DNA from: Phallusia mammillata
Lineage: Eukaryota
Direction: 5' to 3'
Length of the DNA stretch: 64,000 bases
Assembly: GCA_965637545.1 (NCBI GenBank)
Contig: OZ281501.1
Location: 7,192,001-7,256,000 of the forward strand
Shown here: piece after piece, positions 1 to 64,000 of the stretch
Position numbering within the stretch: position 1 is the first letter of the stretch
How the letters are laid out: each line of letters opens with the position of its first letter
The notes under the pieces: generated by a model
The model's database searches: none
What the model was told of the DNA's origin: nothing
Seen by the model: only the letters and a program-made list of their open reading frames with translations
Translations under genes and position numbers: made by a program

Positions 1-3000
1 AGGAAACATACACTGATACACAAAGCGTGGAAGCACGAACACAAACACCAGCAAAAGGGGCAACGTCCATGGAAACGCAAACGTATGAGAAAACTTATCA
101 GACGACTCAAACAGATGCACCGTCCAGAAGAGATGCCAAACTTACCCAAACGCAGTTTACTGCTACAAAGGTATCACAGACTTTAGAGAAAGCGAAAACC
201 GGGCGCGAAATAGATACACAGACCAGTTTTGGTGAGAACAAGGCTTCTGTATTTGCGGAAAAACCTTCTACACAAAAACGGCAACCGGAACAAAAATTTA
301 AATCGCCCGAAAAGAAATTGCAGACTGTCAAAGTTGTTGAGGTCACATCGACTGAACTTCCAAAATTTGTGACTGTTTCGGGTGAAACAGCAAAGAAACA
401 AGACAAAGGTCCTGAAGAAACCCGGGCGTTGACACATACTATGGAAGCTGCAGAAACCCAAACTCAAAAACAGGCGCTGCTAAGTGCGCAGATGATGCAA
501 GAGGAATTGAAACAACAGAAACAGACATCTGGACCGGAAAAGGTTTCTCAAATTCAAGTTACTGAGGTTACCAAAAAGAAGTCTTTCCGAAAAGACGGTA
601 GCAAGACTTTTGCTCTCCAGGAAACAATTGCTACACAAAAGGTGTGGAATCCAATTACACGAGAGTTTCAGGAGGTATCGGTCGAACAGAGCGAAATTTC
701 TAAAGCCCCACAAGGTGTCCATCCAACTGAAAATAAAGTTTCACGAAAGTCTCAGGAACGCAAAGAGGAACTGCAGCCTGATTCTGGTGCCATTCAGCCG
801 ATCGAAGTAGTTCGTGATGTGCCTTACAGAGCCGAGAACCTTGAAGTTGCCCATAAGCAACATTCTGTCAGCGTAAAGTCCGATGATCGGACGATAAAAG
901 TTACGGAAACGATAACGGATACTACGAAACGTGTGTGGAACCCTAAAACGCGACGCTTTGACGAAATTCGTACCATAGAGGTATTGAAAGATGACTCCAA
1001 AATCAACGAACCGCAATTGGAAAATATTAGTCAGAAGACGAAAATTGAAGAAAAACAAGTGACACCATCTGACCGCAAAGATGAAACAATTGTCACTGAA
1101 AAAATGCCTCCGGTAGTATTGCCGGCCAAACAACTCGAGATTCAAAAGACTAAACTTGCTTCAGACGAACAAATTGATACGGACCACACCAAAAAAGCTG
1201 TTACGGAAAAGAAAGAAGTTAAGAAGACCAAACGGGTTTGGAATGCTCGAACTCGGAGGTTTGACGAAGTTGTGATTGAAGAATCAACACACGTTGTGAC
1301 CGAACCTGAAGTTGTTGTCAAGAAAAAAGCTCCCAAGAAAGATGAAACTAAGGCTCCAACGATCACCACCGAACCTGTTATTGAAGCTCACAAACGCGTT
1401 TCGGAGTCAGACGAAAAGGAAAAGAAAACTACCCAGAAGCTGAAGGATATTTCTAAACTGCCTCAGCTTACAAAGGCCCTAGAAGAAGAAATTACACTTC
1501 AACCTAAGAAAGACACTCCAAAAACAGCAACACAAACAACGATTAAAGCTGTAACTGAAGATGTTGTAAAGCCAAGATCACGAGACGAAACTCCAGTTGC
1601 GGATGACAAACCTGTACAACCCATTGCGGACACACCAAAGGTTTTAATTAAAACCGATTTGCAGAAAGAACCGGTATCAATGCCTACTAAACCTGATAGC
1701 GATCAAAAACGTGTTATCAAGGAAGTGGTTGTAGCAAAAGGAAAATCAACTGAAGTGCAGAAAAAGAACAAGACGAAAATGCCGGAATTGACACAAGCAC
1801 TTGCCAAGGAAATAGAAACTACGAAAGCTGTTCAAAGCAAGACTACCAAAGAAAAATCGAAGGTAGTTGAAGATGCGATTCTGCCACAATCATACAAAAC
1901 AGTTGTGGAACCACAGGAGGTTCGATTAAACGTGGAACCAAAACCAGAAGTCCATGAACCTAAAACAAAGTCAGAAGCCAAGAAACCTGGAGCAAAACTA
2001 GAAGTCAAGACACCCGAGACAAAACCCGAAGCAAAGAAACCAAAAACAAAACCAGAAGTCCAGAAGACTGAAAGAAAACCAGAAGCCACGAAACCTAAAT
2101 CAAAACCAGAAGCTATCATTGAAGATGTTATAAAACCAAAAGAACAACCAAAGCAAGTCAAAAAACCAGATCTTGCAAAATTGCCCACACTTACCAAAGC
2201 TCTTGAAACAGAAATTGTAACCCCAGCGGTAACAAAATCAACCAAACATGCGAAAGAGTTACAAAAGAAGGTTGTACAAGAAGAGGAAGTTCAGGCAAGT
2301 AAACGTCAAACATCGACTGAGTCCACAGGGGAGCAGGTGTCTGATGTATCTTTGATACAACAGTCCAAGGTCGACAAAACCAGAGTTTTCTCAGAACATG
2401 ATGAGACCTTCTCTGAGCAATCGACTGTAGAGAAGAAAGAAGTGAAGAAAACAAAACGAATTTGGAACGCACGAACTCGTCGGTTTGACGAAGTAACAAT
2501 TGAAGAAACAAAGCAAATCACAGCCGAACCAAAGGTTGTTATGAAGAAAAATATAAAGAAAGATCAAACTAAGACTAAAGACATCTCATCGACTGTTGAA
2601 GAATCTGTCATCCAACCCAAGAAACATATCCCTGATTCACAACAAGCTAAAGATGTCCCGGCTAAAAAGCGAGACTTGTCTAAATTGCCCGATCTTTCAA
2701 AGGCACTTGAGCAAGAAATTACCACGGTGTCAAAAAGCAAAAGTCAAAAGCCGGACTTGGGTATAATCGAAGAGGTTGTACAACCTAAAACTCGCAAAGA
2801 TCTCGAAGTTTCAGAGAAAATGCCAAGCATGGAATTGGAGCAGAAAACACCCACTGTTCCAGATGTAGAAAAGGTCGTTAAGTCGAAATCGCATGATGTC
2901 AAAGACAAACCAGGGGTTGAAAATAAGAAACCACTGCTGGAGACAAAGTTGCAGGCCAAAGCTCCAGAACCAAAACCTGATGTGGTGGTTGAAGAGGTTG

Positions 3001-6000
3001 TTACACCAAAAGGAAAAACAGTAAAGGCGATTAAAACGGATGAAGCAAAAATGCCGGAACCTACTAAAGCTCTTGCTGCGGAAATAAAACCTATGAAATC
3101 CGTTACCAAATCTAAAACTAAGGTTGTTGCTAAGACCAAGGTTGCTGAGCAAGAGATCAAACCAACATCCACGAAAACAGTTGTGGAAATACGGGACACT
3201 GAAGTGACGAACCAAACGGAAACTAAATTCAAAGCTAAAGCGGAAACCAAGAAACCTACGACGGCTGTTGAAGACGAAATCAAACCTAAAATGCAGGTTA
3301 AACGCGGAAAGCAACCAGATACAACCAAGCTACCCGACCTTGCCAAAGCCTTAGAAACACAGATGAAAATTGTGCCAAAATCCAAACCAGTAACAAAAGT
3401 TGAGAAAAAAGTGGTACAAGAGGAGGTGATACAGTCTAAACAGAGACTTGTGGCTGAATCGGATAAGGACATCGAACCTATACCAACATCGGCTGTGGAA
3501 AGTGTGCAAGAAGTTACACATCCGACGAAGGTTGATACGACCAGAGTAACAGTTGAACAGACTGATGTAACATCATCCGAAAAGACTGCAACGGTAATTA
3601 GTATTCAACAAATTACTGAAGTCTCAAAGAAAACTAGAAGAGTCTGGAACCCCAAAACTCGACAGTTTGACGAGATTGTTATTGAAGAGGCAAAGGAGCT
3701 GGTGAAAAAGCCCCAAGAGCCGACGAAAAAGACTTTAACCAAGAAAAAATCTAAGGAATTGGTACAACAAACTGCTACTGAAACAGTTGAAGTAGAATCG
3801 TCTGTAAAATCATCTTTCTATGTCCAAAAAGAAATAAGTGAGACCACAAAACCCAAAGTTGAAAAGAAAGCTCCAACACCAACGGTGACACAGAAAGAAC
3901 AACCGACTGATGACAAAAAACCGGTTGTACAAACACAAGACGAAGTTAAAGACACAAAACAAAAAGAAAAGACACCTGCAAAAGAAACCGCGCAAACTGA
4001 AGTAACTCAAGAGACGAGAAATACTAAGCTGGTATGGAATCCCAAAACTCGAAAGTTAGACGAAGTGGTTACAGAGGAATCTATTCGAAAAACGAAACAG
4101 CCAACAATAGAAACTCACGAACAACCAAAGCCTCAAGGCGAAGAAGTCAAACGAAAAACTGACGTCTCAGAAGAAATTCCTGCAGTCGACAAGCCAACTG
4201 TAACTGATACGTTGGTTTCCTCGACACCTGGTGAAACTAAAGTAAAATTGACAAAAGAGGTTTCAGAAAGTTTTGAAACCACTACGATAGTAGATGGTGT
4301 TGTAAAAACGGAGGGTGCTGAAAAGAAAACGAAAATGGTTTGGAACCCCAAAACACGGCAATTTGATGTAAGCACCGTTGAAACTACGCTTGAAGAAACA
4401 CCGATGGTTTCTCCAAAGAAAAAAGTCTCTGAAGTATCCAAGCACGCTGAGGTCGTGACTTTGAAACCCATGCAATCTTCCAAGGAGCTTCGAGAAGTTT
4501 CCATTGACCAAAAGCTACAAGAAAGAAGGGAAAGCGTAAAGGACGCCACGCTGTTTGCACAGAAGTTACCTCGGGAGTTGCAAAAGTCAGTTAAAATGAC
4601 TGAAATAACGGAAACTAAGAAAACGAAAAGGACATGGAATCCGAAAACTAAAAAATTCGACGAAATCGTAATTGAAGAATCTACTCATACCACAAAGCAA
4701 CCGGCTGATAAACGCCAGCCTGCTTTATTGAAAACTGAAGACTCTAAAACGCCACCGGCCCAACCACTAGCCCCCGAAATTGGAGCGCAACCAGCTATCA
4801 AACAAACTACGAAACAGTCAGTTATAGACAAACCTGAAGAACAGGTTCAACCGTCTCATTTGCAAACAGACGGTGTTGTCGAGGATACTGTTGCAATGAC
4901 CGGGCATACGGCAAAAGCAGCCAAAAAGGATAAGACGAAAATGCCGGAACTTACCAAAGCACTTGCTGCTGAAATGCAACCAACAAAGAGTGTTGCTACA
5001 CCGAAAACATCCAAGAAAAAGGCTAAAGCGGTCGACGAGGATGTTATTAAACCTGAAAGGCAAAAGATAACTGTTGAACCACAAGATTTGTCATCGCTCG
5101 ACAAACCAATGCAGCAAACTTTAACAGTGGTGGATGAATCTAAAAAATCTAAAACCACAACGCGAAAGTCGAAAATGGTTCGGAAATTTGATGAAATCGA
5201 AACCGAAATTGAGATAAAGCTAGAAGTTTCTCCATTGGACAAAGATACAAAGGAGAAACCGAAAGCTGTTACCGAAGTTTCTATCCAAGAAATCAAGATG
5301 ACTTCCAGCAAAGACCAGCAGGATGTCACTGATGGTATCAAACCTCTAGAACTGGAAGTTTCGCCAGTTTTGCCACTGACGAAAGTCGAAGCAAAAGAGC
5401 CTAAAAAAACTGTAAAATCAAAAACAACTTTTCAACAAGAGACAAATGAATCATTTGAAACGACGAGCGTGGTTGATGGTGTTACAAAGACTGAGTCGAC
5501 TGAAAAGAAAGCGAAAATGGTTTGGAATCCAAAAACTCGCAAATTCGATGAGATGGTGTCCGAAACGAAAATTTCCTCAAAGGTGCCGAGTAAGAAAAAG
5601 ATACCGATGGAAGAACCTACTCAAATCTCAGGACAACCTACTGTTTCTAAAGCTTCTGTAACTAGAGAACAACCAGTTCCAGAAAAACCTAAAGAAACAC
5701 CGGGAAAGAATGTCGAAGTTCAGACACAAGAAAAAGGAAAAGCTCTTTTGCACACAGATGGTGTTGTTGAAGAAGTTGTTGAAATAACCGGGCAAACACT
5801 TAAAGCACCCAAAAAGGATACGGCTAAAATACCGGAACTCTCCAAAGCACTTGCTGCAGAAATGCAACCAACACAGGCTCTTGCTAAACCAAAAACACCA
5901 AAGAAAAAAGGCAAGGCGGTGACTGAGGATGAAATTAAACCTGAAACACAAATAAATACCAGTGAACTACAAGCTCTTTCCTCGCTCGATAAACAACCTC

Positions 6001-9000
6001 AACCAATTGAAACAGTTGTGGCTGAATCTAAAAAGTCTGAAACTACAACGCGAAAGTCGAAAATGGTTTGGAACCCCACAACTCGGAAATTTGATGAAAT
6101 CGAAACCGAAATTGAGACAAAGCAAGAAGTGCTCCCAGTGGAGAAAACCAAGAAAGAGAAACCAAAAGCTGCTGATGTGATACCCGTTGATAATACTGAA
6201 CATCAAAAAGCTATAACCGAAGTTTCAATCCAAGAAACCGACATTACGGTCAGCGAAAAGCAGCAGCAAGTTGCTGACGTTATTAAACCTCTTAAACAGG
6301 AAGTTTTACCAGCTTTGCCACAGACGAAAATCAAATTTAAGGTTCCCGAAAAATCTGTTGAGTCAAAAACAACCATTCAACAGGAGACAAAGGAAACATT
6401 TGAAACGACGAGCGTTGTTGATGGTGTTACAAAGACTGAGTCGATTGAAATGAAAGCGAAAATGGTATGGAATCCAAAAACTCGCAAATTCGAGGAGGTG
6501 GTGTCAGAAACGAAAGTTACTTCAAAGGTTCCGAGCAAGGAAAAGGTCGTGATGGAAGAACCTACTCACCCCACTACACAACCGACAGTTAAACCTCAGC
6601 AGGCTTCTTTGAAATCCGAAAAGGCTGAAACGCCGACGACTCAGTCTAAAATTTCCGGTACCGCAGACCAGTCAACTGTGAAGAAAACTACAGAAGAACC
6701 AGTTCCAGAAAAAACGAAAACAATGCCGGAAAAGAAGATCAAAGTTCCACCACAAGATAAGGTTAAAGCTACACATTTGCACACAGACGGTGTTGTCGAG
6801 GAGGTTGTTAAAATGACGGGACAAACGGTTAAAGTACCACAAAAGGATCAGACTAAAATGCCGGAACTCTCCAAAGCACTTGCTGCAGAAATGCAACTAA
6901 CAAAGGCTCTTGCTAAACCAAAAACACCCAAGAAAAAAGCCAAAGCGGTTACTGAGGATGAAATTAAACCTGAAACACAACTAAAGACTGTTGAACCACC
7001 AGATTTTTCATCACTCGACAAACCACCTCAACCTCCGACACCAGCATTGCCACCAACGCAATTAGAAGTAAAGAAACCTGAAAAAAATGTAAAGTCAAAA
7101 ACTACTTTTCAACAAGAGACAAAGGAAACATTTGAAACGACCAGCGTTGTTGATGGCGTTACAAAGACTGAGTCGATTGAAAAGAAAGCGAAAATGGTTT
7201 GGAATCCAAAAACTCGCAAATTCGATGAGGTGGTGTCCGAAACGAAAATTTCCTCTAAGGTGCCGAGCAAGGAAAAGGTCGTGATGGAAGAACCTACTCA
7301 CCCCACTACACAACCGACAGTTAAACCTCAGCAGGGTTCTCTGAAATCCGAAGAAACTGAAACATCGGTTAAGTCTAAAGCTCCTGTTACTGAAGAACAG
7401 GAAACTGTGCAACAAACTAGAGAACCACAAGTTCCAGAAAAATCTAAAGCCATGCCGGAAAAGAAGATTGAAGTTCAAGGACAAGAAAAGGTTAAAGCTG
7501 CTCCTTTGCTTACAGACGGGGTTGCTGAGGAGATTATTGAAATGGCCGGGCAAACAGTGAAAGCACCCAAGCAGGACAAAACCAAAATGCCGGAACTCTC
7601 CAAAGCACTTGCTGCCGAAATGCAACTAACAAAGGCTCTTGCTAAACCAAAAACACCAAAGAAAAAAGCCAAAGCGGTGACTGGGGATGAAATTAAACCT
7701 GAAACAGAACTGAGGACTGTTGAACCACAAGATCTTTCATCACTCGACAAACCAGCTCAACCTCCTATACCAGCTTTGCCACCAACGCAATTAGAAGTAA
7801 AGAAACCTGAAAAAAATGTAAAGTCAAAAACAACTTTTCAACAAGAGACAAAGGAAACACTGGAAACGACGAGCGTTATTGATGGCGTTACAAAGACTGA
7901 GTCGATTGAAAAGAAAGCGAAAATGATCTGGAATCCAAAAACTCGCAAATTCGATGAGGTGGTGTCCGAGACGAAAATTTCCTCCAAGGTGCCGAGCAAG
8001 GATAAGGTCGTGATGGAAGAACCTACTCACCCCACTACACAACCGACAGTAAAACCTCAACAGGCTTCTCTAAAATCCGAAGAAGCTGAAACATCGGTTA
8101 AGTCTAAAGCTCCTGTTACTGAAGAACAGGCAACTGTGCAACAAACTAGAGAACCACAAGTTCCAGAAAAATCTAAAGCCATGCCGGAAAAGAAGATTGA
8201 AGTTCAACCACAAGACAAAATTAAAGCTGCTCCTTTACATACAGACGGGGTTGCTGAGCACATTATTGAAATAACCGGGCAAACAGTGAAAGCACCCAAA
8301 CAGGACAAAACTAAAATGCCAGAACTCACCAAAGCACCTGCTGCAGAAATGCAACCAACAAAGACTGTTGCTAAACCAAAAACGCCAAAGAAAAAAGTCA
8401 AAGCAGTGACTGAGGATGAAATTAAACCTGAAACGCAATTAAAGATCGTTGAACCACAAGATCTTTCAGCGTTAGAGAAACAACCTCAACCTCCTACACC
8501 AGCTTTGTCACCAACACAATTAGAAGTAAAGAAACCTAAAAAAACTGTAAAGTCAAAAACAATTTTTCAACAAGAGACCGAGGAAACATTTGAAACGACG
8601 AGCGTTGTTGATGGTGTTACAAAGACTGAGACGATTGAAAAGAAAGCGAAAATGGTATGGAATCCAAAAACTCGCAAATTCGATGAGGTGGTGTCAGAAA
8701 CGAAAGTTACTTCAAAGACACCAAGTAAGGAAAAGGTCGTGATGGAAGAACCTACTCACCCCACTACACAACCGACAGTTAAACCTCAGCAGGGTTCTCT
8801 GAAATCCTTAGAAGCTGAAACATCAATTAAATCTAAAGCTCATGTTACTGAAGAACAGGCAACTGTGCAACAAACTAGAGAACCACAAGTTCCAGAAAAA
8901 TCAAAGGCAATGCCGGGAAAGAAGATCGAAGTTCAAGGACAAGAAAAGGTTAAAGCTGCTCCTTTGCATACAGACGGGTTTGCTGAGGAGATTATTAAAA

Positions 9001-12000
9001 TAACCGGGCAAACAGTGAAAGCACCCAAACAGGACAAAACCAAAATGCCGGAACTCACCAAAGCACTTGCTGCAGAAATGCAACCAACAAAAGCTGTTGC
9101 TAAACCAAAATCACCGAAGAAAAAAGCCAAAGCGGTGACTGAGGATGAAATTAAACCTGAAACACAACTAAAGACTGTTGAACCACAAGATCTTTCATCA
9201 CTCGATGAACCACCTCAACCACTTGAAACAATTGTGACTGAATCTAAAAAATCTGAAACCACAACGCGAAAGTCGAAAATGGTTTGGAACCCCAAAACTC
9301 GGAAGTTTGATGAAATCGAAACCGAAATTGAGACAAAGCAAGAAGTGCTTCCAATGGAGAAAGCCAAGAAAGAGAAACCTAAAGATGCTGACGTGATAAC
9401 CGGTCATGATGCTGAACGTCAAACAGTTGAGACCGACGTTTCCACCCAGAAAACCGAGATGACCCCTGTCAAAAAGCATCATGATCTTGTTGATGTTGAT
9501 AAACCTACAAAACTGAAAGTTCCGACCGATTCAATAGAGGCGCAAGTCGCAGTAAAGTCCCCTGAAAAATCTGGTGAAACAAAAACAACCATTCAACGTA
9601 CGACGAAGGAAACCATTGAAACTACCAGCGTTGTTGATGGTATTATGAAATCTGAGTCGACTGAAAAGAAAGCGAAAATGGTTTGGAATCCTAAAACTCG
9701 CCAGTTCGATGAGGTGGTGTCAGAAACGAAAGTTACTTCAAAGACACCAAGTAAGGAAAAGGAGAAAACTCATCCGTTGGAATACAAATACGCTAAAGTT
9801 ATTCCACTTGAAAATGTCGAAGAACCGAAAAACATTCCAGAAGTTTCTATGGAGCAACAGCTCCGCGAACGAAGGGAGAGTGTAAAGGATTCATCACTGC
9901 TGACAACCAAACCAAGACGTGAATTTAAAACAACCACTAAAGTGACTGAGATCAGAGAAACGAAGAAAACCAAAAGGGTTTGGAATCCAAAAACTGGCAA
10001 ATTTGACGAAATCATTATCGAAGAAACGTCTGAAGTGTCTGAACAACCCCTCGTTGAGGCAGCCAAAGTTACTCCTGAGAAAGAATTAAAAGATATGTCT
10101 GACGACAGGAAATCAAAAAAGACATCTTCCAAACCTGACATAACGTTTGACGAACAAACAACCCAAAGTATTGAAACCACTACCACTACCGTTGCTGATA
10201 GGGACGAAGAAATGAAAGACATTCGATCTGTCTCTGAGCCGATCGTGACCTTCATGGATGATGAAAAAGCAGATAAACCAAAAAGCAAAACTGCACTCGA
10301 AACTAAAGGAACAGATATCGCTGTTTCTAGGCCATCTACAAAGTCAAATGTAACGTTTAAACAAGAAACTGCTGAGAATGTAATAACAACGACGGTAGTT
10401 GACGGTGTTGTGAAATCTAAAGAAACAGAAACAACAGCAAAAATGGTCTGGAATCCTAAAACTCGTCAATTTGATGAAACCGTTTCCAAAACTGAGGTCA
10501 CTTTAAAACCAAAGGAAAAACTACCAAAATCGGAATCCAAACACGCCAAAGTTGTTCCTGTAGATAAATTGAAATCAACGAAAAAAATTACTGATATTCC
10601 GATTGATCAGAAGCTAAGTGAAAGACGAGAGGGTATCAAAGACGCAAATCTAATTGAAACGAAACCAGGAAGAAAAGTCGATAAACAACCTAGTAAGCTT
10701 GCTATGAAAACCACACCTGTTAATGTTGAGGAGAAAAAGCAAACAACATTTGTAGCTGAAACCAGTAAAGTTATGGAAGATACCTCGGTGACTAAGACTT
10801 CAACTGAAACGAAGACAAAACTTGACGAAAAGATAACCAAAATGCCCAGTTCTGATGTGACAAAGCCAAAAGTTTCAATGCAGTCTGAAACTATTGAAAC
10901 AACGAGCGTTGCTACAGTGATAGATGGTGTTTCGAAAACTCAGGAATCAGCATCGAAAACAAAACTGGTGTGGAATTCCAAAACACGAAAGTTCGATGAG
11001 ACTGTTGTCAAAGAAGAAAAGGAGTCAAAGTCACAAGTTTCACATACAAAGTCATTGGAACCTGAACCCCAGAAACTTAAGCCAGGATTTTTGGATGAAA
11101 CGACAAAACCTGCTCAATCTGCCAAGGCAAAGATTTCGGAGGAAGAAATTGCATTAACACAACGAGCATTGACCCAAGATTCTGAACCAATTTTTGTCAA
11201 ACAAAAACCTACCGAGCGAAAAGGTGACAAACCATTCAAACCCTCCGAAGAAAAACCAACACTCGAAGAACCAAGCAAAGACAAGACTAGGTCTTCGAGT
11301 AAAGTGGCAAAGCCTGAAACATCAAAACCACAAACACTGGTCACTGAAACGCAACACACTAAAAGCAAGTTTGTATGGAATCCGAAAACCCGAAAATTCG
11401 ATGAAGTCGTCCTGGAAGAGTCAACAGACCACGTTACTACTCGACTTGATAAAACTCCGTTAAAATCGGAAACCGAGCTTTTGGAACCACTGTTCGATTC
11501 TAAAGTGCAACAAATGCCAAAACTGGATGATACTGAACTTCAACAAAAGACATCTAAAACGAAGGCAAAACCAGATATTGCAGAGAAAAAAGGAAAAGAA
11601 TTTTCCAAACCACAAACTTTACCAGAGCCTGTGGACGTACGAGTTGAATCAGTTCGTAATGTTCCGATTACAGTGGAAAGGGTAGCAAAAGACGAAAGCA
11701 CTAGCTTTTCGTTTGGACGCTCCAGCGAGACCACTCGAGTAACTGAGTCTTACGGCGACGGAGTACAGAAAGTACAAACTAGCAAGACAAGCAAACGAGT
11801 CTGGAACTCACAAACTGGTAAATTCGACGAGGTGGAGAGCGAGACAAGGTTTGAGAGTTCTGGTTCCCACAAACAACAGGATGAGCGATCACAGGCTTTT
11901 AAAATTACCATGGAAGAAGACGAGGCGTATAAAATTCGTTCTAAAAGCTCAAAGGCACCTCTTAAGATTGTTACCCAGCCACCACTATTCATAACATACA

Positions 12001-12273
12001 TTCAGAATCAGGAGGTTGATGAAGGATCACCTGCAGTGTTTGGGTGCAAGATAAGCGGTGATCCTCAACCTACCCTTGAGTGGTTTGTTGACGGAGTACA
12101 GATTGAGCCACCTTGTGAGGGATTCACCTTAATTTCCGATGACGATTCGAATGTGTATAACTTGGTCATAGAAAATCCGACCTACACGAAACACAACAAA
12201 GTGATTGTTCGATGTAGAATTGTCAACAAACTCGGTTCAGCTGAGTGCAGCGCCCGTTTAAACATCAAAAAGA
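1..12273 (+). CDS. TTN: Giant (>12.2 kb) exon: about 3,980 aa K/E/T/V/P-rich repetitive elastic region followed by one Ig domain (about 11965-12270)
   Basis: Frame is open from nt 3 (the ORF track start at 27 is only a GTG). Donor A|GTGAGT at 12274 is phase 1 and matches acceptor TAG 12411. The C-terminal PPLFITYIQNQEV...W...C.IVNKLGSAECSARLNI is an I-set Ig. Confidence 0.9.
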
Positions 12274-15200
12274 GTGAGTTTAGACATGACATTTGATCAT
12301 CATTAATCTTAAAGGTTATCCCACTAAAATGTAAAAAAATAATACTGCTATTAGATTACATTTTAATACCGTTGTAGTGTTGAAACTAAATCTAAATTTT
12401 GCATTTGATAGAAAAGGGCAAAGAAAAGAAGCAAAAGCCCAAAGAGGAACCCATTAAGGAAATCGCCCCTAAAATTGTTAAAAAACTCAAAGATCAAAAA
12501 GTTACACTAAAAACTTCGGCTCGTCTCGAATGTCAAATCAGTGGCAAACCTACTCCACGAGTAACTTGGCTGCTTAATGGAAGTCCGATCCGTGATCGCA
12601 GCATTAGAATTGACATCTCAAGAAGTAGTGAAACTGGCAAAGTCCCCATTGTCGTGGCCAGCTTGAGCGTTCACCGGGTGAACAAACAACACACTGGTGT
12701 ATACGAGTGCCAAGCTGTCAATGCCAAAGGCTCGGTTACGACTAGTGCCACATTACAGGCAGTGGAGAAGGACACGCGATCTGTGACAGGTGCCAGTCAC
12801 CGAATGCCTCTGTCACATGGCATGTCATACCATTGACACATGATAAAAACATGTCAACAATATGGTTTGCGGGAGTCGAAAACTTTTACCACATTATGCA
12901 CCATAAAATGTCCAAAACATATTCATTTTTGTGCTTGTAATAGCCAAATCCCAAATAGATCATTTATACAGACTATTTGGAGTATAATATACATTCAATG
13001 AGTTTTTAGGCTTTTGCGGCCCAGCGAAAACAAAATGCAAACCATTATTGTGACAAGGTATAAAAGAAAGTTGTAAACAACAAAATTCACGACATACTGG
13101 ATAAACACCCAAATGTTTAACGGCATGTAAACCCATTACAACATGTCATTTTCATTTTCAGGCTGTACACAGTCAAAGTGGCATCATCTTAACAGCTATT
13201 TCTGTTTCAGGGCTTTTCGAGCAGCCATCACCGGAATCTGAACCGGAGGATATGCAACGACAAGAAGGTACGTGGCATTTTTCATCTCAAACACATCTAC
13301 GATCGTTGTACGTCATTTAAATTGCACGTAGGCACGTTTTGTTTGAAAGTAAGGCAAGGCTACCCCATCATACTGACCTAAAGCCGACGTTCAACAAAAT
13401 TTGCCTACGTGCAATCATCGTTTACGCGTCGGAACGTCTTTTCACCTTATCGCGTTTCACTTTCATTTCACTCTTCTTTCGTGCGTTGTTTCTTGCTGCG
13501 TCCAAATCTTGCGGAACTTTCTCAAACTCTTTGGTTACACAAAAAATTGCCAGAAGGACTTGCATGGCTTTTACCTGGTAAGTGGGGTATCCTTTCCTTT
13601 CTTTAACCTCAGTTTCCAACTGCTGTCTCTAAACTAGGCTAAACTTTGTTTATATTAGCATTCACTGTTTTACTTTACAATGCAATACCAAAAACCAGGC
13701 CTTGGCTGCATAGAACAACTTTACGTGACTTGAACAGGTTTTATGCGGGACGAATGCGATGCCAATAATCGTTTGCACGTTCGAAGCTCAATGACTGGCA
13801 AAGAGTTCACAATTCAGCGCTCTGAAGTCAGTCGCTTGGTTGGTAATTACATCACTCAATCCGATATCGACCCTTCCCTAAACGATACTCCGATATTGTC
13901 GAGGTAAAATACACTTAAATACAGAAATAACTTATCTGATGGTCCACCACAATTAAACGGTTTCTTTTTGCAGAACAAAACAAATCAAAGAGTTGGATGA
14001 TGATTTAATTCGTCCGTCTTTCATACAAAAGCCAAAAATCCAATCAGTCCTTTCTGAAGCCCATGCTCGATTTGATTGTCTGTTTGTTGCCTCGCCTCGC
14101 CCTAGCGTCGTCTGGCTACATTCGGATGCCGAAATCAAGGTATCTATTTCCTCCCCTGAATTTTTCGACCTTGTAATTACATGTATTTCATGTCAATGAT
14201 ATTAGACCTTGTTAATGTCAAGTAGTTATCCCATCAAATAAAGCTGTGCTTTTTCTTCAGGCAAACAGCGCAAAATACAAGACCACGCTCGAGAGGGACA
14301 TGTTTTCCTACCAAGCATTCCTCGAGATCCAGAGCTGCCAATCTAATGATGCGGGAACTTACAAAGTGGTCGTACGCAATCGGGAGGGAGAAGCAACAGC
14401 ATCTGTGCCGTTGGTTGTCACAGAGCGCAGTAACGTTGAATTACCACATACCGATACAACTTCCAGTCACAGAAAATCGGAAATGAAACTGAACCTTGAT
14501 TCAATGACACACCTTGATTCTGGTAACGAGGGTCTGTTACCAAGGACTAACGGCGCCACGCCAAGACAGCCATATTCACCAAGAAAGTATTACGAACGTC
14601 GGGCGAGAGGTGGTCGTACTAGCAGTCTTTCAGAGCCCAGCAGGACTTCCAGTAGCACTCCCTGTGGGCGTACGCACTCGCTAAGCCGGTCGAGTGAGAT
14701 GGAACAGTCGATGTCCTCGATCTCAACCTTATCGTCGCTTTCTGGCGGCAGTCCACCACAGGATAAGCTCTCAATGTTACAAAGCGACCAAGAAGCGTCA
14801 GACCAAGGCGATATTGAGAGCCCAATCACCCACAGTAGCAGGCAGAGCTGCATTAAAACTCAAATATCAAACGAAGGTTTATCAGTGGCATTATTTCGGC
14901 GAGACGACACCGATACGTCGGGAATCGAAACACTGCATTCGTCTCGGACTTCAGTAAAGCGCGATCACAGTGTTTCACCTTTGAAAAACTCTAACCGCGG
15001 CGTCCCACCTGTGGTTATATCTGAACTGCCAGAAAACGTTTCGGTAAACACTGGAGACGCAATTAGCCTGACTTGTAGTGTTTCCGGTCGACCTCGCCCC
15101 AAAGTCTTATGGATGCGTGATGCCGAAGATGTTCGTAACGCGGCCCACTACAGCTTTGAAGAGGCATTGCGCTCTACAGAGGACAAACTAACCTATGACT

Positions 15201-18200
15201 TTATGCTGTCACTGGTTGACGCACAACGAGAACACAGTGGAACTTACACACTGTCAGCTTTCAACCTGTATGGCGATGTTACCAGTCACACTCTGCTGTC
15301 GGTAGTTGATCACAGTAAGTTATATGGCTGTATTTGAGTGGTTTTGTGCAAAATGTTTGTGTTATGTACACTGTTGGTACCCGCTTGCTATTTATCATAG
15401 AATAAGGTAAAAACTCTCGAACATAAATCCGCATACAATAGACTTGCAAAGTATGGGATTTTTTATTTTAAAATGCATGGACTAAGCACCAACAGTTTAT
15501 ACACACTAAAACAAATCTAGTGTTTTTCTTGCCGTCACATGTGAGGCAATCGATACAAAAAGCGAATTTAAGGACAAAAACAATTGAAGCGACTGTAAAT
15601 GGGCCAAAACGTTGTTTGTGATTGTTTAAACAAAGTGTTCGCTTGCCAACCCTATTAAACTGCATGTTGACCGAACAAAACTACAGTGTTGGCATGAAAA
15701 CTCACGATATCAAGACATCATCACTGTTTGTCAGCATGCTGTTGTGTTTCACATCTTGTGCAAAGGTACGTATGTGTCTGCATGGATTTTATATCTATTG
15801 GTCAATCTCTAAGCTTAAGTGTTAAAATATTCATAACCTTAAATTCCAATAACGGCGCCTCGCTACATATAAATAAGTAATGACTCAAAAAATAAGAAGT
15901 GTCCTTGGTTAAATCATATTCGTAGCAATTGTATTAGTTAACGCCTTGTAGGGATTTGCGTTCTGCGGATTGCATTGGTTTTAATGCTTTATTTATGATC
16001 TAAGGCGAGGAAATGCATACAAAATGAGGATAATTGACATGTTAAGTCTAATATTTTGCTATATTTTCAGTGAGCAAAGAGGAGCCCAATTGCAATGCTT
16101 CGAATAACGATGAATACCTAGAACGTGGCTGTGAAACTCTCGAAGACCAATCAGAATCCGACCAAAATTGCGTGATTGACAGTGACATACTTGTGACGGA
16201 AGATGAAACAAATGCACAGCTTTATTCGAACAACGAATTAGAATTCGAGATGGGCAATGGAATTCGCAAAATTCTTCGAAGTAGCGAATGTACAAAGATC
16301 GATGCTGAAGAGACTCTGAATTTGTCAATCACAGAGTTAACAAACGAAACGCTGGAATTTCGAGATGATAACAAACCAGAAACGGAACTATTCATTTTGT
16401 CCGACGATGAAAAGCTAGAATGCGACAAGATTGCACAAAATTTGCAAGAAACTGGCGATGTTTACATACAAACTCGTATTGAAACGAATTCACCAGTAAA
16501 CTGTTCAGCTCGTTGCGAGGAATCAGGCCTCGATGGCAACACAACCTTCCAACATGAGCCAAAAGGCGAAATATGCAAAGCATCACGATTTACTGTTACC
16601 AAAGTTGAAAATCATATACCAAACAATCTAGAAGATTCGGTTCCAACATCAACCAACAATAAGGAAACTGAATATCTTTCTGACTCAAGTGAAATCGAAC
16701 CACCTCAAGAACTGGTTACACCAATTGAAGACACGAACATCATTATAACGGAAGAGCAAACAGAAAAACCCACAAAAAGCATTGGTTATCTTGGTAGGAT
16801 TCCGACCATAGAAGTTGAGCCTGTAGAAGATGAGTCGAATATTTCAGAGGATTTAGCAGAAAGTAGCGACAATGAAACTATTTCTGATCAATCGCCGCTT
16901 CCCTACTTTACACAAGAACTCAAGAACGTTACGGTGTTGGAAGGCAGTAATGTCGAGTTGCAATGCACAACAGCCTTCGACGATTTAAAGATAACGTGGT
17001 ACAAAAACGCCGAGCAAATTATCAACGGTCGCGACGGCTATTTCGTCGAATCCAAAGACGGACATCATCGTCTCACCATACTTGACGCAAGGTAATAAGA
17101 CACTGTAAATTGATACAAAAAGTTATATCTAGATAAAAGTAAAATAACTGAACAGAAAAAACAAATCATTGTGAAGCCAAAATTAATAGCGTACTTGCTT
17201 TTCATGTTCTATTGCAATTTATTTTTTTGCTTAATATGTTTTTTGTATTGCAGATGGTCTGAAGACGAAGGTATATTTACATGCCAAGCCGAAACGAGCA
17301 CTGATGTGATTTGTACCACCTCTGAAGTGTATGTGGAAATGACAAAAGAAAAACTGTACAAAATCTTGGACTTCCAACAGCCAACATCGACTGTAACGGA
17401 TGAAAACACCTCTCTTGATTCAACTCCTGAATTACCCCAGGAGCAGACAAATGAAAACTTGGACGACTCGATCTATCACAGCGCAGAAGAGAGTTTGGAT
17501 CATTTTGAGAACAGTGAAGACTTTATGGAGCGACATGAGCTCTCTCCCATCCTGGAAGAAGAGGAAGAATGCATATCACGCGCCTCTTCGTCCGTCAGAT
17601 TATCCACCGAGCAAATCTCGACATCTGCTCAGAACCCTTCTATAATATTCCGTAGATCATCATACGATTCTCTTGCATCCTTCGAAGCTCACGAGAAACT
17701 TGTTGCTTCCTTGCCTGCGGATGCTTTGAGAATTGAAAGCGATAAACCAAACGAGACCAATACTTGTCCCAGTGATGATTCAGATGAAGAATACCTAGAA
17801 GGTGCTTGCCCATCACGTGCATCTAGCGCTTGTAGGCCTCTTGCTTTCACCCCAGACGATATGGCGACTCGTTGTCGCGATTTTAGCGATAACGAAGGCG
17901 GATCTCGGCCGGGTTCGGTTAACAGTCGACGTAGCCTTTGGCGCAAAGGCAGCAAAAGTGACAGTTTTGACTTGGCCCGATGTCTTGAAATGGACGAGGA
18001 ATCTGATGCCACTATGACAGATAACAACTACATGAGCTGCGATGACGACGAATTGTTGTTCACTCTGGACTGTCACAGTGATGACAATATGCCACCTGTT
18101 CCTGAAAACTCCTCACCGGTCGATGATACCTTACCAGCCGAAATTGATAACTTCCCATCTACTAACAACGAAGAGCCTGTGTGTGAAACACCAGCTTGCA

Positions 18201-21200
18201 GTTACCAAGATACTGTAGAGCACATTGTAGAAACAACACCAGTAAGGACCCTTTCAATGGATGTACTTCAACCCTACACTGCAACTATTGTAAAAAATGA
18301 GCCACTAGTTGAAGAAGAAAGTAACGAACGAGATGAACTGGCCGATGAGTTTCTCGGCTACCGATATGAAAGATCACGAGCAGACTCAGTATTTGATCTA
18401 AAGTCACTGCATGAACGTGTTAAGGGCTTGGATGTGACAGAAAGTCGTAGATCAAGCGAGGGATTTGAATCAAACGAGTCCTCGGAGCCTTGTGAGGATC
18501 TTTGCGTGGATGTAAATGGAAATTTAAAGATTGTTCCAGCAATAGAGGTCAGAGAAGCGCCGGACAGTGGTGAAGAACTTATAATCCCTAGTCCGGAATC
18601 TTTGCGTTCATTTCCGCGCCGTGATATTAAATCTCCAGTCGGGAAAAGGGGTTTGACACTCGATGACGTCATCAGGATTAGTGCCCCTGCCTTTGACGCG
18701 GTGTCGAGCATCGCCGATGACTTCTATTCATGCGTGTCGTCTACTGCAACAACGCCCACTTGCGGGTTTCGCACAGACGAATGTCCTTCAGAAACTGGAT
18801 ATCAAACGCCCCCTGAAAAAGCCAATAGACCCACTGAACTAAAGTACTTTGAAACAGGGTCAGAAGACAAGGAAACAGAGTACGAGGACTGCTCTACTCC
18901 TGTCAACTCGCCTGGTCACTCTGAACAGACAACAGCCACTGCTTCGGGATTCGAAACCCCGCCGAAATTCTACTACGTTATTCCTCCAAAGTTTCTCGGC
19001 AAAAAGTCCATTCAAATTACGGTCATGCGAGGCGGCTGTGCAATAATTGCGTGTTCAGTAATCTCACATCCCGAAGCCAAGGTAGCTTGGTACAAAGATG
19101 GACGTCTTATGGATATATACAACCGGGTATCTCAGCACATTTACAATGAGCCACCCAAGGAATGGTCAGACAACTTTGGAAACCAAGGAAATTGGAGACC
19201 AGATTGGCTATGCCAGCTTGAAGACAGAGATATTGGATGTCCACAACAATTAGACGTCCACTACGTCCTAAAGATCCAGCATTTGGTGCCGCGGGATGGC
19301 GGGTTGTACATTTGTAAAGCATGGAACTCCGCTGGGGTTGCTACAAGAATTATAAGACTTAGTGTTGAATAATTAAAAAAAGCATTAATTGATATGTTTT
19401 GTCTTAAACAAACAATAAATAGTGTGTTTTAGTTTGCGGTGTTTCTACTTTCATTGTGTAAATGTGTTTTATCTTAAATACTATTGAGACATATATTATA
19501 AGATTAAAAACCTGCATGAAAATTTATTTGCATGATTTTTAGTTAGAAATTTATGCAGCGTGAAGTATGATCGAGCTACCTTCTATTTATATTTCTGGCC
19601 TCAGCAGGTGTCAGCTCGTATAGCGAGTTTACGATGGCGACAGCTCAGGAAATCTCACGACGAACCACATTTACCGATGGCGACCAGTCCAATGTTCTAT
19701 TCAGCCAAGCCGCAATGTCTATGAAACAGCGCAAACCGCGTAGCAAGCCAATTTTTCGGCAACCTCTTCGAGATGTGACCGTCCATGTTAGCGAAACTGC
19801 AGCTTTCCACGCCGAGATCACTGGTTGGCCGACGCCGTTGGTCACGTGGCTACACAACGGTCACGTGATCAAGGGCGACGAAAACTACCGCTACTTGAAG
19901 CGAGGAGACAGCCACTCTATGGTAGTTCCAACAGCTGAAATTAACGATCAAGGGGTGATCGGTTGCCAGGCAACAAACGTTCTGGGCGAAACAACAAGCA
20001 CCGCCCGTTTGACTGTGTTAGATGCCAACTATTCGGATACGTCCTATTCCGATTTACCCTCTGTTCCCTTCGATGATTCAACTATCAATGTTACCGTGTT
20101 GGACAGTCTGGAACGCTCAAGGGATAATAGTGGGAGCAAACTAAACGCAACTGGAATAAGCAACTTCTCTGATTTTGAATCAACAGCGTCGTCTCGCCAT
20201 GTTACGTTTGCCAGCGAACACACAACAGCAATGGAGCTTTCCCAAACATTTGGAACCTCAATGTCTGAATTAGCAGGAAATGAAACAACAGAACAAGATT
20301 TATCAAATGTTTCAACAACAGCCTTGCCATCGAGCCGTGATTCATCAATGGAAGTGATAAAGAAGCCGCCAAAGAAGACCAAACGCCGTGTAAAGATTGA
20401 ACGTCGGAGTTTCGGATCAATGACTGAGCAAGATGGTGTACAGCAGCATCTAAGCTGGACTGACGAAGTACGGAAGCTAATCCGAGAAGAGATGGAGATG
20501 CGAGAGGAGCTGAAACAAGAAAAGGAAATCCGAACCCGAATTGAGGAAGCCGAAACTGTTGTTCTTACACAAACCTCCCCACGATTTATGAAAACTATAA
20601 GCGATTGTGAAGTGAAAGCGGGAGAAACGGCGCATTTTGTTTACATTCTAGCGGCAAACTCTAATGCCAAAGTCACTTGGTTGCGCAACGGAGTGACGAT
20701 TTCACTTGATCGTAAAAATTCTGATACAGCGACTGACGGGAATGTTGGAATTATTTTTGATGATGATGCAGGCTGTTTAGTCATCAGTGAAAGCTCCTCG
20801 AATTACAGTGGAGTCTACTCTTGTGTGGCTTCGAATGATCAGGGCAGCACCAAGTGTAGTGCAAGACTGATTGTTCACGGCGCAAAAGAACAACGCACAC
20901 GAGATGTGGAAACATTTATTGACACTGAAAATTACTCGCAAACGCCAACTTCAAACTTAGTCGACCGTGAATCGCAAACTCAAGAGTCTCGGCTTCTTCC
21001 TGTGGAAGACCAGAAGATTCAAGAAGCTTTTAAACAGCTGGAAGACGCCGAGAAGTCGCAAAACGTGTCTGAGGTTATTATCCAGCAGTCGGTATATGAC
21101 GATGCCAACCGAGAACCGATTGCCACAAACGAGCGGCGGAAACGCAAGAAAAAGAAGCGACGTGACTTGGCTGGACCGAGCATTGGACGATTGGACGACT

Positions 21201-24200
21201 TCGAGACTGGTGAAGGTTTGCTGATTGCACAGCACGCGTGCTTGGGCACACAGCACCACCACGCAATGTAGAGGATACATGCACTGCACGAGACAGGCCA
21301 ATTAGACAGTATTAAACAAAACTTTAAAGCATCAGACAGGATTAGGCACGCGTCTAGCACTGCACGATACAGCACCCGGCACTCGTTTGTATTATTGCTT
21401 GCCACTGCGACGGGCAAACACTTAAGTGATACAGGATTATGTCGACACTGCTTTAGAAAAATGATTGCTTGTGATCACCCGCGGTTTGTTCATACCTCGC
21501 ACATTGTATTTCGTTTTCACTGTTATAATGACTTTAATATTTTCTGGATATCTGGTAACTTTTTATGTTCTATTGCAGAGGAAAAGATCCAGCCTCCCGC
21601 GTTTACCGAAAAACTTGCCGTGAACAGGGCTCAACCCGGCGACAAGGTACAAAAATCCAAAGTGCTGGTACTAACTCTTAACATACTAAACTAAACCGTG
21701 TGCAAGTCTTATTATTTCGGCTATTTTTTGAAATGTTTTAAATTAACCCATTGCAAACAATATACTAAGGTCAAGCTCTCGTGCGCTGTCAGCGGATCTA
21801 CGCCGATCCAGATCACATGGACTCGTGACGGGTCAGTCATCGATGGCGAGAATGCCCGATACACCATTGGGAAAAATGAAAACCAACCTTGTGTTGAAAT
21901 CAACGACGTGGCTTTCAGGTTTTGCAAAATTACCAAGTGTGCAACTAAAACAAACATCTACTCATTTGGATGAATGTATTCCCATGTTAAAGGGCATATT
22001 TTGTCGCTTTAGAGAAAATTTAACTGAAATGTGGATTTGAAACGTTCACATGTTTCTTCGCTATTCTTGGCAAAGTTAACATTGGGACAAAGCTGCTTTC
22101 TAACACAACAATAATTCTAACTGAAATACAATTCTGTTTGATTGCAGTGACGCTGGGGAATACACAGTGACAGCTCAGAATATCGCTGGAACCGCATCGT
22201 GCACAGCGCCTCTGGTGGTTGAAGGTCGGTGAAGCATTTGTTTTTGCTTCACGAGTTTTGTGAAAAACTGAAGTGTCATTGCCACATGTGAAATGCATGC
22301 GGCCACTGGGCCACAAACATTCCATTCACTGCGAAATAGCATGCGCCTATACGTTTTCTGATGCGGGTTGTAAAAGGTGTTTTCCAATGTGCTTTTTCAC
22401 ACACTGTTAACTGCATACACTGTGTAATAACGGCTTGTTGCACCCCATACAATAAAGTTTTATGTTTTCTAATACATGTTCGAACTGTTTAGCGTCTTGC
22501 ACTGTGTTGTTTGCAAACTCTATCACATATATCCATACATTATATATTATTTCTACTTTGCGTAAATACACAGTGTTCAAACGCATGTGAGTTTGGGTTT
22601 GTTGCTTTCGCCTTACGAACGCGGTGCTTGTAATGCCTTCCACTATTGAAATGAGCTTTTATCTTTTTCATTTACTTTTTTCTCCCTTCTCTCTTATTTC
22701 TTTACCCTTTCTTTATGCTTCTCTCTTTTTACTCTCTTGCCACTAGGCGTCGCACCTTCGTTCGTACAGCGTCCCGAAGGTGGGATAAGAGAAGGCGGTC
22801 AGGGCTTTTTGCTTACTGCAGTGATTGATGGAAACCCAGAGCCTGATGTGTACTGGAATCACAATGTAAGTTTTGCATAGGGCAGTCGCATAATTCGAAG
22901 CCAAGGTCTAAATTACATTACACAAAGGCAACCTATCAGCTGTTGGTCAAAACATAAGTTTCTTAACGTTTTTCCGTACGTGGCTACAGAAAACATTGGT
23001 ACACATCCCTATTTTTAAATTTCCACTATGTAGCCCAATGAAAAACCCCGACGTTACTCACTAGTTAAGGAATATTGTTTTAAACCAATAAATTGTCTGT
23101 TTCTTTAGTTCTGCTTAGTTTAGACCATTTAAACCTAAAAGGCTGACTTGAAAGTACCATACAAACCCGAGATTCTGAGTTTTATATCCTTATGGTTTGC
23201 CATTAATTTCGTAACGTATCGATATCCCCCCATAACTTGAATATAACAAGCATGTGCCGTTATGCAATATCACACCCGGCACATTACGCCGTAACCCGAT
23301 GGTGAGAATTGCGTAACAAGCAACATTTGCATCAATAATACTTGTCATCGCCAGCGGAGGTGTTGACGATCCCGCAACTCATGTCTCATGACCTAGATCT
23401 CGAAAAACTTACACCTCTGTTTGGCTATATAACCGTCTCACCGCCGTCTTACTTCATTCATTCAGGGGCAGCCTTTGGTAGAGGACGACCGTCGAACTAT
23501 TGTTCATGAGGAGAAGGGCCAGTTTGGCTTGGAGATTCTTGGCTTGACTATGGCTGATACTGGGGAATATGAGTGTGTGGCTGAAAACGAGGCAGGGGAA
23601 GCGAGATGCAAAGTTTCAATTGACGTTGAAGGTACAGCAGAGGCAAACGTCAACGCTTGGTCATGTTGCGGCAACGTATAGATTGGGATAGAGTTCGATA
23701 AAAAGTACTAGGAAAGAGGGCTCAAACGGCTAGTAAAGAGGGCTCAAACGACGCAATGTAACTGATTTTAATTTGCCTAAGTCTGATTCAAGTCTGTGTT
23801 TACATGGAAGTTTAGATGTGTATCCTGTGTAACGCTTACATTTTTTTCTTAAGAACAGATAGAAGGTTTAGGGTTTACATAGTAGTGAAGGAATAGTTAG
23901 ACCAATTGTCTCTTAGTTAACTATAGTGAGTTAGTGATAACTTTAAAAATAGCTAGCATAAGCGCCAGTTGGTAAGTATTTATTGATTTGTATAAAAACA
24001 ACGACAGAAGCTTCCCTTGTTGACGTTTTGCGGCAAACTGCGACGATGGATTCACAGACATCCAGTGACATGACCATGACACCAGCACGGTTCGTCACAG
24101 AGCCAAAAAGCGAAACAGCGGCAACAGGTAAGATTTCACAAACTGCTGAAACAAATCATTCAATAGTCCGCGAAGTGTATTAAATGCTAGTTAACGACAA

Positions 24201-27200
24201 AAAATGTTCAATGTGCTCTTATACTAATAAGTTACAAAATTTTAAGGTGACACAGTCGTTTTCACGGCTGTGGTTGCCGGCGAGCCGGGGCCAACTGTTC
24301 AATGGAACAAAGGAAAATGGAGACAAATCAAAAGCTACGGACGATTCAAGATTGACCATGACCAGGCAACACGCACACATACCCTCACTATATCAGTATT
24401 GGACAACCCCGATACCGGGATGTACAGGTATAAATGCTTGTCATTTAACTGAAAATAACGTTTTCCTGATGCTATAAACTGTAAAGTCTAGCCCAAGACG
24501 GAATTTAGTAATTGCTAAGCTTTTTGTCTACCACATGATAAGTAAAACGGTGTTTGTTTAGGTGCATTGCCAGAAACAAAGCTGGAGAAGCGTCCGTGCA
24601 ATTTGATTTAAACGTCTCCGAAAATTTGGTTACGGAAAAACTGGACAAGACAGAGCTGAAAAAGTAAGTCACGTTTCCACAACTAACAACAATACCAATA
24701 ATCTCAGTTTAACTAAGTGTTTTTGGGCATTAGGGCTCCCGTTAAGGAAAAGGAAGAATCGGATTTGGAAACGATAGCTGAGCTATTGAAGGAGGTTGAT
24801 CCCAAGGAGTATGAAAAATATGCCAGACATTACGGTATCACCGACTACAGACAACTTCTTACCCATTTAGAGGAAATGCAGGCCAAGGAAGAACCGGTAC
24901 GCATTTTTATGTCTAGTAAACTCGCTTGTTTGCACTTATTTAGCTATATATGTATTTCAACATTGTGTTGTTATTACAGAAATCGGTTGAGGACGAAGCC
25001 GCCGAGGTCAGAGATTTATACAAACTAATGACCAGAAGCTTGTCCATCTCCGAACCAGTCAAGGTGCTCAAAGACCTTTCAGACGTCAGTGCACCAATGG
25101 GTGACGACGCGAAATTCGTTACAGAGCTTATCATTAACGTACCAGGCATTGAAATTAACTGGTAAGTGACTATTGACTTGCAATATAAAGGCCAAAGCTC
25201 TGGTATAACTAGTGCATATGCGGTGTAGGTATAAGGGCAATGAAAGAATCCTCGACTGCAGCAAATACGAAGTCCTCCACGAGGGCACCATGTACATGAT
25301 GGTCGTCAAAAACATGACAGAAGAAGATGTCGGTGATTACCGAGTTGTAGCTGGCCCACACTCCTCCACAGCCACGTTAACGTTGGCATCACCCACAGGT
25401 AAACTTTGGCTAGATGTGTGATAAATGAATATAGCTGTATACTAGTTGGTATGGCAAATGAGTGTGTACGTATATCCACGTTCAATTTTGGCATTCAGAA
25501 CTTCCTGTTAACCAAAAACAAAAGCCGTTTGCTGATAAATTGGCTGAAACTGTTACTGATGCTCCCGTGGAGAAAACAAGAGAAAAACCCATAACGGTAA
25601 ATCAAACAACAAAAGTAGAGAAATCCGAAGACACGGAAACAGTGTCCATGCAAAAGTACGAGGAAAAGACTTCTAAGAAGGACACTAAACTAGACGAAAA
25701 CCGCGTAATGTTTGACGTGTTAGCGAAAGACAAAGAGAGCAGATTAAAGGCGGATATTAAATTAACTGAGAAACGTGTAGATGAATCTACCTCTAAGAAG
25801 AATGTGAAGGCCGCAGCTAAACCCGTGGAAAGCCTCAAAGCCGACGATACCCAGCTTAAATCGGTTGCAATCCCGAAACCCGAAAGTAAAGAGATGTATC
25901 AAGTTCAAGAAGCACCCAAAGTTCAACAGCAGCTACCTAAAAGTGACAAATGCGTTAAAACTGATGTACCTTTAACAGAGACAGATTCTACTTCATTTCC
26001 TGAAACCGAAAAATCTAAGAAGCCCACGCGTGAGTTAATCACGGCACCCACCATTTCATGTTTCCCAAATCGCTCCTCACTTCATCAACTTTTTTTTTAA
26101 ATCTACCTTTATTTACTAATATTTTGTTTTTGTAGTTGCGTTCAAAAAGCACTTGGAGAAGCAAAGAGTAAAAGAAGGTCTCCAAGCCACATTCGAATGC
26201 ACTGTGAACATCGCTGAAGCCAACGTTACTTGGTTCAAGGGCGATACCAAACTGCGCAAGTCGCGCAAATATGACATTTCCTCCAAGTCCCTGGACAGGG
26301 GCATGGAACACACGCTCGTGGTGAAGGATATGCGACCTGATGATGAGTGCACTATCACCGCTAAAGCTGCACATACCGAATACGGCAATGACACCACATC
26401 GGCAAGACTTGAATTTTCCCCTGAAGGTCAGTATTTGTTGTTTTCTTTGGGATCAATTCGCGAGCATTTTGATACAAAATTTTATACGACCCAAGGATTT
26501 ACAAAAATATTAACTTTTGTGCTTTTTCTCTCTTCCCTTCATAATCATGATCATTGTACCTGCATATCTTACAAACCCCCCTTTCCCTTGTCATGCATTC
26601 TACGGTTTCTATTCCCACAAAATACACAAAACAGTATTCGTAAAGCCGCTAACTGACCGCAAAATATGCGAAGGTGAGGCGGTAACGCTCGAATGCGAGT
26701 TAATCAAACCCAACGAAGAAGTAGTTTGGCTCAAAGATGAAAAGCAAATATACCCGGGTGGTAAATACACAATGGGTCGCAAGGGTTCGCTGTTGAGTCT
26801 CACAATTCACGATCCAATCAAAATGGACGAGGCAGTGTACTCGTGTGCGCTCAAGCGTAACTTGCAGCGTCGCGCATCATCGAATCTCGAAATTGACGCA
26901 AGTACGACATTTTTAAATCTCAAATATTCTGCTTTTAAATAACTTTAATAGCCTTACTCTCCCTGCCTAAGTCATCATACATCATTACCTTGTAACCTTA
27001 CAGCTGTAGTGTTTACAAAACCTCTGGACGAGGTAATCACTGTGTCGGAGGGCAAGAGTCTTACGCTGACATGCAGTGTGTCACGCGAACGCGCCCGCGT
27101 TCAGTGGCTCCGCAATGATGTCAAACTCAAACCCGGACCCCGATACAAAACCTCCATATCTGGTGCCACTCGGCGTCTAACTATAAATGACGTCACTCGC

Positions 27201-30200
27201 GAGGTTGACGATGGTTCGAAGTTTTCCTGTCGAATTTTGGATAACGAAGATGTGACGGAGTCGGTCACAGTGATCTCAGTGCCAGCGATAAGTACGCATA
27301 TCACTATCACCGAACCGCTCTGCACCAAAGCTGGTTTTCACATCGCGACTGGTTTCTGCATTTCACTCACGTCTGGGCTTTAGTAAACCGGCAATTCATC
27401 TTGCGTTGATCATTTTTTTTGACCCACATGTCACACTGATTGATTTTCTACAGTACACAACTATTTTGTACTGTCCTATGATCACTGAGCACGATTACCT
27501 TGTTGCATGCTTCTCACGAACGGCAAATACAACCTAGCATTAACTAAATTCTCTGTTTTTCCAGGCGACGATATATTAAAGGAAATGAAAGACCAAACGG
27601 TCGTAGAAGGCAAAAAGGCAACATTTGAATGTCTTATCAGCCGCGAAGACGGCAAAGTCACCTGGTACGCAGGAGAAAAACAAATAAACCCACAGGTACG
27701 TTACCTAACTCAAATATAGCTTAATAACAAACATGAAATAAAACAATCGTTACATCAAAACAGGATAAGAAATACAAGACCCTGTCGATGAAAAGCCTAA
27801 GGAGGCTTATAGTGGTGGACTGTACTATGGATGACAAAGTCGCCTACACATGTTGTTTCGGCGACAAAAAATCAACAGCAAACCTTGAAGTTACTCGTAA
27901 GTCAAGGACTCATTACTTACATGTGTATGACTTTACAGTTTGGTTATAACATTTCTGCCTTTAAGCTGCTATGAAAGAGGAGGAAGCAAGTGTATTGCAA
28001 AAGAAAATTCGCCACATCGAGGTCGAGCCTGAGCCCGAGCCTGAAAAAGTGGAACTGAAACCTATTCCCGGACTGAAATTTACAAAACCCTTAGAGGACC
28101 AAACCCCAAAGGTAAAAAATTCTTCTATCTCATTATACGACAAAAATACTTTGCTTATTATGATTAAAATGTATAGCCAGTTTTTTGTACTTATTCAAAT
28201 AAAATCTAACATTCAATTCAATTGTAGGAGGGCAGTACTGTCGCTCTTGAGTGCGAGCTCTCCCATCCAAATGTACCTGTAATGTGGTACAAGGGGAACG
28301 AGAAAATATACAAGAGCAAAGAATATCAAATATCGACTGAGAAACAATCGCATGTACTTCAACTATCTGATGTGTCAAGCAAAGATTTTGCGCAATACCA
28401 ATGCCAAGCCATTCCAAACCCTGATGTGATCACCGCATGTAGAGGTAAGTTTGATGACATTAAGTTATTCATGTATCCCTTTAAAATATTTTGCATATCC
28501 CTTTAATGTATATATATATATATTTTTTTTCATTTTACAGTGAAACCAGCTGAAGCAGGTATGTATTTGAAGTTAAATATATAATAAACTATTTGTACGG
28601 TAAGATTTTATTCAACAATGTCCCAACCACTTCATATACATTTAACATGATCATTTTGTTCTGTAATTTGTTTGCATGCTAAATCATATCACCCATATGT
28701 CATTACACCTCATCCCATTGTGGCCACAGCGTCGACAAAATTCCTAAAAACCCTGAGTGACAACCACTCAAGCGAGCACGATCACGTGGTTCTTGAGTGT
28801 GAGGTCGACAAGCCAGACGCAAAGGTCAACTGGACTTTCAACGGCAAGATAGTGACTACAACACCAGGTATGCAACCAGCATCTGTTTAAAAATGGTATT
28901 GTAAGTGGCAAGTATAAAACCTTGTTGTCATTTAAGGAAAATACACCGTAGAGACCAAGGGTCGCAAACGCCAGCTTTGCATCGAAAACCTTGCCATTGA
29001 AGACGAGGGCAAATATGCATGTCAGTCGGCGGACGCTATGACTATGACGGAAGCTAATGTCACAGTTGAAGAAAAGGAAATCAAACTGTTGAAAAAGGCC
29101 CGTGACGTGAACGTGTGTGAAGGAGAACAAGCACTCGTGGACATGGAAATATCTGACGAGCGGGTAAGAAATTAAGCCAACCATATATGCTTTTCCGTGT
29201 ATGATTAGACTGGAAATGTAAATTTTGGATTTATTTTGGTAGGTTCATTGCCAATGGTTGATCAACGGGCAAACTGTTGAGGCAAGTGAAAACATCCACA
29301 TTGTCGAGGATGGAAGGAAAAGATCAATCTGTATCAAGAAGGTCAACTCATCGCATCGTGGCGAGGTAAAACATTAAAAAATTGATTAAAAGTAACTATT
29401 TAACTAACCTCAATTTTCATATAGCTCACAATGGTGGCCGGTCGTCTGCGCACAGGCGTTCATGTCATGGTTATGGATCTTCCAGTGTCATTCACAACAC
29501 CTCTTAAAGATCAGATTGCCCAGGAACGCGGCAATGCGCTCTTCACATGTGAAGTGAGCCGCCCAGATGCCGACGTTAAATGGATTCGGTATGTCTGCTT
29601 TACTTAATCATCTTGGTTATTGATATTTTCCGTGTTTAACAAACCGTTGATGTACTAGGGACAGACGAACTGTGATCCAGAACAGCGATAAATATGAAGT
29701 GTCCGCCGAAGGCATGGTGCGCACTCTAGTGCTGCGTGATGTTAGCTATGATGATGAAGTTACTTTCACATGTGATGCAGAGGACAGCAAATCGACTGCT
29801 AAGCTTACAGTCACAGGTAAGAAAGTAATCCTCTTAGATTTTATTAAAGTAGTCAAATTGCACAACAAGCAATGTTTTTAGCCCGTTTGGTCGAGTTTGT
29901 TAAACCGCTGGAAGACCAAGAAATTCCAGAGGGTGAAAATGCTACCTTCGCCTGCGAGCTTAACTTTGACGATGTGGCAGTGACATGGTTTAAGAAGGGC
30001 GTGAAACTGCAAAAGGGTCGTGGTGTGCAGATTGAAGTTAACGGAGCTTGTCATAAGATCACGTTTGACGAATGTACACAAGAGGATATGGGAACCATCT
30101 CGATGTCAGCTGAAAACTTACAGGTATTAACTGCCGTCCTGACTGTATTCGATGCAATAAGTATGAAGCTGTACAATAAAACTTACTGAACACTTTTAGG

Positions 30201-33200
30201 CTGAAGCTGAACTCAAGATTATTACAACTGAACTGGCGATCGTAAAAGGACTTGAAGATCAGGCAGTGATTGAAGGCGATTCAGTCACACTTGAAGTCCA
30301 GCTAAACAAATCTAACGTCGCTGGTAATTATATGTCTTAACCAAGCAACTAACATTTAGGCACACAAAATAGCCCTTTAAACTTCCTTTGTTTTAGGTTC
30401 ATGGTACCGTAATGGTGTCCGTCTTGCCCGAACTGATTTGATTGTCATTCGCGCCGAGGGCGACAAGCACAGTGTGACCGCCAAAAACCTGACAGTAGGT
30501 GACGCTGCTGAGTTTTCCTTCACTGCTGACGGATGTCAATCATCAGCTAATATCGTCATCAAAGGTATATTTCTCAGTATAAAATGATATTTAGGGTTGC
30601 TGTTTTTCTGAACGGGTTTTCTTTCAGAACGCCCAGTCATGTTTACCAAGAAGCTTCAGCCAGTTAGCATCACTGAGATGGATGTGGTTGAGCTCTCCTG
30701 CGAGGTAAGCCGCGCTCAAGGTGAGGTTACATGGTGGAAAGGCGACGAGCAATTGGTCGAAAGCGAGAGAATCGAGTTTGTCAAGGAATCATGCTGGCGA
30801 CGACTGGTCATCCTTAAGGCTCTGTACAGTGACGAGGCTGAGTATACTTGCAAATGCGAGGCTGATGAAACTACGGTGCCCTTGACCGTCGGAGGTAGTA
30901 CACTTGGTTAAACGTCAAGCCTTCTTCAAGTAACACTTGAAATTTATTTCTCAGGTCGAAACATCAAGATTCGCCGTGACCTTCGTGATGTTGAGACAAC
31001 TGAAGGTCAATCAGTGACGTTTGAATGCGAGATTTCTCATGATGACGTCAAGTCACGTTGGTACATTAACGAGCAAATAGTCAAAGAAGATGACAACACC
31101 ATGTAAGAATAAGTCTATTATAATTCCATGTGCATATTCATGGGAATATAAACATCTAACATTGTTTTCAGCATCGAGGTTGTTGGCCGTAAGCACAGAC
31201 TCACAGTCAATAAGGTTACAAGCCAGCACAGTGGCAGCGTGAAGTTCGTTGCTTCCAAGGCAAGCACCGATGCCACTCTGACTGTTATGGAACCATTGGT
31301 TGAGTTTGCTACCCAGATCCAAGACCTGATCATTGAAGAGAAGGCTCAAGCCATCTTCGAGTGCGAGGTACGATTTCATCTCTTTTCGTCATCCTGCAGA
31401 TTTTGTACCTGTAAGCTTACTGATGAATAATAAAACAACTGACCTTTTCTACAGGTATCTCGACCAAATGCTGAAGTGCGTTGGTACAAGGGTCGTGCTA
31501 TCATCCGAGACTCTGAAAAGTACGAGATCCTTGCCGATGGCTGCAAGCGCACTCTTATTATCAAACAGTGCACTTTCGACGATGAGAAGAAATACACATG
31601 CGACGCAGAGGATGCAAGAACCAGCGCCAAGCTTACAGTACAAGGTAAGATCTTAAGCACCACTATAGGAATTATGAAACACTTTTTTCAACTGTTCTAA
31701 ACACTACCTGTCGTTTCAGCTCGTGCAATTAAGTTCTTGCGTCCCTTGGAGGAAAAGACTCACGTAGTCGAACGTGAAGAAGTAACTTTTGAGATTGAAT
31801 TGTCCCATCGCGACGTCGAAGTAATCTGGTACAAAAACGGTGCGAAAATGGCCAGGACCAAAAACATCGATTTGACCAGTGAGGGCACGGTCCACAAGAT
31901 GATCATTCACCGCGCCAGTATGGACGATTATGGTGTTGAGATTGTTGCTCAAGCTGAAGAGGAGTCTTCGATGACCACGTTCTTCGTGGAAGGTGAGCTA
32001 AAGCTAGATTTGTTTGAGTTGAATGATATACTAAATCACATTGTTATGAATAGAAATCGAAGTAAAGATCACAAATGAACTTGAAGATCTTACTGTAATT
32101 GAGAAGGAAGAAGCTGTACTTACGGTTTCCACCAACTATGACTGTGTACCTCACGTGTGGTATAAAGGTAAACTGCGCTGCTTTAACGCATTGTTACTAG
32201 GTTGCAATCGAAATATTACACATGTTATGCCTTTAGACGACGTGAAACTTGTCAAAAGTCACGACATTGAAATGACTGACGAAGGAACACTACACACGCT
32301 TAAGCTATCGAATTGCACATTGGAGGACAGCTCTCAGATTAAGTTTGTTTCAAAATCCGCAGAAAGCACAGCTCAGCTGACGGTTATTGGTAAGAATTGT
32401 ATACATTTCAACGTTAATCAATCAACAACAGCCAACAATGTATTTATTGCGTTTATCCTTGCAGAACCTCCCGTGGAATTCCCTAAGCAGCTTGAAAGCG
32501 ATTTGACGTGCGAAGAAATGGACCGAGTCGTCCTAGAGTGTCACGTGAGCCGCGCCAACGCACAGGTCACGTGGCTCAAGGATGACAAGGAAATTGAATC
32601 AGACGAAAAACACGTGATCGAGACTGAGGGAATCGTACGTCGCCTGGTGTTTACCGATGTTGCTGTTGACGACTCTGCAACATGGACATGCGACGGTGTA
32701 GACGCAAAAACTTCATGTCAACTTATTGCCAAAGGTACAATAAACGCTTTATTGCATCTAACTGGAATTTATACGCTTTTCTCTATCGTTTAGAATTGGA
32801 TATTAAGTTCACGAAGAATTTGAAGACAGCGTCCATCCGAGAGGGCAAGGATGCGCAACTCGACTGTGACATCACCACAGGCAAACCAGTTGCTGTAGAG
32901 TGGTGTCACTTCGGCAAACCGGTGGTAGAGTCGGAGCGTGTAGTCATAAACAGAGATGGCAAGAAACTCCAGCTGGTCGTCAAAAACCTTACGGTATGTC
33001 AAATGAACAGAACACAAAACAATTACAGATAAAATTCAAACCCAGCACAGTACAATACTATATATTTTGCTTGCAGGTTCGTGACGACGGCCATTATAGT
33101 TGCCGAGTACGTGACGCTAAAACTGAAGCAAAGCTCACGGTTACTCAGGAGCCAAACAAGATCGTCGGTCAACTGACAAACCTCGAAGCAGTCGAGGAAC

Positions 33201-36200
33201 AGCCTTCAGCGACATTTACATGCATTCTTGCAAGGTAGTACAAATTGTTCTCACATGTTTATGTTAGACATTTTCCAATTACCAGCTCGAATACTAATTT
33301 GTGATACTTCTGCAGAGAGATCGGCAATGTTAAATGGATGAAGGACAACAAAGCAGTCGAAATATCCGACAAGTACGAATACGTCAGCGTTGGTACTGAA
33401 AGATCTCTCATCGTAAAAGACATCTGCAAAGCTGACAAAGGAAAATACACTTGCACCATTGGTGACTCGAAGTCTACAGCTCAGATGACTGTTAAAGGTA
33501 CACATCTCAAATATACCGCAAATCACATTGAAAACAGCAAAACATTTTCGATAAATTTAAATAAATTTATCAACAGACGGAGTTAAGTTCCTTAAACGTC
33601 TCACCGACGCCAAAACCTACGAAAAGGAAGAAATCACCTTGACTTGCGAAATATCTGACCCTGAGATACCCGTGCAATGGTACAAAGACAACCTACCGGT
33701 GATCGTCAGTGAGAAAGTGGTCATTACGCACGACAAAAAGGTCCATACGCTTACTTTGCCGTGGACCAGCTTCACTGATGCCGGCCAGTACAAATTGGTT
33801 GCAGGATTTGCAAAGTCGATTGCGGCTCTTACCATTGAAGGTAATGCACCATGCAATATCAGCAAATATCAATTGACCGGAAATAGTAAAATCAATTTTC
33901 TTTGCAGATGCACCACTCGAGTTCTTGGAGAAGATCGAGAACCAAGCTGTCGGACACTTGGGACAAGCTGTGTTTACTTGCAAAATTTCACCACGTGACC
34001 AAAAGGTCGCATGGTATTTAGGCGAACAAGAGCTTACAGCATCAGACCGTTTCGTTATTGAAATCGACGACAAAATCCGAAAACTTACTATTAACGACTG
34101 CACAGTTGACGACAGGTAACTTACACAAACACAAAAAGTCCTACAGTTAAATTTGCTAAAAAACACACCAAAGAAATGCAACTAAAATATAAACACTTTT
34201 ATAGACTTACTGTAAAATGTGCTTTCGCTGACCAAACGACCACCGCAACTTTGGATGTTGACGATCCACCAGCATGGTTTGTCACTGACCTGAAAGCAGT
34301 AGAATGCACTGAGCGTGATGATGTCACCATGGAATGTGAACTGTCAAGACCCAATGTGGATGTAAGTTAACTCGTCTTATAGTATCCGAATTTAAGCACA
34401 TCAAACACATAACCTTGTTTTAACGATTTTAGGTCGAGTGGTTATGTAACGGGGCTCTAGTTCAAGAAAGTAATCGTTTGAAGTTTATTGCTGACGGAGT
34501 TTTCCGTCGCATGGAAATGGCGGTTGCTCAAATGAATGAGGCTGGTGATTACACCGTTCGTGTTTGCAATGAAGAAACTGCAACCACAGCTCATTTGATA
34601 GTCAATGGTAGGTTTTCGTAACCACAAACTAAAACTATTAGTGCGAGGTTTTCACTGTGTACCTTTTTTATCTTAGAAATTCCTCCTGGTATTTTAACCG
34701 AGCCCGAAGACGTCCATTGTGTCGCTACCGATGATGTGGAATTCGAATGCGTCATCAGCAAAGCGCGATACAACGTGACTTGGTTTTTCAATGAAGCCGA
34801 GGTCACCGCTGCGTTTGTAAAGGAAAATAAGAACAGAATAACCTTCACATCATCGGAAGATGGTCTTACTCGCACTTTATTAGTAAAAGATAGCTGTATG
34901 GACGACAACTGCGAAGTGTACGCAGTGTGTGAAGATGCTGTCAAATCAAGGGTTGCAGAATTTAAGGTTGTGCCAATAATCTTTGAAATCCCACCAGTTG
35001 ATGCGGTTGTTTGTGCCAACGAAACAGCTACATTTGTTGGTATTACAAACAAGCAAGGAGTCAAGGTAACTGTGTTTTTTTATGTAAACTATGCAAATTA
35101 AAAACAAGTCAAATAAAACTTACATTTGCATTGTAGGTATCTTGGCTGCGTGATGGCAAACCGATTGAAGGTGACTATGGCACATCAATGCACAGCGAAG
35201 GATTTGAGTACTACCTCAAAATTAACGACTGCAGCTTGCGGGATGATCACAGCATTATTACAGCCAAGGTATATCTATCAAATTAGGCTTAAAGAAAACA
35301 TCACAACCATAACTAACCTGTATCCTATTTAGGTTGCTGATTTCGTTGCTACCGCACGTTTGTTGGTGGGCCCACCACCAGCACGTTTCGTTCATGACAA
35401 ATTGGACGATGTTACTGCTGAGGAAGGCTCCCGGGCTTGCATTAACGTCGATCTAACCCAGCTTGGTGGAAAAGTACAGTGGTTTGCGGAAGGTGAACCG
35501 GTCATTCCAGATGCAAAACTACAGACAGTCGCTACTGGTTTGGTCCGAACTTTGGTGGTAGTTGACTGCAAACGCGGCAAAGACGAGGTAAAAAAACTGT
35601 AACCATATTTTTGTGAACGTACTAAATATCAAAATTCTTAATGCACATAAACGCCACTGTGAAGTCATCAAACATTTCAGCCCAATAAAGCGAGAGGAGT
35701 GTATGTGCGCGCGCGCGCTTTCCACCCTTTTCTCCCTTTTCTTTCTTTATTTGTCTCGCGCAATGCGCTGCTATAAAACACCAGTTTTGGGCGGTTTTAT
35801 GCTCTCGCTTCGTCAGCTTGTACACGAGTTGTCTGGTTCAAGCGCTAGCCTGGAAGGTTCGAATCTCACAGCGGCATCGTTATGATGACAAAATTGTGAA
35901 GCATGAATTCCAGTGAACGTTCAGGTTTTCTGAACTTAGCTGTTTCATTGATTAGAAAAATTTGCGCATCACTAATCTGAAGCGACTGCCGCAATTTTTA
36001 AACTTTACGCAATTTACTCGCAGCGCACATACGCGTGCCGTCTTGCCGGCGAGGAACTGAAGGCGCGATTGATCGTGACTGAGGCGCCTTTGCGCTTTGA
36101 CAAAAAGCTTTGGGACAGAGATTGTGAACCAGCCAAGACATGCACTCTGGAATGCTTACTAAACAAGCCATTTGCAAACGTTGTCTGGACTGTTGATGCA

Positions 36201-39200
36201 AATGTCATCAAGACCGACCGACGACATGCTATTAAAGTGTCTGACCAGGTAAACTTTTGACTGTCATTTAACCTACGGATGGTTCAGTTTTGTAATAAGT
36301 TAGTAGCAGTAAAATACAACCAAATGATTATCCATTTAAAGTTAGCAGTTACGCATGTAGCTAATTTGTTTCATTTCTTACCAAACAAGAACATATTTGG
36401 GAACTGGTTTTACAATGTTTTCTTTTGTTTTGAACTTTTGAGCAGCAATTTTGGACTTATTTTGCAGGGCAAAAAGCACACCTTGGAAATCGCCGAGTTT
36501 TCAGAGGCTGACCGTGGTCGTTATGCAGCTCAATGCGATGGTACAGACGTCCAAACGGCTGCTATCATCGATGTGGCCGTGGCTGCAAGTTTGGACTGTG
36601 AACAGGACGAAATCCTATTGAAAGCCGATACGCCCGGCGAAGTTGCTGTTGGATTTAAAGGAATGCCAAAGCCCGAAATCACATGGTTTAAGGTACATTA
36701 ACATCTTACAAAAATGTTTTCAGGATTGTGTAGTAAACGTTCACATTGGTTGTAGGAGAAGGAAGACTCCTTGGTCCGTGTATCATCGGAGAGCTTTGTA
36801 ATTACAACAGAGACTACAAAGCTTCGTCTGCGCAAGCCTACAGTATCTGACGCTGGCAGATACAAGGTCATGGCCAAGAACAAATACGGAGAGGATAGCT
36901 GCTTCGTGACCATTGTTGTGATCGGTAAGTGTTGCAATAAACTGTATACATGTACTGTACATTGTTTGGTGGTGGTAACATGTACTAATGCTGTGTTGTC
37001 ACATAGATCGACCTGAGGCACCACTAAATCTCACTGTTACCGAGGTTACGGCCAACAGTGCCACATTGCAGTGGGAAGAGCCCGAACAGGACGGTGGTTC
37101 GCCAATTGTGAGCTTCCTCGTCGAGAAACGCGACGTCAAACGCAAGATGTGGCAGACCGTCTGCGAATCAGCAGAAGAAACGGAGATTAAGGTAAACAGC
37201 ATCTCAAGCACATACAGTTTCGGTATTGTTGGTTGGTTTCTATAATCAGTTGTGTTCAGGTTGAGAAACTGACAACCGGATCTTCATACCTCTTCCGTGT
37301 GTCTTGCGAGAACAAGGTTGGCCTTTCCAAACCAGCTGAAATTACCAACCCGATTTTGGCTAAATCGCAATTTGGTAAGCACATGAGATTTTGCACTAAC
37401 AGAGTTGATATCGTTACTGAATATTCATTCTATTATTTACAAACATTTTTTTCGTTTTTAGAACTCCCAGAAGCGCCCCAGAGCGTGACACTTACCGACG
37501 TACGTCGCGAATACGTCACTCTGACATGGAAGGCGCCATCATTTGACGGCGGCTCTCCGATTTCGCTTTACGTTGTCGAACTGCGGGATAAACTTCATAC
37601 AACATGGTCGCGTTGTGCCATTGTGGAAGGTGACCAGCTCCAGGCGTCTGTCTGTGAACCAGAAGTTACTCCTGCTAAAGAGTACTGCTTCCGGGTTGCG
37701 GCTGAAAACGCAGCAGGCGTGGGAAAAGCAAGCGCTCCCACTGCTTTGACCAAACTGCAAGACCCATTAGGTGAGACTTAGAACAACTTCACCTAATGAT
37801 CATGATGTTTGTATAATACTATTGAAAATTAATAGGTTGAACTGTTTTAACGTACTTTATTTTGTTGCAGAAACTCCATCTAAACCACTTAACTTGCGTT
37901 ACGACAACGTGACCAAAAATTCGATCGAGCTTACATGGGACTCGCCCATGTCGGATGGGGGAACTTCGATCACCGACTACGTGGTCAACTTCACCGACAA
38001 AGCTGACGAAAGCGGCCTGTGGTTGGAGGCAGGCAAAATGGAAGCCCAAGACAAGCTGGCTTATACTGTAACCTGCGTCGGGGAAGGACATGAATATGCC
38101 TACCGTGTTAAGGCTGTCAACAAAGTTGGGGAGGGTAAACCATCGGATGCCACACCATTCGTGCTCTCAAAGGACGAAACCAGTAAGTGTTAGCATTATA
38201 TTTTACCATTCTTGAGCCTTCAACAAAGAATGCCGTACATTGTAACTACTCTTTAATTGCAGGAGTCCCATCCTTTGACCTCCCACACAGCCAACGGGAG
38301 ATCACCGTTGTGGAGCCAGAGCCAATTCGAATCAGTGTTCCAATTAGTGGTCTGCCAGCTCCCTCTGTCACGTGGGTTCGCGTCACTGATGGCGAAATCC
38401 TCTGCCAAGAGGATCGCTTCAAAATTGACAATGGAGCGACTTATGCAAACTTGACCGTATCGCCAAGCAGCCGGGAATCAGACCAAGGGTTGTTCAAGCT
38501 TGTTTTGCAGAATGATCAAGGCAAAACCGAATGCGATATTAATGTCCTTGTCGTGGGTATGTACAGCTTCTCAGCATACAAAAATGTAAAACGAAAGCTT
38601 ACAAATTGACTGTTTTTGTTTCCCAGATGTTTGCACGTTTTCATGCATTCATGTCATTTTATATCACCCTTTCACCCCACGTGTTAGATTTCAGATTTAA
38701 CGCTTGCTTTGTGTTTACAACTTTCAGGCAAGCCAGGAGCTATTCGCAATCCAAAGATTGCTGAAGTTACCAGCGTCAGTTGCTACTTGTCCTGGGATGC
38801 CCCTGAAGATGATGGCGGTGCTGAAATAACCACCTACGTTGTTGAGCGCAACGAAGAGGGCCGAAAAGCTTGGACGAAGGTGCGTCTTGTTTGGGCAGCC
38901 TTTTTGCCAAAAGTTATATGCGCCAAACTCTAAACATGCATTTATGTTATAGATGCCGGGGTCATGCGATGCGGCAGAATGCAGCGTGGCTGACATGAAA
39001 AAGGGAAAGACATACAGATACAGAATCTGTGCTCAAAACCGTTACGGCAAGGGACCATACGTTGACCTTGCTGAGCCAGTGCTCGCATTGGACCCACCGA
39101 CCGTCCCAGACGCGCCTCGCAATCTTAACTACTCCAACGTGAAAAAGGATTCAGTATGCTTGAGTTGGAGTATGCCCAAGTTTGACGGTGGCGAGCCAAT

Positions 39201-42200
39201 AACTGGTAAGCTAGGTTGCTTGTTTTTAAGTGCATATCGAGTTTTGTTACAAACCTTATTTATTTTGTAGGTTATATTATCGAGAAACGGCCAGAGGGTG
39301 AGGAACATGCTCGCTTTGTCGCTGACAACTTGAGACCACACCTTGAGCTCCGTTACACTGTTCGCCAGTTGCCAACTGACACTAAATGGTGTTTCCGGGT
39401 GAAAGCTGTCAACCTTCTCGGGCCCGGCGAATCCTGCGAACCGACTGAGCCGATTCTGATTCAATCTGATGAAGGTAACTGACAACGCACTTCAATGCAA
39501 AAAACAACATTGTTATTCATGGCAATATCGATGACCATATCATTTAAATACCACATTTTACAGCTGCACCAACTGTTGAACTCGATCAAACTGTCCTTGA
39601 TGGTGTTTCGGTCAAGGCTGGTGCAATGATTGAAATTCCAGCAAAGGTCGCTGGTCGCCCGTTCCCATCCGCTAGATGGAGCTGCAACGACGTTGTTTTG
39701 TTCCCTGACCAGCGCGTCACTGTTGATCTGGTTGACGGTGTCTCGACCCTGCGAGTGCTGATGGTAAATGTTCTAAAAAACGGCCTTAATATAACCTTAG
39801 TTACATAAAAAATAATAATTTGTATTTAGGCAAAACGTGAGGATTCTGGCGATTACACAGTATTCGCTCAGAACCAACACGGAAAGGCATCCACCAACTG
39901 CATGGTTGAAGTTATGGATAAACCAGGAAAGCCGGCATCAGTTGGTAAGATTTCAACACGATGATTTTTTCTACCATCTGTATGCATTAGCCTTATACGC
40001 TCATGTTCATCTTTTCTGCATAGACATCGAAGACATCACCAAGAACTCGTGTACAGTGGTTTGGACTCCACCCTTGGATAACGGCGGTACCGCTATAACA
40101 CGTTACACTGTTGAGCGACGTGAGACAACCCGACACGTTTGGACCAAGCTTAGCGGCTCGGTTAAACCCGATGCCATGCGCTTCGAAGTCACTAAAATGA
40201 TTGAGGGAAAGGAATACGAATTCCAGGTAACATACCTTGTTCTTTTCTTTCATTGAATTCCTTTTTGGATCTTGCTTAAAATATTACATTTTTCAGGTGA
40301 CCGCTGAAAACCAAATCGGCGTTGGTGAGCCTCAGACCAGCACTGCCATCATTGCCAAATATCCCTACGGACCACCGCAGGCCCCAGGCGCGCCCGAGTG
40401 TAGCAACGTTACCCGTGACGCAATGACTGTGACGTGGCGTGAACCTTTGGCCGATGGCGGCGGCGCGGTTACTGGATACTATTTAGAAATGAACGTAAAT
40501 GGAAGCCATAACTGGATGCGTGTATCCAAGAAGCCATTGGACGCTGATGTTCTTTCTTACCGGGCAAATGGGCTTGCTAAAGACAAGGTGTACGCTTTCA
40601 GGTAAAGAAAATGACTTAGATTTTTCTACGCTCACCAAAATAGAATGCAAAAGTCTAATATGATTTTATTTTAAAGGGTTTCTGCTGAGAACTTGGCAGG
40701 TTGCGGCCCTGCTAGTGAATCAAGCGACGGTACACTCGCAAAGGATCCAGTAAAGCCACCAAGCAAGCCTGGAAAGCCCAATGTCATGGAGGTATGTAAA
40801 TTAAATTGTAAGTTTCCAAACAGCGCAGCATATATCTAACATACCGTTTCCATTAAGATTACCAAATGCACGTGCCGTTTGAGATGGCGTGCACCAGAGA
40901 ACGACGGTGGAAGCCCAGTGGCGAACTACATTATCCAGTTGCGCAAACGTGAAGCTGGTGCTGAAACTTGGGAGGAAGATTACGTTCCATGGGAGATGAA
41001 CGTCCCAGATGTTGAACACGTGGTCGTTGATCTAGTCCCCAACAAATTTGAATACATGTTCAGGTCTGTATATCGACCAAAAAAGCTGATCTTTGTATTT
41101 AAGAGCTTCAACCCAAACACCGCGTATTATCTTATATGCTTGCATAACCGATACGTTACTTGTTTCAACAGGGTTGTGGCTGTAAACCCAGCTGGACAAT
41201 CTGAGCCCGGCGACGATTCCGAGACTGTGATTTGCAAACCGGTTGTGAAGCCACCAAGTGCTCCACGTGACCTTAAGTCGGCTGGAACAACCAAGGGAAG
41301 CATCACCCTGCAGTGGGTACGTCCAGATGACGACGGCGGTTGCAAGATCAACGGATACGTGTTGGAGAAACGTGAGCTTCGCCGTCAAACATGGCAGCCA
41401 GTTTCCAAGGTAGTATAACATTTCGATTTGATTTAAAAACTATAATGTTACTAAAGTTTAACAAAACCATATTCGCAGGAGGTCGAAACTGAGACGTTCA
41501 CTGTTGATGAGCTTAAAGAAGGTGGCTCCTACGAGTTTAGGGTAGCTGCCTTCAGTGAAGTAGGCCTCAGTGGATGGAGTCAGTCGGAACCAATTGCAGC
41601 TGTGAGCATGTTCAATGCTCCCGATGCACCACGTGGTGTCAAGATCGAAGAGATTAGTCGGTACCACGTTAAGCTTACTTGGCGCGAACCGGTCTTCGAT
41701 GGCGGCGCTGCTGTTACTGGTTATGTGGTAGAGAAACGTGAAAAGCTTGGACAGAGGTGGACAAGCGTTGGAAATGCTGATGCTGAAGCACGTAGCTTGA
41801 ATGTAAGATATTACCACAAATTTGTGTAAAATGTAGACGTGATGAATTTATACGCTTTTGGTTTTTCTATTTACAGATTACAGCTGTCAAAGAAAACACC
41901 GAATGTCAATTCCGCGTAAGCGCTGAAAACGAGGCCGGCGTTGGAAAGGCGAGCGAACCAACAGACATGGTTACAATCAACGATCCAAAACGTAAGGACG
42001 ACAGCAACATTCATCTTAGCCTGATTCTAAACAAATATAAGCCTGATTATTAACAGCCACCATTAATGTTTAACCACACTAGTCAGATTCTAAACAAACA
42101 TTGCTATTGCAGGTCCACCAACCGAGCCTCTCAACCTGGTGCCAGTCACAACAACACCAACTTCAGTGACATTGGCTTGGACTTTGCCGGCTTTGAACGG

Positions 42201-45200
42201 TGGCACTGATATTACTGGTTACTACGTTGAGAGATGTCTTGATGGTAGCGAAGAGTGGGTTCGATGCAACGCAGCCCCGTTTACTGTTCTCCAAGGACAG
42301 GTTACCGGTCTTCGAGAAGAACGAGCTTACATCTTCCGTGCTTTTGCTATCAATGTTGCTGGTATTAGCGAGCCAAGCGCCGTCACTGAGTCAATTATTG
42401 CCAAGGAACCGGACTGTAAGTTTCCTTCGTGGGCAGATGGTAAAGTTGGACGTTTTGTACAACAACGATTTTATTTTTGCAGCACCACCAACCATGCAAA
42501 TGATCAAAGACGAAGTGATATTGGTATCCGGCGAAAAACTAAGACTCCGTGTACCAGTCACCGGCTCTCCAAAGCCTACAGTTACATGGACACGAGATGA
42601 CGAACCTGTGAAGGACTACGTTAAGGTAATTTTTAGCAATAAATCCTTGCAATCTTATTGTTAAAAATATGTTATATAACCTTAACTTGTTTTTCAGTCA
42701 TCGCTTGAGGACAATTTCGCCACCATGTTCATACCAGCAACTAGTCGAGAAGACAGCGGGCGTTACACCTTGACTTTGAGCAACAAGCTAGAGACGATCA
42801 CTGGCTGGTGCCTTGTCCGTGTGCTTGGTGAATATTATTGCGTTTGACTGTTGCATAACCATAATGGAAATACTACAACTACGAATTTGCGTTACAGACC
42901 GTCCTGGCCCACCAATCGACTTCAACGCTACTGACATAACTCGCTCTACTTGCACGTTGACCTGGATTGAACCCCAGGACGACGGCGGTGCTGAGATCAT
43001 GTTCTACTCTGTAGACAGGTAAGTTGGCAACAACAAAATGTAGCCTTAGTACTTTTTTACATTTTGTAAATCAAATGCAACGTATTCTTACAGGCGTGAG
43101 GCTGGACGTAGAACTTGGACACCAGTTGTTGCTGAAGTGCGCAAAAACGCATGGAAGGTTACTGACTTGATCCACAGGAACGAGTACAACTTCCGCGTGG
43201 TCGCACATAACAAAGTAGGAGCTGGAAAACCGGCCGAGCTTCCAAAAGAGATCATGGCTGTTGATCCTTTATCGCCTCCTGGAGCTCCAGAAGAGCTTAC
43301 ATGGAACGATGTAAAGGCCAAGTCCATCATTCTCTCTTGGAAACGTCCTGCGTCCAACGGAGGCTGTGTCATCACAAGTTACATCGTCGAGATGAAGGAG
43401 AAAGATACTGAGCACTGGAACGTAGTCATTCGGGACCACGAGTCGACATCAGTTACAGTTCTTGGGCAAACCGAAGGCAAGGAATACTTGTACCGTGTCG
43501 CTGCAGTCAATCGCATTGGAATTGGCGCGCGAGCTGAGACAACCCAAGCAATTGCAGCCAGAGATCCTCTTGCTCCCCCTTGCATTCAAGTAGAGGAAAA
43601 CGTGAGAAGAGGAGTTGAAGTAAGAGCCGGAAAGCCACTGATCATCGAGGCCACTTACACAGGCGTTCCTCACCCAACTATTACTTGGATCCAACAGGAC
43701 AATGTCAGCAAAGAAATCAAAGAAAACGTTGAAAGGAACCTCGCCCTCCGAAACGACGGTGCCACTGCCACATTCAGTGTACTTAAGGCTCAACGATCCG
43801 ACAAAGGAAATTACCAGATTACTGCAGAAAACGACCAAGGCAAAGATACTTGCACTGTGATAGTCAACGTACTCGATGTGCCAGCGCCTTGCAAAGGACC
43901 ATGGTCTTTCGACGATGGAACCAACGAGGCTATCACTTTGCGATGGAAGATTCCAGAAGACGATGGCGGTTCTGATATTATTAACTACGTGCTTGAGTTT
44001 AAGGAATCAAACAAAAAGGTGTGGACTACCATATCTACTACAGTGCAGTCTACAAAATACCGTGTCTCAAAACTTGTCGAAGGCAAAGAGTACGTTTTCC
44101 GCGTTGCAGCTGAAAACAAGATGGGACGAAGTGATTGGTTAGAAACCGCACCGTACATTGCGAAACTGCCATTTGACCCACCAGCAGCGCCAGAGAAGCC
44201 TGAGTTTGTTGACGTAACAAGAAAGTATATGACTTTGCGTTGGAACGAGCCCCAGGACGGCGGCAGCTCCATCACTGGATACTGGATCGATAGGAAAGAC
44301 TCTTCGTCCACTCGTTGGTCACGTGTTAACCGCGATCCAATCAGGACCCTTGAATACCAAGTTAGCAACGGGCTTACTGAAGGTACCACCTACCAGTTCC
44401 GCGTATGCGCTGAGAACGAGGCTGGCCCTGGAAAGTTTAGCCCGCCGAGTGACTACAAAGTGTGCGAGGACCCAGTAACCGCACCATCGTCGCCACGCAA
44501 ACCTCACGTCGAAGATACGACAAACAGCTCGATTGCGCTTGTTTGGGACAGACCAGAAGGAGATGGCGGTGACTCTAAGTTGAAGTACATTGTCGAACAG
44601 AGGCTCTCCGATGGCTCGTGGAGTCGTTGCAATGATAAAGATCTTGATGTGACTTTCTTCACAGTCGAGAACCTTCTTGAAGGACAGATGTACTCGTTCC
44701 AAATAAAGGCTTTCAATCGCGGTGGCGAGAGCGCACCCACTAAGGTTCCAGAAGCTGCAGCAAGAGAGATGATTGATTTGCCTCACATCGAGCTCGACTC
44801 ATCCATTATTGACGGCATCACAGTCAACGCCGGCAAGAAGTTTGTTCTTCCTGCTAAAGTTACTGGACGTCCTTATCCTGAAGTATCTTGGACGAAGCAA
44901 GGCGACGAGGTGTCTGACCGTGTCGTGGTTACCAAATCTGAAGATGGGTCTGTTGCTACTGTGAAACAGTGTCAGCGTTCTGATTGGGGTGAATACAAGA
45001 TTACAGCAAAGAACTCCAGCGGAACGAAGAGCGCAACTTGTCTTGTGGTTGTTCATGATGTACCAGGAGCTATTAAAGACCTAAAGCACGGCGCTGTGAG
45101 TAGAAACTCAATCACTTTGAAATGGCATGCACCCGAAGACAACGGCGGCCTTCCTGTAAAGAAATACTATCTCGAGAAGAGGGATATGTCAATGAGAGCG

Positions 45201-48200
45201 TGGCTCAGTGTCGGAAGCACTGACAAGTTCACCATTGACGTGACCAACGTATTGGAAGGTACCACATATGCATTCCGTGTATGCGCCGAGAACGACATGG
45301 GCAAAGGTCCGTTTACTGAGTCCCTGCCGGTTCTGTGTCAAGAACCACTTGTGGTGCCTGGAAGGCCTGAAAACCTTCGTGTCGAGGAACGCAAGGACAC
45401 CAAGATCAGTCTTCGTTGGTCTCCTCCGCGTGTCGATGGTGGAAGCAAGATCACTGGCTTTGTGGTCGAGCGTCAAATGGAAGGCGAGCAGGAATGGGTA
45501 CCATGCAACCGTCGCCTTATCACCGAAAACAAATTTACCGTAGAGGAACTAGAAACTGGAAAGAAGTACATCCTCCGAGTCCGTGCTGTCAACAGTGTAG
45601 GTGAAGGTCAACCCGCCCTTACCGGCCTAATGGAAGCCAAAGAACCAGATGCAGCCCCAATGACCAGCCTTAGTGTTGGTGTGAAGGGAATGCTTCAGGT
45701 TCGAGCTGGCGAAACCATCTATCTCCCAGCTACAATCACTGGTGTCCCAGCGCCAGAGATTGTCTGGCTTAAGGGCGAAAGCACCACTGTTGTGGAAACA
45801 GAAGCACTGAAGTTTGTTGTTGAGGACAAACAGCACTCGATTTACATTGAGAAGTGCGCACGGTCGGATGACGGACATTACTCAGTAACCGCAACTAATT
45901 CACTTGGAAGCAAGACAGCACGCTGCACTGTCGTGGTACAAGACGTCCCATCCGTACCACTTAACTTCAAGCCATCAAAAGTAACAGCCGAAAGCTTGTT
46001 GCTAACGTGGGAGACAATGCAAGACAACGGCGGCGCTGATTTGATGAACTACGTTCTAGAGAAGCGCGAGGGCAAGAAAAAGGTGTGGACTCCAGTTAGT
46101 TCTACAATCATTGACACCAAGTTCCGCATTACCAAGCTGACATCTGGTATGGAGTATCAGTTTAGAGTGGCCGGAGAAAACAAACTTGGCGTTGGTGTTT
46201 TCGCTGAAACTGAAGTTATCTTGGCTAAGGACCCTTATGATCTCCCTGGTCCACCATTCAAACCAACCACATCCGAAGTCAACAAAACAAGCATGCTTGT
46301 TACATGGCAGCCACCTCGCGATGACGGTGGTGCGGAGATCGAAGGCTACTGGATGGAGATGCGTGAAAGTTCATCCAACAGATGGAAGAAGCTTAGCAGA
46401 TCCCCAATAACCAAGCCACCTCTGGTCAATTGCAGTCACAGAGCTCTTCAGCTGCAAGAAGGTCTCGAGTACCGCTTCCGAGCTTGCGCAATTAACAAAG
46501 CTGGCAACGGTCCCTTCAGCGAGGAATCAGATCCAGTGATTGCTGCAGATCCGATCTTCCCTCCTGGTCAACCGGTGACGCCAACAGTCGATGACATCAC
46601 CGCCAAGTCGGTGACGTTGGGCTGGAAGGCTCCAGAGAACGTGGGCGGCAGCGAAGTAACCGGTTACATCGTTGAGTACCAAGACGAAATCACTTGCGAA
46701 TGGAAGAAGCATGTAGTCGACGACAAGGAGATTCTTGATACCACAAGCGTTGAGATTCCTGACCTGAAAACTGGTCTGAGATATCGTTTCCGCGTCTCTG
46801 CTGTCAACAAGGCTGGAGTCAGCGAACCTTCCATGCAAACCGACTTGGTTGAAGTCAAGGATCAAATCCGTAAGTATTTGTTTAGGAATTGTCAAGAACA
46901 TGGCCATCAAGCTGTAATTTTGCTATCTTGTTTATAGATGCTCCTGAAATTACCTTGGAGGTCGGTCTTCAAAATTACCTTGAAGTCCGAGCTGGATCAT
47001 CGATCAAACTGTTCGCTAGTGTCAAGGCTCGTCCAGCACCCGAGGTAAGTAGCAATACATTCAACTTGAAAGGTTTTACTTGCTTTATTGTAAACTGACA
47101 TTAACATGCACATTACAGACTACATGGGAGAAAGACGATAAGCAGCCGTTACCCGAAACTGCGGTAGTAAAAACCACTGAAACATCAACCGAAGTTTCCA
47201 TTCCCAAGTGTGGACGTGACGACAGTGGTCGATACATTGTGGTGTCAAAGAACGTCGGCGGTACACGTACGGCGTCCTGCAAAGTCTTGGTCAAAGACAC
47301 ACCCGGGGCACCGGAAGACCTTACAGTTTCCAATGTCACTAAACGCGGCGCGAAACTCTCGTGGAAAATACCAAGCAACAATGGCGGATCCAAAATTCAA
47401 ACCTACATCATTGAGAAGCGCAGGGGCGATGGCCGTGGTTGGGTTAAGGTCGAGTCGTCGGTTTCAGCCACTCAATTCAATGTTTTAGATCTCCTAGAAG
47501 GCTTCGAGTACTTCTTCCGAGTTTGCGCAGTGAATGCAATCGGCCAGGGTGTCCACGCTGAGACCACAGAACCGATCTTGGCTCGCGATCCAGTGTCAAT
47601 TCCCGAGCCACCTTCACATACGCGAGTTGCTGGTGTTACTGGTAAAAGCGTTACTCTCAAGTGGAACGCTCCACAGTCGATGGGCAACTTGCCATTGAAG
47701 ACTTACATCGTCGAACAACTTAAACGTGAGATTCAATTCATTCCCTGTTTTTTTTCATATTGCTAATAATGTTACTCTATGTACAGGTGAAGATGTTGCC
47801 ACGAAGTCGGATATGGAACCAGTACTAGACCGACAAACACAAGGCGCCCTTGACGTAAGCAAGCGTCCACCAAAGGTGCAACGTCAATCTTCACGTCGCG
47901 ACTCTAAACTTGGTGAAACATGGATTAGGTACGTACCCAAACATGCATTTGTAGGATGTTTTATTTGACCTTAAATACTTTTGCTTTCAGTTGCAATTCT
48001 GACAAGTTGACTGAAACGACATTCACTGTTACGGGCTTGGACTCGTCGGAAAAGCATTCTTTCCGCGTCCTGGCTGAAAACGAGGTTGGAGTAAGTAGGC
48101 CGTCGAACATTGCAGGACCGGTTGTATGCAAAGACGACCTGGGTAAGTTTCTCAACCGCTATAAAAGAACTATATACATCACCTATTAAAACTTAATTTA

Positions 48201-51200
48201 ATTGTTGCGCAGTTTATCCAACCATCGAAACGGTCGAGTTCAAAGAACTTGAAGAAGGCGTCGTTGTTGATCTGTTCGCCAAGTTCAACGGCAAACCACA
48301 ACCTGAAATTACTTGGAAGTTGCTAGAAGATGACATCAAACCATCAGAAAGGTAAGTTTTTTTAATCTTTCTCATGCGCAAATTTGTTTCATACAATGTA
48401 CTTTCTAATATATAGAATTGCCATCGAAACTACTGAGACCACCACCAACTTGGTGATCCAGAAATCGGTGCGCAAGGACACTGGGGTTTATCAGGTTATT
48501 GCCAAGAACGCCGCTGGACAATGCACAAAGAATATCAAAGTCAACATTCTTGGTAAGGCGTTTCTACCTTTATTCATGTTTCGTATGACATGATGTATTT
48601 ATTATGTTTTTCTTTTCAGGCAAGCCATCAGCACCGCAGCTGCCGCTTTCATACAGCTCAGTGACAGCCAGTGACATTACTGTATCATGGAACCCACCAG
48701 AGGATGATGGTGGCAGCCGTATCACTTGCTACACAGTTGAGCGCCGCGAGGAGGACCGCGATTACTGGCATTCTGTAGCTGATGCTAAGGACCTTAGCGC
48801 AACCACAACTGGATTAAAGAAGGGCAAATCGTACCTGTTCCGCGTCAAGTAAGTTCTGTTGCAAATTCTTTTTTGTTAAAACTATTTTTTTGGTTAATAC
48901 TAACCATATTATATATATATTAGGGCCGTAAACAAATACGGATCCAGCTCATGGACAGAGTCCGAGGCCGCTTGCGAAGCCAAAAACGCTTACGAGTGCG
49001 CCGACGCTCCTGGCCAGCCAAGTTTGTCCGGCGTAACACGTGATGCCATGACGGTGATGTGGAATGCGCCTGAAAACGACGGCGGTGCGATCATCTCGAA
49101 CTACATCTTGGAAAAGAGAACAAGATCCAAGAAGAAGTGGAGCAAAGCCACCTCGGATGAAATCGGAGGCACCCAGTACCGAGTACGCGGGCTTAGAGAG
49201 GGACAGGAATATATGTTCCGCGTTGCAGCTGTCAATGCTGCAGGCCAAGGAGAATTCTCTGTTCCAAGCGAGCCAGTGTTGGCAAGCGCACCAATCTCTG
49301 CGCCAGGAGCACCTTTCCCAAGCGTGAAGGACACCACCAACTCCGCCATCACACTGACCTGGATTGCCCCAGACAGCGACGGCGGCTCAAAGATTAAAGG
49401 TTACGTGGTCGAGCAAAGAGAAGACGACTGTGAGGATTGGAAGAAGGCTTCAAGTCATGAACTACGTTCACTTGAATTTGTTGTTCCCAACCTTACCAAA
49501 GGCAAGAAATACTGGCTTCGCGTAACCGCTGTCAACGCTGCTGGACCGGGTACACCGGGTTGCTTGACAGAAGCAATTGAGGTCCAAGAAAAACTGGAGG
49601 TACCTGAGATCAATCTTGATGCTTCCATCAAGGACAAGATTGTCGTGCGAGCTGGTAATTTGATCAAGGTTCCTGTGTATATCAAAGGAAGACCAGCGCC
49701 AGAGATTACATGGACCAAGGACGGTCAAGATTTGCCCGAAGAGGCGAAAATTGATGAAACTTCTATTGGACAGATCTTGGTTATTCGCAATTGCCAGCGC
49801 GAGCACTCAGGCAAATACACACTTCTTGTGAAGAACGAGGCCGGCGAAAAGCAGTTAGATGTTGAAATCACTGTTCAAGACGTGCCAGGTATCTGCGGAG
49901 GACCTATTGAACCAGAAAACGTCACTAGAGACACAATAGGATTCTCCTGGAGCCCACCAGAAGATGACGGCGGCTGCGCTATTACCAACTACGTCTTGGA
50001 GAAACGAGAGTCCTCCAGAAGATCTTGGACTCGGGTATCTATGACAGTTACTCGTACATCTGCTGTTGTTCAAGGCCTGATTGAGGGCGAATCCTATATG
50101 TTCCGTGTAGCGGCTGAAAATCTTCTTGGAGTTGGCCCAGCGATTGAAACATCGGTACCAATGAACGCTAGAGATCCGGTTTCAGAGCCAAGCAGACCAG
50201 AAGACTTGCGTGTTACAGACGTTACGAAGAGCACAGTCAGTTTGCAATGGAAGGCACCCAAGTCTGATGGTGGTATGCCCATTACTGAGTACACCATTGA
50301 GAAGCGATTGGTTGGACAAGAACGTCACTTGCCAGCTACTGACAAGATGATTCGCGACACCAAGGTTGTTTTGGATGGCTTCAACGAAGGCGACAACTAT
50401 GAATTTAGAGTTTACGCGAAGAACGAGCGTGGCATTAGCCTTCCATCGTTCCCAACTAAACCTGTGGTCTGCCGTGACACCATCGAGCCACCTTCACTGA
50501 AGTTAGAAGCTCGTGACAAGATGACAGCGCGCGTTGGTGAGCCTTTCCGTGTTCTAGCCAAGATATCCGGACGTCCAGCACCTACGGTTACTTGGGAACG
50601 AGATGGAGCCCCGATTGCCACCGACGAACGATTCCAGATCAAAACCAACGGTGCAACATCAGCCATTGAAGTGTACAAGGGCATGCGTGCCGACAGTGGC
50701 CTTTACAAGGTTACTGTACAGAACGATGGCGGCCAACGCGACGCAAAAGTAATCATTGCAGTTGTTGACAAACCAACACCGCCCAGAGAGCTTACCGTAT
50801 CTGAGGTCACCAAAGAACATGTCAGCTTGACTTGGTGTCCTCCTCAAGACAACGGTGGCTCTGACATTACGAATTACGTGATTGAGAAACGCGACATCTC
50901 AAGAATGATGTGGTCTACAGTCAACTCTACCACCAACAAGACTGAGTTCAGAATCGGAAAACTAACTGAAGATTCTGAATACGTTTTCCGCGTGATGGCT
51001 GAAAACGCACAAGGCTGCTCGGAACCAACTGAGACGCAAGGCGTTGTCGTGAAGGACAGATACCGCGTTCCGGATGCCCCTGATGCTCTCACTGTAAAAG
51101 AGGTGCGAAAGGACTCGGCCAGTTTATCCTGGAGCAAGCCTTATGATGGTGGAAAGGCTATCTTTAACTACGTTGTTGAGAAGCGCGAGACCAAGAGTGA

Positions 51201-54200
51201 AAGATGGATGCGAGTCACCAAAGAACTTATTAACGAGACAAGGTACACTGTAACCGGCTTGTACGAAAACAACGAGTACGAATTCCGCGTCGCTGCTGAA
51301 AACAGCATCGGAGTGGGAGCCAAGTGCTTGCCATCGAAACAGATCACCGCCGAGAATCCGATCTCGCAACCAGGGTCTGTGGTTAACCCTCATGTTACTG
51401 GCATTTCTAAGAACACGGTTACTGCCGCCTGGCAAAAGCCACGCCACGACGGTGGATCTCCCATCATCGGGTACATTGTTGAAACCCAGAAGGCCGGCAG
51501 TGAAGCTTGGAAGATTTGGTGCACTCAAGAGACACAGAAGGACACTTCATACACCATCCCAGATTTGGTTGAGAATTACGAGTACCGCGTCCGTGTGACT
51601 GCTGTCAACAAAGCAGGTCTCAGCGAACCAGCCATGATTAAAGGTACCGTCGTGGTCAAGGAGAAGCAAGAGGCTCCGGAGATCGAGCTTCAAGCCAGCA
51701 TGGTCCGTGAACAGATTATTAAGTCTGGAACTCCACTGAGACTAGCGGCCATTGTCCGTGGAAAACCATTCCCGACTATCACTTGGTGCTTAAACGATCA
51801 AGCAATTGCAGCCGACTCCGACCGCCACAAGGTTGAAGTCAAGAGCGGATTGGTTTCTTTGAATATCGAAGCTTCTGTTCGTTCCGATAGCGGACGGTAC
51901 TCACTTACCGTGGAAAATGGAGCTGGCAAGAAGACAGCTTCAGTTGTCGCGAATGTTTTGGACACACCTAGTGCTCCACAACACGTCAGAATCAGCGAAA
52001 TTCGATCAGATTCCTGCTACTTGAAATGGAAAGCGCCTTCTGACAATGGTGGTGCCGTGATTTCAAGCTACAAGGTCGAACGGTACAACGTAGAATCAAA
52101 GGTTTGGAAGCCGGTCGCTATGGCTGCTAAGAAAACCAGTTTGACTGTGAAGTACCTTTCTGAGGGACATCATTACATGTTCCGCGTAGCAGCAGAGAAC
52201 CAGTTCGGTGCTGGCCCTTTCACTGATTCTGAAACGATTTTGGCACGGGACCCCATTCACACTCCAGGGCCACCAAAGAACTTAGAAGTCACGGACATTG
52301 ACAGAAACGCGCTCACTGTTGGCTGGAACAAGCCTGATCGCGATGGTGGGGCACCAGTCAGTGGATACATCGTTGACTACATCGAGCTTGGTCCTGAAAA
52401 GGAGCTCGACGAAAGACAGAAGGCTGGTTTGGAGATCGATGTTTCCGACAAGGAGTGGGTCGAATTTACCACTGTGAAGAACACAAACTGCACAGTTACC
52501 GATCTCAAGGAAGAGTTCCTCTACAAGCTTCGCGTTCGCGCTGTGAACGAAGCTGGCGAAAGTCGACCTGATCAGACCATGCCTGTCGCTCCGAGACAGA
52601 AACTTGTGCCACCAACAATTGAAATTGATGTGAAGACTCTTGAGGGACTGACAGTCCGCGCTGGTAGCACTCTTCGCATCCCTGCTAAGATCCGTGGCGT
52701 TCCAGCACCAACCGCCCAATGGAGCACTGCTGACGGCAACGTTATTGTTTCCGATGAGCGTGTTGTTGCCAGCGGTGATGTTCAATCTACGCTCTTGACA
52801 ATCAAAGATGCACGAAGGACCGACACACAGGAGTACGGTTTGACTGTTAAGAACGACGCCGGTACAAAATCTGCTGGAGTCTACGTAACAGTACTCGACA
52901 AACCAGGAGTGCCAATTGGTCCAATGAACATTCTTGAGATGACTCCAGAGTACGCTGTAATTCAATGGATCCCACCAAAAGACGACGGTGGCTCGCCTAT
53001 CACTAACTACGTTGTCGAGAAGAAGGACACGTCCAAGCAGACTTGGGGCGTGGTGAGCTCCAAGGGTACTCGTACCAAATGTAAGGTGCCACGCCTTATA
53101 CAAGGCAAGGAATATCTTTTCCGGGTGCGCGCCGAGAACAAACACGGCATCAGCGATGCTCTTGAATCAAAACCAGAGGTCGCCAAGCACACTTTCGACG
53201 TTCCAGAGGCTCCAGGTATGCCACGAGTTTGTGAGATGACAGAAACAAGCTGCTCTCTTCACTGGGAAGCGCCAAAGAGCGACGGCGGCAGTCCTATCAC
53301 AGGGTTCATTGTCGAACGCCTGGAAAAGGAATCTGGCAAGTGGACGAAGATCACACACGACCCGTTGTTAGGCTTTACAATGCGAGCTAAAGGATTGTTT
53401 GAAGGAAAGGAATATTCCTTCCGTGTTATGGCTGAGAACTATGCTGGCATGAGCAAACCTTCTGAGCAATCACCATTCGTGAAAGCAATGAGGCCAATGA
53501 CTGCACCGGGTGCACCTATTAATCCCAAGGTGTCAGACCACGACCGCTCTTCTGCAATCTTGACTTGGAATAAACCACTTAAAGATGGCGGCTCTGAGAT
53601 CATCGGCTACTTCGTTGAATGTATTCAAGTCGACTTAAAGAACGCCGATACATCGGAAGAATCTTGGGCTCGCATCAATAAGGAACCGATTGACAAGTGC
53701 ACATTCCGTGCCCCTGGACTCAAGGAAAACAGCAAATACCGATTCCGAGTCTTGGCAATCAACGAGGTGGACGAAGGTGAAGCAAGAGAGGTACCCGACC
53801 CAACGATTATTAAGGACATCATTGAAGAGCCACAGATTGACTTGGATGCCTACATGATGAGCAAGGTTATGTTCAGAGTAGGACAAACTGTCAAGCTTAG
53901 CGCAAGAGTGCGTGGTCGCCCAGAACCAGAAATCGAATGGCTGAAGGACGGGGCAGCAATCACTAGCGACCGATCAAACATCAACCGAACAGCCATCGGA
54001 ACTGATTTGACGGTGAAAGAGTCAGAGAGGTCTGACAGCGGCTCTTACATGCTGAAAGCCAAAAACGTAGCCGGTGAAAAGTTCGTAAAGATTGCTGTCA
54101 ACGTTTTGGACAAACCCGAAGCTTGCCGCAATCTGAAAATCAGCTACATCACAAAGAAATCGTGTGTTGTCACATGGGATCAACCGGAAGATGACGGCGG

Positions 54201-57200
54201 TACCGACATTGTCAACTACATTTTGGAGATTAAGGAGCCGACGTTGCCAGGATTTTCCTCTTTGGGCTGGACTATAGTCAGCTCAGAGGGAACAAAGAAA
54301 ATGGTCAAAACGTCTATCGTTGAAAACCACGAATATTTCTTCCGTGTCTCTGCTGAAAACAAATGCGGTGTTGGTCCTGCTGTTGAGCTTGAGCAACCCA
54401 TATTGGCTGCTGACCCATTCCAAGTTTCGCAAGCGCCCAAAGATCTCAAGGTTGCCACCACTGGCATTGACTTTGTTGCTTTAGAATGGGTAAAACCTGA
54501 TTGGAACGGAGGAAGTCCTATTACCGGATACCAGATTGTCATCATGAAGCGTGGCACCAAAGAATGGAAGGACTTTAACACAGAGAGTACAGACTGCAAA
54601 TACACAGTTACTGAACTTGAGGAAGGCGCTCAATACAGATTCGGAATTATGGCCTGCAACAAAGCTGGCAAAAGCCAAGTTTGCGTTACATCTGACTATG
54701 TTACAGTTTGCGAAGACGTTCTGACTCCGAAAGTTGAGATCACGACGGCCATGACAAAGGGTGAGATCCTTGTCCGTGCCACAACTGATATCGTGATTAA
54801 CGCAACAATGAGTGGAAGACCAACTCCTGAGGTGACTTGGAAGCTTGGCGATGTCGATCTTTACAAAGTTGCCAGGTCCAGCATCAAAACAACTGAAGAT
54901 GGAACCAGGATTACCATATCTAACGCAACTCGCGCAGATTGTGGCCAGTACGAGTTAACTGCTGTTAACAAGGCTGGTAGCACCAGTGTCACAGCTAAAG
55001 TGAACGTACTTGACAAACCAGGACAATGCGTTGGACCGATTAAGATCCTTTCATTGAACAAGGACCGATGCACAGTTGCTTGGGAGCCTCCAGCAGACAA
55101 TGGAGGTTGTGAGATCTCCAACTACATGCTGGAGAAATGTGAAACAAGCCGAATGGTTTGGTCAGTCGTTACTGGCTCAGTAACAGCCTGCACATACCCA
55201 GTTCCGCGACTGCTCGAAGGTAACGAATACATCTTCAGAGTGAAAGCAGAAAACAAATTGGGCACCGGCCCCGGGCTAGAATCATCTCCTGTCGTTGCCA
55301 AGAGTCCGTACAGCAAACCTGGCCCACCCTTGTCGCCCCAGATTACTAAAGTGGGCAAGGACTGTGCTATGGTAACTTGGAAGGTTCCAGAATCCGATGG
55401 AGGTCGTGAAATCAGCGGCTACTACGTTGAGAAGCGTGAAAAAAAGGGTGTGCGATGGTCGCCATGTAACATGAAGGCAACATCCGACAAACGTTTGAAT
55501 GCCATTGGTCTATCCAACGGGTATGACTACCAATTCAGGGTGCTTGCAGAAAACGAGATTGGAATCGGCGAAGCAAGCGAACCGACAAAGATGGTCACAA
55601 TCAAAGAGCCAATCGAGGTACCAGGACCACCATCAAATCCAAAAGTCATTGATACGAGCAAAAACTCAGTCACTTTGCAATGGGGTGCTCCAGCCTACGA
55701 CGGTGGATCGAGGATCATCGGTTATGTTGTTGAGTCGAGTGTTGAGGGTTTGGAGGACTGGAGGAAATGCAACGTTGGCGTTAGCACTCCTCGCAAGACC
55801 GAGTTTGTCGTGACTGGCTTGCGACCTGAACAGACATACGTGTTCCGTGTTGCAGCATTGAACGAGGTTGGACAAGGCAAGCATGAAGATGTTTGTGGCG
55901 CAGTCCAGCCGAAAGAGATCCTTGAAGAGCCTGATATCATTTTGGACGCTGACATGAGAAAGAACCTCGAAATCAAAGCTGGATCAACTCTGCATTTGTT
56001 AGCCAATATAACAGGAAGACCAACTCCATCCGCAAAGTGGTCTAAACAAGGTGCTACTTTGTCCAGGCGGGCAGATGTTGACATAACCGATTTGAAGACA
56101 AAGGTTACTATTCCCGATGCCACCAGGGATGACGCCGGCAAATACAGTCTTACTGTCACTAACCCCAAGGGTTCGAAGACCGTTAACATAAACGTGAAAG
56201 TAATGGACTCACCAGGCCCGGTTGGAAACATTCTAGTCAAGGATGTGACAATTGGGTCCGCGCAGGTTTCATGGTCACCACCAGACGTTGATGGCGGATC
56301 TGAAATCATCAACTATATTGTTGAGAAGAAAGAGGCTGACAAAAAGACCTGGTCTGTGTCCACCACTGAATGCGCTAAGACCGCGTTCCGTGTAACCAAG
56401 TTGATCGAGGGCAAAGACTATTACTTCAGAATCAAGGCTGAAAACAAGTACGGAGTTGGTGTGCCAGCAGAATCTTCAAAACCTGTAAGGGCAAGACACC
56501 CGATCTCCGAGCCCGGTCCAGTCAACAAGCTGAAAGTAACCGACATCACCAAGTCATCAGTTACACTGACATGGAAAAAGCCGGACCACACCGGCGGAAG
56601 TCGCATCACTGGTTATATTATCTCATATCAGGGTGAAGGCTCAACCAACTGGGTTGAATACAGAACTGTAACTGATACAACAGTTACAGTTGTAAATCTC
56701 GCCACCAAGAAGTATCAGTTCCAAGTCAAGGCATGCAATGAGGAGCTCGAAGGCCCTGAAAGAGAAACGGATGTTGTAGACGTAAAAGAACCAGCAGAGT
56801 CCCCGAAAATTACTCTACCCAAAGAGGTCAAGACCCGAGCAGGAACCAAACTGTTTGTTGAGGCATCAGTGACTGGCAAACCACATGCAATTACTTACTG
56901 GATGCGCAAGGAATCCGAGCTTGCCGAAAGTGAGAAGATTCTCATACAGAAGACTCCCTCGGGTGTGACCTTAACGCTTCCCAAATCGGAACGTGCTGAC
57001 TCAGGCGAATACACTCTCCGTGCCGAGAACCAACATGGCAAGAAACAAGCAACAGTCAAGGTTGAGATCTTGGACAAGCCTACGCAGCCTGTTGGACCCG
57101 TTGAGTTCAAGGATCTTAATGTGGACACAGTTACACTAGTATGGAGTCCACCTGAAGACGATGGCGGCTGCCCAATCACCAACTATATCGTTGAGCAGTC

Positions 57201-60200
57201 AGAAGCTGGTCATCCCGGATTCAAGACAATCAGCAGTACGGTAACCAGAACCACTCTGCGCGTCGGCAAATTGACCAAGGATTGCGAGTACGTCTTCCGC
57301 ATTAAGGCTGAGAACAAGTGCGGTATTAGCGATGTTTTGTCTTCTGCTCTGGTGAAGACAAAGTATCCATTCGATCCACCAAGTGAACCACGTAACTTGA
57401 CCGTTGTCAAAATCGGAAAGGAGTCAGTGACCCTTTCTTGGGAAGTGCCGGAGTCGGATGGAGGAAATCCAGTCCGTGGCTATAATCTTGAGAAGAAGGA
57501 GATTAACAGCTTGTTGTGGACTCCAATGAACAAGCACTTGGTTAAGAGACGGGAAATCGTCGACAACACTTTACTTGAGGGTATTGAATACCAGTTCAGG
57601 GCACAGGCATCAAACACTGCTGGCACAAGTCCGTTCTGCAAACCGACCGAACCTGCTTTGGCTCGCGATCCATGCGATGCCCCTGGCAAACCCGAAGTGG
57701 TAGATGTTACTGACCGTACAGTTGAACTTGGATGGGCTACGCCACGAAGCGACGGAGGCTCCAAAATTGTTGGGTACATTATCGAAAAGCAGAAACTGCC
57801 CGGCGACAAATGGGTACGCCACTTTACCACCCGTGGTCCCGAAGCAAATGCAATCCTTGAAAACTTGGAGGAAGGTGAAAGATACCTCTTCCGAGTGTTG
57901 GCAAAAACCGCTGTGGTTACTTCAAAGCCTTCGGATGCCACAGAAGCGGTCCTGGTGAGACAAGCCATTGTTTCACCAGGTGTGGTGCTTAATGCAGCAT
58001 GCAAAGACTTGTTGGAGGTACGCGCAGGACAGGACATTATGATCGAAGCGGCGATCGTCGGCAAACCAAAGCCCACCGTCGTTTGGTCCAAGGGTACAGA
58101 ACAGATCAAGAGCACAAGCGATGGTGCTATTGTTGCTGAAACTGTACTTAACAAATCTACATTGATCATCCGTTCATGCAAGCGATCAGATGCTGGTAGT
58201 TACGTCATTACTCTTGAGAACTCCAGCGGCACTACATCTGCAACCGCCAAGGTTCGAGTTTTGGATGTCCCAGGTGTCCCTCAAGGCCCTGCCAAGTTCT
58301 CCAACGTCCTTGCCGATCGCTTGAAACTCTCCTGGAGCGCTCCATTGGAAGATGGCGGCGCACCCATTACCAACTACGTCATTGAACGTCGGGAGACGTC
58401 ACGACCCACGTGGGCAATGGTCAGCGGTAGCACTCAGCCAACTGAACTTAGTGTTAGCAAACTGATCCAAAACCACGAATACGAGTTCCGCATATCTGCA
58501 GAAAACAAATACGGCATTGGCCTGCCACTTGTCACAGATCCTGTTGTGGCAAAGAATCCATACACCGTACCTGATGCCCCTGAACCGCCAGTGATAACCA
58601 ACCCACACAAGGATGGCATGACCGTCTCCTGGAAGTCGCCTTCTGAAGACGGTGGCAAACCGATCAGTGGTTACTACTTGGAAAAGCGGGAAACCAAAGC
58701 TGTTCAGTGGTCAAAGGTGAACAGACGCCCGGTGTCAGATCGTTCTATCAAGGTCACTGGTCTTTGCGAGAGCGTCGAATACGAATTCCGTGTCGCAGCT
58801 GAGAACGTTGCTGGTGTTGGTACTCCAAGTGTGCCATCACAGCCAGCCACTGCTGCGGATCCAAAGTATCCTCCCGGCCCACCAGCTTTCCCTAAATGTG
58901 TTGACACTACACGAAGCAGCGTAGATCTGATTTGGGGTAAACCTGCTTACGATGGAGACAGTCCAATCACCGGCTACATCATCGAGATGGCAAATCCAGA
59001 AAGTCCAGACAAATACGAACGTGTTGCTACAACACACATCACAAAGCACACTGTAACAGCATTGGGTGAAGGAAGAGAATACAAATTCTGCGTCAAGGCT
59101 ACCAACGCTATTGGAGATTCCGAAGCAAGCGAGGTGCAAGGCACAGTCATTCCCAAGGATATCCTTGAGCCACCGACCATTGACCTCGATGCAATGCTCA
59201 CTAAAGCTTTGGTGATCAGAGCAGGCAACAATATCCGCCTTTATTGTACGTTGAAGGGAAGACCTGCTCCACGTGTCAGCTGGTCAAAGCTTGATGGCGA
59301 ACTGTCGATCAACCGAGTTGAAATTAAGAACTCAGATTGGGACAGTTTGCTACAAGTGCCCAACTGTAACCGCGACGACTCCGGTAAATACATGATCACA
59401 CTTGAAAACACCAGCGGCGTAAAATCAGCTACAGTGAGTGTGCGAGTACAAGACTCTCCGGGAGCACCAGGACCCATAGTCTTCAAGGAGGTTACTCTTG
59501 AGACTGCTGCTTTGGGTTGGGAAGCGCCATTAAATGACGGTGGATCCGCAGTTACCAACTACATTGTTGAAAAACGCGAGTCCACCAGAAAGGCTTGGGC
59601 TACTGTGACAACTCAATGCTCAAGGTGCTCTTGGACAGTAAACAAGCTAGAAGCTGGCAAGAGCTACTTCTTCCGCGTTATGGCTGAGAACGAGTTTGGA
59701 ATTGGCGTCCCGTACGAAACTCCAGAACCAGTAAAGGCCACACAAGAGCCCGGACCCGTCCAACGTCTTGAAGTTTCTGGTACCACCAAGAATACCGCAA
59801 CGCTTTGCTGGCATAAACCAACTCATGATGGTGGCAGTCGCCTTAGTGGCTACGTTGTAGAAATGGCTCCAAAGGATACTGATGACTACGAGGAGATTGC
59901 CGAAGTCAAGGTCCTCAGCTACAAGGTGAGTTTCATACATGTTTACGACAAAATTATATTCATTATGATTCTGACAAGTAACATGATAATAATACCACAG
60001 ATTACCGGCCTTAAAGAAGGCAAGGACTACACAGTCCGCGTTTGTGCCAAGAACGAGGCTGGAGTCGGACAACCAAGAGAGAGAAACCTTACCGCCAAGG
60101 ATCAGGTATGTCTTGTACAGCCATATTTGGATTGCGAATTTTGTTATCTAACAACACTGTTTCCCCCAGACTGTGGATCCAAGCTTTGACTTGAGTGAAC

Positions 60201-63114
60201 TTCCGACATTAACGTTCCAAGCTCGTGAAGGTACTCCAGGCAAACTAAAGATCCCAGTACAGGGTGTTCCTCGTCCGGAGGTTAAGTGGAGCAAAGATGA
60301 GGAGGATCTTAAATTGGACACTCGTGTCACTGTTGAAGAGACTCCAATCTCTCAGATTCTTATCATTAAGGAGGTCCGCCGTGAGGATGCTGGTATGATT
60401 ATCTTTAGATAATTAAGAACTTACATGAAAGATTGTGAAACTAATTGTGCTGCTTTTAGGAAAATACACGCTTACTGCAACAAATGTTGCTGGCAAAAAG
60501 GTAGCCAACATTAAGGTGTTGGTTGTGGGTAAACCAGGACCTGCTTGCGGTCCTTTGGACATAACAGACTTGACTTCTGAGAGCGCCACGCTTACCTGGA
60601 AGGCACCAAAGAACAATGGAGGTATGCATTTAGGCAGAATCTAATCCCTTACTACGTTAAACTATTATAACACTTGGATTAAATCACCAGGTTCCGACAT
60701 TACAAACTATATTGTGGAGAAGCGGGACGCCAAGGCAGGCACATGGGCACTGGTGACATCATCAATCGCCCGGCCTACGTGCAGAGCCAGCGGTTTAATC
60801 GGCGGCAACGAATACACATTCAGGGTGATGGCCGAAAACCGATTCGGAGTCAGCTCGCCACTGCTTTCTGAGACAGTTGTAGCGAAATATCCTTTCAGTA
60901 AGTCCCGCTCCAAACTTGTCATAGTTACTACAGTAATAGGTGTATGTAAAAACTTCCAAACTGTTTTTATAGATGTTCCCTATGCACCGGCCGCTCCAGA
61001 GGTGATCAGCTGCAAACGGGATTCAATGATGGTTGAGTGGAAGCCACCACGCAAAGACGGTGGTTCACCTGTTACCGGCTACATCGTCGAGATCAAGGAA
61101 CGCAACTCTATTCTGTGGAAGTCGCTTGGCAAGAGCCATTCGACAGACTACCGAGCAACCGGCTTGAATGAAGGCTTAGAGTACCAGATCCGCGTCTACG
61201 CCATCAACCAAGCTGGACAGTCTGAGGCTTCCGAACCGTCCACCGCCCGGCTAGCCTTGGATCCAGTTGGTAAGTATAACCTATAGCTATAGTACGGCCA
61301 ATGCAAGAATCAATAGTAAAAAATTGTGTTATTTTGCAGAACCACCATCGCGACCAATCGTGTACGACTCGACGAACGAGAGCATCTCGATCCGTTGGGA
61401 GGCGCCGAAGTTCGACGGCGGACATCGTATTGTCGGCTATGACGTTGAAAGGCGAAACCTGCCGGCGAAGAACTGGATCAAATGCAACGTCGGAAAAATC
61501 AGTTCTACAGATTACACAGTACATTATAGCTCACCAATTAAGATGTGTTAAAGCCGTTGACCAGGAGTTATAACATCTTCTGTGCTTGTAGGTCACTGGT
61601 TTGATGCCAGGCAGTCGTTACGATTTCCAAGTGCGGGCCAAGAACACAGCAGGATCAATTTCTGAGCCATCAGAAAATACTGGACCAATCGTTTGCAAGG
61701 AGGATTACGGTCAGTATCAGTTTTCAAACACCAATTTTCTCCGATATAACGGTTTAATATAACTGATGCTACTAATTACAGAACCAGCCGATGTATCCTT
61801 GGACGTGGCTCTTCTTGAGGGTCTGATCGTTCGTGCTGGAGAGGATGTGCAACTTCACGCCGTAACTGATGGAAAACCAGTTCCCAAAGGTAAATAGTAA
61901 CGCATTACATGTTAAATGTGGATTTTCAACAACTCGTGATACATAACCACCTACTTGTTTCCAGTTACTTGGTCACACAAGGACAAAGAGTTGCGGGAGA
62001 CTGACAGCATTAAGATTGAACGCACCATCGCACAGGCGACTCTTACAATAAAGGATATCAAGTTGGCCAGTAGTGGCGAGTACACCGTTACTGCAGCAAA
62101 CCACTACGGATCTAAATCGGCGACTTGCAAAGTCCAAGTCCTTGGTAAATGCATCAACACATGTAGTTTGTTTAAAGTTTTAAAAACATATTCCAATCTG
62201 ACTGTTGTGCGTACAGACAAACCAGGCCAAGTGACAGGGCCTGTGAAGATTGTCGGCATGACAGCAAGCAAATGCAAATTGACTTGGTCTCCACCAGCCC
62301 AAAATGGAGGCAGCACCATCACAAACTACGTTGTTGAGAAACGCGAGACCAGTCGCCTGTTGTGGACCTCGGTAAGTGGCTCAAAAGATTAACTTATCTC
62401 CTCAGATAAGCATTGCTATATTTCTCTACGTCTTGGCCTTGGTTGAAAACATGCTTCGTCATTTGTGATAGGTTGGCGACGCGGGAATGCATTGTGATAT
62501 CAACTGCACAAAACTGGTCGCGGGTAACCAGTACGTCTTCCGAGTATCGGCACAAAACAAATATGGAGTCGGGCCACCGTTGGAGTCAGCAGCAGCAGTG
62601 TGCAAGAATCCGTTCGGTAAGTCTGCTTTCAAAACATTGTTTGTTTCTTGTGCCTCAAGAGATTTTGCTAAATTGTTTAATGTGATTTCGTAATGCAGAC
62701 GCACCAGGAAAACCAGGAAAGCCACAAGCCACCAAGTCAACAAAGAACACCATTACTATTACCTGGGATAGACCAGAGTCGGATGGTGGAAATGAAATCA
62801 TCGGATACCACTTGGAACGGCATCACAAAAAGGGACTCAAATGGATTCGGTGGGTTTTACAAAAGTTAGCAAAAGTGTAAATGAATCGAAATTAAATATT
62901 GCGCACTTTTGGTCACATCATTGTTGGTCACAACATCTAATCGCAAGAATATGTTTTTTCAGCTGCAACCAGGAACCCATCCGCGAGAACAGACATCGTG
63001 TGTGTGGCCTAACCGAAGGCTACGAATACGAGTTCCGCGTCTCAGCAGAGAACAAGGGTGGAATTGGGCCAACAAGCGATGAATCTGGCTTCTTCGCGGC
63101 GCGAGATCCAATCT
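1..63114 (+). CDS. TTN: Titin/connectin, partial multi-exon gene (I-band through C-zone of A-band); both ends lie outside the window
   Basis: About 100 exons joined by GT-AG introns in consistent phase. They encode I-set Ig and Fn3 domains (PxPP...W..P..DGGS.I..Y.VE..W...F RV.A.N..G) in titin super-repeat order, plus the titin-specific N2A sequence. Confidence 0.97.
1941..2114 (+). repeat. 27-bp / 9-aa coding minirepeat (KPEAKKPKT-like) x6
   Basis: KPEVHEPKT KSEAKKPGA KLEVKTPET KPEAKKPKT KPEVQKTER KPEATKPKS KPEA. Confidence 0.8.
5400..9760 (+). repeat. In-frame tandem duplications within the giant exon (core unit 729-732 bp, 243-244 aa)
   Basis: The anchor GATGG (Asp-Gly of VVDGV) occurs at 5475, 6420, 7152, 7881, 8610 and 9636. 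Spacings are 945, 732, 729, 729 and 1026, all multiples of 3. Units are visibly near-identical at DNA level. Confidence 0.92.
12412..12789 (+). CDS. TTN: Titin exon, Ig domain
   Basis: APKIVKKLKDQKV...ARLECQISGKPTPRVTWLLNG...GVYECQAVNAKG. The acceptor is clear. The donor AG|GTGCCA is weak but has the phase 1 required by the next exon. Confidence 0.8.
13211..13267 (+). CDS. TTN: 57-nt symmetric (phase 1-1) linker exon LFEQPSPESEPEDMQRQE
   Basis: Acceptor tctgtttcag; donor G|GTACGT; open in the required frame. Confidence 0.75.
13554..13577 (+). CDS. TTN: Candidate 24-nt microexon (E)GLAWLLP
   Basis: CAG acceptor follows about 168 nt with no AG; strong donor CTG|GTAAGT; phase 1-1. Confidence 0.55.
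13738..15314 (+). CDS. TTN: Exons 13738-13903, 13974-14139 and 14261-15314: unique linker, Ig, Ser/Arg-rich spacer, Ig
   Basis: Phases 1/2/0/1 are consistent across the junctions. Ig motifs RPSFIQKP...DAGTYKVVVRN and VPPVVISELP...SGTYTLSAFN. Confidence 0.85.
15474..15784 (+). promoter_or_regulatory. Cluster of RBFOX-type (T)GCATG splicing elements
   Basis: TGCATG at 15474, 15661 and 15779; GCATG at 15692 and 15734. Two more TGCATG at 19513 and 19529. Confidence 0.5.
16071..19372 (+). CDS. TTN: Alternative terminal branch: exons 16071-17091 and 17254-19372 (acidic unique sequence, Ig, long acidic/Ser unique sequence, Ig, TAA stop)
   Basis: Phase-1 acceptor at 16070; phase-2 intron 17092-17253. 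The last Ig ends RIIRLSVE-TAA with no consensus donor nearby. Confidence 0.8.
19414..19480 (+). terminator. Intragenic polyadenylation signal AATAAA with downstream GT-rich element
   Basis: AATAAA at 19414-19419, 42 nt after the stop, followed by agtgtgtttt agtttgcggt gtttc...; an ATTAAA also overlaps the stop (19372-19377). Confidence 0.7.
19608..21209 (+). CDS. TTN: 1.6-kb exon: Ig, Ser/Thr-rich unique sequence, Ig, basic unique sequence (N2B-position element)
   Basis: Tandem acceptor TCAGCAG is phase 1 and compatible with the donor at 15315. Ig motifs KPIFRQPLRDV...GCQATNVLG and SPRFMKTISD...SGVYSCVASNDQG. Donor at 21210 or 21216. Confidence 0.85.
21579..23631 (+). CDS. TTN: Two tandem I-band Ig domains (exons 21579-21646, 21770-21918, 22148-22224, 22747-22865, 23466-23631)
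   Basis: VKLSCAVSGSTPIQITWTRDG...DAGEYTVTAQNIAG and APSFVQRP...DTGEYECVAENEAG; phases are consistent. Confidence 0.85.
22656..22746 (+). other. Long AG-free polypyrimidine tract before exon 22747
   Basis: About 90 nt almost entirely C/T, ending in cactag. Confidence 0.7.
23713..23750. repeat. 16-bp direct repeat AAAGAGGGCTCAAACG x2 with a 6-bp spacer, intronic
   Basis: Copies at 23713-23728 and 23735-23750. Confidence 0.8.
23943..24048 (+). promoter_or_regulatory. Candidate internal muscle promoter: MEF2 site, TATA box, in-frame ATG upstream of N2A
   Basis: TTAAAAATAG at 23943-23952 fits YTA(W)4TAR; TATAAAAA at 23991; ATG at 24046 in the context ACG-ATG-G. The background is AT-rich, so chance is possible. 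Confidence 0.3.
24008..25398 (+). CDS. TTN: N2A element: I80-like Ig, UN2A unique sequence, I81-like Ig (exons 24008-24127, 24247-24427, 24562-24663, 24734-24896, 24980-25161, 25229-25398)
   Basis: [45 protein letters not shown]...YRVVAGPHSSTATL. These match the recalled human N2A signatures [34 protein letters not shown] and YRLVCGPH. Confidence 0.92.
25499..26029 (+). CDS. TTN: 531-nt symmetric K/E/T-rich cassette-type exon
   Basis: Acceptor gcattcag; donor C|GTGAGT; phase 1-1; low complexity with no Ig. Confidence 0.75.
26136..27896 (+). CDS. TTN: Four post-N2A Ig domains (exons 26136-26426, 26635-26901, 27004-27291, 27565-27695, 27764-27896)
   Basis: Each has F.K.L..Q.V.EG..ATFEC...V.W.K... 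Ig motifs; the domains are joined by phase-1 introns. Confidence 0.85.
27966..28075 (+). CDS. TTN: Vestigial PEVK-like linker (AMKEEEASVLQKKIRHIEVEPEPEPEKVELKPIPG)
   Basis: Lies directly before LKFTKPLED, the start of the first distal Ig. The recalled human equivalent is QLKAVPLKFVKEIKD at the PEVK/I84 border. Confidence 0.65.
28076..36924 (+). CDS. TTN: Distal tandem Ig segment, 22 Ig domains over about 31 short exons
   Basis: Domains were counted one by one after removing introns, from KFTKPLEDQ (28076) to SCFVTIVVI (36924). The next domain is the first Fn3. Confidence 0.88.
28541..28558 (+). CDS. TTN: 18-nt microexon (V)KPAEA between distal Ig 1 and Ig 2
   Basis: (TA)7-T8-cattttacag acceptor; donor CAG|GTATGT; phase 1-1. 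Confidence 0.7.
35699..35830 (+). promoter_or_regulatory. Candidate internal promoter in an enlarged distal-I-band intron: alternating purine-pyrimidine/(GC)6 tract, pyrimidine tract, TATA-like CTATAAAA
   Basis: GTGTATGTGCGCGCGCGCGC at 35699-35718; CT-rich 35719-35755; CTATAAAA at 35771. The intron is 436 bp, against about 60-100 bp for its neighbours. Confidence 0.3.
37007..42415 (+). CDS. TTN: I/A junction: Fn3x3, Ig, Fn3x2, Ig, Fn3x6
   Basis: Fn3 starts at about 37007, 37462 and 37871; Ig 38263; Fn3 38728 and 39090; Ig 39564; six consecutive Fn3 at about 39915, 40365, 40750, 41245, 41610 and 42113. Confidence 0.88.
42483..55920 (+). CDS. TTN: A-band D-zone: six 7-domain super-repeats (Ig-Fn-Fn-Ig-Fn-Fn-Fn)
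   Basis: Super-repeat first Ig domains at about 42483, 44775, 46938, 49600, 51670 and 53825; second Ig domains at about 43570, 45650, 48213, 50485, 52605 and 54722. Confidence 0.9.
43094..46869 (+). CDS. TTN: 3.8-kb uninterrupted A-band exon
   Basis: Acceptor cttacag at 43093; donor C|GTAAGT at 46870; contains ORF 43137..46937 apart from its intronic tail. Confidence 0.9.
48924..59925 (+). CDS. TTN: 11.0-kb uninterrupted A-band exon (end of D3 to start of C2)
   Basis: Acceptor tattag at 48923; donor AAG|GTGAGT at 59926; frame continuous with ORF 49024. Confidence 0.92.
55921..63114 (+). CDS. TTN: A-band C-zone: 11-domain super-repeat 1 and 10 of the 11 domains of super-repeat 2
   Basis: Ig at about 55925, 56795 and 57970 (FF, FFF, FFF), then Ig at about 59165, 60170 and 61782 (FF, FFF, FF...). 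The last exon 62963-63114 ends at T|GTAAGT. Confidence 0.9.
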
Positions 63115-63362
63115 GTAAGTTTTAACTGATCACAGCCGATCACTGAGCCTTCTATACAGGCCCTGTGTTATTGCGGTGTAGCGGTGTGAAGTGTTTTAGC
63201 TGATGGGAAGGTTATACCCACGAGAGTAACGCGTTGGAAGACGTATTTAGCCCAGCACGCGCAGATTCAATCACTTAGCGACGTGACAGTTCGAAGTGCA
63301 GAGGCTGTGCTACGCCAGAATTGGCGGGCGCATATTGTGAGACTTATTCCCTGCACGGAGGC

Positions 63363-64000
63363 ATGAGCAGTTGTGTAAGTTACAGCGCAGAGCAACAGAG
63401 AGTCGTGAACATACAAAATGTAAAGACGGTTAAAACCTTAGCGCATGATGTGATCGAAAAGCACAAGGATATAGAATCGCGCCGACAAAGATGGAATCAA
63501 GTATTGGAAGAATCGGAATTATCGTTAGAGCGACTGGAAGCTGATGTTTTACAGCAAGCCCTGCTGGGAAAAAAGCACGGTGCGCGTTTGTTTAGCCGAA
63601 ACTTTGCATCAAACTTGGAAGGGAATAGGGTGTCTGAGAAGCGCGAAGTTGTCTCTCGCAAGTCAAGATCGTTGAGTAGGATAGAGATCCATCATCAAAC
63701 GGAAGAAGATCACATAAAGCAGAGAAGTTTTTCTACTGATCGAAGGTCGAGATCTTTGAAGAGAGAAAATCTCCAATACGATGGACAACAGACTAGTATA
63801 ACCGATGTAACAATTGAAGACAGTAGACGATTAGCAGATGACAAAAGTTTCAAAAAAGACTTTAAAGACCTCAAACGGTCAATCGTAAGCCTCGATGAAG
63901 ACATTGAGCGTATTAACGATGAGATTAAACTGCGCAATGATACATTCGGCACAATCTCGTTGAAACGAAAGTCTAGAAGTATGGCTGCGTTTCAAATAGT
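63363..64000 (+). CDS. ATG-initiated ORF of at least 212 codons, open at the window end, lying in a titin C-zone intron; RS-rich with a coiled coil, no Ig/Fn3
   Basis: Manual translation has no stop: MSSCVSYSAEQQRVVNIQNVK...RKSRSLSR...RRSRSLKR...FKDLKRSIVSLDEDIERINDEIKL...RKSRSMAAFQI. The frame is open from 63279. Confidence 0.7.
   Translation, partial: MSSCVSYSAEQQRVVNIQNVKTVKTLAHDVIEKHKDIESRRQRWNQVLEESELSLERLEADVLQQALLGKKHGARLFSRNFASNLEGNRVSEKREVVSRKSRSLSRIEIHHQTEEDHIKQRSFSTDRRSRSLKRENLQYDGQQTSITDVTIEDSRRLADDKSFKKDFKDLKRSIVSLDEDIERINDEIKLRNDTFGTISLKRKSRSMAAFQI

What the first reader, a model, noticed from the sequence alone, without database searches (positions are those of the whole stretch)
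630..11835. WNPKTRKF motif x22 punctuates a 4,000-aa elastic exon and looks like a natural autonomous beta-hairpin
Seen: 21 intact copies of (K/R)x(V/I/T)WN(P/A/S)xT(R/K/G)xF(D/E/Q)E, with W codons from 645 to 11802, plus one internally deleted copy. They stay conserved even where the flanks have diverged completely, and account for all the Trp in the repetitive region. Known: aromatic-N-P-x-T-G-K-aromatic is the optimised loop of GB1-derived hairpin peptides (GB1m3, recalled as KKWTYNPATGKFTVQE); the copy at about 9980 reads KRVWNPKTGKFDEI. Inference: the spring is not a pure random coil but carries periodic mini-hairpins, acting as low-force sacrificial folds or as a multivalent docking motif. 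I do not recognise it from vertebrate PEVK.
Basis: partly seen in the sequence, partly recalled or inferred. Interest (0 to 1): 0.75.

Follow-up and report, generated by a model that had tools for sequence, protein, structure and literature searches.

The report
Conserved beta-hairpin motif in sea-squirt titin spring
A giant, mostly disordered spring exon of a sea-squirt titin gene carries a 20-residue motif 21 times; sea squirts conserve this motif better than the neighbouring folded domain, and it is predicted to form a small beta-hairpin, an undescribed building block of a muscle spring.

Summary
The open exon (window 1-12273, + strand) has 21 intact W-N-P-x-T-R-x-F copies, one copy with a 5-residue deletion, and no other Trp before the terminal Ig domain. 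About 0.006 copies are expected by chance.

The conserved unit is longer than reported, about 20 residues: KKTK(R/M)VWNPKTRKFDE(V/I)VxE. The same motif fills the orthologous exon in at least eight other tunicate lineages, including Ciona intestinalis. Those spacers cannot be aligned, and the adjacent Ig domain is only 39-48% identical to the window's. Synonymous codons vary freely inside the motif, so selection acts on the protein.

A profile search of 1.84 billion proteins found only titin-spring carriers. There was no match in Pfam, PDB sequences or the literature searched.

AlphaFold2 predicts a hairpin (turn P-K-T-R, core pLDDT about 89). In a 244-residue unit it predicts a three-stranded sheet (pLDDT 84-93) in a disordered chain. 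The motif shares 6-7 of 12 residues with the designed hairpin peptide HP7.

Folding of the free peptide, any partner and any mechanical role remain untested. RNA contigs suggest the exon is a low-abundance cassette. My preferred reading is a hairpin-shaped, multivalent docking and sacrificial-fold module.

The parts
1..12273 (+). Giant open exon of a titin/connectin gene. It is a K/T/E/V/P-rich spacer plus a terminal Ig domain, and it runs off the left edge of the window.
   Evidence: ORF 27..12296 with no stop back to base 3. Composition: K 16%, T 13%, E 12%, V 9.5%, P 7.6%. Ig/Fn3 arrays lie downstream. The probable donor GTGAGT at 12274 was read from the sequence and is not confirmed by a read.
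627..686 (+). motif copy 1 (W at 645), most diverged: IATQKVWNPITREFQEVSVE
918..977 (+). motif copy 2 (W at 936)
1221..1280 (+). motif copy 3 (W at 1239), P replaced by A
2445..2504 (+). motif copy 4 (W at 2463), P replaced by A
3627..3686 (+). motif copy 5 (W at 3645)
4017..4076 (+). motif copy 6 (W at 4035), F replaced by L
4323..4382 (+). motif copy 7 (W at 4341), with D-G turn at -16/-15
4617..4676 (+). motif copy 8 (W at 4635), 7 of 12 residues identical to HP7
5166..5195 (+). motif copy with an internal 5-residue deletion (W-N-P-x-T missing)
5505..5564 (+). motif copy 9 (W at 5523), with D-G turn
6051..6110 (+). motif copy 10 (W at 6069)
6450..6509 (+). motif copy 11 (W at 6468), with D-G turn; in the 729-nt repeats
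7182..7241 (+). motif copy 12 (W at 7200), with D-G turn. This copy and its 244-aa unit (7020-7751) were the ones folded.
7911..7970 (+). motif copy 13 (W at 7929), with D-G turn
8640..8699 (+). motif copy 14 (W at 8658), with D-G turn
9267..9326 (+). motif copy 15 (W at 9285)
9666..9725 (+). motif copy 16 (W at 9684), with D-G turn
9963..10022 (+). motif copy 17 (W at 9981), Gly at the turn; 7 of 12 residues identical to HP7
10431..10490 (+). motif copy 18 (W at 10449), with D-G turn
10953..11012 (+). motif copy 19 (W at 10971), P replaced by S, with D-G turn
11358..11417 (+). motif copy 20 (W at 11376)
11784..11843 (+). motif copy 21 (W at 11802), Gly at the turn
11985..12266 (+). I-set Ig domain that closes the exon; used as the orthology anchor and divergence yardstick
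   Evidence: Pfam PF07679, E 4e-12. It is 40-48% identical to the same domain in seven other carriers.
6207..9257 (+). Tandem 729-nt (243-aa) super-repeats, each carrying one motif copy with a D-G turn

Best explanation
The motif is the core of a small beta-sheet module specific to tunicate titin, and it punctuates an otherwise disordered, PEVK-like I-band spring exon.

Proposed fold. The basic strand K-K-T-K-(R/M)-V-W and the acidic strand F-D-E-V-V-x-E pair across a fixed six-residue N-P-K-T-R-K connection. Trp and Phe face each other, and Asn and Thr/Ser stabilise the turn. In nine window copies and in nearly all Ciona copies, a third strand joins through a D-G turn 16 residues upstream.

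Proposed function, in two parts.
- Each folded module hides roughly 20-50 residues of contour length, which is released under load.
- The invariant basic loop tip (K-T-R-K) and charged faces make the 21 or more modules a multivalent contact surface for an acidic sarcomeric partner. The thin filament is the obvious candidate. Pairing of one module's basic edge with another's acidic edge is a second possibility.

The exon behaves as a cassette, so muscles can add or omit the whole array.

Shown here: the copies exist; selection acts at the protein level; conservation is deep but restricted to tunicates; a hairpin is predicted.

Inferred only: autonomous folding, the mechanical role, the existence and identity of a partner, and the isoform logic.
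For: Conservation.
- Identity between copies of different species is about 0.08 in the flanks and 0.4-1.0 from -6 to +13.
- With the motifs masked, BLASTP finds only the terminal Ig between the window exon and three orthologous exons.
- No other 12-mer is shared by all four exons.
- W, N and F are kept in 89-92 of 93 distinct copies, drawn from the window and eight other lineages. The adjacent Ig is only 39-74% identical among them.
- Asn, Pro, Arg, Phe, Asp and Glu each use two to four codons across the copies, so conservation is at the protein level.

Structure.
- AF2 on the 65-copy alignment gives strands at 7-14 and 19-26 with mean pLDDT 89 over residues 11-20.
- AF2 on the 244-aa unit gives strands at 33-44, 47-62 and 67-81 with pLDDT 84-93; the rest is below 50.
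- The D-G turn is in the same register in 9 of 21 window copies and 28 of 29 Ciona copies.
- No G, N, D or P occurs between -14 and 0 or between +9 and +13 in the window, Ciona or P0001, and they are rare there in P0002-P0004.
- HP7 (KTWNPATGKWTE) is a 12-residue beta-hairpin solved by NMR and shares 6-7 of 12 residues with typical copies.

Pointer to binding. Arg or Lys, not Gly, fills the turn position in 83 of 93 copies, and K at -3, D at +8 and E at +9 are nearly invariant.

Cassette behaviour. RNA-derived contigs cover the exon at depth 3-9, against 19-56 for the downstream spliced exons. The intron at 12306-13140 is empty in three of four runs. The exon at 13209 is joined to upstream sequence that is absent from the window.
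Against: There is no experimental structure, no binding data and no candidate partner.

AF2 confidence on a short peptide, with an alignment made of paralogous copies, can reflect a conformation adopted only on binding, or a general bias towards hairpins in T/V/K/E-rich sequence.

A two-stranded hairpin pulled from its ends unzips at very low force, so its mechanical contribution may be negligible.

Arg at the turn position and Phe in place of a second Trp should make the hairpin less stable than the designed peptides.

Spacing between copies is irregular (97-408 aa), which argues against a strict ruler.

The read evidence comes from contigs only. No contig bridges the giant exon's 3' junction, so its inclusion in mature mRNA is inferred from coverage.
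Confidence: 0.5

Rival explanations
1. A purely linear docking or modification motif. The 20 residues are disordered in the free protein and serve only as a recognition site. Candidates are a binding domain that takes up the peptide by strand addition, or a basophilic kinase acting on the invariant Thr/Ser within K-T-R-K. Any hairpin would form only in the complex.
For: The motif is short, sits in disorder, and is much more conserved than its surroundings. These are the classic marks of a short linear motif.

Thr and Ser interchange at +4, flanked by basic residues.

The strict conservation of charged surface residues and of Arg at the turn exceeds what a fold alone would require.

High AF2 confidence in disordered regions is known to mark conditionally folded segments (general knowledge).
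Against: The pattern aromatic-N-P-x-T-(G/R/K)-K-aromatic, with opposite charges on the two flanks and no helix or strand breakers, is what a self-pairing hairpin needs.

The in-register D-G turn and third strand in two distant lineages suggest a folded unit larger than a typical linear motif.

No known motif class fits. By eye, PP1 RVxF, calmodulin 1-8-14, S100 TRTK, WH2 LKKT and EH-domain NPF do not match in register.
Confidence: 0.25
2. A purely mechanical element with no partner. The hairpins, or three-stranded sheets, exist only to store hidden length and dissipate energy, or to keep the long spring from collapsing or aggregating.
For: A predicted fold inside a disordered spring.

Cross-strand charge pairs (K-6 with E+13, R-2 with E+9, K-3 with D+8) can account for much of the conservation.

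In the three-stranded version the chain ends leave from opposite ends of the sheet, so force would act in shear. Single-layer sheets such as SasG G5-E resist force in that geometry (general knowledge; only weak structural similarity here, Z 3.6-4.3).
Against: Fold-only selection would tolerate many more sequences than are seen. It would favour Gly, Asn or Asp at the turn, whereas Arg or Lys is kept in 83 of 93 copies.

The motif is more conserved than a real folded Ig domain next to it.

Two-stranded copies would unzip at trivial force.
Confidence: 0.18
3. No special function. The motif is a relic of repeated duplication of one ancestral unit, or a DNA- or RNA-level signal such as a splicing enhancer.
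For: The exon is built from tandem duplications.
Against: The spacers of the same duplicated units have diverged beyond recognition, both within and between species, while the motif has not.

Synonymous sites inside the motif are scrambled, which excludes a nucleotide-level signal.

Arrays expanded independently in each lineage, with different unit lengths, yet they keep the same 20 residues.
Confidence: 0.02

Closest known systems
Designed minimal beta-hairpins from the protein G B1 hairpin (HP7, KTWNPATGKWTE, PDB 2EVQ; the GB1m series with the NPATGK loop)
   Same: An aromatic pair flanks a six-residue N-P-x-T-G-K connection. Six or seven of 12 residues are identical, and 7 of 12 in the copies at nt 4635 and 9981. 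AF2 puts the turn at the same four residues.
   Different: The motif is natural and repeated. It has Arg or Lys where the designs use Gly and Phe in place of the second Trp. Its strands are longer and oppositely charged, and it is embedded in a giant disordered protein. Autonomous folding has not been tested.
WD40 repeat, end of strand C to start of strand D (T-[IL]-R-[VL]-W-[ND]-x-x-T-G)
   Same: WD40 repeats were the only non-titin sequences reached by the motif profile (P0010 and P0011, profile positions 8-19). In WD40 blades this stretch is a strand-turn-strand (established knowledge).
   Different: There is no G-H dipeptide, no 40-residue period, no four-stranded blade and no Pfam WD40 match. 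This is similarity of a local turn, not homology.
WW domain
   Same: A small three-stranded antiparallel sheet whose second loop follows aromatic-N-x-x-T. The first loop can be D-G-K, as in FBP28 (recalled from memory).
   Different: The strands here are 12-16 residues long. There is no second conserved Trp and no terminal Pro. The spacing from D-G to Asn is 17 residues, not about 8. There is no Pfam WW hit even at E up to 10.
Vertebrate titin PEVK segment (PPAK repeats and poly-E motifs)
   Same: It lies in the I-band part of a titin gene, upstream of the Ig/Fn3 A-band arrays. It is rich in K, E, V and P, presumably an entropic spring, and variably included in transcripts.
   Different: It is one giant exon instead of many 28-residue exons. 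It is rich in Thr. It has no PPAK or poly-E periodicity; only a 9-residue KPE repeat at 1939-2113 was found. It carries a Trp-containing conserved module that vertebrate PEVK lacks.
Single-layer beta-sheet domains (SasG E/G5, OspA central sheet)
   Same: Long, polar, K/T/E/V-rich three-stranded sheets without a hydrophobic core. When tandemly repeated they are mechanically competent.
   Different: Structural matches are only weak (Z 3.6-4.3), there is no sequence relation, and those proteins are extracellular and bacterial.

Membership tests
Titin/connectin I-band spring segment | Encoded within a titin gene, between Ig arrays and upstream of the Ig/Fn3 A-band super-repeats | tested here: met
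   The I-set Ig closes the exon. Ig exons lie at 14-21 kb and Fn3/Ig arrays at 43-60 kb. The orthologous Ciona locus lies inside a called product of 25,656 residues.
Titin/connectin I-band spring segment | Low-complexity, charged, proline-containing sequence predicted to be disordered | tested here: met
   K 16, T 13, E 12, V 9.5, P 7.6%. AF2 pLDDT is below 50 outside the module.
Vertebrate-type PEVK | 26-28-residue PPAK repeats and poly-E motifs, encoded by many small exons | tested here: not met
   A single open exon of more than 12 kb. The only short-period repeat is 27 nt, at 1939-2113.
GB1/HP7-type hairpin | Aromatic residue, N-P-x-T-G-K loop, aromatic residue | tested here: met
   Matched exactly apart from the free position in the copies at nt 9981 and (with Ser for Pro) 11802. 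The other copies have R or K in place of G.
GB1/HP7-type hairpin | Folds as an isolated peptide in water | not testable with these tools
   Only AF2 predictions are available.
WW domain | Pfam PF00397 match; two Trp 20-22 residues apart and a C-terminal Pro | tested here: not met
   No Pfam hit at E up to 10 on four units. There is one Trp per unit.
WD40 repeat | About 40-residue unit from G-H to W-D, in tandem, forming a propeller | tested here: not met
   No Pfam hit. Spacing is 97-408 residues. The profile overlaps WD40 at only 12 positions.
Short linear motif (functional class, not a homology family) | A short block conserved across species within non-conserved disorder | tested here: met
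Short linear motif (functional class, not a homology family) | A defined binding or modifying partner | not testable with these tools
   No partner can be inferred from sequence. No known motif class fits in register (by eye).

The most novel reading that the evidence does not exclude
Tunicate titin uses a natural, autonomously folding mini-protein as a repeated spring element. The unit is a 20-residue hairpin that extends to a core-less three-stranded sheet of about 50 residues. It would be the smallest known mechanical domain. It would store hidden length and at the same time latch the spring to the thin filament, or to neighbouring modules, through its basic loop tip. Alternative splicing of one giant exon would switch the whole array on or off.
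Probability: 0.3. Interest if true: 0.8.

Novelty: new variant of a known kind. Interest (0 to 1): 0.62.

Why it matters
Titin springs are thought to be built from folded Ig domains plus featureless disordered segments. Here a disordered spring keeps one tiny element under stronger constraint than the Ig domain beside it.

That gives a concrete, peptide-sized handle on two open questions. The first is whether disordered spring segments carry specific structure or binding sites. The second is how spring-to-filament contacts tune passive stiffness.

The motif is also a natural counterpart of the designed NPxTGK hairpins used as folding models, so it tests whether such minimal folds are used in biology.

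In practical terms, Ciona is a tractable chordate with a single titin gene. NCBI currently labels a protein that matches this spring as 'proteoglycan 4-like', which can be corrected.

Tried and rejected
Searches that led nowhere.
- Pfam scan of the exon and of four single units, at E up to 10: only the terminal Ig.
- Motif profile against PDB sequences, at E up to 10: nothing.
- Foldseek with the 32-residue model: only generic hairpins, best E 3.6; protein G B1 mutants at ranks 21 and 34 are not significant.
- VIA-align wide search with the 244-residue model: best Z 5.1, generic long sheets.
- ESM Atlas feature search: no usable hit.
- Word search with a 301-residue piece (candidate proteins of 165-525 aa): nothing.
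- Literature searches for the motif strings and for Ciona titin PEVK: nothing relevant. The Ciona connectin paper (PubMed 22245513) is not held.
- Look-up of the metatranscriptome protein P0007: not on record.

Motif classes considered by eye and rejected for wrong register or spacing:
- PP1 RVxF
- calmodulin 1-8-14
- the S100 TRTK-type site
- WH2 LKKT
- the EH-domain NPF motif
- AP2 WxxF-acidic
- an N-glycosylation sequon (titin is also cytosolic)
- a KKxKR nuclear-localisation signal; the basic stretch does fit this pattern, but 21 copies in a sarcomeric spring make it unattractive

Explanations rejected.
- Chance.
- Recent duplication only.
- A nucleotide-level signal.
- The second recurrent motif of this exon, K-[MLI]-P-x-L-[TS]-K-A-L, as a co-conserved element: it has 12 copies here and none in the other lineages.

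Full report
**What is in the window**

The + strand carries one open reading frame from before base 1 to 12296. Its last 95 residues are an I-set Ig domain (Pfam E 4e-12). A GTGAGT donor sits at 12274 (read from the sequence).

Downstream ORFs encode further Ig domains and long Ig/Fn3 arrays. Earlier notes of this scan call the gene a sea-squirt titin. I confirmed this independently: the orthologous Ciona intestinalis locus lies inside a called product of 25,656 residues.

The 3,960 residues before the Ig are K/T/E/V/P/S/Q-rich. AlphaFold2 predicts disorder there, apart from the module described below.

**The observation**

A 22nd copy at aa 1714 has lost W-N-P-x-T. No copy occurs in another frame, strand or exon. 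Shuffled sequence gives 0.0055 copies.

Aligning the copies on Trp shows that the informative block runs from -6 to +13: KK(T/A)K(M/R)VWNPKTRKFDE(V/I)VxE. Nine copies also carry a D-G pair at -16/-15, preceded by a T/V/E-rich stretch.

The youngest copies sit in 729-nt tandem repeats. The older copies have unrelated flanks.

**Selection**

A word search found three orthologous giant exons in ENA assemblies: P0001 (4181 aa), P0002 (2797 aa) and P0003 (3470 aa). Each ends in the same Ig and carries 10-22 copies.

- Across 1,525 inter-species copy pairs, identity is about 0.08 in the flanks. It is 0.85 at K-3, 1.0 at W, 0.96 at N, 0.97 at F and 0.82 at E+9. Positions 0, +1, +2, +4 and +7 were partly fixed by the search pattern; the others were not.
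- With the motifs masked, BLASTP finds nothing between the window exon and the three orthologues except the Ig domain, at 45-49% identity.
- No other 12-mer is shared by all four exons.
- Inside the motif, Asn, Pro, Arg, Phe, Asp and Glu are each written with two to four codons. The constraint is therefore on the protein, not the DNA or RNA.

**Range**

A profile of 65 copies was run against 1.84 billion representative proteins. It returned twelve hits at E up to 0.001.

- Nine are carriers of the true motif (P0001-P0008 and P0012). All are K/T/E-rich, and six end in or are followed by the same Ig domain.
- Two are NCBI Ciona intestinalis entries: XP_026691853.1, named 'proteoglycan 4-like', and XP_078489335.1, 'uncharacterized'.
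- One comes from a marine metatranscriptome.
- The other three hits are two WD40 proteins, matched only over T-I-R-V-W-N-x-x-T-G, and one bacterial repeat protein.

The Ciona chromosome locus holds at least 29 copies in about 114-residue units, and 28 of them have D-G at -16/-15.

Pooling the window and eight other lineages gives 93 distinct 24-mers, with W in 92, N in 91, F in 89, K-3 in 82, E+9 in 81 and P in 80. The adjacent Ig domain is only 39-74% identical among the same lineages, and 41% between the window and Ciona.

The array therefore looks restricted to tunicate titin. Single diverged copies elsewhere would not have reached significance.

No paper in the held library contains the motif strings. 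The one paper on Ciona connectin could not be read.

**Structure**

AF2 on the 32-column alignment predicts strands at 7-14 and 19-26 around P-K-T-R. Mean pLDDT is 89 over residues 11-20 and 67.6 overall.

AF2 on a whole 244-residue unit (window 7020-7751) predicts three strands (33-44, 47-62, 67-81), joined by the D-G and P-K-T-R turns, with pLDDT 84-93. Elsewhere pLDDT is below 50.

Strand breakers (G, N, D, P) are absent from -14 to 0 and from +9 to +13 in the window, Ciona and P0001, and rare there in P0002-P0004.

The strand before the turn is basic and the strand after it is acidic. In the predicted register K-6 faces E+13, R/M-2 faces E+9 and W faces F (inference).

The designed 12-residue peptide HP7, KTWNPATGKWTE (PDB 2EVQ), is cited as a beta-hairpin in PMC9885153 and PMC11013605. 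Window copies share 4-7 of its 12 residues, typically 6, and 7 at nt 4635 and 9981.

Fold searches gave nothing specific.

**Expression**

Four runs whose contigs carry GT..AG joints, and so derive from RNA, cover the last 3 kb of the exon in patches at depth 3-9. Downstream exons are at 19-56. The intron at 12306-13140 is empty in three of the four runs.

The exon at 13209-13265 is joined upstream to two Ig-like sequences that do not occur in the window. I read this as skipping of the giant exon in the dominant transcripts of those samples, with low-level or tissue-restricted inclusion. No contig bridges the exon's own 3' junction, so this is an inference.

**Mechanism**

The evidence fits a self-pairing hairpin module better than a featureless linear motif. 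Three features point that way: the fixed loop length, the aromatic pair, and the Asn and Thr/Ser turn. Complementary charges on the two strands and an in-register third strand in two distant lineages add to this.

Fold stability alone does not explain the data. The turn position where designed hairpins need Gly is Arg or Lys in 83 of 93 copies. The loop tip K-T-R-K and several surface charges are nearly invariant. The block also outlasts a real Ig fold.

I therefore favour a hairpin-shaped multivalent contact site that also hides contour length (confidence 0.5). Behind it come a disordered docking or phosphorylation motif (0.25) and a purely mechanical element (0.18).

A two-stranded hairpin pulled from its ends unzips easily. 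The three-stranded version would be loaded in shear and could resist more force. That point is inference only.

**Verdict**

The element is undescribed as far as these tools can see, and it is a new kind of component within a known kind of system, the titin spring.

Noticed in passing
window 13209-14300: RNA-derived contigs define small exons at 13209-13265, 13736-13901, 13972-14137 and from 14259. An alternative donor at 13576 joins to 13737 in two runs. The 13209 exon is joined upstream to two different Ig-like sequences that are not in the window. This implies that the giant exon is skipped and that upstream splicing is alternative.
   Followed up: partly
window 1455-9080 (12 sites, e.g. 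1776, 4938, 6855, 7584, 8313, 9042): A second recurrent motif, K-[MLI]-P-x-L-[TS]-K-A-L-x-x-E-[IM], occurs 12 times in the exon, in both old and young repeats. It is absent from Ciona and the ENA orthologues. AF2 gives it low confidence.
   Followed up: partly
window 1939-2113: A 27-nt tandem repeat (6.5 copies) encodes K-P-E-A/V-K-K-P-K-T. It is the most PEVK-like stretch of the exon.
   Followed up: no
P0005 = XP_026691853.1; P0008 = XP_078489335.1; L004: In NCBI Ciona intestinalis, a protein matching the titin spring (P0005) is named 'proteoglycan 4-like', and the piece encoded at locus L004 (P0008) is 'uncharacterized protein'. Both names look like annotation artefacts of the low-complexity sequence.
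   Followed up: partly
L004 about 6197-6360: In the Ciona locus the array changes reading frame, from frame 0 (ending at 6360) to frame 1 (starting at 6197). This may be a short intron, an assembly indel or a real frameshift; it was not resolved.
   Followed up: no
L004 frame 1, residue 1320; P0008 residue about 52: The last Ciona copy has Phe in place of the Trp (Y-I-F-N-P-R-T-R-S-F-D-E). It is the only W-to-F copy seen, which fits an aromatic requirement at that position.
   Followed up: no
P0007 (marine metatranscriptome, ERR1712168): A 148-residue E/K/S-rich fragment has two good motif copies 86 residues apart and S-K-S-K-S-R runs. It may come from a pelagic tunicate, and it shows the motif in environmental RNA. 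Its source contig could not be retrieved.
   Followed up: partly
P0001, half of its copies (e.g. residues 1040-1095): In this lineage an E-P pair sits at -16/-15, the same register as the D-G turn of the window and Ciona, and is preceded by V-D-V. A third strand may therefore be more general than D-G counting suggests.
   Followed up: no

What the first reader, a model, noticed from the sequence alone, without database searches (positions are those of the whole stretch)
16071..19480. Novex-3-like truncating branch in an invertebrate-chordate titin
Seen: exon 14261-15314 ends in phase 1 and can splice in frame either to 16071 or directly to 19605/19608. The 16071 route runs through two exons (about 1,045 aa, mostly acidic unique sequence with 2 Ig). 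It ends in TAA right after an Ig, followed by AATAAA and a GT-rich element. Known: vertebrate TTN has the alternative terminal exon Novex-3 (exon 48) directly upstream of N2B (exon 49), giving a short Z-disc-anchored titin with no A-band. Inference: the same short-titin switch exists here in the same position, so it either predates vertebrates or arose convergently.
Basis: partly seen in the sequence, partly recalled or inferred. Interest (0 to 1): 0.85.

Follow-up and report, generated by a model that had tools for sequence, protein, structure and literature searches.

The report
Conserved short titin ending in ascidians
In this sea squirt's giant titin gene, a transcribed two-exon side branch stops the protein right after a highly conserved immunoglobulin domain; eight ascidian lineages keep the same ending, so a short titin resembling vertebrate Novex-3 exists outside vertebrates, though common descent is not shown.

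Summary
Exon end 15314 (phase 1), branch exons 16071-17091 and 17254-19372, TAA at 19370, AATAAA at 19414 and the NAGNAG acceptor at 19605/19608 are all as described.

Intron-less contigs from three independent studies carry the joints 15314>16071 and 17091>17254. They read straight through the TAA, so the branch is real spliced titin mRNA and the stop is not an assembly error.

The branch is 1,046 aa, pI 4.3, with 2 Ig domains. Its end, a stop 1-8 aa after a strongly conserved I-set Ig, recurs at the same place in six other ascidian loci. In Ciona intestinalis it is annotated only as 'uncharacterized LOC113474550'.

Three points remain open:
- The skipping joint 15314>19605/8 was not seen. 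It is inferred from conserved phase and from coding sequence that lies upstream of the first ATG of the next exon in two species.
- No poly(A) end was seen.
- No specific sequence similarity to vertebrate Novex-3 was found. The branch also lies downstream of the giant 4,089-aa elastic exon, so 'same position' is only loosely true.

The main rival is that titin is expressed as two halves, with an operon-like boundary at 19605/8.

Verdict: a new variant of a known kind. The scan noted this same stretch once before (s1-347113).

The parts
14261..15314 (+). Shared upstream titin exon (second half of an Ig, Ser-rich unique sequence, one complete I-set Ig). Its donor A|GTAAGT is phase 1. The exon's 5' end was not checked.
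   Evidence: ORF and Pfam; donor read; contigs of three studies run through it into 16071.
15315..16070 (+). Intron of 756 nt, GT..AG, removed in RNA.
   Evidence: Joint 15314>16071 in X1, X5 and X14. One 171-nt low-depth RNA contig lies inside it at 15482-15652, in X1 only.
16071..17091 (+). Branch exon 1: acidic unique sequence plus the first two thirds of an I-set Ig (16901-17091). Ends in phase 2.
   Evidence: The phase-1 acceptor and phase-2 donor are conserved in L001, L005, L006 and L007.
17092..17253 (+). Intron of 162 nt, GT..AG, removed in RNA.
   Evidence: Joint in X1, X5 and X14.
17254..19372 (+). Branch exon 2: rest of the first Ig (17254-17338), about 550 aa of acidic unique sequence with conserved short motifs (DLSPILEExEE, SYDSLxSFEAxEK, SRxSSACRPL, GYxTPPE, LKYFET, GFxTPPKF), the terminal Ig and the stop.
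18983..19369 (+). Terminal I-set Ig with an insert of about 35 aa between strands D and E. It is 47-58% identical across ascidians, as well kept as the best-conserved neighbouring titin Ig compared (47-63%) and better than the other two (28-56%).
   Evidence: Pfam; alignments; identities; AlphaFold model pLDDT 71.5 with a low-confidence insert; Foldseek gives sarcomeric I-set Igs.
19370..19372 (+). TAA stop. A stop falls 1-8 aa after the same Ig in all ascidian relatives.
   Evidence: No difference at this place in any of the four runs laid. Matches end 4-7 aa before the C-terminus in 7 relatives; stops read in L001 and L003.
19414..19419 (+). AATAAA, a candidate poly(A) signal, followed by a G/T-rich stretch at about 19420-19475. 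A second candidate, ATTAAA, is at 19503-19508. Use not shown.
   Evidence: Contig ends at 19464 (X5) and 19491 (X1); X14 runs on.
19605..19608 (+). Tandem (NAGNAG) acceptor of the next titin exon, phase 1. A tandem acceptor also occurs in L003.
19605..21268 (+). Next titin exon (Ig, unique sequence, Ig, unique sequence). Its frame is open from the acceptor; the first ATG is at 19634; its 3' end was not determined.

Best explanation
The stretch is a conserved 3'-terminal branch of the ascidian titin gene.

Shown: the phase-1 donor at 15314 is spliced to 16071. A second, phase-2 intron (17092-17253) is removed. Translation runs through 1,046 aa of mostly acidic sequence with two Ig domains and stops at TAA 19370, one residue after a strongly conserved I-set Ig. 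The product is a titin that keeps everything upstream, including the 4,089-aa elastic exon, and lacks all downstream I-band, A-band and kinase parts.

Inferred:
- The mRNA ends by cleavage and polyadenylation somewhere between about 19440 and 19607.
- Full-length titin is made when the same donor instead joins the phase-1 acceptor at 19605/19608, before or in competition with 3'-end formation. This is the logic of vertebrate Novex-3.
- The conserved terminal Ig and the invariant Ser/Thr-Pro motifs in front of it are a docking module for a sarcomeric partner.

Whether the branch shares descent with vertebrate exon 48 or arose separately is open.
For: - Splice sites, phases, stop and hexamers were read directly.
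- Contigs from three studies (X1, X5, X14) lack both introns exactly at GT..AG, run from the upstream titin exon into the branch, and pass the TAA unchanged. A fourth study (X9) holds only pieces of the branch.
- The same layout is found in six other ascidian loci: upstream Ig exon with phase-1 donor, phase-1 branch acceptor, stop just after the Ig, 230-1,050 nt of non-coding DNA, then the next exon.
- The only specific relatives among 1.84 billion representatives are 7 ascidian proteins. Each match ends 4-7 aa before the C-terminus. One is Ciona intestinalis XP_026691854.1.
- The terminal Ig is 47-58% identical, as well kept as the best-conserved neighbouring titin Ig compared and better than the other two.
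- For the skipping route: the next exon's frame is open from a phase-1 acceptor. That acceptor is the top-ranked candidate in the window, L001 and L008.
- In L001 the conserved HVLFSQP lies upstream of the only ATGs of that exon's start. In L003 the block GLALLSSL lies upstream of the first in-frame ATG; it matches GLSLLESL in L008, and all six shared residues use different synonymous codons. Both suggest that coding enters this exon from an upstream exon.
- The architecture matches the published description of Novex-3: own stop and poly(A) signal, Ig domains between long insertion sequences, and a C-terminal Ig (PMC13649281).
Against: - The joint 15314>19605/19608 is in none of the contigs.
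- In X1 and X14 the RNA is colinear with the genome across 19373-19607 and across the acceptor.
- No poly(A) tail or clear end was seen, and the contig ends differ (19464, 19491, none).
- Contigs drop minor paths, and the tandem acceptor splits the joint in two, so absence carries little weight. It still leaves the switch unobserved.
- Six of seven species have an in-frame Met shortly upstream of the conserved motif of the next exon, and the window's ATG 19634 has a good context. An independent start there is therefore not excluded.
- There is no sequence evidence of homology to vertebrate exon 48.
Confidence: 0.65

Rival explanations
1. Split titin. The branch is not an alternative but the regular end of an upstream 'Z-disc/I-band titin' message. 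The downstream I-band/A-band/kinase part is a second message from the same transcription unit. Its 5' end would be made at the 19605/19608 acceptor by spliced-leader trans-splicing (a Ciona-type operon boundary where the upstream poly(A) site abuts the acceptor) or by an internal promoter. Translation would start at ATG 19634.
For: - Only the 15314>16071 joint is seen in three studies. The upstream contigs pass the donor without a break.
- RNA is colinear over the whole 233-nt spacer and across the acceptor in X1 and X14. This is what a 3' UTR reaching the acceptor plus unresolved precursor would give.
- Ciona operons lack intercistronic DNA, and the upstream 3' end abuts the trans-splice AG (PMC1488885).
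- The first ATG after the acceptor is in frame in the window, L001, L007 and L008. Six of seven species have an in-frame Met 7-24 aa before the conserved motif.
- NCBI models the Ciona ortholog of the branch and the Styela ortholog of the next exon as separate genes.
Against: - In L001 and L003, conserved peptide with synonymous codon changes lies upstream of the first in-frame ATG of the downstream exon.
- L003, L005 and L006 have out-of-frame ATGs first.
- Phase-1 compatibility and an open frame from the acceptor are kept in all seven species.
- The spacer is 500-1,050 nt in L005-L007, unlike the zero-spacer Ciona operons.
- No leader sequence appears as a loose end, but contigs would not keep one.
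Confidence: 0.2
2. Independent nested gene. The branch is a separate gene with its own promoter inside a titin intron, as the Ciona annotation 'uncharacterized protein LOC113474550' implies, and is not part of titin.
For: Ciona intestinalis XP_026691854.1 (504 aa) is modelled on its own. One low-depth 171-nt RNA contig lies in the intron upstream of the branch, at 15482-15652, in X1.
Against: Contigs of three studies join the titin exon ending at 15314 to 16071 in frame, and extend a further 362-418 nt upstream of 14261. The phase-1 donor/acceptor pairing is conserved in seven species. No joint from the intronic contig to 16071 was reported.
Confidence: 0.03
3. Ordinary internal exon or artefact. 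The TAA is an assembly error, or it is bypassed through an internal donor near the end of the Ig, so the exon is simply part of full-length titin.
For: A weak phase-1 GT (A|GTGTTG) lies 8 nt before the TAA.
Against: No run differs from the window at the TAA. Contigs of three studies are colinear through the end of the Ig, the stop and beyond. A stop falls 1-8 aa after the Ig in all eight lineages, with no donor conserved in phase.
Confidence: 0.03

Closest known systems
Vertebrate titin Novex-3 isoform (TTN exon 48; about 650-700 kDa)
   Same: Both are a branch inside the titin gene entered from a shared upstream exon. Both carry their own stop codon and poly(A) hexamers, have long unique 'insertion' sequence interspersed with Ig domains, and end in an Ig domain. 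Both give a titin without the A-band part (PMC13649281, PMC5852582).
   Different: - No detectable specific sequence similarity.
- 1,046 aa with 1-2 Ig domains, against more than 2,000 aa with 6 Ig.
- Two exons (one in stolidobranch-like relatives) against one.
- It lies downstream of the giant elastic exon, so the short product keeps the spring.
- In the RNA sampled, inclusion is the only route seen. In mouse and human heart Novex-3 is 8-14% of transcripts (PMC13649281).
- Published conservation is vertebrates only (PMC6098106).
Kettin, the short product of Drosophila sallimus and the C. elegans kettin/titin-like gene
   Same: A short Z-disc/I-band product of a titin-like gene. It has already been compared with Novex-3 as a possible pre-vertebrate counterpart (PMC6098106 and its supplement).
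   Different: Kettin is a run of Ig-linker modules, with no acidic unique tail ending in one conserved Ig. No sequence comparison was made here.
Ciona intestinalis LOC113474550 (XP_026691854.1, 'uncharacterized protein', 504 aa)
   Same: It is the ortholog of branch exon 2, 50% identical by phmmer (37% over the full alignment). It has the same terminal Ig and ends 7 aa after the match.
   Different: It is annotated as a stand-alone gene of unknown function, not as an end of titin. Its link to the titin exon could not be checked because the locus is not on record.
Ciona-type spliced-leader operons without intercistronic DNA
   Same: Same-strand coding units with a short spacer, an acceptor directly after the upstream unit's non-coding tail, and RNA colinear across the boundary (PMC1488885).
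   Different: The downstream unit's coding sequence seems to begin before its first ATG in two species. The spacer is up to 1 kb in others. No leader was seen.

Membership tests
Titin Novex-3-type truncating branch | Entered in frame by splicing from an exon shared with full-length titin | tested here: met
   Joint 15314>16071 (GT..AG, phase 1) in contigs of three studies. The phases are conserved in seven species.
Titin Novex-3-type truncating branch | Own in-frame stop codon that removes all downstream titin | tested here: met
   TAA at 19370-72 is unchanged in all runs laid. A stop falls 1-8 aa after the same Ig in eight ascidian lineages.
Titin Novex-3-type truncating branch | Own cleavage and polyadenylation site | tested here: inconclusive
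   AATAAA at 19414, ATTAAA at 19503 and a G/T-rich stretch are present. Contigs end at 19464 and 19491 in two studies but run to 19838 in a third, and no poly(A) tail was seen. Such hexamers are common by chance in this A/T-rich DNA.
Titin Novex-3-type truncating branch | Alternative to a skipping route from the same donor that gives full-length titin | tested here: inconclusive
   The joint 15314>19605/8 is absent from the contigs. The phase-1 acceptor, the open frame, and conserved coding upstream of the first ATG in L001 and L003 argue that it exists.
Titin Novex-3-type truncating branch | Sequence homology to vertebrate TTN exon 48 (I18-I23 and insertion sequences) | tested here: inconclusive
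   phmmer against 1.84 billion representatives and a profile search gave only ascidian relatives and generic Ig hits such as hemicentin, obscurin and a bird titin Ig run. No vertebrate exon-48 sequence was at hand for a direct comparison.
Titin Novex-3-type truncating branch | Position after the proximal tandem Ig segment, before N2B and PEVK | tested here: not met
   The branch lies about 3.8 kb downstream of a 4,089-aa K/T/E/V/P-rich elastic exon at 27-12296. The next exon has no specific N2B match.
Titin Novex-3-type truncating branch | Ig domains separated by long unique sequence, with a C-terminal Ig | tested here: met
   Two I-set Igs, about 820 aa of acidic unique sequence, and an Ig that ends one residue before the stop. 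Compared with PMC13649281.
Titin Novex-3-type truncating branch | Binds obscurin and sits at the Z-disc/I-band | not testable with these tools
   The fold is a generic sarcomeric I-set Ig. Titin M10, Obsl1 Ig1 and myotilin are among many equal matches.
Ciona-type spliced-leader operon | Downstream unit's mRNA begins with the spliced leader at the acceptor | not testable with these tools
   Only contigs were available.
Ciona-type spliced-leader operon | Downstream unit has its own conserved start codon, with nothing coding before it | tested here: not met
   Conserved peptide lies upstream of the first in-frame ATG in L001 and L003. Out-of-frame ATGs come first in L003, L005 and L006.

The most novel reading that the evidence does not exclude
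In ascidians, titin is mainly made as two polypeptides from one transcription unit. The first is a Z-disc/spring half that ends at the conserved Ig (TAA 19370). The second is an I-band/A-band/kinase half whose message begins at the 19605/19608 acceptor, through spliced-leader trans-splicing at an operon-like boundary. This would be a chordate intermediate between the split insect arrangement (sallimus plus projectin) and the single vertebrate titin.
Probability: 0.2. Interest if true: 0.8.

Novelty: new variant of a known kind. Interest (0 to 1): 0.6.

Why it matters
Published work treats Novex-3 as a vertebrate feature whose conservation is 'a longstanding mystery', and compares it only loosely with insect and nematode kettin (PMC6098106). 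No paper in the searchable library links it to ascidians or amphioxus.

Here a transcribed, deeply conserved short-titin ending appears in the sister group of vertebrates. It gives a simple, genetically tractable chordate in which to ask what a truncated Z-disc-anchored titin does. It also supplies a small conserved module to test for partners: the terminal Ig plus invariant Ser/Thr-Pro motifs.

It corrects an annotation as well, since Ciona LOC113474550 is probably the end of a titin isoform.

If the rival reading is right, ascidian titin is expressed in two halves. That would bear on how the single giant vertebrate titin arose.

Tried and rejected
- Literature: searches for novex-3 with amphioxus, ascidian or tunicate found nothing relevant. 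The Ciona connectin paper (Hanashima 2012) is not held. The tunicate muscle review does not mention titin.
- Long annotated ascidian titin models: a word search with the last Ig of the giant exon gave only nematode, insect and echinoderm proteins.
- Profile search with eight ascidian branch sequences, sized to admit a vertebrate exon-48 ORF: it returned only the query's own first sequence.
- A bird 'TITIN, partial' hit is plain tandem Ig and gave no specific match.
- The Ciona locus of XP_026691854.1 is not on record.
- Scan of JGI metagenome contigs with the end of species B's upstream exon, meant to catch spliced RNA: three hits, all genomic with the intron following.
- Ranking acceptors by pyrimidine content picks a phase-1, open-frame acceptor first in only three of seven species, so it is weak as a statistical test.
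- Contig depths were not used to rank isoforms, as the tool warns. A long full-length message would also be under-represented far from its 3' end.
- Rejected: assembly error at the TAA, an internal donor that bypasses the stop, and a purely independent nested gene.
Full report
**What is in the sequence.**
The window holds a large part of one giant titin-like gene on the + strand. It contains:
- a single 4,089-aa ORF rich in K, T, E, V and P (27-12296);
- several Ig-bearing exons;
- from about 43 kb onward, long Fn3/Ig exons of the A-band type.

- exon end 15314, A|GTAAGT, phase 1;
- exon start 16071;
- exon end 17091, phase 2;
- exon start 17254;
- TAA at 19370-19372;
- AATAAA at 19414-19419, followed by a G/T-rich stretch;
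- a tandem acceptor giving exon starts at 19605 or 19608, both in frame with a phase-1 donor.

The spliced branch encodes 1,046 aa with pI 4.29, and its non-Ig part is 22% D+E. One I-set Ig is split by the 162-nt intron. A second I-set Ig ends one residue before the stop.

**Transcript evidence.**
Twenty public runs of the same organism were listed. Contigs of four of them, from four studies, were laid on 14261-20200.

In three studies (X1, X5, X14) contigs of 1-4.7 kb lack both introns exactly at GT..AG: 15314>16071 and 17091>17254. They continue upstream of 14261. They also read through the whole second branch exon, the TAA and the AATAAA with no difference from the window. The branch is therefore part of spliced titin mRNA, and the stop is not an assembly slip. 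The fourth study holds only three small pieces, all within the branch.

Three things were not seen:
- the skipping joint 15314>19605/19608;
- any joint leaving the branch;
- any poly(A) tail.

The contigs end at 19464 (X5) and 19491 (X1). In X1 a second contig starts at 19491 and runs colinear across the 19605/8 acceptor. In X14 one contig runs colinear from 17252 to 19838. The tool warns that contigs show presence, not absence, and that depths must not be compared, so I treat the missing skip joint as unobserved rather than refuted. The tandem acceptor would also split that joint into two weaker paths.

**Organism and relatives.**
The best named relative of the next exon is a Styela clava 'titin-like' protein.

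A phmmer search of branch exon 2 against 1.84 billion representatives gave only seven specific relatives. Each has the match ending 4-7 residues before its C-terminus. One is Ciona intestinalis XP_026691854.1, 'uncharacterized protein LOC113474550'. Everything else is generic Ig similarity, such as hemicentins, obscurin and a bird titin Ig run.

I fetched six orthologous loci (L001, L003, L005-L008). All show the same order:
1. an upstream Ig exon; its phase-1 donor was read in five of the six loci (none was picked out in L006);
2. a phase-1 branch acceptor;
3. in four of them, a phase-2 intron at the same place;
4. a stop 1-8 aa after the same Ig;
5. 230-1,050 nt of non-coding DNA;
6. the next titin exon.

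The terminal Ig is 47-58% identical across these species. That is as good as the best-conserved neighbouring titin Ig compared and better than the other two. Several short motifs in the acidic region are invariant or nearly so. The first Ig is kept in some lineages and lost in others.

A structure model gives an ordinary I-set Ig with a low-confidence insert of about 35 residues. Foldseek matches many sarcomeric Igs about equally well, including titin M10, Obsl1 Ig1, myotilin and titin I1.

**Is it an alternative branch or the regular end of a gene?**
The colinear RNA over 19373-19607 and the lack of a skip joint fit a rival. In it, the upstream message always ends here. The downstream half of titin is a second message whose 5' end is made at the 19605/8 acceptor, as at Ciona operon boundaries where the upstream poly(A) site abuts the trans-splice acceptor (PMC1488885).

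Three comparative observations argue against this rival:
- The next exon's frame is open from a phase-1 acceptor in all seven species. That acceptor is the top-ranked candidate in the window, L001 and L008.
- In L001 there is no ATG at all between the acceptor and a point beyond the conserved HVLFSQP motif.
- In L003 the block GLALLSSL lies upstream of the first in-frame ATG and behind two out-of-frame ATGs. It matches GLSLLESL in L008, with all six shared residues encoded by different synonymous codons.

Coding therefore seems to enter this exon from an upstream exon. The only phase-compatible donor nearby is the one at 15314.

On the other side, six of seven species have an in-frame Met shortly before the motif, and the first ATG is in frame in four of seven. 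An additional start there is not excluded.

I put the alternative-branch reading at 0.65 and the split-titin reading at 0.2.

**Comparison with what is known.**
Vertebrate Novex-3 is described as exon 48 with its own stop and poly(A) signal. It has more than 2,000 aa and six Ig domains (I18-I23) between long insertion sequences, and it ends in Ig I23 (PMC13649281). It is reached from exon 47 in all vertebrates tested (PMC5852582). It is said to be conserved among vertebrates, with kettin as a possible invertebrate counterpart (PMC6098106).

The ascidian branch works the same way in outline and has the same kind of architecture. Three differences keep it from being filed as a Novex-3 ortholog:
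- Specific sequence similarity was not found.
- It is half the size, with one or two Ig domains.
- It lies after the giant elastic exon, so the short product would include the spring. The claim of 'same position' is not met.

I therefore call it a new variant of a known kind. Common descent or convergence is left open.

**Limits.**
- Only assembled contigs could be laid, and only once.
- The gene's 5' end is outside the window, so the size of the short product is unknown.
- No vertebrate exon-48 sequence was available for direct comparison.
- The Ciona titin models were too long for the length-limited search.

Noticed in passing
window 14878-14879: The window reads TT where contigs of all three transcript-type runs read GG. 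This is a two-base difference inside the shared upstream exon, either an allele or a reference error.
   Followed up: no
window 15482-15652: A 171-nt low-depth RNA contig (X1 only) lies inside the 756-nt intron, with no joint to 16071. It could be precursor RNA or a minor exon or start.
   Followed up: no
window 27-12296; L003 83-1009: The giant elastic exon's WN(P/T)K(T/L)R(K/Q)F motif also occurs in the upstream exon of a distant ascidian (L003: WNTKLRQF, WNTTLHRF). The repeat is therefore conserved, not species-specific.
   Followed up: partly
window 19603-19607; L003 about 10015-10019: The acceptor of the next exon is a tandem NAGNAG (tcAGcAG, atAGcAG) in two distant species. It would add or drop one residue.
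   Followed up: partly
Ciona intestinalis XP_026691854.1; Styela clava 'titin-like' 530 aa (P0003): Public annotations model the ortholog of branch exon 2 and the ortholog of the next exon as separate small genes. Both look like pieces of titin.
   Followed up: partly
window 19634: The first ATG after the 19605/8 acceptor is in frame with a good context (acgATGg). Several ATGs upstream of the acceptor (19516-19567) would spoil a colinear 5' UTR.
   Followed up: partly
window 18115: A>G in one run (X5) only, inside branch exon 2. Probably a polymorphism.
   Followed up: no
window 18890-18982 and relatives: Three invariant Ser/Thr-Pro motifs (LSPI, GYxTPPE, GFxTPPKF) precede the terminal Ig. The C-terminal Ig region of vertebrate Novex-3 was reported to bind Pin1, which recognises phospho-Ser/Thr-Pro (PMC13649281). 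This is a lead only.
   Followed up: no
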